Below are positions 1 through 64,000 of a stretch of 64,000 nt of DNA, piece after piece. The DNA lies in the NCBI GenBank assembly GCA_965220965.1, contig OZ244852.1, forward strand, positions 1,152,001-1,216,000, read 5' to 3'. The notes beneath the pieces were generated by a model that saw only the letters and a list, made by a program, of their open reading frames with translations, was not told the DNA's origin and made no database searches. The DNA comes from Candidatus Marinacidobacterium sp. (GTDB taxonomy: Bacteria > Acidobacteriota > Vicinamibacteria > Marinacidobacterales > Marinacidobacteraceae). Within the stretch, counting starts at the first letter, position 1, and each line of letters begins with the position of its first letter. The position numbers and the translations under genes are program-made.

Positions 1-173
1 ATCCTGAATCTGTCGAGACGAGTTGAGTTGGCGGGCGCGGCGCTCGTCGTCGGCGGCGCCCAGGCGCGCCGGCTTGAACTGAATCGCGAGAAGAGCCTGT
101 ATCTGGGGGCCTCCATGTCGGAACTGCGAGCCGTCGCGCGCGGCCTTCTGCACAGCGCGGCGGCGGCGCGGAA

Positions 174-1112
174 TTGATGACGCGACGCAACCCGCTGCGG
201 GTCGTCGCAGTCTGGCTGGACAGTTGGTCCTACCGGCCGGTGACCGGCGAACGCGCGATGCGCGTGGAGTGGCTGCGCGTCGCGCCCTTCATCGCGGTCC
301 ACCTCGCGTGCCTCGGGCCCATCTGGGTGGGGTGGAGCTGGAGCGCGGTCGGCGTCGCGCTCGGCCTCTACTGGCTGCGGGTCTTCTTCGTGACGGCCTT
401 CTACCACCGCTACTTCTCGCATCGCACCTTCCAGACCTCGCGCCCGATGCAGTTCGCGTTCGCGCTGGCGGGCGCCACCGCGGTCCAGCGGGGCCCGCTC
501 TGGTGGGCGGCGCACCACCGGCTGCACCACCGCCACTCCGACGCCCCGGAGGATGTCCACTCCCCGCACCAGCACGGCTTCTGGTGGAGCCACATGGGCT
601 GGATCACCGCCCCCGCCAACTTCCCGACCCGGCTCGACCAGGTGCCGGACCTCGCGCGCTACCCGGAGCTTCGCTGGCTGGACCGGTTCGACACCGTCGT
701 GCCGCTGGTCCTGGCGGCCTCGCTCTACGGGCTCGGCGCGTTCCTCGCCGGCGTCGGCGTGAACACCAGCGGCCCCCAGATGCTCGTCTGGGGCTTTTTC
801 ATCTCGACGGTCGCGCTCTTCCACGCCACCTCGCTGATCAACTCGGCGGCGCATCAGATGGGAAAGCGCCGCTACGCCACCCGCGACGACAGCCGGAACA
901 GCCTGGTGCTGGCGCTGATCACGATGGGCGAGGGCTGGCACAACAACCACCACCGCTACCCGGCCGCCGCCCGGCAGGGCTTCTTCTGGTGGGAGATCGA
1001 CCTGACCTACTACTTCCTGGTCGTCCTCTCGTGGTTCGGGATCGTCCGGGAACTGCACCCGGTCCCGGCCCGCGTCAAGCTGGCTGACGCGGAAGCGCCG
1101 GCCGGGGGCTGA
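174..1112 (+). CDS. Acyl-CoA (delta-9-type) fatty acid desaturase
   Basis: Three His boxes (HRYFSH, HRLHH, HNNHH) with hydrophobic spans between them; GEGWHNNHH motif. Confidence 0.9.
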   Translation: MMTRRNPLRVVAVWLDSWSYRPVTGERAMRVEWLRVAPFIAVHLACLGPIWVGWSWSAVGVALGLYWLRVFFVTAFYHRYFSHRTFQTSRPMQFAFALAGATAVQRGPLWWAAHHRLHHRHSDAPEDVHSPHQHGFWWSHMGWITAPANFPTRLDQVPDLARYPELRWLDRFDTVVPLVLAASLYGLGAFLAGVGVNTSGPQMLVWGFFISTVALFHATSLINSAAHQMGKRRYATRDDSRNSLVLALITMGEGWHNNHHRYPAAARQGFFWWEIDLTYYFLVVLSWFGIVRELHPVPARVKLADAEAPAGG

Positions 1113-1136
1113 CCGGACGGCGGGTAAGCCGCCGGT

Positions 1137-2585
1137 TCAGTGCCCGGCGGTGGTCGGGACCGCGAGGATCGAGGCGCTCGTGCGGAGCATCATGTGGATC
1201 GCCGGGTCCGGGCGGAAGAACGACCCGGTGCGGCCCCGGTCGTAGCCGATCACGACGAGGTCGCCGGGCTTGGTGAGCCGGCCCACCTGCCTCGGCGGGT
1301 TCCCCTCGGAACGAACCACCGGAACCCGGGTGCGGTAGAGCCCCGCCATCCGTTCGATCGCGGCGAGCGCCGTCCCGAGCTCGCCCTTGTCGGAGACCTC
1401 CCCGCCGATGAAGTGCGGCGGCGTCACCGCCAGCACCGCGAGCGGGATCCCGAACTGCTGCGCCAGCCCGATCGCGGTGTCGAACGCCCGCAGCGTCGGG
1501 CCCAGGTCGGTCACCGGGACGACGAGCCGCTCCCACGGGAACGTGCCTCCCGGAAGGAGCGCCGGACAGGAGAACTGCGCCATCGTCGCGAGGAAGCCGG
1601 GGGTGTTCCACCCGATCCGCGCCGCGAACGAAGCCTCCCCCCGCTCCAGGATCACGCAGCCGGCGTCCGGGCGCACCGCCGCCGTCGGCTCGCTCCCCGG
1701 CGCCGCCCGCGCCAGCCGATCCGGAGGAACCCCGAAGTCGGGCGGCGGTCCGATCTCTTCGGGCGCGACGATCCGGAAGCGGCGCGCCCGCGAGGTGCGG
1801 AACAGGTAGTCCGCCTCCCGCCAGGCCACCTCGGGCAGCGGCCGCTCCGCGTAGACCACGATGTGGCTGCCGAACTGGAGCGGGAACAGGGACTTACCCT
1901 CCCGCAGGAACTCGGCGGCGCCGGGCGCCACATCGGGTTCGCCGGTGATCAGCAGCCGGTCGCCGACCTCGATGACCGCATCGCCGTGCGGCACGACGAA
2001 CCGGCCAGCCCGGTAGATCCCGGCGATGATCCAGTTGCGGGCGCCCAGGTCCTTCAGGCGGACATTCACGGCCGGGGAGGTGGGCAGGACCTGGATCTCC
2101 CGGATCTCCCCCTGGCCGAGGCCGAGCGAAGTGGCGACCTGGTGGGAGCGCTCGATCCGGTTCCGGATCTGGCTCGCCACCATGGACGGCCGGGACACCC
2201 CTTCGGCGCCGGTGGCGCGCATCTTCGGGATCCGCCGGCTGTCGCGGAGCGTGCCGATCCGGGCGGGCGCGGGAGCGAGCTCCGCGGCCACCCGGCAGAC
2301 CTCGATGTTCACCTCGTCGCGATCGGTGGTCGCGACCACCCATTCGGCCCCGGACCCGGCGGCGCCCGTGAGCGCGAGCCGGCTCGCGCCATCGGCGCAG
2401 CGACTTTGAACCGCCTCGCCCAGGTCTTCATGAAGCCGGCTCAGCTTCTCCGGGTCGGTGTCGAGAACGGTGACCCGCCAGTCGCTCGCCAGATGGCGCG
2501 CCAGCGCCCGCCCGGTCTGGCCCGCGCCGACGATCACGACGCCCGGCCGGGCGTCGACGGACGGCGCTCCCGCGCCTTCAGCCAC
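1137..2585 (-). CDS. TrkA-like protein (RCK_N NAD-binding + RCK_C) fused to universal-stress-like domain(s)
   Basis: N-terminal Rossmann motif IVGAGQTG, ATTDRDEVN, an RCK_C-like segment (VPHGDAVIEVGDRLLITG) and a USP-like C-terminus ending SASILAVP. Confidence 0.7.
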   Translation of the reverse strand: MAEGAGAPSVDARPGVVIVGAGQTGRALARHLASDWRVTVLDTDPEKLSRLHEDLGEAVQSRCADGASRLALTGAAGSGAEWVVATTDRDEVNIEVCRVAAELAPAPARIGTLRDSRRIPKMRATGAEGVSRPSMVASQIRNRIERSHQVATSLGLGQGEIREIQVLPTSPAVNVRLKDLGARNWIIAGIYRAGRFVVPHGDAVIEVGDRLLITGEPDVAPGAAEFLREGKSLFPLQFGSHIVVYAERPLPEVAWREADYLFRTSRARRFRIVAPEEIGPPPDFGVPPDRLARAAPGSEPTAAVRPDAGCVILERGEASFAARIGWNTPGFLATMAQFSCPALLPGGTFPWERLVVPVTDLGPTLRAFDTAIGLAQQFGIPLAVLAVTPPHFIGGEVSDKGELGTALAAIERMAGLYRTRVPVVRSEGNPPRQVGRLTKPGDLVVIGYDRGRTGSFFRPDPAIHMMLRTSASILAVPTTAGH

Positions 2586-2657
2586 GGCGGAGGTCTCCGG
2601 AGCGCCGGCGGAAGCGGAGCCAGGCGCTCTGCGCCGCCGGCCGCTCCGTGGGGATAC

Positions 2658-3425
2658 CTACTCGGACTGCGGGGTGGCGATGATCCGCGACACCGGCGTG
2701 CCCGCCGGGGTGAACGGGGCCTTGTCGAGGTGGGTGATCGGCTGCGTCGTGTCGGCCCCGTCCGCCTTGTCGGCGAAGTCATCGCCGGCGGCGGTGCCGG
2801 CGTCGAAGGCCGCGGCCTCGAACGCGATCTCGTCGAGCCAGGCGCCGTCCTCGTCGGTGGCGCACACGTGCGAGAAGCCGACGAACCAGTCCGGGCTGGG
2901 AGCGATCGCCTGCGCGAAGGTGAAGCACGGGTTGTCGCTGCTCACCTCGATCGACGGGTTCCCCGACGTGAGCAGGGCGGTGATCTGGTCTTCGTGGTTC
3001 GCCTGGATCGTGAAGCCGCGCCCGGTCGCCTCGGCGACCACGTCGGCGGACTCGCCGGTCTCGGCCAGGACCTTCATCGCCGCGGAGGCGGTGGCCCCCA
3101 TCTCCCACAGCGTCTCCCCTCTCGGGTGCGCGATGAACGCCACCGGCGGCGCGGTGGTGACGCCGTCGGGGTAGGGCGTGGCGCCGAACAGCGCCTGGAA
3201 GAGCGGGTTGCCGGAAATCAGCGCTTCGTACTGGATGGTGTAGACGCGCGTCTCCGGCTCCGGGTCAGGCTCGGGTTCCGGCGTCGGCGTCGGCGTCGGG
3301 GTGGGCGCCGGCGTGGGCGCCGGGGCCGCCGAGCCCCCGTCGTCGCCACACGCGGCCAGCGTCAGGGCGGCGGCCAGCAGGACCCCCAGCGAAAGCGCGA
3401 AGCCGAAATTGCGATTCCTGAGCAT
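2658..3425 (-). CDS. Spondin_N-domain lipoprotein
   Basis: Lipobox LAAC, Pro/Thr linker, and spondin motifs IAPSPDWFVG and FDAGT. Confidence 0.75.
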   Translation of the reverse strand: MLRNRNFGFALSLGVLLAAALTLAACGDDGGSAAPAPTPAPTPTPTPTPEPEPDPEPETRVYTIQYEALISGNPLFQALFGATPYPDGVTTAPPVAFIAHPRGETLWEMGATASAAMKVLAETGESADVVAEATGRGFTIQANHEDQITALLTSGNPSIEVSSDNPCFTFAQAIAPSPDWFVGFSHVCATDEDGAWLDEIAFEAAAFDAGTAAGDDFADKADGADTTQPITHLDKAPFTPAGTPVSRIIATPQSE

Positions 3426-3568
3426 GCGGGCGGCCCTCCTTCTTCGGGCGATGCAGGTTGGGGAACAGTACCAGCCGCCGCCGCTCGCCGGACCCGCGAG
3501 GCGGGCTCGGGAACCCGCCCCGACGACCGGTTCCGATCAGGACGGGGGCGAACCGGCACAATCCCGGA

Positions 3569-5488
3569 ATGCCTCCCCTCCGCGCGATTCTCCCGGGCCG
3601 ACGCGCCGCGCTCGCCGGCGCGCTCTGCCTGCTGGCGTGGCAGACCGCGGCCTGTCGTGGTCCCGAGCCGACGCCGCCTTCCGGCGACGCCGTCCCGCTC
3701 ACGCTCGAGAACATCTTCCGCGACGAGCGGGGCGGCGTCCTGGCCGCCGCGCTCTCCCCCGACGGGCGCTGGGTCGCGATGACCGCCCGGGGGCGCGACG
3801 GCCAGGGGATCCACCTCCTCGATCTCGCCGAGACGCCGCCGGTCCCCCGCTTCTGGCTGGCGGGGGCCGGCCCCGTCTGGTCCCCTGACGGGAGTTCGGT
3901 GGCCTTCCTCCGGGAGGGCGACCTCTGGAGCGCTCCGCGGGGCGACCCGGAGGCGGCGCGGCTCACCGACGGGCTCTCCGGCGTCCGGGCGCCCGCGTGG
4001 TCACCGGATGGGGCAACGCTCGCGGTGATGTCGGACCAGAGCGGCAGCCAGGATGTCTGGCTCGTTCCCGCGGACGGCGGGGATCCCCTCCAGCTCACCT
4101 CCGGGGCGATGAGCGGAGACGAGGTCCGGTTCGGCGTCTCCTGGGCGCCGGACGGCGGCCGGATCGCCTTCATCTCGAATCGCGCCGGCCTCGCCGCCGA
4201 CGACGTGTGGCTGGTGGACGTCGCCACCGGCGAGGAGCGCCGCCTCACCCGGACGATCCGCGCCCTCTCCGAGGTTCCGGTCTGGTCTCCCGACGGCAGC
4301 CGGATCGCGGTCCTCGCGGTGAAGAACGACGAGTACTGGTACCTCGACATCGCCGACATCTACCTGCTGGACCCGGACGGCGGCCCGGAAGAGCCGCTCC
4401 CGATGTCGACCTTCACCACCGGCTACCGGTTCCGCCCGTTCTGGTCCGCGGACGGCGCCCACCTCGTCTTCGCCCACCAGGAACGCGGGGAGCACCACCT
4501 CTGGTCCGTCCCGGCGACCGGCGGCGCGGCCACCCGGATCAGCCATCTCGGAGGGGTCTTCTCGAGCCTCACCGCCGACGCCGGCGCGGATCGCTTCGCC
4601 TTCGTCCGTTCCGCCCCCGGCGAGGGCCCGGATCTCTACACCCTGACCGCCGGGGGAGGTCCAGCCCGGCGTCTCACGCGCTTCGCTCCCCACTGGGAGG
4701 GCGTGACGCCGCCGCAGGAAATCTCCTACCGCAGCTTCGACGGCCACTACATCCAGGGCTACCTGTTTCTGCCGGATGAAGTCGGGGAGGGCGCGGTCTG
4801 TCCGGCGCTCGTCCAGGTGCACGGCGGCGGCACGAACTCGTATCTCGACGGGCCCAACCTGATCGAGCAGTACCTGGCTTCGCGGGGGTTCGTCGTCCTC
4901 GCGATCAACTACCGGGGCGGCTCCGGGTTCGGGCGCGAGTTCCAGGACCTCGGCGACGAGGACTGGCTCAACGGGCAAGCGCTCGACCCCGGCTGGGCCG
5001 CCGACTGGCTGCGGGAGCAGCCGTACGCGAGCGGCCGGGTCGGGATCTACGGCTACAGCTACGGCGGGATGCAGACGATGGCCGCCATCACCCGGACGCC
5101 CGACCGGTTCGACGCCGCCGCCCCGATGGCGGGCATCTACTCGGAGCGGCGCACCTTCGAACACCAGGACCGTCTGGGCCGGATCTTCACGATCGACGGG
5201 CACGGCGGCCTGCCGGAGGAGCGCCCGGAGATCTACGACAAGACCGAGACGCTCGACCGGATCGGGAACATCACCGCGCCGGTGCTGATCCAGCACGGAG
5301 AGCTCGATGTGCGCGCCCCGTTCCTGAACTTCGAGCTGGCGGTGGCCGAGTTCGAGCGCCACGGCGTCGAGTACGAGGCCCACACCTACCCCGAGCGGCA
5401 CGGGTTCCGGGACCCGGAGAACCGGATCGCGCTCTACCGCCGGGTGGAGGAGTTCTTCAGCCGCGAACTGGGGGCCTGCAGCCGCTGA
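3569..5488 (+). CDS. S9-family (prolyl oligopeptidase/acylaminoacyl peptidase-like) peptidase with PD40 repeats
   Basis: Repeated WSPDG motifs, VHGG, nucleophile motif GYSYGG and a C-terminal HGF. Start placed at ATG 3569, ahead of the signal-like sequence. Confidence 0.85.
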
Positions 5489-5564
5489 GCGCTCCGCGTC
5501 AGGGCGGACAGGCCGGAAAGTACGATTCCGGGAAGGCGCGTCAGCGCCGGGAGGACCCATCCCC

Positions 5565-6965
5565 TTGACCGAACCTGTCAGGATCGAGCGCGACACGCTC
5601 GGCGAAGTCGAAGTCCCGGCGGCGCGCCTCTACGGCGCCCAGACCGAGCGTTCCCGGCGCAACTTCCGGATCTCGGGCGAGCGGATGCCGGTCGAGCTCA
5701 TCCGCGCCCTGGCGCTCGTCAAGAAGGCGGCCGCGCTGGTGAACCGGGACCTTGACGCCGGGTTCGAGCCCACCTCGGACGCCATCGCCGTCGCCGCCGA
5801 CGAGGTTCTCGCCGGGGAGCATCCGGAAGAGTTCCCGCTGATCGTCTGGCAGACGGGGAGCGGCACCCAGTCCAACATGAACATGAACGAGGTGCTCGCG
5901 AACCGCGCCAGCGAGATCCTCGGGGGAGAGCGGGGGCAGGGGCGTCTGGTCCACCCGAACGACCACGTGAACCGGGGCCAGTCCTCGAACGACGTGTTCC
6001 CGACCGCCATGCACGTGGCGGCGGTGCTGGCGCTCGAGGAGCGCGTGCTTCCCTCGGTCCGGGCGCTCGCGGCGGCGTTCCGGGAGCGCTCGGAGGCCTT
6101 CGCCACGGTCGTCAAGATCGGGCGAACCCACCTCCAGGACGCGACGCCGCTGACGCTCGGGCAGGAGTTCTCGGGGTACGCCGCGCAGCTCGAGAACGGA
6201 TGCGCCCGGGTCGAGGCGGTCCTGCCGCATGTGCGCGAGCTGGCGCTCGGCGGCACCGCGGTGGGCACCGGGCTGAACGCCCACCCCGAGATGGGCGAGC
6301 GCGCCGCCCGCTGGCTCTCCCGCCTGACCGGGGCGGAGTTCGTGACCGCCCCGAACAAGTTCGAGGCGCTCGCGGCGAAGGACGCGCTGGTCGCCGCCCA
6401 CGGCGCGCTGAAGACCGTCGCGGTCTCGCTTCACAAGATCGCGAACGACATCCGCTGGCTCGCCTCCGGACCCCGCTCCGGGATCGGCGAGATCGTCATC
6501 CCGGCGAACGAGCCGGGAAGCTCGATCATGCCCGGCAAGGTCAACCCGACGCAGTGCGAGGCGCTGCTGATGGCCACCGCGCAGGTCCTGGGCAACGACG
6601 TGGCGATCGCGCTCGGCGGCGCGGGCGGCAACTTCGAGCTCAACGTGATGAAGCCGCTCATCATCCACAACTTCCTCGGGAGCGCCCGCCTGATCGCCGA
6701 CGGCTGCGACTCCTTCCGCGAGCGCTGCGTCGCCGGGATCGAACCGAACCACGAGCGGCTCGACGAGAACCTGAAGCGCTCGCTGATGCTCGTGACCGCG
6801 CTGAACCCCCACATCGGCTACGACAACGCCGCGCGGATCGCCAAGAAGGCCTACGCCGACGGAACGTCGCTCCGGGAAGCCGCCATCGCCCTCGACCTCC
6901 TCACCGGGGAGCAGTTCGACGCATGGGTCCGCCCGGAGACGATGACCGGCCCACGAGACGAGTGA
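5565..6965 (+). CDS. fumC: Class II fumarate hydratase
   Basis: Signature [15 protein letters not shown], plus [11 protein letters not shown] and [10 protein letters not shown]. Confidence 0.96.
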
Positions 6966-6998
6966 CCCCCCGGCCCCGACCGCCGGCGGTCTGAGAAG

Positions 6999-7967
6999 TC
7001 AGTCCGGACCGCGGAGCGCGCGGGTCAGGGCGGGGAGGATCTCCTTGACGTCGGCGACGACACCGACATCGGCGGCGCCGAAGATCGGGGCGTCGGGATC
7101 CTTGTTGACCGCCACCACGAAGCGGGATCCGCGCATGCCGACGAGGTGCTGGATCGCGCCGGAGATGCCGCAGGCGACGTAGAGCTTCGGCGAGACGCTC
7201 ACCCCGCTGGATCCGACCTGGCGGTCGTGCGGCAGCCAGCCGGCGTCGGTGACGGCGCGGGAGGCCCCGACCGCGCCCCCGAGCGCCTCGGCCAGCTCCT
7301 CGACGAGGTGCAGGTTCTCCGGGCCTCCCAGCCCGCGTCCGGCGGAGACGACGACATCGGCCGCGGTCAGGTCCACGCCCTCGCTGGCCGCCGAGCGGGT
7401 CTCGAGGAGGCGGGAGTTCGCGGCGTCCGCCGCGAGCGGCGAGGGCCGGACGCTCACCTTGCCGGCGGCGCCGGCGGCGCGCGCCGGAAAGGCGCCGCGC
7501 TCGACGGTCGCCACCGCCGGGCGCCGCGGAAGCTCGATCTCCTGGACGAACTTGCCCTGGAACGCCTGTCGTTCCGCCGCGATTCCGGCGTCGGTCCACC
7601 GCAGGCTCGAGACTCCGGTCGCGGCCGCGCCCCCGAGGCTGGCCGCGATGAGCGGCGCCGCATCCCACCCGGTCGGGCTGTGCGGCAGCAGGATCAGATC
7701 GGCGCCGGTCGCCTCCCGGGCGTGGAGCACCGCCGCGGCGGTCTCGCCGGCGGTGCGTCCGGCGTGAGCCGGTCCCTCGACGAGGAGGACGCTCCCCGCA
7801 TCGAGCGCCTCCGCCGCGCTCTCTTCGGCGGCGGCGTCCGCGGTCGGGATGACCGCATGGACCGCCGACGCGTCCCCGGCGAGCGCGTGCGCCGCCCCGA
7901 GGAGTTCGCCGGTGACTCCTGCGTCCGGTCCCCCGGTGGCGGCGAGGACGAGAACCGGGCGGCTCAC
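6999..7967 (-). CDS. etfA: Electron transfer flavoprotein alpha subunit
   Basis: VVSAGRG, GASRAVTDAGW, QVGSSG and GISGAIQHLVGM motifs; overlaps etfB. Confidence 0.92.
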   Translation of the reverse strand: MSRPVLVLAATGGPDAGVTGELLGAAHALAGDASAVHAVIPTADAAAEESAAEALDAGSVLLVEGPAHAGRTAGETAAAVLHAREATGADLILLPHSPTGWDAAPLIAASLGGAAATGVSSLRWTDAGIAAERQAFQGKFVQEIELPRRPAVATVERGAFPARAAGAAGKVSVRPSPLAADAANSRLLETRSAASEGVDLTAADVVVSAGRGLGGPENLHLVEELAEALGGAVGASRAVTDAGWLPHDRQVGSSGVSVSPKLYVACGISGAIQHLVGMRGSRFVVAVNKDPDAPIFGAADVGVVADVKEILPALTRALRGPD

Positions 7968-8755
7968 GACCCGCCTCCCGGGAGCCCGATCCCGGCCTCG
8001 GCTCGCATCCGGGCGATCAGCTCCGCGGCCACGTCGTCGGCCGAACCCTCGAGGATCTCGGCGGAGGCGGCGCGCTCGGGCTTCCCGAGGGCGAGCGGGC
8101 GAAGCGTGGCTTCGGGCCCGTCGGCGTCCTGGAGTTCCGGGGCCTCGATCCGCTCCACCGGCTTGCGGCGCGACGCCATGATGCCGCGGAGGCTGGCGTA
8201 GCGGGGGGTGTTCGCCCCGGTCTGGACCGCAACCACGGCGGGGAGGTCGAGCTCGACGACCGCGACCCGGTGGTTCTCGAGCTCGCGGTCCACTTCGAGG
8301 CGGCCTTCGCGGAACCGGACCCCGGTGACCGCCGAGGCGTAGGCGTATCCCAGCAGCCCCGCCACCAGCCCGCCGACCTGCCCGTGGCCGCTGTCCTCCG
8401 CCAGTAGGCCGGCGAACACGATGGGGGCGTCCTGCTTCCCGACGACCCCTGCGAGCGCCCGGGCCACCCGGAAGGGGTCGTGGAGCGCCGCCCGGGGGCA
8501 GACCAGATGAACCGCGCGGTCCATCCCCATCGCGAGCGCGGTGCGCACCGCCTGCCCGGCGTCCTCGGGCCCGGCGGTCACCACCACGGCCTCCTCCACG
8601 ACCCCGGCCTCCCGAAGCTGGAGCGCCGCCTCGACGGCGTAGCGGTCGTAGTCGTTCACGCCGTACCCGAGGCTCGATTCGTCGATCCAGGCGCCGGCGG
8701 GCCGGAACGCCGAGTTCCGGTCTGGGACCTGCTTCACCAGCGCGACCGCGTTCAA
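7964..8755 (-). CDS. etfB: Electron transfer flavoprotein beta subunit
   Basis: VKQVPD N-terminus, ALAMGMDRAVH and PRYASL motifs. Confidence 0.92.
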   Translation of the reverse strand: MNAVALVKQVPDRNSAFRPAGAWIDESSLGYGVNDYDRYAVEAALQLREAGVVEEAVVVTAGPEDAGQAVRTALAMGMDRAVHLVCPRAALHDPFRVARALAGVVGKQDAPIVFAGLLAEDSGHGQVGGLVAGLLGYAYASAVTGVRFREGRLEVDRELENHRVAVVELDLPAVVAVQTGANTPRYASLRGIMASRRKPVERIEAPELQDADGPEATLRPLALGKPERAASAEILEGSADDVAAELIARMRAEAGIGLPGGGS

Positions 8756-8778
8756 GCCGGGTTCCTCATGTCGCCGTT

Positions 8779-9393
8779 ATGATCGTCGCCGGACCGTTGG
8801 GGGGCAAGATGCGAAGCGGTTTGGTTGCGGTCGTCGCCATCGTGGGGCTGGCCGCCGGACTGGCCACGCTGGCGCTCCGGGGCAAACCGAGCGCGCTGCG
8901 GCGGCCCGCCGCCGTCGAGCGGCCGGTGCTGCTCGTTCCCGACTTCGTGAACCGCACCGGCGACGGGACTCTCGGCGATCTCGCGCGGGGCCTGACGGAG
9001 GCGGTGCGCGAGCGGCTCGCGGCGCCGGAGAGCATCTTCGTCGTGTCGCCCCGGAGGCTCCGACCGGTGCTGGGGCCGGAGGAGCGCGAGGACGGGCTGG
9101 TGCGGATCGCGGCGCGGCTGGGGGCCGACTACGTGCTCGTGGGCAGCCTGGAGTCCGGCCCGGAGGTTCCGCTCGGCCCGGGCTCGGCCTGGGGGGCGAC
9201 CGGCGCGGCGCCGGCGGACCCCGGGACCGACGACGGCGTCCGCGTCGACGTGCTCCTGGTGCGCGACGCCGACCCCCCGGAAGTGTTCGCCGAGCGGTTC
9301 CCGCTGGGGGAGGACCTCGGGGATGCGGCGGTCCGCGAGCGGACCGTCCGGATCATCGCGGACCGGATCGCCCTGTCCCTCCGAAGTCCTTGA
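8779..9393 (+). CDS. Hypothetical membrane-anchored protein (TolB-N/FlgO-like fold possible)
   Basis: N-terminal TM helix; the segments VPDFVNRTGD and LGADYVLVGSLE resemble TolB-N-like domains. Confidence 0.5.
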   Translation: MIVAGPLGGKMRSGLVAVVAIVGLAAGLATLALRGKPSALRRPAAVERPVLLVPDFVNRTGDGTLGDLARGLTEAVRERLAAPESIFVVSPRRLRPVLGPEEREDGLVRIAARLGADYVLVGSLESGPEVPLGPGSAWGATGAAPADPGTDDGVRVDVLLVRDADPPEVFAERFPLGEDLGDAAVRERTVRIIADRIALSLRSP

Positions 9394-9403
9394 GATCGGG
9401 CAT

Positions 9404-9493
9404 CGGCCCTTCGGGCCGTGAATCGAAACTTGCGCTGCGCGCCAAGTTCCGATTCGAACGTACGAATTGCGGGAGGGGGACACCCCCTCCCGC
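9404..9493. terminator. Three consecutive hairpins between convergent genes (terminator or REP-like element)
   Basis: CGGCCC-ttc-GGGCCG; GAATCGAAACTTG...CAAGTTCCGATTC; GCGGGAGGGGG-aca-CCCCCTCCCGC. Confidence 0.45.
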
Positions 9494-9560
9494 GGCCCCC
9501 ACCGGGAGAACTGGCTCCCCCTAAGGACCCCGAAACAACCGCAACGAGCGCGCCGGGTAT

Positions 9561-10721
9561 TCAGTTGCCGCGGAGCGCGAACAGCGACCCGTCCTGGGTT
9601 CCGAAGGTGATGTACGACCCGGAGAGGGCGGGGGAGCCCATGATCGGGCCTCCGGCGAGGAACTCGGCCACCTTCTCCCCGGTGGCGAGATCGAGCACGT
9701 AGAGGCGGCCATCGGCGTTGCCGGCGTAGACCCGGTTCCCCGCCACCGCCGGAGAGGCGTCGAAGCGGGCCCGGCCGCGGAACGTCCAGCGCGCCTCGCC
9801 GGTCTCCCGGTCGAGCGCGTGAACGAGCTTGTCGCGGCCGGCCACGATGACCAGATCGTCCTTCACCGCCGCCGAGGCGTAGAAGGGAAAGCGACGCTCG
9901 GGGTGCTCGTAGCGCCACTTCAGGACGCCGGCCTTCGTGTCCACCGCGAGGATCTCGTTGTTGAACGTGCCGTAGTAGAGCGTTCCATCCACGATCGCCG
10001 GGGAGGCGGCGGTGTAGGCGCCGGAGTCGAAGCGGATGGCCTCGTGGCCGTCGCGGATCCGGACGCCCCGGAGGATCGCGTCGCAGCCGGTGATCCAGGC
10101 GAGGCCGTCCCCACGCGCCGGGGTGGCGTGGACCGGACCCTCGGTCTGGAGCGACCAGAGCTTCTCGCCGGTCCCGGCGTCGAGCGCGTAGAAGTGCTCG
10201 TCGTAGCTCCCCACGAGAACGACCCCGGCGTCCACCACCGGCGAGGCCTTGATCTCGGCGCCGGTGGCGAAGGTCCAGCGGGCTTTCCCGGACTCGGCGT
10301 CCACCGCATGGAGCACGCCGAGCAGATCCCCGACGAAGACGAGGCCATCGGCGACCGCGGGGGAGGACTCGCCGAAGAGGTCTTCCTCGAGGCCATCCGG
10401 TTCGGCGTCCTCCGCCCCCGGCTCGTAGCGCCAGAGCTCCGCCCCGGTGGCGAGATCCAGCTTCACGAGCAGCCCGGGAAGCGCCGTGGCGTAGACCGCG
10501 CCGTCGACGACGGCCGGTGACGAATCCACCGAGAAACCGAGCGGCACGCTCCAGACCAGCTCGAGGTCGTCCCCGGGCGCCACCGGGGCGATGCCGGTGA
10601 GCGCCGGGTCGCGGCGGAACTGGGGCCAGTCCTCCGCCCCCTGGGCGGACGCCAGCGCGGGTGGGAACGCGAGCCCCGCAAGAAGCGCGAGGCGGGACAG
10701 GGTCGAGAGGTTCAGGCGCAT
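9561..10721 (-). CDS. PQQ-binding-like (BamB-type) beta-propeller protein
   Basis: Signal peptide starting at ATG 10721, DWPQFRRD, and repeated SSPAV...ALDxxTGxxxW units. The ORF-track extension to 11480 is a shadow of the adjacent gene. Confidence 0.85.
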   Translation of the reverse strand: MRLNLSTLSRLALLAGLAFPPALASAQGAEDWPQFRRDPALTGIAPVAPGDDLELVWSVPLGFSVDSSPAVVDGAVYATALPGLLVKLDLATGAELWRYEPGAEDAEPDGLEEDLFGESSPAVADGLVFVGDLLGVLHAVDAESGKARWTFATGAEIKASPVVDAGVVLVGSYDEHFYALDAGTGEKLWSLQTEGPVHATPARGDGLAWITGCDAILRGVRIRDGHEAIRFDSGAYTAASPAIVDGTLYYGTFNNEILAVDTKAGVLKWRYEHPERRFPFYASAAVKDDLVIVAGRDKLVHALDRETGEARWTFRGRARFDASPAVAGNRVYAGNADGRLYVLDLATGEKVAEFLAGGPIMGSPALSGSYITFGTQDGSLFALRGN

Positions 10722-11855
10722 GCGCGGTAGAGCTCCAGGGCGGCCTCGGCTTCGAACGGCCGCGGATTGAAACGCCCGGTCCACTCCTCGGCGGCCTCCC
10801 CCGCGAGCGCGGGGAGGTCGGGCCCGGCGACTCCGGCGGACGGGAGATCCCCCGGGAGCCCGGCGGCGCGGGTCCAGCCGCGAAGCAGCGCGGCGAGGCG
10901 GGCGCCGGGCGACTGACCCTCCGGCCGGATCTCCGCCGCTTCGAGGAGGCTGACGTAGGCGTCGTCCGCGGCGGCGGCGTTCCAGCGCACGACGCGGGGA
11001 AGCGTCACCGCGAGCGCCCGCCCGTGGACGACGCCGTGTCGCTTCGTCAGCGGGTTCGCGAGCGCGTGGGCAGCCCCCAGCATGGACCGCTCGATCGCCG
11101 CCCCGGCGAGGAAGGCCCCGCGCTGCATGGCGCTCCAGGCGGCGGCGTCGGCGCTTCCCGAGAGCACATCGGGAAAGGCGCTCGCGAGCAGGCCGAACGC
11201 CTCCCGGCTGAGCCTCCGGGAGGACTCGTCCGACCGGGTCGAGGCCGCGGTCTCGACCGCGTGGGCCACCGCGTCGAATCCGGTGGCCGCCACCACGCTC
11301 GCCGGAGCGGAGGGAAGGAGTTCCGGGTCGAGGCACACGCCCCGGAACATCGCCGAGGGGCTCCCGCAGGCGAGTTTCTGGTGGTCCCGGTCGCGCGAGA
11401 TCAGGGCGTAGGACTGCGCTTCGCTGCCGGTTCCGGCGGTCGTGGGAACGCCGAGCAGCGGGGGGAGGGGTTCGGGACACCGGTCGTAGCCCCGGTAGTC
11501 CTCCATGCGGCCGCCGCCCGCCAGCAGGAATCCGGCGGCCTTCGCCACGTCGAGCGAGCTGCCGCCGCCGACCCCCACGAGCGCATCGGCGCCGAAGGCG
11601 CGCGCCGCCTCCATCGCCCGGCCGGCGTCGGACTCGGTGGGGTTTTCTCCGAAGTCGCCGAAGAGCCGCGCCGCCACCCCGGCGGCCTCGAGGCTCGAGA
11701 TCGCCCGCTCCGCAATCCCGGCGGCCACGATTCCCGGGTCGGAGGTCACGAGCGCGCGCTCGAGCCCCATCGAGCGCGCCATCGGGCCGAGCGAGCGGAT
11801 CGCCCCCGCGCCCGACACGACCTCGGGCGACGGGCCGTCGGGGAGCCGCCAGTTA
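10712..11855 (-). CDS. Iron-containing alcohol dehydrogenase; the 5' end is interrupted by a MITE, so the true start is uncertain
   Basis: GVGGGSSLDVAK, PTTAGTGSE, DAVAHAVE, GAAHALANPL and HG metal ligands. The ORF continues into the MITE at 11856-12037. Confidence 0.85.
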
Positions 11856-12037
11856 GCAGCCCGTTGACAAAGTCCCGCGGCGTTCGAGCGGCGATGCATC
11901 CCGCCCGAATCACGCCCCTCCGGGGCGCTCATCGTTGCGTTTCGCTCGGAATATTCCCGATATTCCTCGCTCACGCGCCTTGTCGACCGGGCGCCTCACC
12001 GCTCTCGGCGCTGCACGCGACTTCGTCAACGAACTGC
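11856..12037 (+). mobile_element. 182-bp MITE, copy 1
   Basis: Imperfect 19-bp terminal inverted repeats GCAGCCCGTTGACAAAGTC / GACTTCGTCAACGAACTGC. About 12 mismatches versus the inverted copy at 23002-23183. No transposase inside. Confidence 0.85.
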
Positions 12038-12079
12038 TCCCCCGAACGTCGCCGGGATCGCTGGCGGCCGGAAGCCCGC

Positions 12080-13513
12080 TCAGGGCCCGGTCGCGCCCTG
12101 CTCGATGGCGAACAACTGGTTGCGGCTCGCGATGTAGAGGACGCCCCCCGACGGGACCACGCTCGAATACACGGAGCTGCCCATGTTCATCTCCGCGATG
12201 ACCTCCTCGGTCGGGCCGGGCCGCAGAACGACGATGTCACCATCCTCGTCCCCGAGGTAGAGCTTGTCGTCGGCGATCACCGGCGATCCCCAGACCGCCG
12301 CAAAGGTGTCATGGACCCACAGGGACTCCCCGGTCTCGATGTCCACCGCGTGGAGGAACCCGGAGAAGTCCGGCAGATAGAGGATCCCGTCCTTCACCGC
12401 GGCGGTGGAGATCGACCGGCGGATCGTGTCGTAATGCCAGAGGCGCCCCGACCAGGTGATGTCCCCGCGCTGGGTGGCGTCGATCGAGTAGAGGTGGCCG
12501 ACGCCCTCGCCGTGTTCGGGGTCCTGGCCGTTCGCGATGAACAGCCGGTTGCCGAGGATGACCGGGGTCGAGATCACGTTGTTCCGGGTGCGGGGCCAGG
12601 CCGAGTCCTCCGGGTTTGTGTCGAAGCTCCACAGGAGCTCGCCGGTCTCCGCCATGTAGCCGCGGACCCAGCCGTCCCCCTCGCCCATGACGACCTGGGT
12701 GACGCCGCCGATCTCGCCGACCCCGGCGGAGGACCACTGGCCGTGGAGGATCCGCTCCCCGACGTGGTTCGCTTCCCAGACGAGCTCTCCGGTGCGCTTG
12801 TCGAGCGCGATGATGGCCGGGGCCCGGGGCGAGGGGATCGTGATGTGCGTCTCGTCCTGCCCGTTCGAGGAGTTGATGAAAAGCAGGTTCCCCCACGACA
12901 CCGGACTCGAGTTCGACATGTTGTGCGGGAACGCGCCCACCTCTTCCATCATGTCGAACCGCCAGAGGATGTCGCCGTCAGTGGGCGACTGGAGCGCCTC
13001 GTCGGTGAACGGGCCGTCGTTGCCGTTCGCCATCCCGTGGACATCGAGCGCGAGGACCTCGCCCCGGTTCGTGACGTAGTAGAGGATGTCCCCCTCGACG
13101 AGCGGCGAGGAACAGACGCCCTGGTAGGGCCAGTCGTTCACCCGGCCGGCCGCCAGCTTGTCGGACACCATCTGCCAGAGGAACTCTCCGGTGGCGGCGT
13201 CGAAGGCCAGCAGGATCCCCTTGTCGCCCACGATCTCGGTGTCGTAGAGCGCCTCGTTGTTCGTGCCGACGAACACGCGCCCGCCGGCGACCACCGGGTT
13301 CCCGTAGGTCTGGGACCCGAGCGCCGCCACCCAGCGCACGTTCCGGCCCGACTGCACGTCCCATTCCGCCGGGAGTTCCTGGGCCACATCGGACACCATG
13401 TTGCGGTCGGGGGTTCCGCCCCACATCGGCCAGTCCTGGGCCACGGCCGGAGCGGCGAACGCCAGGATGCCGGTAACAAGAAGAAGCGCCGAAGCCTTGG
13501 CGGATCGGGTCAC
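12080..13513 (-). CDS. PQQ-binding-like beta-propeller protein
   Basis: GTG start with GGAGG upstream, signal peptide, DWPMWGGTPDRN and propeller repeats. Confidence 0.85.
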   Translation of the reverse strand: MTRSAKASALLLVTGILAFAAPAVAQDWPMWGGTPDRNMVSDVAQELPAEWDVQSGRNVRWVAALGSQTYGNPVVAGGRVFVGTNNEALYDTEIVGDKGILLAFDAATGEFLWQMVSDKLAAGRVNDWPYQGVCSSPLVEGDILYYVTNRGEVLALDVHGMANGNDGPFTDEALQSPTDGDILWRFDMMEEVGAFPHNMSNSSPVSWGNLLFINSSNGQDETHITIPSPRAPAIIALDKRTGELVWEANHVGERILHGQWSSAGVGEIGGVTQVVMGEGDGWVRGYMAETGELLWSFDTNPEDSAWPRTRNNVISTPVILGNRLFIANGQDPEHGEGVGHLYSIDATQRGDITWSGRLWHYDTIRRSISTAAVKDGILYLPDFSGFLHAVDIETGESLWVHDTFAAVWGSPVIADDKLYLGDEDGDIVVLRPGPTEEVIAEMNMGSSVYSSVVPSGGVLYIASRNQLFAIEQGATGP

Positions 13514-13527
13514 GTTGGGGTTCCTCC

Positions 13528-15759
13528 TCACTCGCCGGGTGTCACGACGATGTTGTCGAAATAGATCTCGGACGTCACGGCGTCCGCGAAGACGCCGGGG
13601 GTTCCTTCCCGGTGGGGCAGCTCTTCGCGCCACTCCAGCGTCCATTCCTCGGGCTCGGGGTCCGAGCGAAGCCAGGCCTTGCCCCGGGCCAGGACCCCGT
13701 CGCCGTCCTCGACGACCTCGAACTTCATGGAGTACCAGGTGTCTTTCTCCCAGGCGAAGGGCATGGCGGTGGAGCGGCCGGGGGTGGCGTGCCAGGAGTG
13801 GATCTCGAGGCGCTGGTGATTCCCCATGAGGACGAACTGGTAGCGCTGGGCCACCAGGCCCACGTTGCCCAGCGAGCGGCGCCGCTCGGTGGCGAACACG
13901 TCCGCGGAGACCGTATAGCCGGTCATGTCGGGCGGGCCCATGTAGATCCGGGCGCGCCGCAGGAACGGGTTGTCCGCGGCCTTGATGAGAACCCGCTCGC
14001 CGGTGTCGAGCTCGCCGGTGCGGTACTTCCCGGCGGCGTTGACCCAGTGGGACGGAACCGCGGCGTCCTCGGCGTCGAAGTCCCAGCTCCAGGGCAGGGG
14101 CGGGACGACCCGGAAGCGGGCCGCTCCCTCGACGGTCCCGGTGGTCGCGGTGACGACTCCGGCGCCGGGGGATCCGCCGACCCGGAGCGTGGCTCCGCCG
14201 TCGGCCGGCTCGACTTCGGCTTCGAACCCGGCGACCGACCACGCGATGTCGGCGGGGAGCGCAGCCGGGTTGCCGCGCGCGTCGAACGCTGCGACCCGCA
14301 GCGCGAACTCGTCTCCCGGCGCCAGGATGTGCTCGGTCGGCGAGACGACCAGCCGGGCCGCTTCGCCGCCCATCGCGGGCGCCGGATCGGGCTCGGGATC
14401 GGGGCCGGGACGGCGCTCGCCGATCGCGTAGAGCCCCCCGCTGGACACGACGTAGACCACGCCGTCGCTCACCGCCGCCGAGGCGATGATCTCCTCGGGC
14501 GCCTCCTCGGTTCCGAGCAGGTCGCTGTCGAGGATCTCGACGCCGGAACGGCTCGGACGAAGGATGAAGAACCGCCCGTTCGCCGTCCCGACGTAGAGCT
14601 TGCCGTCAGCGAGGACCGGGGAGGCGCGCTGGATCGTGCCGAGGTTCTCGGACCACAGCAACTCACCGGCGTTGGCGGAAAACGCGCTCAGGTTCGCGCT
14701 GTTGTCGATCTGGTAGACGAGCTCCCCGTCGGTGACGCCGGAGGAGAAGCCGCCCATGAAGCCCTGCGCCTGCCAGCGGGCGGACTCATAGGCGATCTCT
14801 CCGGAAGAGGTCGCGTCGAGCGCGGCGAGCAGGCCCATCGTGGAGGAGGTCGTGTTCTCCTCGCCGTGGCTCACGATCGCGAGGTCGCCGATCACGACCG
14901 CTCCGCTGTTCACCCCGCGCTTGCTCATCGGGTAGTTCCAGACCGAGGCGCCGGTCGTGGGCTGGAGCGCGTGGAAAGCTCCGTCGCCGCCGCCCACGAG
15001 GAGGAGCGGCTGCCCCCCGATGGTGGCGATCTGCGCCGGGGAATACGTCGTGTCGAAGGGACGCCCGCCGGGCGCCGACATCCAGATCATCTCCCCGGTA
15101 CGCTTGTCGAAAGCGAAGAACCGCTGGCCGCCGCGGGCGTGGGCGCCCCATATCGAAGTCAGCGCGCTCACGATCACGTGGTCGCGGAACACCAGGGGCG
15201 AGGCGGTGCGGCCGCCGTGGGTCGAAACCAGTCCGATCTCCTCGGGGAGCGAGCGGGTCCAGCGCAGCGACCCGTCCTCGACGGAGAACGCGCTGAGCTG
15301 CCCCCCCACGGTCATCATGAACACCGAGCCGGTCTCGGCGTCCACCGCGGGCGCCGCCCAGCCCACCCGGCGCGGCGGGGCGTCCGAGTGGTAGATGTTC
15401 TGCCGGACTTCCCAGAGGACATCGCCGGTCCCGGCGTCGAGCGCCACCAGCCGTTCCTGTCGCGTCGCGCCTTCGCCGAATCCGTTCTGCGCGAACAGCC
15501 GGTCCCCGAGGACGACAGGGGTGGAGCGGCCGCCGAACGGGGCCCGGAAGAGGAGGTTCTCGCCGTCGGGCGACCACGACTCGGGGAATCCGACGCCGAC
15601 GGCGATCCCGTCGCGGGTCGGACCCCTGCGCTCCGGCCAGTCGGGAGCGGATGCTCCCGGCGCCCCGACTGCGGACCCCGAAATGGCGATCACCGCCACG
15701 ACTGCAAGCCAGCCGGACCGGCCAGCCAAGAGACTCTTTGAACCAGATTGAGCGCGCAT
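13528..15759 (-). CDS. PQQ-binding-like beta-propeller protein with C-terminal Ig-like and beta-sandwich extensions
   Basis: ATG 15759, signal peptide, DWPERRGPTRDG, propeller repeats and a ~300-aa C-terminal extension. Confidence 0.8.
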   Translation of the reverse strand: MRAQSGSKSLLAGRSGWLAVVAVIAISGSAVGAPGASAPDWPERRGPTRDGIAVGVGFPESWSPDGENLLFRAPFGGRSTPVVLGDRLFAQNGFGEGATRQERLVALDAGTGDVLWEVRQNIYHSDAPPRRVGWAAPAVDAETGSVFMMTVGGQLSAFSVEDGSLRWTRSLPEEIGLVSTHGGRTASPLVFRDHVIVSALTSIWGAHARGGQRFFAFDKRTGEMIWMSAPGGRPFDTTYSPAQIATIGGQPLLLVGGGDGAFHALQPTTGASVWNYPMSKRGVNSGAVVIGDLAIVSHGEENTTSSTMGLLAALDATSSGEIAYESARWQAQGFMGGFSSGVTDGELVYQIDNSANLSAFSANAGELLWSENLGTIQRASPVLADGKLYVGTANGRFFILRPSRSGVEILDSDLLGTEEAPEEIIASAAVSDGVVYVVSSGGLYAIGERRPGPDPEPDPAPAMGGEAARLVVSPTEHILAPGDEFALRVAAFDARGNPAALPADIAWSVAGFEAEVEPADGGATLRVGGSPGAGVVTATTGTVEGAARFRVVPPLPWSWDFDAEDAAVPSHWVNAAGKYRTGELDTGERVLIKAADNPFLRRARIYMGPPDMTGYTVSADVFATERRRSLGNVGLVAQRYQFVLMGNHQRLEIHSWHATPGRSTAMPFAWEKDTWYSMKFEVVEDGDGVLARGKAWLRSDPEPEEWTLEWREELPHREGTPGVFADAVTSEIYFDNIVVTPGE

Positions 15760-15837
15760 GCCGACAAGGAATTCTATGCCAGCGATTCCGGACCCCACGG
15801 GAGCGTCGGGCTGAGCGGGCACAATACGCAGCGGCCC

Positions 15838-17259
15838 GTGCGAATCCTCCTTGCAGCCCTGCTGCTCGCTCCCGTCGTCTCGCTGGCGGGCCCGCCCGCC
15901 GAAGGAACTCCGCCGCAGGCGCCGGCCGCGTCCGGGGCGACCCCGGCGGAGGCGGCGCACGGCGCCTGGCCCGGGTGGCGGGGACCGCGCGGCGACGGCG
16001 TCTCGGAGGCGACCGGACTCCCGGTGCGCTTCGATCCGGAAGCGAACGGCCTCTGGAAGATACGGCCTCCCGGCCGCGGGCACTCCTCGCCGATCGTCCA
16101 GGACGGCCGGATCTTCCTCTCCGCCTCGGTCGCGGGCGAGCCCGTCCCGGGCCACGGGCCGCCCGTCCACATGCGCGACGGCGCGGTCTATCTCCACCCG
16201 GGGAGCACCCACGGCGACCGCTCGCATCGACTCCTCGCGCTCGCCTACGACGCCAGGAGCGGCGAGGAGCTCTGGCGCCGGACGGTCCACGACGGGCCCG
16301 TCCACGACAACCGCCACCAGAGCAACACCTACGCCTCGCCCACCGCGGTGACCGACGGATCGCGCGTCTACTTCTGGTTCGGCTCGGAGGGCCTCTTTGC
16401 GTTCACACTGGACGGGGATCCGGTGTGGGAGGCGGACCTCGGCGACTTCGGCGTCTGGGGTCTCGGGCACGGCATCTCGCCCGTGCTCCACGGCGAGCAC
16501 ATCATCCTGGTCTGCGACGACGACGCCGGCGACGGGTCGGTGATCCTCGCGGTGGACCGCGGAACCGGCGAGGTGGCGTGGACGACGCCCCGCCGGGTGC
16601 GCAAGAGCTGGGCGACGCCGGCGCTCATCCCGGTGGGTGACGGGGTCCAGCTCTTCGTGCCGAGCTACAACCTGGTGGCCGGCTACGACCCGGAGACCGG
16701 CGCCGAGCTGTGGCGGAGCGAGGGGTTCGACTCGAACCTCGTCCACACCCCCGTCCATCAGGCGTTCGGCGACGGACGCCTGGTCTTCGCCTCGACCGGC
16801 TACCCGAGGAAGGAGATGCGGGCGCTCGAGATCCTCCCCGACGCGCCGCCCCGCATCCGCTGGCGCCACGAACGCGGGACCGGGTACCTGCCTTCGGCGC
16901 TCCTCTACCAGAACATCCTGTTCTTCCTCTCGGACGGCGGCGTCATCACCGCGCTGAACCCCGACGACGGGTCGGTCCACTTCCAGGCGCGCCCCCCGCA
17001 GCCGGGGCGCTACCACGCTTCGCCGCTGGGGTACGAGGGACAGGTGCTCATCGCCAGCCTCGAAGGGGATCTGACGGTGTTCCGAGCCGCGCCCGAGTTC
17101 GGGATCGTCGCCACCAGTTCGCTGCCGGAGGCGGTCTGGGCCTCGCCCGCCGTCTCCGGGAACACGATGTTCCTGCGCACCGTCGACCACCTCTACGCCT
17201 TCCGCGAGGCCGGGGAGGCGACCACCGCCGCCGCGCGGCCGCGAGGAGAGCCCCGATGA
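15838..17259 (+). CDS. PQQ-binding-like beta-propeller protein
   Basis: GTG 15838, signal peptide, WPGWRGPRGDG, GHSSPIV and ASPTAVTDG. Confidence 0.85.
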   Translation: MRILLAALLLAPVVSLAGPPAEGTPPQAPAASGATPAEAAHGAWPGWRGPRGDGVSEATGLPVRFDPEANGLWKIRPPGRGHSSPIVQDGRIFLSASVAGEPVPGHGPPVHMRDGAVYLHPGSTHGDRSHRLLALAYDARSGEELWRRTVHDGPVHDNRHQSNTYASPTAVTDGSRVYFWFGSEGLFAFTLDGDPVWEADLGDFGVWGLGHGISPVLHGEHIILVCDDDAGDGSVILAVDRGTGEVAWTTPRRVRKSWATPALIPVGDGVQLFVPSYNLVAGYDPETGAELWRSEGFDSNLVHTPVHQAFGDGRLVFASTGYPRKEMRALEILPDAPPRIRWRHERGTGYLPSALLYQNILFFLSDGGVITALNPDDGSVHFQARPPQPGRYHASPLGYEGQVLIASLEGDLTVFRAAPEFGIVATSSLPEAVWASPAVSGNTMFLRTVDHLYAFREAGEATTAAARPRGEPR

Positions 17260-18608
17260 AGCAGCGACGCCACCTCTACGGCGCCTGCGCGGCGTTGCTG
17301 ATCGCCGCCAGCGCCGGCGCCCAGGCCGAATGGCCGCAGTGGCGCGGCCCGGGCGGCGCCGGAAGGGCGGATTCGACCGCCCCCAGCCGCTGGGGACCGG
17401 AGGAGAACGTCCTCTGGCGGACGCCCCTCGAGGGCCGGGGCCATTCCTCGCCGATCGTGGTGGGCGACCTGCTCTTCGTGACCTCGGCGGTCGCCGGGGA
17501 TCCGGCGCCCGACAACCGGGCCATCGTCCACTTCCTCGGCGGGGAGGAGTTCCTCCACCCGGACAGCATGGGCGCCGACCAACGGATCGATGTCCTGCTG
17601 CTCGCGCTGGAGCGGGAGAGCGGCGCGGTGCGCTGGAGGCGGGTCGCGCGCTCCGGCGCGCTGCCCTACGACAACCGCCACCGGGTGAGTTCCTACGCGA
17701 ACCCCACGCCGGTGAGCGACGGCGAGCGCGTCATCGTGTGGTTCGGGACCCACGGGCTCCACGCCTTCGACCTCGGGGGCGAGCCGGTCTGGGAGCGGGA
17801 CTTCGGCGGCGTGGGGACCGTGGGGATGGGCGTCGGCGTCTCGCCGGTCCTCGTGGAAGGGCTCGGCCTCGTGGTCATCCAGAACGATGTCGAGCAGGGG
17901 GAGGGCTCGTTCCTGCTGGCCGTCGACACCGCCTCGGGCGACGTGCGCTGGCGGGTGGACCGGGGCGAGCGGGTCGGCTGGGCCACCCCGGTCGTCGCGA
18001 CCGCTTCCGACGGAGCGCCCGTCGTCGTGACCGTCGGCACGACGACGAACCAGGGCTACGACGCCTCAACCGGAGCCCTTCTCTGGGAGTCCGACGGCCT
18101 CGGCGGCAATGCGGTGCCGAGCCCGGTTCCCTCGGGCGAGGGCGTGGTGTTCGCCGCGACCGGCTACCCCCGAAAGCGCGTCGTCGCGCTCGATGTCTCG
18201 GACGGGAAGGAGCTGTGGGAGTACCGGAAGGGGCAGGGGTACGTCCCGTCGCCCGCCTACCACCGGGGCCTGCTCTACCTGGTGAGCGACGGCGGGATCC
18301 TGACCGCGCTCGACGGCGCAACCGGCGAGATCGTCTACGAGGGTGGGCGCATGCCGCTGCCGTCGAGGTTCTTTTCCTCCCCGGTCATCGCCGGGGAGCG
18401 TCTCTATCTGACCAGCGAGGACGGCGACACCCACGTCATCCGAACCGGCCCGCGATTCCAGGTGCTCGCCACGAACAGCCTGGACGAGCCGGTCATGGCC
18501 TCGCCGGTCGTCGTGGACGGCGCGATGTATCTGCGAGGGGTGGAGTCGCTCTACGCGATCGCCCCCGACCCCGACTTCGGCGCGGGAGACCCGCCGGGGA
18601 TCCGCTGA
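17256..18608 (+). CDS. PQQ-binding-like beta-propeller protein
   Basis: ATGA overlap with the upstream paralogue, signal peptide, EWPQWRGPGG and GHSSPIV. Confidence 0.85.
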   Translation: MKQRRHLYGACAALLIAASAGAQAEWPQWRGPGGAGRADSTAPSRWGPEENVLWRTPLEGRGHSSPIVVGDLLFVTSAVAGDPAPDNRAIVHFLGGEEFLHPDSMGADQRIDVLLLALERESGAVRWRRVARSGALPYDNRHRVSSYANPTPVSDGERVIVWFGTHGLHAFDLGGEPVWERDFGGVGTVGMGVGVSPVLVEGLGLVVIQNDVEQGEGSFLLAVDTASGDVRWRVDRGERVGWATPVVATASDGAPVVVTVGTTTNQGYDASTGALLWESDGLGGNAVPSPVPSGEGVVFAATGYPRKRVVALDVSDGKELWEYRKGQGYVPSPAYHRGLLYLVSDGGILTALDGATGEIVYEGGRMPLPSRFFSSPVIAGERLYLTSEDGDTHVIRTGPRFQVLATNSLDEPVMASPVVVDGAMYLRGVESLYAIAPDPDFGAGDPPGIR

Positions 18609-18623
18609 CGGCGGAGGGACTTC

Positions 18624-20576
18624 ATGAACAGCCAGTTTTTCCTGAGCGGCCGTCGCGCCGCCCTGCGCGCCCCGTTCGGCGGAGCCCTCGCGGCCTCGCT
18701 GGCCCTGGGCGCGGCGCTGATCGCCGGGTGCGGAGCGCCTCCGGCCCCGGAGATCCCGCGCTACGACGCGCGCCAGTTCTACGAGACCGAGCAGGTCTTC
18801 GGCGCCTCGTTCTCGCCCGACGAGACCCGGGTCCTCATGACCTCGGACCGCACCGGCGTCATGAACGTCTACGCCCAGCCGGTGGCCGGCGGCGAACCGG
18901 AGGCCCTCACCGCCTCGGCGGCGGAGTCCCGGATGTCGGTGGCGTTCTTTCCGGAAGACGACCGGATCCTCTTCACCGCCGACGAGGGCGGGAACGAGCT
19001 GAACCACCTCTACGTCCGCGACCCGGAGGGCGAGGTCACCGACATCACGCCGGGCGAGAACCTGAAGGCGGGCTTCAGCGGGTTCAGCGAGGACGGGTCC
19101 CGGTTCTTCGTCACCAGCAACGAGCGCGACCCGCAGGCGTTCGACCTCTACGAGTACGACGCGGCCACCCTCGAGCGGCGCCTCGCCTGGGAGAACCCGG
19201 GGGGCTTTCAGCCCGGCCCGGTGAGCGGTGACGGGCGCTGGCTGGCCACGAGCCGGGCGTCGAACAACGCCGATTCGGATGTCTACCTGGTGGACCTCGA
19301 GGATCCCTCCGCCGAGCCTCGCCACGTGACGCCCCACGAGGGGGACGCGAGCCACGCCCCGATTGGCTTTCCGCCGGGATCCTCCACCCTCGTCTACGCG
19401 ACGAACGCCCACGGGGAGTTCAACGAAGCGTGGACCTGGGATCCGGCCACCGATGAGCACGCGCCGCTGGTCCAGGCGGACTGGGACGTGGTCTTCGTCT
19501 ACTGGTCGGATGCGGGGACCTACCGGGTGAGCGGCGTGAACGCCGACGCCTCGACCGCGATCACCGTGCTCGACACCCGCTCGGGCGAGCCGCTCGTTCT
19601 GCCGGATCTGCCCGGGGGAGACATCTCCGGCGTCTCGTTTTCGCCGACCGAAACGAAGATGGCGTTCTACCTGAGCAGCGACACCGCCCCCGCGAACCTG
19701 CATGTCTGGGATCTCGAGACCGACCAGGTGGCGCAGCTCACCGACACCCTGAACCCCGAGATCGCCCGCGAGCACCTGGTCGAGGCCGAGGTCATCCGCT
19801 ACCCCAGCTTCGACGGCCTGGAGATTCCCTCGATCCTCTACCGGCCGCACGGGGCGACGGCGGATGATCCGGCCCCGGCGCTGGTGTGGGTCCACGGCGG
19901 ACCCGGAGGGCAGAGCCGCAAGGGGTACCGGGCGCAGATCCAGCACCTGGTGAACCACGGCTACGCTGTCCTCGCGGTAAACAACCGCGGGTCATCGGGT
20001 TACGGGAAGACGTTCTTCCACATGGATGACCAGCGGCACGGCGACGTGGACCTCAAGGACTGCGTCGAAGCGCGGACGTACCTCGAGACGCTCGACTGGG
20101 TGGACGGTTCGCGGATCGGGATCATCGGGGGCAGCTACGGCGGCTACATGGTGGGCGCGGCGCTCGCGTTCGCGCCGGAGGTCTTCGATGTCGGGGTCAA
20201 CATCTTCGGGGTGATGAACTGGGTCCGCACGCTCTCGAGCATCCCGCCGTGGTGGGGCGCGGCGCGCGACTCGCTCTACGCCGAGCTGGGCGACCCGGAG
20301 ACCGATCTGGAGCGCCTGACGGCGATCTCGCCCCTGTTCCACGCGGCGAACATCGTGAAGCCGCTCTTCGTCGTCCAGGGCGCGAACGACCAACGGGTCC
20401 TCCAGATCGAGAGCGACGAGATCGTGGAGGCGGTGCGAGCCAACGGAACCCCGGTCGAGTATGTGATCTTCCCGGACGAGGGCCACGGCTTCCGCAAGCG
20501 GGAGAACCGGATCACCAGCGCCAACCGCATCGTGGCCTTCCTCGACACCCATCTCCGGGAGAACCAGGGAACATGA
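18624..20576 (+). CDS. S9-family peptidase (lipoprotein)
   Basis: Lipobox IAGC, VHGGPG, GGSYGG, QGAND and DEGHGF catalytic motifs. Confidence 0.9.
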   Translation: MNSQFFLSGRRAALRAPFGGALAASLALGAALIAGCGAPPAPEIPRYDARQFYETEQVFGASFSPDETRVLMTSDRTGVMNVYAQPVAGGEPEALTASAAESRMSVAFFPEDDRILFTADEGGNELNHLYVRDPEGEVTDITPGENLKAGFSGFSEDGSRFFVTSNERDPQAFDLYEYDAATLERRLAWENPGGFQPGPVSGDGRWLATSRASNNADSDVYLVDLEDPSAEPRHVTPHEGDASHAPIGFPPGSSTLVYATNAHGEFNEAWTWDPATDEHAPLVQADWDVVFVYWSDAGTYRVSGVNADASTAITVLDTRSGEPLVLPDLPGGDISGVSFSPTETKMAFYLSSDTAPANLHVWDLETDQVAQLTDTLNPEIAREHLVEAEVIRYPSFDGLEIPSILYRPHGATADDPAPALVWVHGGPGGQSRKGYRAQIQHLVNHGYAVLAVNNRGSSGYGKTFFHMDDQRHGDVDLKDCVEARTYLETLDWVDGSRIGIIGGSYGGYMVGAALAFAPEVFDVGVNIFGVMNWVRTLSSIPPWWGAARDSLYAELGDPETDLERLTAISPLFHAANIVKPLFVVQGANDQRVLQIESDEIVEAVRANGTPVEYVIFPDEGHGFRKRENRITSANRIVAFLDTHLRENQGT

Positions 20577-39194: not shown

Positions 39195-40118
39195 TCAGTC
39201 CTGCTGCGACTCCCGGAACTCCGTGACCGCGCCGTGGAAGACGAAGAGCGCATCGCGGTCATCCGTCGGCGACTCGAAGTTGTAGGTCCGGCCACCCAGG
39301 ACCTTGAGCCGGAGGTTGTTCGCGATGTAATCGAACTCGAACGCCTCGACCTGCGCGAACGGAAGCTGGAAGGCGTCCCGGTGGTCCGTCCGGTAGTCGA
39401 ATCCCTCCGGACCGACATGGAGGACGCCGCTGCAGGACCCGAAGCGGTGCTTGTGGACCACTTCCACGTTGACATCCAGCGTCGCGGTCGGCGCGACCAG
39501 ATCGAAGCGCTCGCGCACCGGAGCGCGCTCGACATGGACCCGCCGGTTCTGGACCTCGTAGCCCTCGGCGGACACCGTGAGCCGGTATTCGCGGGGCTGG
39601 AGATCCCCGATGGTGACCGGCGCGTTGCCCTTGAAGTTCCGGTCGAGGAAGACCATCGCCCCGGGCGGGTTGGAGTCCACCACGATGGAGCCGAGCATCT
39701 CGGCCAGATCCACCGGCACGGAACGCGTCCGGCCGGCGCGGATCGTGATTTCGGCCTCGAACGGGTGGAAGTTCTCGCGCTCGACGCGGAGGTCGTGCGT
39801 TCCGGCGTCGAGGTCTTCCCAGCGTCCCGGGGCCGACCCCAGTTGGCGGCCGCCGAGGAAGACCATCGCGCCCTCGGCCCCGACGACTTCGAGCGCCCCG
39901 GTCGTGGGGGCTGGCGGCGGAGGCGGCCGCTCGGGGGCGTCCGGTTCGGGAGCCGGTTCCGGCTCGGCGGCGGCCGGCGCCTCGTCCACCGGCTCGGAGG
40001 CTGGCTCGTCCCCTCCCCCGCACCCGACGAGCAGGAACGCGCCGAAGAGCGCCAGAAGAAGCGCCGCCAGCCGCGCCGGCGCAGCGTGACTCGGGTGGGG
40101 CCACTGCATCGGAATCAC
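39195..40118 (-). CDS. PEGA-domain lipoprotein
   Basis: Lipobox LVGC, Pro-rich linker and two PEGA-like repeats (GSIVVDSNPPGAMVFLD). GTG start overlaps the upstream stop; ATG 40109 is an alternative. Confidence 0.75.
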   Translation of the reverse strand: MIPMQWPHPSHAAPARLAALLLALFGAFLLVGCGGGDEPASEPVDEAPAAAEPEPAPEPDAPERPPPPPAPTTGALEVVGAEGAMVFLGGRQLGSAPGRWEDLDAGTHDLRVERENFHPFEAEITIRAGRTRSVPVDLAEMLGSIVVDSNPPGAMVFLDRNFKGNAPVTIGDLQPREYRLTVSAEGYEVQNRRVHVERAPVRERFDLVAPTATLDVNVEVVHKHRFGSCSGVLHVGPEGFDYRTDHRDAFQLPFAQVEAFEFDYIANNLRLKVLGGRTYNFESPTDDRDALFVFHGAVTEFRESQQD

Positions 40119-40621
40119 GCCTCCAGCCGCCGGTAGCCCCGGTTCTGGTAGACGAGCGGCGCCGCGTCCGGCCGCTCGACGGCGGCATCGACGATGCGGC
40201 CGATGAAGAGCGTGTGGTCCCCTTCCCGGTGCGCCGACGCGACTTCGCAGTCCAGCCACCCGATGCAGCCGTCGAGGCGCGGGGGCGCGCCCTCCGGCGA
40301 CGACCCCTCCGCATGGGCGCCGGCGAACTGCTCTGCGCTCCCGAGGCCCGGCCGGGCGAAGTGGTTCGACACGTCCCGCTGGTCCTCTCCCATCAGGTGG
40401 ACCCGGAACCGGCCCGCGGCGATCGCCTCGTGGGCGCGCGCCTCCACCGCAATCGACACCAGGACGAGCGGCGGCTCGAGGCTCACCGAGACGAACGAAC
40501 TCACCGTGATCCCCCGCGGGCCGTCGGCGCCGCGGGCCGTCACCACCGTGACCAACTGGGGCGCCCGCCGCATGAAGTCGCGGAGCAGCTCGCCCGCATC
40601 CGGCGGCGTCGTCACCTGCAA
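40115..40621 (-). CDS. Flavin reductase-like (HpaC/DIM6-NTAB family) protein
   Basis: VTVVT...GITVSSFVSVSLEPPLVLVSI, GDHTLFIGRI and PLVYQNRGY motifs. Confidence 0.9.
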   Translation of the reverse strand: MQVTTPPDAGELLRDFMRRAPQLVTVVTARGADGPRGITVSSFVSVSLEPPLVLVSIAVEARAHEAIAAGRFRVHLMGEDQRDVSNHFARPGLGSAEQFAGAHAEGSSPEGAPPRLDGCIGWLDCEVASAHREGDHTLFIGRIVDAAVERPDAAPLVYQNRGYRRLEA

Positions 40622-40651
40622 GGCGTCACCCGCCGGAGACCCGGCCCCGGC

Positions 40652-41146
40652 TCACCCGGCGAGCTCGGTGAAGTCCGCGGCGTAGCTGACCGCCACGGCG
40701 CCGCGCAGCGTGTTCGCGAGCGGGCAGCCCCGCTCATGGAAGCGCAGCGCCCGTTCGGCGTCCTGGCGCTTTCCCGCCGGCAACCGCAGCTTGTAGCGGA
40801 TCCGGATGGCCCGGAGCGCCATGACCCCGTCCTCATCCACGATGTCGCCCTCGACATCGGCGGAGAGCCGGTCCGGCTGGCTCGGAATGCCGCGTGCTTC
40901 GAGCGCCCGCCCGAACGTGCCCAGCATTCAACCGCCGGTGGCGGCGACGACGTAATCGAGGGTCGCGGGAAGCTCCTCCGCCGGGGTCACGCCGTAGAAG
41001 GCCGCGATCCCGCTGTGGACCCCGAAGCGGACCGGCGTCTCGAAGTCCTCGAGGAAGGCCTGCCGCACCGGGCCGGCCTCCTTGACCACCCGCGCGTGGC
41101 AGGTGTGGACGACCCGCGCCGGACTCTCGCCGGCGGCCGGAGTCAA
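40652..41146 (-). CDS. Selenoprotein: OsmC/Ohr-like protein
   Basis: Two in-frame track ORFs are joined by UGA at 40928-40930: LDYVVAATGG-U-MLGTF, at the OsmC catalytic Cys position. A second Cys lies in HERGCPL. SECIS-like stem TTCGGGC-GGGC-GCTCGAA. Confidence 0.85.
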
Positions 41147-41709
41147 GGGGACTCCCCGAAGATGTCGGCGTGGAGCGCCTTGACCGGAGCCCCGCTGCCG
41201 GCCAGCGACAGGTCGAGGTCCAGCGTCGTGCTGGTCGGGGCGCTGCAGGCGTTGTCGGTGCAGAGCTGGTAGCGCACCAGCACCGAGGCGGCGGTTTTTC
41301 CCGAGGACTTCGAGGCGGCGGTCACCGGAATGCGGATCGCGACCTTGCCCTCGTAGAGATCGAACTCCCCGAGTCCCGAGAGGTCCCGGCGGATGGGCGC
41401 CGGGTAGTCGACCTCCCCGGCCTCGAACTCGGCGGGTTCGATGAGCTCCACGACGGTTCCCGTCGGGAACGGCTCCTCGGGACCGTAGAGGTGGTACCCG
41501 GGATCCAGTTCGGCCACGACCGCGACCTCGAACCGGTCCCCGGGGCGGATCGGTGACTGGGAGGCGACCAGCTCGAACCGCGCCGCGTTGTCCCAGTCGG
41601 GGATCTCGGGGATCTGCGCGGCCGCGCTCACCGGAACGAGCGCGAACGGCAGCACGAAGGGCAGCAGCCGGCGCCGGAGCGCAACGGCGGAGATGCGGGA
41701 AGAGGACAT
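41143..41709 (-). CDS. Exported DsbD N-terminal (alpha) domain-like protein
   Basis: Signal peptide, LDPGYHLYG, YEGKVAI and YQLCTDNAC (Cx4C) motifs; start at ATG 41709. Confidence 0.8.
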   Translation of the reverse strand: MSSSRISAVALRRRLLPFVLPFALVPVSAAAQIPEIPDWDNAARFELVASQSPIRPGDRFEVAVVAELDPGYHLYGPEEPFPTGTVVELIEPAEFEAGEVDYPAPIRRDLSGLGEFDLYEGKVAIRIPVTAASKSSGKTAASVLVRYQLCTDNACSAPTSTTLDLDLSLAGSGAPVKALHADIFGESP

Positions 41710-41726
41710 GAGCGTCGGACCTCCTG

Positions 41727-42323
41727 TCAGGAACCGGGCAGGCCGGCGATCTCGTCGAGGATCTCGCCCGGCGCGGTCCGGTCGCGGTAATTCACCCATA
41801 CGTTCACGAAGCGGACGACCCCTTCCCTGTCCACGATGATCGTGGCGGGGTGCGCGAGTCCCTCGCGCTCGGTGCCGTCATGGTCCGTGTTGCGGATCCC
41901 GTAGGCGGAGATCACGTCAGCCCCGTCCACCAGGATGGGAAAGCTCCAGTCGTTCTCGGAGAGCCAGGTCTGCGTCTCCGCGGCGTCGTACATCGAGATG
42001 CCGAGCACGGTGGCGTCCACCGACTCGAACCGTTCCAGGGACGTTTGCAGCTCGCCGAGCTGCGCCTTGCAGAATGGTCACCAACCGCCGCTGCGGAAGA
42101 ACTCGAGAACGACGGGGCCGCGTTCGACGAGCTCCGACAGCCGGTAGGCCGTCCCGTGGGCGTCCCGGAGTTCGAAGTCCGGGGCGGGCTGGCCGACCTG
42201 CACGGTCGAAGTCTCCATCCCCTGCGCCGCAGCGGAGGGGGCGAGACCCCATCCGAGGCCCAGCGTGAGAACGGCGATGGCGAGGCTACGCGCCACGAAG
42301 CCGGTAGCGGAGTTCGAGAGCAT
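41727..42323 (-). CDS. Selenoprotein: exported AhpC/TSA (peroxiredoxin-like) protein
   Basis: VGQPAPDFEL...PVVLEFFRSGGW-UGA(42078-42080)-PFC gives UxxC. The frame continues to HPATIIVDREGVVRF. SECIS-like hairpin GCAGCTC-GGC-GAGCTGC. Confidence 0.87.
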
Positions 42324-42410
42324 GGCGAACCGATTCTAGCATGTCGAACGCGGCGTTCCACCCCCGCGAAAGACGCGCCAAGTCATTGATATATGGCGAC
42401 TTACGGCGCA

Positions 42411-42426
42411 TGTCGGCGCGCCGACA
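42411..42426. promoter_or_regulatory. Perfect 16-bp palindrome TGTCGGCGCGCCGACA, candidate non-canonical parS
   Basis: Same length and TGT...ACA ends as canonical parS (TGTTTCACGTGAAACA); lies 9 nt beyond the parB stop. Confidence 0.5.
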
Positions 42427-42435
42427 CCGTCAGGA

Positions 42436-43314
42436 TCATCCGGAAGCGGAGCGATCCCCCGCTCCATCCCGCTCCGCGCCGTCGCCGCCACCGTCCCCCT
42501 GGTTCGATTCGAGCTGCCGGAGCAGGTCGCGCAGGGCGTCGATGACCTCGGTCTCCTCGACTTCGCTGCGCCGGAACGTCATGTGGAGACGGAACGGGCT
42601 TCCCTTGGGGGCGTACCGGAACACGAAGGGCCGCGCCCGCCCCCTGCCCGCCCGCTTGCGCTTCACCGGCGGCTCGCTCACCCCGGACGCGAGACGCTGC
42701 ACGCATTCGGCCATCGCCTCGGGCGTCGCCTCGCGCGCCACCCGCAGGAGCTGCCGGCGGGAGCGCACGCCGGCCGCCTGACACATCTCGCGGATCTCCG
42801 GGGGGATGTTGAGCAGCGCGAGGGACTCGGTGATGGAGGTCCGGGGTCGCCCGACCCGGCGCGACAGCGACTCGTGGGTGTGGCCGTGCTCCCGGATCAT
42901 CGCCTCGTAGGCGGCCGCCTCCTCGAACGGAGACAGGTCGTCGCGCAGGAGGTTCTCGACGATCGCGAGCTCGAGCGACTCCGCCTCGTCGGCGTCCCGC
43001 TCGACACAGGGGATCTCGCGCATCCCCACCTGGAGCGCGGCGCGGAAGCGGCGTTCCCCGGCGATTATCTGGAAGTCCTTCGGTCCGAGGCGGCGCACCA
43101 GGATGGGCTGCAGCAGCCCCTGCTCGCGGATCGATGTGGCGAGAGCCTCGAGCGACCCGATGCGCTGGCGGGGCTGGTCGGGGTTGGCGTGGATCTGGGC
43201 GACCGGGATCAGCCGGTGGCGGTTCGCCGGTTCGTCCGTGACCAGGCTGGCCACGTAGTGCCGGTCCCGCTTGCGCAGGCCGACCGCCTCAGGCAGACCG
43301 GTTCGCTTTGACAC
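42436..43314 (-). CDS. parB: ParB/RepB/Spo0J-family protein
   Basis: NPDQPR, GLLQPILVR, IIAGERRFRAA (CTP-binding motif), ENLLRDDLSPFEEA and an HTH region. Confidence 0.9.
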   Translation of the reverse strand: MSKRTGLPEAVGLRKRDRHYVASLVTDEPANRHRLIPVAQIHANPDQPRQRIGSLEALATSIREQGLLQPILVRRLGPKDFQIIAGERRFRAALQVGMREIPCVERDADEAESLELAIVENLLRDDLSPFEEAAAYEAMIREHGHTHESLSRRVGRPRTSITESLALLNIPPEIREMCQAAGVRSRRQLLRVAREATPEAMAECVQRLASGVSEPPVKRKRAGRGRARPFVFRYAPKGSPFRLHMTFRRSEVEETEVIDALRDLLRQLESNQGDGGGDGAERDGAGDRSASG

Positions 43315-44065
43315 GTTCGAGGACTTCCCCGGCGAGCCGCCGGTAGTCGTGAGCGCCGGCGGAGTCCGGCGCGAACGAAAAGATGGACTCCCGGTAGGCC
43401 GGACTCTCCTCCAGCCTCACGTTCCGCCGGACCTTCGCCCGGAAGGTGGCGGCGCCGAAGTGGGTCCGGATGCGGCGCACGGCGTCCTGCGAGATGCGCG
43501 TCCGGGCGTCATGCATGGTGATCGCCACCCCGAGCAGCGCCAGGTCCGGGTTCGGCCGGCGACGGATCTGCTCCACGGTGTCGAGCAGGTCGTCGGCGCC
43601 CTCGAGGGCGTAATAGGAAGGCTGCAGCGGGATCAGCAGGTAGTCGCTCGCGACCAGCGCGTTCACCGTGATGAGTCCCAGGGTCGGCGGGGTGTCGATC
43701 ACGATCAGGTCGAAATCGTCCAGGACGTGCTGGATCCGGTCCCGCAGCCGGTAGTGGGCGTCGATGTCGCCGAGCAACTGGCGCTCCAGCTTGGCGAGGG
43801 ATATGCGCGACGGCGCCATGGAGAGCCGCTCGATGGCGGTCGGGCGGATGATGTCAGCAAACCGCGCTTCCCCCGTCAGGGCCTCCAGCATCGAAGGCGC
43901 TTCCGGGTCCGGGTCGAGGTAGCTGACCGAGGCGTTCGCCTGCGGATCCAGGTCCACCAGCAGCGTGCGCTCGCCGGCCTGCGCGAACGCCGCCGCCAGG
44001 TTGACCGAGGTCGTGGTCTTGGCGACGCCGCCCTTCTGGTTCGCGACGGTGATCGTCGCTCCCAC
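43289..44065 (-). CDS. parA: ParA/Soj-family ATPase
   Basis: NQKGGVAKTT deviant Walker A, VDLDPQAN and IDTPPTLG motifs. Confidence 0.92.
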   Translation of the reverse strand: MGATITVANQKGGVAKTTTSVNLAAAFAQAGERTLLVDLDPQANASVSYLDPDPEAPSMLEALTGEARFADIIRPTAIERLSMAPSRISLAKLERQLLGDIDAHYRLRDRIQHVLDDFDLIVIDTPPTLGLITVNALVASDYLLIPLQPSYYALEGADDLLDTVEQIRRRPNPDLALLGVAITMHDARTRISQDAVRRIRTHFGAATFRAKVRRNVRLEESPAYRESIFSFAPDSAGAHDYRRLAGEVLERVKANRSA

Positions 44066-44081
44066 GCGCGCCTCCCCTTCC

Positions 44082-44579
44082 CTACTGGGAGTCGCCGAGG
44101 TCCTCGTCGTCGAGGGACTCCAGCCAGTCGGCGAGCGCCTCGCTGTCTTCCGGCGGCTCGCCGTCGGCGATCAGCTCGTCTCCGCTCTGGACGCTCCGCT
44201 CGATGACGCGGGCGTGGGCGTAGATCGGGGCGCGGGTGCGGAGCGCGATGGCGATCGCGTCGCTCGGGCGCGCATCGATCACGAGCCGCAGGCGCTTGCG
44301 CTCGATGTGGATGTGCGCGTAGAAGGTGTTCCGCCGCAGGTCGTGGATCACGACCTTCAGAACGCGGGCGTCCAGCTCGCGCAGCAGCTCGCGGATCAGA
44401 TCGTGGGTCAGGGGCCGCGGGGGCTCGTAGTTTTCGACCTGGAGGCCGATGGCGCGGCACTCGAGCGGCCCGACCCGGATGGGGAGCTCGCGGTTGCCCG
44501 GCTCCTCCTTGAGCATCACGACCGCCGAGTTGTCCCTCGGGAGCATGAAGATCGCCTTGATGCTCATCTCAACTTCCAT
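44082..44579 (-). CDS. Bifunctional nuclease family protein (DUF151)
   Basis: LPIRVG, PPRPLTHDL and IDARPSDAIAIALR motifs; start at ATG 44579. Confidence 0.9.
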   Translation of the reverse strand: MEVEMSIKAIFMLPRDNSAVVMLKEEPGNRELPIRVGPLECRAIGLQVENYEPPRPLTHDLIRELLRELDARVLKVVIHDLRRNTFYAHIHIERKRLRLVIDARPSDAIAIALRTRAPIYAHARVIERSVQSGDELIADGEPPEDSEALADWLESLDDEDLGDSQ

Positions 44580-46047
44580 CGCGCACTCCCTGGAACAACG
44601 AGGGCGCTCCACCGGCCAGCACCGGAAGCGGAATCTCCGGCTGCCGGCGGGACGGCGCGGCGAGCGTCGAAGCGGGTCGCTCCGGCGACGTGAGTTCGCC
44701 CCGGAGACTGTTGGGGCCGAACCCGGTGATGGCGACCCGGGCGAAGGCCCCGACGAGCGACGCCGGGCCCGGGAAGTTGACCACCCGGTTGTCCTCGGCG
44801 CGGCCCGCCAGGAAGTCGCCCCGGCGACTCGGACCTTCGACAAGAACCTCCACCTCGCGACCCACGAGCGCGGCGTGGAGCTCGAGCTGGATCGCGCGCT
44901 GCCGCGCCTGAAGCTCCATCAGCCGCGCGGTCTTCTCGCCGTCCGGCACATCGTCGGGCAGGCGCTTCACCGCGAGCGTGTGGGGCCGCTCGGAGTACTT
45001 GAAGGAATAGGCGGAAGAAAACCGGACTTCGTCGAGCAGGCTGAGCGTGTCCTCGAATTCCGCGCGGGTCTCGCCGCAGAACCCGACGATCAGGTCGGTG
45101 GAGAGCGCGAGGCCGGGCGCCTTCTCCCGGGCGTCCGTGACCAGCCGCAGGAACTCCCCGCGGCTGTAGCCGCGCCGCATCCGCTCGAGCACGCTGGTCG
45201 AGCCGGACTGCGCCGGGAGGTGCATGTGCGGCATGAGCGGACCGCCCGCGGCGAACCGCTCCATCAGCGCCGGGCTGAAGTCCTTCGGATGGGGGCTGGT
45301 GAACCGGATGCGGCGGATCCCCGAAACGGCGGAGACGGCGTCGATCAGCGCCGCGAAGTCCCGCCCGTCCTCCGGATCCCGGTAGGAGTTCACGTTCTGC
45401 CCGAGAAGCTGGATCTCGCGGAAGCCGTCGCCGGCGAGGGCCTCCGCTTCGCGGACGACCGACCCGACCGTGCGACAGCGTTCCCTGCCCCGGGTGAAGG
45501 GCACGACGCAGAACGAACAGAAGTTGTCGCAGCCCTCCATGATGGTGATCCACGCCTTGACGCCGGGGACGCGCTCGATCTGTTCCGGCGGGATGTCGAG
45601 GTTGTCGGCGTGGCGTCCGGTTTCCACGATCCGGGTCTCGCCGTCGAGCAGACGCCGCACGATCTGCGGAAGACGGACCAGCGCCTGCGTGCCCAGCACG
45701 AAGTCCACCGCCGGGGCGCGGGCGAAGATCGCCTCGCCTTCCTGCTGGGCGACGCAGCCGGCGACGCCGATCAGCAGCGGGCGCGAAGCCCGGGCGCGGC
45801 CCTTGCCGCCCACGAGCTGCTCGACCCGGGAAAACACCTTCTCCTGGGCTTTCTCGCGCACCGAGCAGGTGTTCAGCACCACGATCTCGCCGCCGGGATC
45901 GGCCTCTCCCCTCGCCGGGCGGGCGCCGAGCGACCCGAGCGCCGCCGCCATCTTCTCCGAGTCGTGGACGTTCATCTGGCAGCCCCAGGTCTCGATGCGG
46001 TATCGAAGACCGGGGTCGCCCGGCGAACGGTCCTGAGCGGGGGGCAT
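44569..46047 (-). CDS. miaB: tRNA-2-methylthio-N6-dimethylallyladenosine synthase
   Basis: TWGCQMNVHDSE, NTCSVREKA, radical-SAM CDNFCSFC and a C-terminal TRAM domain. Confidence 0.95.
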   Translation of the reverse strand: MPPAQDRSPGDPGLRYRIETWGCQMNVHDSEKMAAALGSLGARPARGEADPGGEIVVLNTCSVREKAQEKVFSRVEQLVGGKGRARASRPLLIGVAGCVAQQEGEAIFARAPAVDFVLGTQALVRLPQIVRRLLDGETRIVETGRHADNLDIPPEQIERVPGVKAWITIMEGCDNFCSFCVVPFTRGRERCRTVGSVVREAEALAGDGFREIQLLGQNVNSYRDPEDGRDFAALIDAVSAVSGIRRIRFTSPHPKDFSPALMERFAAGGPLMPHMHLPAQSGSTSVLERMRRGYSRGEFLRLVTDAREKAPGLALSTDLIVGFCGETRAEFEDTLSLLDEVRFSSAYSFKYSERPHTLAVKRLPDDVPDGEKTARLMELQARQRAIQLELHAALVGREVEVLVEGPSRRGDFLAGRAEDNRVVNFPGPASLVGAFARVAITGFGPNSLRGELTSPERPASTLAAPSRRQPEIPLPVLAGGAPSLFQGVRDGS

Positions 46048-46056
46048 GCCCGGACG

Positions 46057-47859
46057 TCAGGCTCCGGGAGTCCCGCCCGCGTCGGAAACCGCTTCCCGCG
46101 GCCGCGGCGGGTCGCCCGGCGACGCGGCGCCGCGCAGAAGGTCCCGGGCGTTATCGCGGGCGGCGTCCGTGACTTCGGGACCGGCGAGCATGCGGGCGAT
46201 CTCCTCGGTGCGATGCTCATCCCTGAGGTGGCGCACCCGAACCGAGCCGTCGGATTCTAGTTTTTCGACCCTCAGGTGGCGCCCCGCGAGCGCCGCCACC
46301 TGCGGCAGGTGGGTCACGCAGAGCACCTGCCGGCCGCCCGAGAGGCGACGGAGCCGCCGCCCCACCGCATCGGCGACCCGCCCGGAGGTCCCGGCGTCCA
46401 CTTCGTCGAACACCAGAGTCGGACCGCTCCCCTCCCCCGCCGCCGCGCGCCCGGCCCCGGCGGCCTTGAGCGCGAGGAAGAACCGGGACGACTCGCCCCC
46501 GGAAGCGACTTCGGCCAGCGGGGCCGGAGGGAGTTCGGGGTTCGCGCTGAAGCGGAACGCGACCCGGTCCCAGCCCTCGGCCGTGAAGCGGTCAGAAGGA
46601 GGTTCGTCGAAGGACCCGTCCGCGGGCGCCGGGCGAGGATCCAGCCGGATCTCGAAGCGGGCCTTGGTCAGCCCCAGCCCGGGCAGCTCCGCCAGGACCG
46701 CGGCCGAAAGCTCCAGGGCGGCCTCGCCCCGCGCCGCGCTCAGTTTCCAGGCCGCCCGCCGATAGGAGGCCGCCGCCTCCTCGACCGCGGCGGCGGCTTC
46801 GGCGCGCGCCGCTTCCCGGCGCCCCAGCGAGGCCAGTTCGGTGCGGATCTCCTCGGCGCGCGCCAGCAGCGCCTCGGCGCCGCCCGCGCCCGCGGTGTGG
46901 CGACGCTCGAGCCGCCGCAGGAGCGCCAGCCGGTCCTCGATCCAGGCGAGGCGCTCCGGACCGGCGTCGATCTCCGCGCGCCGGTCGCGGACGGCGGCGG
47001 CGAGATCCTCCACCTCGGCCACCAGGTCGGGACGCCCCTCCAGGAGGGCGGCGGTGGCCGGATCGATCCCGGCGACCGCCTCCAGTTCGCGGAGAGCGGC
47101 GGCGAGCTGCGCGCCGGCGGCGCGGTCCGAACCGTAGAGCGCCTCCCAGGCGGACCCGAGCCCTTCGAGGAGCCGCTCGCTCCGACCCAGGACGGTGCGC
47201 TCTTCGAGCAGCGCCTCCTTCTCGCCCGGTTCGGGCGCGGCGGCCTCGATTTCGCGGAGCGCGGCCTCGAGGGCGCGCCGGTCTTCGCCCGGGGTCGCAT
47301 CGCCGGCCAGCGCCTCGGCGCACGCCATCGCCTCGCGCAACCGCTGGTGCGCGGCGCGGACTTCCGCGAGCTCCCGGTGGTGGCCGCCCGCCCCGTCGAC
47401 CGCCTCCCGCGCGGCCCCGGGGCGCAGGAGCGCCAGGTGCTCCCCCTGCCCGTAGACCTCGGCGAGAAGCGCGCCGACGCGCCGCAGCGCGCCGACCGGG
47501 ATGGCGCTCCCGTTGAGTGATGCGCGGCTCACGACCGTCCGCCCTCCGGGACCCGGCCGCAGCACGCGCCGGATCACCAGTTCGCCGTCCTCCACCGGAA
47601 CGCCGGCCTCGTCGAGCGCCTCCGAAAGAGACCCCGCACGCGAAGCGGGCGCCTGGAACCCGGCTTCGACCACCGTGCGGTCGCCGTGGGGACCGATCTG
47701 CCGGGCGCGCCCGCGGGCCCCGAGCGCGAGCCCGAGCGACTCGAGGAGGAGGCTCTTCCCCGCCCCGGTCTCGCCGGTGAGGACGTGGAGACCCTCGTCG
47801 AACTCGACGGAGACATCCCGCAGGAGCGCCAGGTTCCGGACGCGGAGCCAGAGGAGCAT
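46057..47859 (-). CDS. recN: DNA repair protein RecN
   Basis: LTGETGAGKS, ASGGESSR, FDEVDAG and QVLCVTHLPQVAA motifs. Confidence 0.93.
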   Translation of the reverse strand: MLLWLRVRNLALLRDVSVEFDEGLHVLTGETGAGKSLLLESLGLALGARGRARQIGPHGDRTVVEAGFQAPASRAGSLSEALDEAGVPVEDGELVIRRVLRPGPGGRTVVSRASLNGSAIPVGALRRVGALLAEVYGQGEHLALLRPGAAREAVDGAGGHHRELAEVRAAHQRLREAMACAEALAGDATPGEDRRALEAALREIEAAAPEPGEKEALLEERTVLGRSERLLEGLGSAWEALYGSDRAAGAQLAAALRELEAVAGIDPATAALLEGRPDLVAEVEDLAAAVRDRRAEIDAGPERLAWIEDRLALLRRLERRHTAGAGGAEALLARAEEIRTELASLGRREAARAEAAAAVEEAAASYRRAAWKLSAARGEAALELSAAVLAELPGLGLTKARFEIRLDPRPAPADGSFDEPPSDRFTAEGWDRVAFRFSANPELPPAPLAEVASGGESSRFFLALKAAGAGRAAAGEGSGPTLVFDEVDAGTSGRVADAVGRRLRRLSGGRQVLCVTHLPQVAALAGRHLRVEKLESDGSVRVRHLRDEHRTEEIARMLAGPEVTDAARDNARDLLRGAASPGDPPRPREAVSDAGGTPGA

Positions 47860-47995
47860 CTAGGGGAGGAATCGCCTGGGGAATCGTCGCGGAGCGCGGG
47901 GGTATTCGGCGGGGTACGAACGGCGCCCGAATGCGCCTCCGCCGAACCGCGCGGATCCTACGCCCGGTGGACTCCCGGTAGGCCGCCGCGGCGGC

Positions 47996-50467
47996 CTACC
48001 GGGACTCGTCCCGGATGGCCTCCAGCCGCTCGCGGGCCACGGTGAACCGTTCGAGGATGCGGGGGATTCCGGTGTCGCCGTAGCGGGCCAGCGTCCGCGC
48101 CTCCGCCACCACGAGCGCCCGCAGGAGGTCCCCGGCGGCGGCGCGCGCCGCCGAAGGGTCGGTGCTCCCGACCTCGCCAACCCACACCGGCGATGTCTGC
48201 GCGAAGACCGAGCCGTTCATCCCCGGCCAGGCCTCCTCGCCGCCGTGCGCGCGGACGGCGACCCATCCCCCGGACGGCAGGTCGAGCGCGCCGCTCAGCT
48301 CCCGGCGGCCCGGCCCGTCGAGGCCGGCGAGCGTCTCGACGACGGTCCCGTTGACGAGGAGATCGACCTGCGCCACCGCGCCCGCCGAGGCGAGCGTCAG
48401 CTCCCAGTTGGCGGTCTCCGCAACCGGCGCGACGCCGCCCGGTCGTTCTCCGCCGAGGCGGAAGTCCAGGAGGGGCCCGGTGCTCACGAAGCTGCGTCCT
48501 GCCCGCAGCGCCTCGAGATAGGGGCCGAGGCGGAACGGTCCCGGAGCATGGACGTAGACCCGGGTCGTCCCGACCGCCATCGTCCGGTGGTAGTTAAGCA
48601 TCACGTCGGTGCCAGCGGAGGCGGCCAGCGGGATCCCGAGGTTCAGGACCCTGCCCCACAACTCGGCGGTCCCCGCCTCGCTCGTCCACAGACACGCGAT
48701 CTCCAGCGTGTCCAGATCGCCCAGCACGGCGTCCGGCACGAAGCTCACCGGGATCGCCGAGAGCCCCGCCTCGCTCCCGAAGGGGTCGGGGACGCTCACC
48801 GGATGCATGTAGGCGCTCACCCCCTGCTGGCTCCGGGCGTGCGCCAGCGCGTCCCGGTTGGGGCGATCGTCGTCGGCGTAGACCGGGTAGCCGGGCCCCC
48901 AGAACCACGGCCAGAAGGCGCTCTCGATGCCGATGAGGCCCAGATGCCCGAGGAAATGGGACCGGATCTCCTGCCCGAAGAGCACCGCCGGAACCCGGTC
49001 CACCCGACGGTCGGCGAAGAACTCGGTGTCGTTCCGTCGATGGTGCAGGTTCGCCATCAGCGGGGTCCCGAAGTCCACATCCTCGGCGGCGAGGAGGAAC
49101 TCCAGATCGCCGGGCGTCAACCGGACCGGACCGCCGTAGTTCAGGTGGAAGTGGTGGTCGGCGGAGCGGTAGCCGGCTTCGCGCGGGTCCCAGAGCGGAT
49201 CCAGCTCGAGGACCAGCTCCCGCAGCTCGCCGGCCGCGACCTCGACCGAGCCGGTCGCCACGGTGTGCGAGAACCCGTGGGCGGCGATGACGCGGACCTC
49301 GCCGCCCGGCGCCGCCGGAACCTCGACTTCCACGACGCCGGGCGAATACCAGAAGACCCGTCCGTGGGTCCCGTCGACCCGCGCGAAGGCGTCCGGATGA
49401 AACACCGGATGGCCCGCGGGATCCGTGACCGCAAGCCTCGCCGGGAGCGGGGCGGCGACGCCGCGCCTCTGCGTCGTGATCCGCACGCGCGCCAGGGGAA
49501 CGCCGAAGTCCCACGCCCGCACCGGAACCAGCTCCACCGGGCCGCCGCGCGTGCTGGCGCGCTTCAGGTGGAAGCGCTCGTCGTCATCCGCCTCGACATA
49601 GAAGACGGATCGCCCGTCGGCGGTCGGCGCCGGGGTGAGCGGCAGGCCCCGGGCGGCCACGATCTCGATCGGGTCCGGGTTCTCCGGGTCCACCAGCAGC
49701 AGCCGGTATCCGTCGCGCCCGTCCCCGGCGGGCCAGTTCACCGCGATCGTGGCGCCCGAGGGGTGGGCGCCGGGGCGCGCCTGCGATGCGATGGACTCGG
49801 TCCTCAGCTCGCGCTCCACGCCCTCGGCGTCCCGATGGACGAGGGCGTCCGGCGAGGAGCGCCCCTTCGAGAGGTAGGCGACGCCCCCGCCGGCGAGCGG
49901 CTGCGGCCGGACCTCCAGCCCGCGCCGGCTGGTGATCCGCGCGGGCTCGCCCGAGCGCGCTTCCAGCCGCCAGATGTCGAGATCCCCTTCGGAGGCGGCG
50001 CTGAAGTAGAGGTCCTCGCCGTCCGGAGACCACGCCGGATCGAGGACGATGGCGTCGTCCCGGAACAGCAGCGACTCCTCGCCGGAAGCGAGGTCGAGCG
50101 ACCAGAGCGCGAGCGTCGCCGAGTCGTCGCGGAGGAAGGCCAGCGCGCTCCCATCCGGCTTCCAGGTCGGCCGGGAGTCCAGCGCCGGGGAGTCCGTCAA
50201 CCGCGTGGCAACGCCGGTCTCGAGGTCGAGCAGCCAGAGCCAGCCGCGCGCGGCGAAGGCGACGCTCGCCCCATCGGGAGACGGCGCCGGGTCGGTGGGG
50301 CCGAAGGCGCTGATCGGAAGCTCGAAGCCCTCGACGTAGACGTGGTGCGAGTAGCCCTCGAGGCGGGCGTAGCGGTTCGTCCACTGGGCCGACGCCGCCG
50401 AGGAAAACAAGGCGGCCAGCAACAGCGCGACCGCGAAGCGGTTCGTGAAGGAGCCTGTGGCGCGCAT
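47996..50467 (-). CDS. CehA/McbA-like (PHP-fold) metallohydrolase with N-terminal PD40/TolB-like propeller
   Basis: Signal peptide, SPDG/WSPDG repeats, ADHHFH, GQEIR...GHLG, YMHP, AGTD and GRSFVSTGP; GGAGG upstream of ATG 50467. Confidence 0.75.
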   Translation of the reverse strand: MRATGSFTNRFAVALLLAALFSSAASAQWTNRYARLEGYSHHVYVEGFELPISAFGPTDPAPSPDGASVAFAARGWLWLLDLETGVATRLTDSPALDSRPTWKPDGSALAFLRDDSATLALWSLDLASGEESLLFRDDAIVLDPAWSPDGEDLYFSAASEGDLDIWRLEARSGEPARITSRRGLEVRPQPLAGGGVAYLSKGRSSPDALVHRDAEGVERELRTESIASQARPGAHPSGATIAVNWPAGDGRDGYRLLLVDPENPDPIEIVAARGLPLTPAPTADGRSVFYVEADDDERFHLKRASTRGGPVELVPVRAWDFGVPLARVRITTQRRGVAAPLPARLAVTDPAGHPVFHPDAFARVDGTHGRVFWYSPGVVEVEVPAAPGGEVRVIAAHGFSHTVATGSVEVAAGELRELVLELDPLWDPREAGYRSADHHFHLNYGGPVRLTPGDLEFLLAAEDVDFGTPLMANLHHRRNDTEFFADRRVDRVPAVLFGQEIRSHFLGHLGLIGIESAFWPWFWGPGYPVYADDDRPNRDALAHARSQQGVSAYMHPVSVPDPFGSEAGLSAIPVSFVPDAVLGDLDTLEIACLWTSEAGTAELWGRVLNLGIPLAASAGTDVMLNYHRTMAVGTTRVYVHAPGPFRLGPYLEALRAGRSFVSTGPLLDFRLGGERPGGVAPVAETANWELTLASAGAVAQVDLLVNGTVVETLAGLDGPGRRELSGALDLPSGGWVAVRAHGGEEAWPGMNGSVFAQTSPVWVGEVGSTDPSAARAAAGDLLRALVVAEARTLARYGDTGIPRILERFTVARERLEAIRDESR

Positions 50468-50496
50468 GGGACGACCTCCCGGGGCTGTTGAGGGCA

Positions 50497-51312
50497 TCAG
50501 AGACCGGATGCCGCGCGGAACTCCCGCGCCGGGACCCGCTGGTCAGCGACAAGGGCGTCGGTGACGAGCATGTGGCCGGGGGCGTGAGTGATGAGCCAAC
50601 GCGGCCGGGCCGCCCGGGCTGCGATCCGGGAGGTCACGCCGCAGGCCCAGAACGCCGGGACCTCTCCGGGCCGGAGCCCGCCGGCGTCCCCGAAATCGGG
50701 AGCGTCGAGGTCGCGGATGCCGAGCGCCGCCGGATCCCCGGCGTGGACCGGCGCGCCGTGGCACAGCGGAAGCGCTTCGCAGATCCGCACGACCTCGTCG
50801 AGGCGGGCTTCCGGGACAGTGCGCATCGAGACGACGAGCGGCCCGCGGAAGGGACCGGACGGGCGGCAGCGGCGGCCCGTGACGTACATGGGAACGATCC
50901 GCCCTTCCTCCTGATGGCGAAGCCGGATGCCGGCATTGACCAGCGCCGCCTCGAATCCGAAGCTGCAGCCGAGCAGGAAGGCGCTCAGGTCATCGCTCCA
51001 GTCGCTGCGGACATCGAGGCGCTCCTCCTCCCCTTCCCCGTCGCAAAAGACCCGGTAACGAGGGAGGTCGGTCCGCAGGTCCGCCCCCGGCGCCACGGAC
51101 CCGGCGGCGGAGAGAACCGGTTCGCGCGACACCTCGAGCAGCGGGCACGCCTGCGCATTCCGCGCGCAGAAGGCGCGGAAGTCGGCCTCCAGCGCCCGCG
51201 GCAGCGCCACGAGATTCGCCTGGGCGAAACCGGGCGCATGGCCCGAAGTCGTTCCGGTGAAATCCCCGGATCGGCACGCGGCCCGCAGCTCCGCCGGACT
51301 CGTCTCAGTCAT
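50497..51312 (-). CDS. DUF1445 putative hydro-lyase (D-glutamate cyclase-like)
   Basis: GFAQANLV, DLRTDLPRYRVF, GCSFGFE, FWACGVT and THAPGHMLVTD motifs; start at ATG 51312. Confidence 0.9.
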   Translation of the reverse strand: MTETSPAELRAACRSGDFTGTTSGHAPGFAQANLVALPRALEADFRAFCARNAQACPLLEVSREPVLSAAGSVAPGADLRTDLPRYRVFCDGEGEEERLDVRSDWSDDLSAFLLGCSFGFEAALVNAGIRLRHQEEGRIVPMYVTGRRCRPSGPFRGPLVVSMRTVPEARLDEVVRICEALPLCHGAPVHAGDPAALGIRDLDAPDFGDAGGLRPGEVPAFWACGVTSRIAARAARPRWLITHAPGHMLVTDALVADQRVPAREFRAASGL

Positions 51313-51809
51313 TCCGCCCGCTGGACAACGAAGAAGACGCGGCGGTCGCGCTCGCCCGCCGGAAGACGCTCCGCGATTCCCGGGCCGTCCATACCCGCGC
51401 CTGAGTCCCGAAGACTCGCCGGAGAAAACACACTCGCCGTCTTCCGCAAGCAGCCCGCTCGCCCCGCGGCCGGAGGCCATGGTTGATTCCATAAGGGAGG
51501 GTGTTGCATTCCGTTACACTCGCGCGCTAGCGGCCGGACTGTATCCGCTGAACCAATACCTGACAGACGAGGTCCAGACCTCGCCTGCAGGAAGCGGCGG
51601 CGGGTTCGGCCCTCTGAATGATCTCGATCTCTCCCCCCCAGCAAACCATGCGGTTGACCGGGACGCCGCCCCACGCGGGACAGCGCGCGGTCTCCTCCTG
51701 AGCGACGCCCTCATTGTGAATCCCATGGTTTCTCTTGCCCTGGCTCGACGCCACCCGCTGCGGTGGGCGAGGGTGAGAGCGCGAGTCGCTGCGGGGCGCA
51801 TCTCCTGAA

Positions 51810-54800
51810 GTGAGCCCGAGACTCCATAGCCCCGGACGCTTCGCGCGCGCCGCGCGCGCTGGCTGGATCGCGCTCCTTCCGCTGCTGGCGCCCGCCATCG
51901 CGCCCGCTATCCCATCCGGCCTTGACGGGTCTGCGGCGACAGCGGTCGCCGCCCAGACGCTGGTGGCCCCCGACGCCCCCGGCAGCTTCACCGCGACCGC
52001 GGGCGACACCGAGGTTTCGCTCACCTGGACGGCGCCGACGAACACCACGGTCGACAGCTTCCAGATCCGGCACAAGCTGACCTCCGCGGCCAGCTTCGGA
52101 AGCTGGAACTCTGTGGGCGGCGGCGGAACCACGACGAGCCACACCGTCACCGGTCTCCTGAACGGGATGGGCTACACGTTCGAGGTCCGGGCGGTGAACA
52201 GCGCCCACAACGGCCTCGCGGCCCTGGCGATGGCGACCCCGCAGTTGCCGGCGCCAGACCCTCCCGGGGACTTCCACGTCTACCGGGGCAACGCCAGGGC
52301 ATGGATGGACTGGGAAGCCCCGACAAATACGAGCGAGATCAACCGCTTCGAGGTCCGCTACCGGACCGCCGAGAGCTGGCCGACCCCTGCGGGGCCCTTC
52401 ACGAACTGGGAGGAGGTCTTCGGCGGCGGAGCGGCCAACAACCACGAGATCACCGGACTTACGAACGGCGTCTACTACGAAGTCGAGTTGCGGGCGGTGA
52501 ACGACACCGGAAACAGCGCAGCCGTAAGGGCATACGTGACTCCCATCGCCGGCGGCCAGCGGACCACCCGGCCGGACATCACCGCGCTGACGCCGGGAAA
52601 CCAGCAACTGACCCTCTCGTGGAGCTGGACGGACGACACCGGAGGGCTCTGCGTCGCCGGCCCAGGGGAAATTTTCGGCTGGGAGATCGAGTACCGGAAA
52701 ACCGGATTGGCGTGGCAACCCACCTGGTTGGAGATGACGAATACCGCGGATGCGGGGGTCTTCAGCATCTACGGCATGGCCAGCCTGAGGACCTTCGTGC
52801 TGGGCCCTTCGTCGAGTGGCCAATATGCCCATGAGATCGGGGTCGCTCTGGATCCGGTGGAGTATCAGGTGCGGATGGCGGCGGTGGCCTCCGCCTGCGA
52901 AGACCTACCCAACTTCAACAACAGCGCGCACTCCGCCACCTGGTCCACGACCCTGGCGGCGGCCCCCGACGCGCCCACCGGCCTCACCGCAACAGCCGGA
53001 GACACCACCGTCTCGCTGAGCTGGGCGCCTCCCACGAACGTCACCAACATCACCCGCTTCGAGCTTCGCTACGGCGCCGCGGGAAACCTCGGGAACTGGA
53101 GCACGGTCTCGGGCGGGGGAGCCGCCAACAGCGAGATCGTCACCGGGCTCACGAACGGAACCCTCTACACCTTCGAGGTGCGGGCGGTGAACCCCGCCGG
53201 AGAAGGCCCTGCGGCCACGACGACCGCGACGCCGACGCCGCCGCCGCCCGATGCGCCGGGTCTGAGCGCGACGCCGGGCGACACGAAAGTGACGCTGAAC
53301 TGGACGGCGCCGACGAACACGACGGACATCGACAAGTACCAGTTCCAGTACCGGACGAGCCCGAGCGGGGCGTGGGTCACCTGGGCGGACGTGGCTGGCG
53401 GCGGGACGGCGTCGAGCCAGGAGGTGACCGGGCTGACGAACGGGACGGCCTACGACTTCGAGGTGCGGGCGGTGAACGCCGGGGGCAACGGTGCGGCCGC
53501 CCAGGTGACGGCGACGCCGAACCCGCCGATCCCCGAGGCTCCGGGTCTGAGCGCGACGCCGGACGACACGAAGGTGACGCTGAACTGGACGGCGCCGACG
53601 AACACGACGAACATCGACAAGTACCAGTTCCAGTACCGGACGAGCCCGAGCGGGGCATGGGTCACCTGGGCGGACGTGGCTGGCGGCGGGACGGCGTCGA
53701 GCCAGGAGGTCACCGGGCTGACGAACGGGACGGCCTACGACTTCGAGGTGCGGGCGGTGAACGCCGGGGGCAACGGTGCGGCCGCCCAGGTGACGGCGAC
53801 CCCGAACCCGCCGCTGCCCGAGGCGCCGGGTCTGTCTGCGACGCCGGACGACACGAAGGTGACGCTGAACTGGACGGCGCCGACGAACACGACGAACATC
53901 GACAAGTACCAGTTCCAGTACCGGACGAGCCCGAGCGGGGCGTGGGTCACCTGGGCGGACGTGGCTGGCGGCGGGACCGCGTCGAGCCAGGAGGTCACCG
54001 GGCTGACGAACGGGACCGCCTACGACTTCGAGGTGCGGGCGGTGAACAGCGGGGGCAACGGTGCGGCCGCCCAGGTGACCGCGACCCCGAACCCGCCGCT
54101 GCCCGAGGCGCCGGGTCTCACGGCGACGCCGGACGACACGAAGGTGACGCTGAACTGGACGGCGCCGACGAACACGACGAACATCGACAAGTACCAGTTC
54201 CAGTACCGGACGAGCCCGAGCGGGGCGTGGGTCACCTGGGCGGACGTGGCGGGCGGCGGAACGGCGTCGAGCCAGGAGGTCACCGGGCTGACGAACGGGA
54301 CCGCCTACGACTTCGAGGTGCGGGCGGTGAACAGCGGGGGCAACGGTGCGGCCGCCCAGGTGACGGCGACCCCGAACCCGCCGCTGCCCGAGGCGCCGGG
54401 TCTCACGGCGACGCCGGACGACACGAAGGTGACGCTGAACTGGACGGCGCCGACGAACACGACGAACATCGACAAGTACCAGTTCCAGTACCGGACGAGC
54501 CCGAGCGGGGCGTGGATCACCTGGGCGGACGTGGCGGGCGGCGGGACGGCGTCCACCCAGGAGGTGACCGGGCTGACGAACGGGACCGCCTACGACTTCG
54601 AGGTGCGGGCGGTGAACAGCGGGGGCAACGGGGCGGCCGCCCAGGTGACGGCGACCCCGAACCCGCCCGCGCCCGAGGCGCCGGGTCTCACGGCGACGCC
54701 GGACGACACGAAGGTGACGCTGAACTGGACGGCGCCGACGAACACGACGAACATCGACAAATACCAGTTCCAGTACCGGACGAGCCCGAGCGGGGCGTGG

Positions 54801-57800
54801 GTCACCTGGGCGGACGTGGCGGGCGGCGGGACGGCGTCCACCCAGGAGGTCACCGGGCTGACGAACGGGACGGCCTACGACTTCGAGGTGCGGGCGGTGA
54901 ACGCCGGGGGCAACGGGGCGGCCGCCCAGGTGACGGCGACGCCGAACCCGCCGCTGCCCGAGGCGCCGGGTCTGAGCGCGACGCCGGACGACACGAAGGT
55001 GACGCTGAACTGGACGGCGCCGACGAACACGACGAACATCGACAAGTACCAGTTCCAGTACCGGACGAGCCCGAGCGGGGCGTGGGTCACCTGGGCGGAC
55101 GTGGCTGGCGGCGGAACGGCGTCCACCCAGGAGGTCACCGGGCTGACGAACGGGACCGCCTACGACTTCGAGGTGCGGGCGGTGAACAGCGGGGGCAACG
55201 GTGCGGCCGCCCAGGTGACGGCGACCCCGAACCCGCCGCTGCCCGAGGCGCCGGGTCTGAGCGCGACGCCGGGCGACACGAAGGTGACGCTGAACTGGAC
55301 GGCGCCGACGAACACGACGAACATCGACAAGTACCAGTTCCAGTACCGGACGAGCCCGAGCGGGGCGTGGATCACCTGGGCGGACGTGGCTGGCGGCGGA
55401 ACGGCGTCCACCCAGGAGGTCACCGGGCTGACGAACGGGACGGCCTACGACTTCGAGGTCCGGGCGGTGAACGCCGGGGGCAACGGGGCGGCCGCCCAGG
55501 TGACGGCGACCCCGAACCCGCCCGCGCCCGAGGCGCCGGGTCTCACGGCGACGCCGGACGACACGAAGGTGACGCTGAACTGGACGGCGCCGACGAACAC
55601 GACGAACATCGACAAGTACCAGTTCCAGTACCGGACGAGCCCGAGCGGGGCGTGGGTCACCTGGGCGGACGTGGCTGGCGGCGGGACGGCGTCGAGCCAG
55701 GAGGTGACCGGGCTGACGAACGGGACCGCCTACGACTTCGAGGTGCGGGCGGTGAACAGCGGGGGCAACGGTGCGGCCGCGCAGGTGACCGCGACCCCGA
55801 ACCCGCCGCTGCCCGAGGCGCCGGGTCTCACGGCGACGCCGGACGACACGAAGGTGACGCTGAACTGGACGGCGCCGACGAACACGACGAACATCGACAA
55901 GTACCAGTTCCAGTACCGGACGAGCCCGAGCGGGGCGTGGGTCACCTGGGCGGACGTGGCGGGCGGCGGAACGGCGTCGAGCCAGGAGGTCACCGGACTG
56001 ACGAACGGGACGGCCTACGACTTCGAGGTCCGGGCGGTGAACGCCGGGGGCAACGGTGCGGCCGCCCAGGTGACGGCGACCCCGAACCCGCCGCTGCCCG
56101 AGGCGCCGGGTCTGTCTGCGACGCCGGACGACACGAAGGTGACGCTGAACTGGACGGCGCCGACGAACACGACGAACATCGACAAGTACCAGTTCCAGTA
56201 CCGGACGAGCCCGAGCGGGGCGTGGGTCACCTGGGCGGACGTGGCTGGCGGCGGGACGGCGTCGAGCCAGGAGGTGACCGGGCTGACGAACGGGACCGCC
56301 TACGACTTCGAGGTGCGGGCGGTGAACGCCGGGGGCAACGGGGCGGCCGCCCAGGTGACGGCGACCCCGAACCCGCCGCTGCCCGAGGCGCCGGGTCTCA
56401 CGGCGACGCCGGGCGACACGAAGGTGACGCTGAACTGGACGGCGCCGACGAACACGACGAACATCGACAAGTATCAGTTCCAGTACCGGACGAGCCCGAG
56501 CGGGGCGTGGGTCACCTGGGCGGACGTGGCGGGCGGCGGGACGGCGTCGAGCCAGGAGGTGACCGGGCTGACGAACGGGACGGCCTACGACTTCGAGGTC
56601 CGGGCGGTGAACAGCGGGGGCAACGGTGCGGCCGCCCAGGTGACGGCGACCCCGAATCCGCCGGCGCCGGATGCACCCAGCAGCTTCATTGCGACGGCGG
56701 GGGATGCCGAGGTTGCCCTGAGCTGGACGGCGCCGACGAACGCGACGATCACCGGGTTCGAGGTGCGCCACCGGGCGACGACCGGGGGGAGCTTCGGGAA
56801 CTGGGATCCGGCGGGCGGGGCCACGGCCACCAGCCACACGGTGACGGGGCTGGCGAACGGGACGGACTACACGTTCGAGTTGCGGGCGGTGAACGCCGGC
56901 GTGGAGGGTCTCGCCGCCACCGCGACCGCGACGCCCCTCCTCCCCGCGCCGCGGTTCTTCTACGCGACGGGGGGAGACACCCTAGTCGTGCTGAACTGGG
57001 GGGCGCCGGTTACCACCAGTCCGATCACGGGCTACGAATACCGCTACCGGAAGAGTTCAGCGACGATCGAGGGAACGTGGACCACGGTGCCGGGCGGAGC
57101 CTCCGTCAGCACGGAGCTCGTCAGAGGCCTGGAGAACGATACGGAATACACGTTCGATCTACGCGCCGTGAACGGGGCTTTCGCCACGGATAGGACCGAG
57201 CCAGGACTGGCGACGCCGGCCCCTCCGGACAACTTCACCGCGACGCCGGGCGACAGTGCGGTCGGGCTGAGCTGGGCCATCCCCCCGGCGAACATCAGTC
57301 AGATCACCGGCTATCAGGTCCGCCACAAGGTGACGAACGGCGGGAGCTTCGTGCCCTGGGACCTGGTGTTCGGCGGCGCGAACGCCAGGAACACCACGAT
57401 CACCGGCCTGACGAACGGGACGAACTACACGTTCGAGGTACGGGCGCAGAACCCCGTGGAGGACGGCCTCCCAGCCACCACGACCGCGACGCCGACGCTG
57501 GGGGGGAACCAGGCGCCGACGGTGGTGGGGACCGGGATCGACGACCAGACCGTCGCGGCGGGAGCGACGAAGGCCGTGACGCTCGCCGGCGCGTTCAACG
57601 ATCCGGACGGCGACAACAACGACCTGACCTACTCGGCGGTTTCGGGCGACCCGACGAAGGCGACCGTCTCGGTCAACGGGACTTCGCTGACGATCACCGG
57701 GGTCGCGATGGGGACCGCGACGGTCACGGTGACCGCCACCGATACGGGCGGTCTGTCGGCGACCGACTCGTTCACAGTGACGGTGTCCGGGACGAACCAG

Positions 57801-60800
57801 GCGCCGACGGTGGCGAACCCGATTGCGGACCAGGCCCTTGTCGCGGGAACCACCCGTTCCGTGGGGCTTATCAGCGTGTTCAGCGATCCCGAGGGCCAGC
57901 CGCTGACGTTCGCGGCCAGTTCGGATGACCCCGCGCTGGCGACCGTGTCGGTGAGCGGGACCACGCTGACGATCAACGCGGTCGCTGCGGGGACACCGAT
58001 GGTCACCGTGACGGCGACCGATCCGGGCGGTCTGTCGGCCACCGACACATTCACGGTGACGGTCTCCGGGACGAACCAGGCGCCGACGGTGGTGGGATCC
58101 GGGATCGCGGATCAGACCGTCACCGTGGGAGCCTCGAGCGACGTGTTGCTTGCCGGCGTCTTCAGCGATCCCGAGGGCCAGCCGATGACGCTCACGGCCG
58201 TTTCGGGTGACACCGCGAAGGCGACCGTCTCGGTCAGCGGGACGACCCTGACGATCTCCGGGCTGACCGTGGGCACAGCGACCGTCACGGTGACGGCCAC
58301 CGATCCGGGCGGCCTGTTTGTCACCGACTCCTTCACGGTGACGGTCTCGCCGGCGAACCAGCCGCCGACGGTGGTGGGGACCGGGATCGACGACCAGACC
58401 GTCGCGGCGGGAGGAACGACGGACGTGACGCTCGCCGGCGCGTTCAACGATCCGGACGGCGACAACAACGACCTGACGTACTCGGCCGTTTCGGACGACC
58501 CGACGAAGGCGACGGTCTCGGTGAGCGGGACAACCCTGACGATCAACGGGGTCGCGATGGGGTCCGCGATGGTCACGGTGACCGCCACGGATCCGGGCGG
58601 CCTGTCGATCACCGACACGTTCACCGTGACGGTGTCCGGGACCAACCAGCCGCCGACCGTGGTAGGCACGGGGATCGACGACCAGACCGTCGCGGCGGGG
58701 GCGACGACGGCCGTGACGCTCGCCGGCGCGTTCAACGATCCGGACGGCGACAACAACAAGCTGACGTACTCGGCCGTTTCCGGCGCCACCGCGCAGGCGA
58801 CCGTCTCGGTAACCGGGACGACGCTGACGATCGCCGGGGTGGCGATGGGGACGGCGGTGGTCACGGTGACCGCCACCGATCCAGGCAACCTGTCGGCCAC
58901 CGACACGTTCACGGTGACGGTGTCCGGAACCAACCAGCCGCCGACGGTGGTAACCGGGATCGCGGATCAGACCGTCACCGAGAGAACGTCGGTCGACGTG
59001 GATCTCGCCGGCGTGTTCAGCGATCCGGAGAGTCAGGCGCTGACGTTCGCGGCGACTTCGAACGCCACCACGACGGCGACCGCCTCGGTAAGCGGGACGA
59101 CCCTGACCATCTCCGGGCTCACTGTGGGCACAGCGATGGTCACTGTGACCGCCACCGATCCGGGCGGCCAGTCGATCACCGACTCCCTCACGGTGACGGT
59201 CGCGGCAGTGCTCCCCGGCCCGCCGATCATTACCAACGTGTTAGGGGCCGACTGGTCGGTCAGGATGTCGTGGGACAACCCCACGAACACCAGCGAGATC
59301 ACCAGCGCCCAGTTCCGTTGGCGCGAAACCAGCTCGATGAACTGGCCCAACTGGGGGGCTAAGTTTGTTCCCCTGCCGTCCGGAAACTCCGCCTTGATCC
59401 CCCTACCGAACGGGATCAGTCACACGATCCAGTTGCGGGTATCGAACAGCGCGGGTGACGGCCCACCCGCCACCTTTAGCGGGACACCAGTGAACTCTCC
59501 GCCGGTGGTGGATAACCCGATCCCGGACCAGACGGTGACGGTGGGTGGGATGACGGACGTTGCGCTCGACGGCGTGTTCGGCGATCCCTCGGGCCTCCCG
59601 GTGACGCTCGCGGCTGTTTCGGGGGACCCCTCGAAGGCCACCGTCTCGCTGACCAAGACAACGCTGCCGCTCCGCGGAGGAGACGCGAAGCTGAGGATCA
59701 CCGGAGTGGCGGTGGGGACGGCAACGGTCGCGGTGACCGCCACCGACACTGACGGCGCGCCGGTCACCGACTCGTTCACGGTGACCGTCGAGGGCGCCCC
59801 CGAGGCGCCGGGCAGTCTGAGCGCGACGCCGGACGACACGAAGGTGACGCTGAACTGGACGGCGCCGACGAACGCGACGATCATCGACAAGTACCAGTTC
59901 CAGTACCGGACGAGCCCGAGCGGGGCGTGGATCACCTGGGCGGACGTGGCGGGCGGCGGGACGGCGTCGAGCCAGGAGGTGACCGGGCTGACGAACGGGA
60001 CCGCCTACGACTTCGAGGTCCGGGCGGTGAACGCCGCGGGCAACGGGACGGCCGCCCAGGTGACGGCGACCCCGAACCCGCCGCTGCCCGAGGCGCCGGG
60101 TCTCACGGCGACGCCGGACGACACGAAGGTGACGCTGAACTGGACGGCGCCGACGAACACGACGAACATCGACAAGTATCAGTTCCAGTACCGGACGAGC
60201 CCGAGCGGAGCGTGGATCACCTGGGCGGACGTGGCGGGCGGCGGAACGGCGTCGAGCCAGGAGGTGACCGGGCTGACGAACGGGACCGCCTACGACTTCG
60301 AGGTGCGGGCGGTGAACGCCGGGGGCAATGGTGCGGCCGCCCAGGTGACCGCGACCCCGAACCCGCCGCTGCCCGAGGCGCCGGGTCTGAGCGCGACGCC
60401 GGACGACACGAAGGTGACGCTGAACTGGACGGCGCCGACGAACACGACGAACATCGACAAGTACCAGTTCCAGTACCGGACGAGCCCGAGCGGGGCGTGG
60501 GTCACCTGGGCGGACGTGGCTGGCGGCGGAACGGCGTCCACCCAGGAGGTGACCGGGCTGACGAACGGGACGGCCTACGACTTCGAGGTGCGGGCGGTGA
60601 ACGCCGGGGGCAACGGTGCGGCCGCGCAGGTGACGGCGACCCCGAACCCGCCGCTGCCCGAGGCGCCGGGTCTCACGGCGACGCCGGACGACACGAAGGT
60701 GACGCTGAACTGGACGGCGCCGACGAACACGACGAACATCGACAAGTATCAGTTCCAGTACCGGACGAGCCCGAGCGGGGCGTGGGTCACCTGGGCGGAC

Positions 60801-63800
60801 GTGGTTGGCGACGGGACGGCGTCGAGCCAGGAGGTGACCGGGCTGACGAACGGGACCGCCTACGACTTCGAGGTGCGGGCGGTGAACGCCGGGGGCAACG
60901 GTGCGGCCGCGCAGGTGACCGCGACCCCGAACCCGCCGATCCCCGAGGCGCCGGGTCTCACGGCGACGCCGGACGACACGAAGGTGACGCTGAACTGGAC
61001 GGCGCCGACGAACACGACGAACATCGACAAGTACCAGTTCCAGTACCGGACGAGCCCGAGCGGGGCGTGGGTCACCTGGGCGGACGTGGTTGGCGGCGGG
61101 ACGGCGTCGAGCCAGGAGGTCACCGGGCTGACGAACGGGACGGCCTACGACTTCGAGGTGCGGGCGGTGAACGCCGGGGGCAACGGTGCGGCCGCCCAGG
61201 TGACGGCGACCCCGAACCCGCCGCTGCCCGAGGCGCCGGGTCTGTCTGCGACGCCGGACGACACGAAGGTGACGCTGAACTGGACGGCGCCGACGAACAC
61301 GACGAACATCGACAAGTACCAGTTCCAGTACCGGACGAGCCCGAGCGGGGCGTGGGTCACCTGGGCGGACGTGGCGGGCGGCGGGACGGCGTCGAGCCAG
61401 GAGGTCACCGGGCTGACGAACGGGACCGCCTACGACTTCGAGGTGCGGGCGGTGAACAGCGGGGGCAACGGTGCGGCCGCCCAGGTGACCGCGACCCCGA
61501 ACCCGCCGCTGCCCGAGGCGCCGGGTCTCACGGCGACGCCGGACGACACGAAGGTGACGCTGAACTGGACGGCGCCGACGAACACGACGAACATCGACAG
61601 ATACCAGTTCCAGTACCGGACGAGCCCGAGCGGGGCGTGGGTCACCTGGGCGGACGTGGCGGGCGGCGGGACGGCGTCCACCCAGGAGGTCACCGGGCTG
61701 ACGAACGGGACGGCCTACGACTTCGAGGTGCGGGCGGTGAACGCCGGGGGCAACGGGGCGGCCGCCCAGGTGACGGCGACGCCGAACCCGCCGCTGCCCG
61801 AGGCGCCGGGTCTGAGCGCGACGCCGGACGACACGAAGGTGACGCTGAACTGGACGGCGCCGACGAACACGACGAACATCGACAAGTATCAGTTCCAGTA
61901 CCGGACGAGCCCGAGCGGGGCATGGATCACCTGGGCGGACGTGGCTGGCGGCGGGACGGCGTCGAGCCAGGAGGTCACCGGGCTGACGAACGGGACCGCC
62001 TACGACTTCGAAGTGCGGGCGGTGAACGCCGCGGGCAACGGTGTGGCCGCCCAGGTGACGGCGACCCCGAACCCGCCGCTGCCCGAGGCGCCGGGTCTCA
62101 CGGCGACGCCGGACGACACGAAGGTGACGCTGAACTGGACGGCGCCGACGAACACGACGAACATCGACAAGTACCAGTTCCAGTACCGGACGAGCCCGAG
62201 CGGGGCGTGGGTCACCTGGGCGGACGTGGCGGGCGGCGGGACGGCGTCCACCCAGGAGGTCACCGGGCTGACGAACGGGACCGCCTACGACTTCGAGGTC
62301 CGGGCGGTGAACAGCGGAGGCAACGGTGCGGCCGCCCAGGTGACGGCGACCCCGAACCCGCCGCTGCCCGAGGCGCCGGGTCTGAGCGCGACGCCGGACG
62401 ACACGAAGGTGACACTGAACTGGACGGCGCCGACGAACACGACGAACATCGACAAGTACCAGTTCCAGTACCGGACGAGCCCGAGCGGGGCGTGGGTCAC
62501 CTGGGCGGACGTGGCGGGCGGCGGGACCGCGTCGAGCCAGGAGGTGACCGGGCTGACGAACGGGACGGCCTACGACTTCGAGGTGCGGGCGGTGAACGCC
62601 GGGGGCAACGGTGCGGCCGCCCAGGTGACGGCGACCCCGAACCCGCCGCTGCCCGAGGCGCCGGGTCTGTCGGCGACGCCGGACGACACGAAGGTGACGC
62701 TGAACTGGACGGCGCCGACGAACACGACGAACATCGACAAGTACCAGTTCCAGTACCGGACGAGCCCGAGCGGGGCGTGGATCACCTGGGCGGACGTGGC
62801 GGGCGGCGGGATGGCGTCCACCCAGGAGGTCACCGGGCTGACGAACGGGACGGCCTACGACTTCGAGGTGCGGGCGGTGAACGCCGGGGGCAACGGTGCG
62901 GCCGCGCAGGTGACGGCGACCCCGAACCCGCCGCTGCCCGAGGCGCCGGGTCTGTCGGCGACGCCGGACGACACGAAGGTGACGCTGAACTGGACGGCGC
63001 CGACGAACACGACGAACATCGACAAGTACCAGTTCCAGTACCGGACGAGCCCGAGCGGGGCGTGGGTCACCTGGGCGGACGTGGCTGGCGGCGGGACCGC
63101 GTCGAGCCAGGAGGTCACCGGGCTGACGAACGGGACCGCCTACGACTTCGAGGTGCGGGCGGTGAACAGCGGGGGCAACGGTGCGGCCGCCCAGGTGACC
63201 GCGACCCCGAACCCGCCGCTGCCCGAGGCGCCGGGTCTCACGGCGACGCCGGACGACACGAAGGTGACGCTGAACTGGACGGCGCCGACGAACACGACGA
63301 ACATCGACAAGTACCAGTTCCAGTACCGGACGAGCCCGAGCGGGGCGTGGGTCACCTGGGCGGACGTGGCGGGCGGCGGAACGGCGTCGAGCCAGGAGGT
63401 CACCGGGCTGACGAACGGGACCGCCTACGACTTCGAGGTGCGGGCGGTGAACAGCGGGGGCAACGGTGCGGCCGCCCAGGTGACGGCGACCCCGAACCCG
63501 CCGCTGCCCGAGGCGCCGGGTCTCACGGCGACGCCGGACGACACGAAGGTGACGCTGAACTGGACGGCGCCGACGAACACGACGAACATCGACAAGTACC
63601 AGTTCCAGTACCGGACGAGCCCGAGCGGGGCGTGGATCACCTGGGCGGACGTGGCGGGCGGCGGGACGGCGTCCACCCAGGAGGTGACCGGGCTGACGAA
63701 CGGGACCGCCTACGACTTCGAGGTGCGGGCGGTGAACAGCGGGGGCAACGGGGCGGCCGCCCAGGTGACGGCGACCCCGAACCCGCCCGCGCCCGAGGCG

Positions 63801-64000
63801 CCGGGTCTCACGGCGACGCCGGACGACACGAAGGTGACACTGAACTGGACGGCGCCGACGAACACGACGAACATCGACAAGTACCAGTTCCAGTACCGGA
63901 CGAGCCCGAGCGGGGCGTGGGTCACCTGGGCGGACGTGGCGGGCGGCGGGACGGCGTCGAGCCAGGAGGTGACCGGGCTGACGAACGGGACGGCCTACGA
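51810..64000 (+). CDS. Giant secreted fibronectin type III / cadherin-like repeat surface protein (3' end outside the window, >4060 aa)
   Basis: GTG 51810 follows an in-frame stop at 51774. Signal-like N-terminus, FN3 motifs (LxW.AP...Y..RY...GLTNG..Y.FEVRAVN) and cadherin-like NQAP...DPDGD...TATDPGG units. The frame is the same at every point checked. It is absent from the ORF track, consistent with no stop inside the window. Confidence 0.9.
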   Translation, partial: MSPRLHSPGRFARAARAGWIALLPLLAPAIAPAIPSGLDGSAATAVAAQTLVAPDAPGSFTATAGDTEVSLTWTAPTNTTVDSFQIRHKLTSAASFGSWNSVGGGGTTTSHTVTGLLNGMGYTFEVRAVNSAHNGLAALAMATPQLPAPDPPGDFHVYRGNARAWMDWEAPTNTSEINRFEVRYRTAESWPTPAGPFTNWEEVFGGGAANNHEITGLTNGVYYEVELRAVNDTGNSAAVRAYVTPIAGGQRTTRPDITALTPGNQQLTLSWSWTDDTGGLCVAGPGEIFGWEIEYRKTGLAWQPTWLEMTNTADAGVFSIYGMASLRTFVLGPSSSGQYAHEIGVALDPVEYQVRMAAVASACEDLPNFNNSAHSATWSTTLAAAPDAPTGLTATAGDTTVSLSWAPPTNVTNITRFELRYGAAGNLGNWSTVSGGGAANSEIVTGLTNGTLYTFEVRAVNPAGEGPAATTTATPTPPPPDAPGLSATPGDTKVTLNWTAPTNTTDIDKYQFQYRTSPSGAWVTWADVAGGGTASSQEVTGLTNGTAYDFEVRAVNAGGNGAAAQVTATPNPPIPEAPGLSATPDDTKVTLNWTAPTNTTNIDKYQFQYRTSPSGAWVTWADVAGGGTASSQEVTGLTNGTAYDFEVRAVNAGGNGAAAQVTATPNPPLPEAPGLSATPDDTKVTLNWTAPTNTTNIDKYQFQYRTSPSGAWVTWADVAGGGTASSQEVTGLTNGTAYDFEVRAVNSGGNGAAAQVTATPNPPLPEAPGLTATPDDTKVTLNWTAPTNTTNIDKYQFQYRTSPSGAWVTWADVAGGGTASSQEVTGLTNGTAYDFEVRAVNSGGNGAAAQVTATPNPPLPEAPGLTATPDDTKVTLNWTAPTNTTNIDKYQFQYRTSPSGAWITWADVAGGGTASTQEVTGLTNGTAYDFEVRAVNSGGNGAAAQVTATPNPPAPEAPGLTATPDDTKVTLNWTAPTNTTNIDKYQFQYRTSPSGAWVTWADVAGGGTASTQEVTGLTNGTAYDFEVRAVNAGGNGAAAQVTATPNPPLPEAPGLSATPDDTKVTLNWTAPTNTTNIDKYQFQYRTSPSGAWVTWADVAGGGTASTQEVTGLTNGTAYDFEVRAVNSGGNGAAAQVTATPNPPLPEAPGLSATPGDTKVTLNWTAPTNTTNIDKYQFQYRTSPSGAWITWADVAGGGTASTQEVTGLTNGTAYDFEVRAVNAGGNGAAAQVTATPNPPAPEAPGLTATPDDTKVTLNWTAPTNTTNIDKYQFQYRTSPSGAWVTWADVAGGGTASSQEVTGLTNGTAYDFEVRAVNSGGNGAAAQVTATPNPPLPEAPGLTATPDDTKVTLNWTAPTNTTNIDKYQFQYRTSPSGAWVTWADVAGGGTASSQEVTGLTNGTAYDFEVRAVNAGGNGAAAQVTATPNPPLPEAPGLSATPDDTKVTLNWTAPTNTTNIDKYQFQYRTSPSGAWVTWADVAGGGTASSQEVTGLTNGTAYDFEVRAVNAGGNGAAAQVTATPNPPLPEAPGLTATPGDTKVTLNWTAPTNTTNIDKYQFQYRTSPSGAWVTWADVAGGGTASSQEVTGLTNGTAYDFEVRAVNSGGNGAAAQVTATPNPPAPDAPSSFIATAGDAEVALSWTAPTNATITGFEVRHRATTGGSFGNWDPAGGATATSHTVTGLANGTDYTFELRAVNAGVEGLAATATATPLLPAPRFFYATGGDTLVVLNWGAPVTTSPITGYEYRYRKSSATIEGTWTTVPGGASVSTELVRGLENDTEYTFDLRAVNGAFATDRTEPGLATPAPPDNFTATPGDSAVGLSWAIPPANISQITGYQVRHKVTNGGSFVPWDLVFGGANARNTTITGLTNGTNYTFEVRAQNPVEDGLPATTTATPTLGGNQAPTVVGTGIDDQTVAAGATKAVTLAGAFNDPDGDNNDLTYSAVSGDPTKATVSVNGTSLTITGVAMGTATVTVTATDTGGLSATDSFTVTVSGTNQAPTVANPIADQALVAGTTRSVGLISVFSDPEGQPLTFAASSDDPALATVSVSGTTLTINAVAAGTPMVTVTATDPGGLSATDTFTVTVSGTNQAPTVVGSGIADQTVTVGASSDVLLAGVFSDPEGQPMTLTAVSGDTAKATVSVSGTTLTISGLTVGTATVTVTATDPGGLFVTDSFTVTVSPANQPPTVVGTGIDDQTVAAGGTTDVTLAGAFNDPDGDNNDLTYSAVSDDPTKATVSVSGTTLTINGVAMGSAMVTVTATDPGGLSITDTFTVTVSGTNQPPTVVGTGIDDQTVAAGATTAVTLAGAFNDPDGDNNKLTYSAVSGATAQATVSVTGTTLTIAGVAMGTAVVTVTATDPGNLSATDTFTVTVSGTNQPPTVVTGIADQTVTERTSVDVDLAGVFSDPESQALTFAATSNATTTATASVSGTTLTISGLTVGTAMVTVTATDPGGQSITDSLTVTVAAVLPGPPIITNVLGADWSVRMSWDNPTNTSEITSAQFRWRETSSMNWPNWGAKFVPLPSGNSALIPLPNGISHTIQLRVSNSAGDGPPATFSGTPVNSPPVVDNPIPDQTVTVGGMTDVALDGVFGDPSGLPVTLAAVSGDPSKATVSLTKTTLPLRGGDAKLRITGVAVGTATVAVTATDTDGAPVTDSFTVTVEGAPEAPGSLSATPDDTKVTLNWTAPTNATIIDKYQFQYRTSPSGAWITWADVAGGGTASSQEVTGLTNGTAYDFEVRAVNAAGNGTAAQVTATPNPPLPEAPGLTATPDDTKVTLNWTAPTNTTNIDKYQFQYRTSPSGAWITWADVAGGGTASSQEVTGLTNGTAYDFEVRAVNAGGNGAAAQVTATPNPPLPEAPGLSATPDDTKVTLNWTAPTNTTNIDKYQFQYRTSPSGAWVTWADVAGGGTASTQEVTGLTNGTAYDFEVRAVNAGGNGAAAQVTATPNPPLPEAPGLTATPDDTKVTLNWTAPTNTTNIDKYQFQYRTSPSGAWVTWADVVGDGTASSQEVTGLTNGTAYDFEVRAVNAGGNGAAAQVTATPNPPIPEAPGLTATPDDTKVTLNWTAPTNTTNIDKYQFQYRTSPSGAWVTWADVVGGGTASSQEVTGLTNGTAYDFEVRAVNAGGNGAAAQVTATPNPPLPEAPGLSATPDDTKVTLNWTAPTNTTNIDKYQFQYRTSPSGAWVTWADVAGGGTASSQEVTGLTNGTAYDFEVRAVNSGGNGAAAQVTATPNPPLPEAPGLTATPDDTKVTLNWTAPTNTTNIDRYQFQYRTSPSGAWVTWADVAGGGTASTQEVTGLTNGTAYDFEVRAVNAGGNGAAAQVTATPNPPLPEAPGLSATPDDTKVTLNWTAPTNTTNIDKYQFQYRTSPSGAWITWADVAGGGTASSQEVTGLTNGTAYDFEVRAVNAAGNGVAAQVTATPNPPLPEAPGLTATPDDTKVTLNWTAPTNTTNIDKYQFQYRTSPSGAWVTWADVAGGGTASTQEVTGLTNGTAYDFEVRAVNSGGNGAAAQVTATPNPPLPEAPGLSATPDDTKVTLNWTAPTNTTNIDKYQFQYRTSPSGAWVTWADVAGGGTASSQEVTGLTNGTAYDFEVRAVNAGGNGAAAQVTATPNPPLPEAPGLSATPDDTKVTLNWTAPTNTTNIDKYQFQYRTSPSGAWITWADVAGGGMASTQEVTGLTNGTAYDFEVRAVNAGGNGAAAQVTATPNPPLPEAPGLSATPDDTKVTLNWTAPTNTTNIDKYQFQYRTSPSGAWVTWADVAGGGTASSQEVTGLTNGTAYDFEVRAVNSGGNGAAAQVTATPNPPLPEAPGLTATPDDTKVTLNWTAPTNTTNIDKYQFQYRTSPSGAWVTWADVAGGGTASSQEVTGLTNGTAYDFEVRAVNSGGNGAAAQVTATPNPPLPEAPGLTATPDDTKVTLNWTAPTNTTNIDKYQFQYRTSPSGAWITWADVAGGGTASTQEVTGLTNGTAYDFEVRAVNSGGNGAAAQVTATPNPPAPEAPGLTATPDDTKVTLNWTAPTNTTNIDKYQFQYRTSPSGAWVTWADVAGGGTASSQEVTGLTNGTAY
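53238..56657 (+). repeat. 12 tandem 285-bp (95-aa) FN3 repeats, block 1
   Basis: The TACGACTTCGAGGT motif recurs every 285 bp from ~53450 to ~56585. Confidence 0.95.
57507..59205 (+). repeat. Six diverged cadherin-like/Ig-like repeats (~93-96 aa); a seventh at ~59492-59790
   Basis: Each begins NQ(A/P)PTV and contains F(N/S)DP(D/E) and VTATD(P/T)G...TD(S/T)(F/L)TVTV. Confidence 0.85.
59799..64000 (+). repeat. About 15 tandem 285-bp FN3 repeats, block 2 (last one truncated by the window end)
   Basis: Same unit as block 1; the motif recurs every 285 bp from ~60005 to ~63995. Confidence 0.95.

Follow-up and report, generated by a model that had tools for sequence, protein, structure and literature searches.

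Does the chromosome of an acidobacterium carry a second partition system at its terminus? To our knowledge, active partition machinery is normally found only at origins. The window analysed here, a 64-kb stretch of contig C1 from a Candidatus Marinacidobacterium species (Vicinamibacteria, Acidobacteriota; genome size 3.25 Mb), holds a parA-parB pair 3.3 kb from a dif site, with a perfect palindrome just past the parB stop codon. Our data suggest that it probably encodes a second ParABS, distinct from that of the origin, with its centromere at the replication terminus.

Locus, terminus and origin

As the earlier note on this DNA described, the genes recN, miaB, a nuclease gene, parA and parB are packed on one strand, all five on the minus strand. 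The features of the locus are as follows.

38920-39100, no strand: array beside dif, made up of inverted copies of its left arm, read from the sequence
39100-39127, plus strand: dif, chromosome dimer-resolution site, with two 11-bp arms and a 6-bp spacer
42411-42426, no strand: parS2, perfect 16-bp palindrome TGTCGGCGCGCCGACA, candidate ParB2 centromere, sole perfect copy in the genome
42436-43314, minus strand: parB2, ParB-family protein of 292 aa, paralogue of ParB1 (Pfam ParB_N 2e-26, HTH_ParB 1.8e-15)
43289-44065, minus strand: parA2, Soj-type ParA ATPase of 258 aa (Pfam AAA_31 4.4e-55)
44082-44843, minus strand: ORF with a bifunctional nuclease domain (BFN; Pfam BFN_dom 4.3e-36, ORF residues 109-217)
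44569-46047, minus strand: MiaB-type radical-SAM methylthiotransferase gene (Pfam UPF0004, Radical_SAM, TRAM)
46057-47859, minus strand: recN-like gene, 600 aa (weak Pfam SMC_N and AAA_23 matches below cut-offs; name taken from the earlier note)

The listed BFN ORF is probably overlong, and its true start is likely to be further downstream. The stretch around parB2 and dif is not misassembled: contigs of two runs from two studies each span positions 38000-46100 unbroken, with no difference in the first run, which may be the source sample, and two in the second. This removes the concern, raised at the outset, that the assembly might be wrong between 39 and 42 kb.

The dif site, which had been placed close to the parAB pair from the sequence, is real. 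Its 27-mer has no second occurrence in the genome even at up to six mismatches, and it lies at C1 position 1191100, 0.5 kb from the peak of the cumulative skew of the FtsK-orienting motif GGGNAGGG at C1:1190556. This motif occurs 244 times forward and 81 times reverse over 0-1.2 Mb, and 50 times forward and 156 times reverse over 1.2-2.1 Mb. A motif-agnostic 8-mer screen returned the same motif, with the switch at 1182176. An FtsK gamma domain and two XerD-like recombinases are encoded in the genome. Neither plain GC skew nor the strand bias of genes marked an origin or a terminus clearly in this genome.

A separate parAB does lie near the origin, beside dnaA and rsmG (gidB), in the cluster gyrB-dnaN-dnaA / rnpA-yidC-rsmG-parA1-parB1 at C1:2.39-2.40 Mb, 1.2 Mb from parA2-parB2. 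ParB1 carries a ParB_C domain, and a near-canonical parS with two mismatches is located just upstream of parA1. The whole genome contains six matches to canonical parS at up to three mismatches, none of them inside the 64-kb window, in agreement with the first impression that canonical sites are missing there. In relatives, canonical parS is unique per genome and adjoins parA1B1; G002, G014 and G036 have it without a mismatch and G150 with one, and the genome search did not find it in G133. The dnaA-dif arc of our own genome amounts to only 0.42 of contig C1, or 0.37 if C2 is part of the same replicon, and we count this short arc and the unclear GC skew and strand bias against the reading of the locus as a terminus centromere.

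Conservation of the ParAB2 pair

Of 40 relatives in the order, 38 have ParB2, and so do 89 of the 151 Acidobacteriota sampled. The search found no ParB2 in the remaining 62, and the system is therefore dispensable in many lineages. In single-contig genomes parB2 lies 0.45-0.50 genome lengths from dnaA/parB1. With exact lengths, the shorter arc is 0.47 of the chromosome in G113, G150 and G036 and 0.48 in G133; it is 0.46 in G006, 0.47 in G018 and 0.50 in G014, and about 0.46-0.49 in G002, G005, G007, G010, G011, G015 and G031, whose sizes are rounded. The pair is found next to dif, about half a chromosome from dnaA, at family, order, class and phylum levels, and not at random with respect to dif. 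Within the family, about 3.2-3.5 kb separate dif from the parS2 that adjoins the 3' end of parB2 in each of the ten loci of sufficient length, and an array of inverted dif-arm copies similar to ours occurs in loci L041, L043 and L048. Among 20 loci sampled across the phylum, dif follows the parB2 stop by 14-750 bp in ten and lies 3.5 and 7.4 kb from parB2 in two further ones; with a looser pattern, two more loci have dif-like sites, 0.9 and 6.3 kb away. The strict and looser patterns used here revealed no dif-like site within 9 kb in the other six.

The neighbouring genes are also retained. BFN is directly upstream of parA2 in 16 of the 20 phylum loci, and the MiaB-type gene keeps its synteny. 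Upstream of miaB, recN occurs in 5 of 20 ParB2 loci and in three of five loci lacking ParB2. Judged by its sequences, ParB2 is a distinct, old clade that contains all 21 of the 21 ParB2 proteins in our tree (SH-aLRT 100, stem length 1.63). Four of its sub-groupings reappear among the ParB1 sequences of that tree. This mirroring points to vertical descent, and the conservation of parAB2 across Acidobacteriota is read in the same way.

ParB2 retains both the GERR motif and the HTH first noticed in it. In an alignment of 20 ParB2 sequences, GERR, E120, N121, R124 and D126 (GERR and ENLxRxDL boxes) are invariant, as are R158, T162 and E163 of the recognition helix, E163 being replaced by N in the ParB1 of the same genome. 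The N-terminal peptide also differs, reading RGLP..MRHDxHxVEEL in ParB2 versus RGLGRGL at the start of ParB1. The predicted fold of ParB2 agrees with ParB and Noc structures, its best PDB matches being Spo0J, ParB and Noc (1vz0, 7bnk, 6t1f), and ends in a strand-strand-helix C-terminal domain. Since the Pfam ParB_C model gives no match to ParB2, for which the only further Pfam match beyond ParB_N and HTH_ParB is a weak one to TrmB, C-terminal dimerisation is suggested by the predicted fold. ParA2 matches ParA/Soj structures over its full length (8ray, 1e-55; 1wcv, 5e-53) and shares 39% identity with ParA1 of its own genome. Our genome has two oddities of its own, ENLLR in ParB2 and a ParA2 Walker A motif that reads KGGVAKT, compared with KGGVGKT in 19 orthologues.

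A palindrome confined to the terminus

The parS2 palindrome had been reported 9 nt past the parB stop, and nucleotides 42427-42435 do separate it from the stop codon at 42436-42438. Because perfect 16-nt palindromes are not rare in this genome (271 in total), its significance comes from comparison across genomes. All 13 of the 13 family loci have the pattern TGTCGGCNNGCCGACA without a mismatch, and 17 of the 20 phylum loci have it at up to one mismatch, either adjoining parAB2 or within it; the palindrome is conserved. Its recurrent places in the phylum loci are inside parB2, where it is in frame and codes for C-R-x-A-D-I/V, upstream of parA2, and just past the stop. Genome-wide, 20 further ParB2-carrying genomes (about 97.6 Mb) contain 23 perfect copies, all within 77 kb of parB2 and 18 of them within 4 kb; counts for G002, G006, G007, G014 and G018 are taken from a 1-mismatch search. 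A reversed-pattern control gave no match in any of the 0-mismatch genome searches, and no copy of TGTCGGCNNGCCGACA was present in the five ParB2-lacking genomes searched. Three of the 20 carriers (G113, G079, G010) lack a perfect copy, and G113 has versions with one mismatch. Two perfect sites bracket dif in G018 and G014, and G150 has five sites, the outermost lying 53 kb from dif in one direction and 77 kb from it in the other. The two site types, canonical parS and TGTCGGCNNGCCGACA, are each restricted to one of two opposite poles of the chromosome, as the proposed clustering at the terminus had predicted. The palindrome behaves like a private centromere of ParB2, although a centromere is indistinguishable from an operator in most genomes because these have a single parS2.

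We also considered a chance G+C-rich palindrome or a hairpin at a transcript end, unrelated to ParB2. The abundance of perfect 16-nt palindromes and the extension of the site to 24 nt with differing outer bases in two relatives, as a hairpin might show, would fit such an origin. However, the same 14 specified bases recur beside parAB2 in different classes although the DNA around them is unconserved, TGTCGGCNNGCCGACA recurs inside coding sequence, the pattern occurs nowhere else genome-wide, and no terminator-like site was found at 42411-42426. The genome-wide maps rule this reading out, and we give it practically no weight.

A 13/16 match at 38491-38506, on the other side of dif, exists as the earlier note stated, but does not stand as a second site. 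It overlaps the start codon of a CitMHS transporter gene (36713-38491), and three matches at up to three mismatches in the window are at chance level (shuffles give a mean of 2.15, and 35 of 100 reach at least 3). A perfect site lies 232 or 519 bp beyond dif in two of ten family loci, and the match could at most derive, by decay, from a site of this kind.

Possible roles and known systems

ParB2 and parS2 might serve as a terminus organiser or as an accessory of Xer/FtsK or SMC with no partition motor, pairing or condensing sister dif regions, or loading, blocking or unloading SMC, while ParA2 only regulates assembly. The short distance of 14-750 bp between dif and parB2/parS2 in half of the phylum loci, the bracketing of dif in G018 and G014 and the conserved recN and nuclease neighbours would all suit this role. 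It is nevertheless unlikely, as ParA2 is a complete Soj-type ATPase that is better conserved across the phylum than ParB2 (51-57% versus 37-47% identity) and accompanies parB2 in 19 of 20 loci, as expected of a working ParA-ParB motor pair. MipZ-ParB of Caulobacter and PomXYZ of Myxococcus are division-site regulators, and the pair could likewise use the terminus as a landmark, with ParA2 acting on FtsZ and not on DNA movement. MinC_C was found in none of the 151 sampled Acidobacteriota, our genome included, which would leave room for such a regulator. However, ParB2 was not found in 62 of these same MinC-lacking genomes and hence is not the general septum solution of the phylum, and ParA2 best matches Soj/ParA (1e-55), with only 6.3e-11 for Pfam MipZ; we regard a division-site role as improbable.

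A remnant of a domesticated plasmid or Xer-integrated element at dif, with the palindrome only an autoregulatory operator and no present chromosomal role, is more doubtful still. The cassette lies exactly between BFN and dif, and in three of the five ParB2-lacking genomes BFN is directly upstream of dif, the order recN-miaB-BFN being followed by dif 120-250 bp on, just as insertion at dif would give; some parS2 sites also fall upstream of parA2. Against this, the genome has a single dif-like site, the G+C content around the cassette resembles that of the remainder of the window, all catalytic motifs of ParB2 are kept across the phylum, and the ParB1-like sub-groupings speak for vertical descent. 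An operator role also fails to explain sites inside or after parB2 and, in G150, those on either side of dif at distances of up to 77 kb. An ancient plasmid origin of the cassette is possible and compatible with a second ParABS at the terminus.

The locus shares its components and parA-parB operon order with chromosomal ParABS systems (Soj/Spo0J-parS of Bacillus and Thermus, ParAB-parS of Caulobacter and Myxococcus), including N-terminal CTP-binding motifs and an HTH in ParB2, a Soj-type ParA2 and a 16-bp palindrome beside or inside parB. In B. subtilis, a parS also lies inside spo0J. Unlike these systems, ParAB2 is located at dif and not near oriC, shares its replicon with a canonical origin system, has a changed recognition helix and ParA-contact peptide, and is paired with a site that has only the outer TGT/ACA in common with canonical parS. 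ParAB2-parS2 of Vibrio cholerae chromosome 2 and other multipartite sets are likewise second systems with their own site specificity in one cell; they serve the origin of a separate replicon, whereas here both systems are on one contig at opposite poles. Noc, the ParB paralogue of Firmicutes, also has a re-specified palindromic site and is among the best structural matches to ParB2. With the NCBIfam Noc model, ParB2 reaches 152.8 bits, below the cut-off of 315. Noc has been described as binding many sites that avoid the terminus; in contrast, genomes with ParB2 have one to five sites, all at the terminus, and ParB2 has its own ParA. MatP-matS, which organises the enterobacterial Ter macrodomain, and the XerD-bound terminus sites of B. 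subtilis are sequence-specific and confined to the terminus region around dif, as ParB2 sites are, but ParB2 belongs to an unrelated protein family, and those systems are not known to have an ATPase partner.

The second ParABS with its own specificity put forward in the earlier note is thus supported by the separate origin parAB, the terminus-only TGTCGGCNNGCCGACA sites and the conserved link to dif. In the mechanism we infer, ParB2 would load at its private palindrome parS2 (TGTCGGCNNGCCGACA) and spread over flanking kilobases as other ParB clamps do. In most genomes the ParB2 complex would then take in dif, since its distance from parB2/parS2 is 14 bp-3.5 kb. ParA2 would recognise a partner peptide unlike that of ParB1 and move or position the terminus complex on the nucleoid. 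Most likely this would resemble plasmid ParABS: a lone copy would be kept at mid-nucleoid, the place at which FtsK and XerCD work on dif, and once replication and dimer resolution are over the two copies would be pushed apart. We found no published description of a ParAB2-parS2-dif unit in the literature searched. With a docking site of its own sequence beside the end of replication, ParAB2 may position or organise the terminus, and would represent a partition system outside the usual place at the origin.

The two ParAB pairs and their proteins

The genome consists of two contigs (3.25 Mb, about 72% G+C), and its named relatives are metagenome-assembled genomes of the Vicinamibacteria (Acidobacteriota). 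On contig C1, of which the window occupies positions 1152001-1216000, dnaA lies at C1:2.395 Mb within the classic cluster gyrB-dnaN-dnaA / rnpA-yidC-rsmG-parA1-parB1, and a parS with two mismatches is located directly upstream of parA1. Since this canonical parA1-parB1 cluster sits at dnaA, the pair in the window is a second ParAB, 1.2 Mb from dnaA, here termed parA2-parB2. An earlier note, made from the sequence alone, had raised the question of a separate canonical parAB near dnaA/gidAB, which the rsmG-parA1-parB1 cluster with its near-canonical parS now answers. It had also seen no canonical parS; we likewise find none inside the window, and the canonical site is found at parA1B1 instead. 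In four of five genomes checked, canonical parS is single in the genome and adjoins parA1B1.

The genes around the second pair are as follows.

46057-47859, minus strand, recN, one of five tightly packed genes
44569-46047, minus strand, MiaB-type radical-SAM gene
44082-44843, minus strand, ORF for a nuclease with a bifunctional nuclease (BFN) domain, upstream of parA2
43289-44065, minus strand, parA2, a Soj-type ATPase with Walker A motif KGGVAKT
42436-43314, minus strand, parB2, with ParB_N and HTH_ParB domains and a GERR box

The packing of all five genes on one strand (42436-47859) and the retention of the GERR motif and helix-turn-helix in ParB, both described in the earlier note, hold up. 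The N-terminal ParB/Srx domain of ParB2 (ParB_N, 2e-26) contains the GERR box for CTP binding (G86, E87, R88 and R89), whose residues are unchanged in 20 ParB2 sequences, as are E120, N121, R124 and D126 of the second nucleotide box (ENLLRDDL in the window's ParB2 versus consensus ENLQRKDL). The central helix-turn-helix (HTH_ParB, 1.8e-15) has a recognition helix in which R158, T162 and E163 are unchanged across the same number of sequences; it differs from that of the genome's own ParB1 by E163 in place of N and SKS in place of RAAAAR. ParB2 also carries a distinct N-terminal motif, RGLP..MRHDxHxVEEL, which is conserved and ParB2-specific and may represent a ParA2-contact region. The Pfam ParB_C model matches ParB1 and gives no match to ParB2. 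The AF2 model of ParB2 (mean pLDDT 84.4) predicts a confident C-terminal strand-strand-helix at residues 230-275, with block pLDDT values of 93-95 over 231-270. The closest solved structures are those of Spo0J, ParB and Noc, and superposition with Caulobacter ParB (6t1f) gives a TM score of 0.76, normalised to the target. Judged by its sequence, with GERR domain, second nucleotide box and helix-turn-helix, ParB2 is a probable member of the ParB/Spo0J clamp family.

ParA2 is 39% identical to ParA1, and its residues 1-253 match the ParA/Soj structures 8ray (1e-55) and 1wcv (5e-53). Its Walker A motif reads KGGVAKT here versus KGGVGKT in 19 orthologues and fits the deviant form KGGxxK[ST]. This motif, together with the full-length likeness to Soj, points to a chromosomal-type ParA/Soj protein.

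Conservation of the pair and its place beside dif

Full-length ParB2 orthologues (E 1e-73 or better) are encoded in 38 of 40 relatives of the same order; the two others are a 73%-complete genome and one with a fragment only. The order relatives each also have ParB1, which is about 40% identical to ParB2. Of 151 sampled Acidobacteriota, 89 have a ParB2-type match at E 1e-40 or better, and 146 match ParB1 at E 1e-25 or better. These tallies take in three unpublished genomes (G033, G064 and G089), and no claim depends on these three alone. A quick IQ-TREE analysis, with SH-aLRT values but without bootstrap, unites the 21 ParB2 sequences in a single clade (SH-aLRT 100). Four ParB2 subgroups have counterparts among the ParB1 sequences, a pattern that speaks for descent that is old and vertical.

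Where a genome is assembled as a single contig, parB2 and dnaA/parB1 are separated along the shorter arc by 0.45-0.50 of the chromosome. The values are 0.47 in G113, G150 and G036 and 0.48 in G133 (exact lengths), 0.46 in G006, 0.47 in G018 and 0.50 in G014, and about 0.46-0.49 in seven further genomes with rounded sizes. The window's genome is an outlier at 0.42 of C1. Orthologous parAB2 loci are placed non-randomly, beside dif and nearly opposite dnaA, in agreement with what the earlier note expected.

Neither plain cumulative GC skew nor the strand bias of genes predicted with a home-made caller shows a clear origin or terminus in this genome; oligomer skew was used instead. An 8-mer skew screen with no preset motif chose CCCTGCCC, the complement of GGGCAGGG, with a switch at position 1182176 of C1. 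The FtsK-orienting motif GGGNAGGG occurs forward:reverse at 244:81 over 0-1.2 Mb and at 50:156 over 1.2-2.1 Mb, and its cumulative count peaks at 1190556, 0.5 kb from a 28-mer at 39100-39127 of the window that has the dif layout of two arms and a six-base spacer. With up to six mismatches allowed, the dif 27-mer has no second match in the whole genome. Also encoded are an FtsK gamma domain and two XerD-like recombinases, the latter with matches (322 and 300 bits) just below the model cut-off of 329.6. A unique site at the point of motif convergence, in a genome with FtsK gamma and two Xer proteins, identifies 39100-39127 as the dif of an XerCD-FtsK system. Misassembly between 39 and 42 kb, a concern of the earlier note, is ruled out by contigs from two runs in two studies that span 38000-46100 unbroken; one of the two runs may be the source sample.

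At 38920-39100, adjoining dif, the left dif arm (CTTCCGATAA/G) recurs in three inverted copies that form hairpin-like palindromes; comparable arrays are present in the family loci L041, L043 and L048 and absent from six others. The plus strand of 52000-64000 has a strong A-over-T and G-over-C skew, and around C1:1.20-1.25 Mb most of the signal in the k-mer skew screen comes from repeated oligomers of the GACGAAC family, which together suggests very large repetitive genes. The second contig, C2 (363 kb), has about twice the GGGNAGGG density of C1, with motifs converging on a point of its own near 155 kb, and yielded neither a ParB_N match nor a dif-like site. Possible explanations for C2 are a replicon of its own, foreign sequence in the bin and an artefact of assembly.

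Linkage of parAB2 to dif extends across the phylum. All 10 family loci long enough to include it have dif 3.2-3.5 kb past the palindrome at the parB2 3' end. Among 20 phylum-wide loci, a dif-like site is found 14-750 bp past the parB2 stop in 10 and at 3.5 and 7.4 kb in two more. This strict pattern missed eight loci. A looser one recovered two of them, with sites on the opposite strand at 0.9 and 6.3 kb; the remaining six have no dif-like site within 9 kb under either pattern. In three of five complete genomes that lack ParB2 (loci L112, L113 and L114 of G152, G128 and G176), recN-miaB-BFN is followed by dif 120-250 bp on, while the dif candidates of the other two (G076 and G044) have no miaB or BFN nearby. 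It follows that the parA2-parB2 cassette sits exactly between BFN and dif, and that the nuclease gene and recN are conserved dif neighbours across the phylum even without ParB2. From gene order, the arrangement could reflect an ancient capture at dif or a clean loss.

In the window's family, the 3.3 kb between parB2 and dif hold redox genes and others. An AhpC/TSA-redoxin-like gene (41727-42323, minus strand) has an in-frame TGA at 42078-42080, reading GGW-U-PFC; because the TGA falls at the first Cys position of WCxxC, the gene is a candidate selenoprotein. Both tRNA-Sec (C1:2736891-2736987) and selA (492 bits) are present in the genome. An OsmC-like gene (40652 to about 41110, minus strand) with an in-frame TGA at 40928-40930, reading ATGG-U-MLG upstream of the Pfam-matched part, is a candidate for a second selenoprotein in the same 3-kb stretch.

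A palindrome specific to the second pair

The perfect palindrome TGTCGGCGCGCCGACA, termed parS2, is located at 42411-42426, nine bases past the parB2 stop. The genome contains 271 perfect 16-mer palindromes, so a single one is not rare and the case for parS2 rests on comparison with other genomes. A 13/16 match at 38491-38506, which the earlier note pointed out on the other side of dif, is present at chance level only: in 35 of 100 shuffles the number of matches was as high. In each of the 13 family loci, the 3' end of parB2 has a perfect copy, which in one genus (g2) lies within the end of the ORF. Across the phylum, 17 of 20 loci contain TGTCGGCNNGCCGACA with one mismatch or none, at three recurrent positions: in frame inside parB2 (C-R-x-A-D-I/V), in the BFN-parA2 spacer and directly past the stop. 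No terminator-like feature was found at parS2.

In 20 further genomes with ParB2 (about 97.6 Mb), searched in full, there are 23 perfect sites, all within 77 kb of parB2 and 18 within 4 kb; three of the genomes have none. In G150, five sites span 130 kb with dif in between, and in G018 and G014 sites likewise lie on either side of dif. The reversed-pattern control gave zero matches in the genome-wide searches at 0 mismatches, and the pattern is absent from all five ParB2-lacking genomes searched. Clustering of the palindrome at the terminus, anticipated in the earlier note, is therefore observed, with perfect sites genome-wide only near parB2 and dif. This distribution makes parS2 the likely cognate palindrome and a candidate ParB2 binding site.

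Proposed partition at the terminus

ParABS systems are regarded as origin machinery, and handling of the terminus is assigned to unrelated proteins such as MatP and FtsK or taken to be passive. Our comparison shows that one chromosome carries two ParABS sets at its opposite poles, that each set has a site of its own and that the second is fused to dif. Canonical chromosomal ParABS recognizes a near-universal parS and is origin-proximal; in contrast, the ParB2 system has no canonical parS in the window and a changed recognition helix, and it lies far from dnaA, beside dif. ParB2 scores 152.8 bits with the NCBIfam Noc model, against a cut-off of 315, and falls outside the Noc family. Noc has many binding sites, which avoid the terminus, whereas ParB2 sites number 1-5 per genome, all at the terminus. 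A literature search, with subscription journals largely outside its scope, returned nothing on terminus-proximal ParABS or on ParABS in Acidobacteria.

We infer that ParB2 binds parS2 and spreads over dif, with ParA2 acting on the terminus. Our preferred mechanism would be plasmid-like positioning and separation of the terminus by ParA2 and ParB2. A more far-reaching reading, to which we give slightly less than even odds, is that many Acidobacteriota have two different centromeres that cannot stand in for each other, the first at the origin and the second built around dif, with both poles driven by ParABS. The terminus complex would enclose dif, hold it at mid-nucleoid for FtsK/XerCD and then part the resolved sister termini. 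The complex could also take part in signaling the site and time of division to the cell, in a phylum that yielded no MinC.

It is unlikely that parAB2 is instead a terminus, Xer or SMC organizer. A role as division regulator, quite improbable in our view, would fit the finding of the MinC C-terminal domain in none of the 151 sampled Acidobacteriota versus 6 of 14 control genomes; with MinC in none of them, a correlation with ParB2 is impossible. That the cassette is a domesticated relic we consider very improbable. A Xer-integrated mobile element or integrated plasmid was rejected on account of the single dif-like site (up to six mismatches) and the mirroring of ParB1 by the ParB2 subgroups; an ancient capture of the cassette is possible, given its exact place between BFN and dif.

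The same parAB2 system is present in order-level relatives whose genomes measure 5-9 Mb, which makes the claims for ParA2 and ParB2 directly testable. The second ParB/parS pair, non-canonical and with a defined 16-bp site, could serve as a labeling tool. A conserved ParABS with its centromere next to dif would be a natural experiment in which a partition motor is placed at the last-replicated locus. It would bear on the separation of two ParABS systems that share a replicon and on the coupling between dimer resolution, terminus segregation and division.
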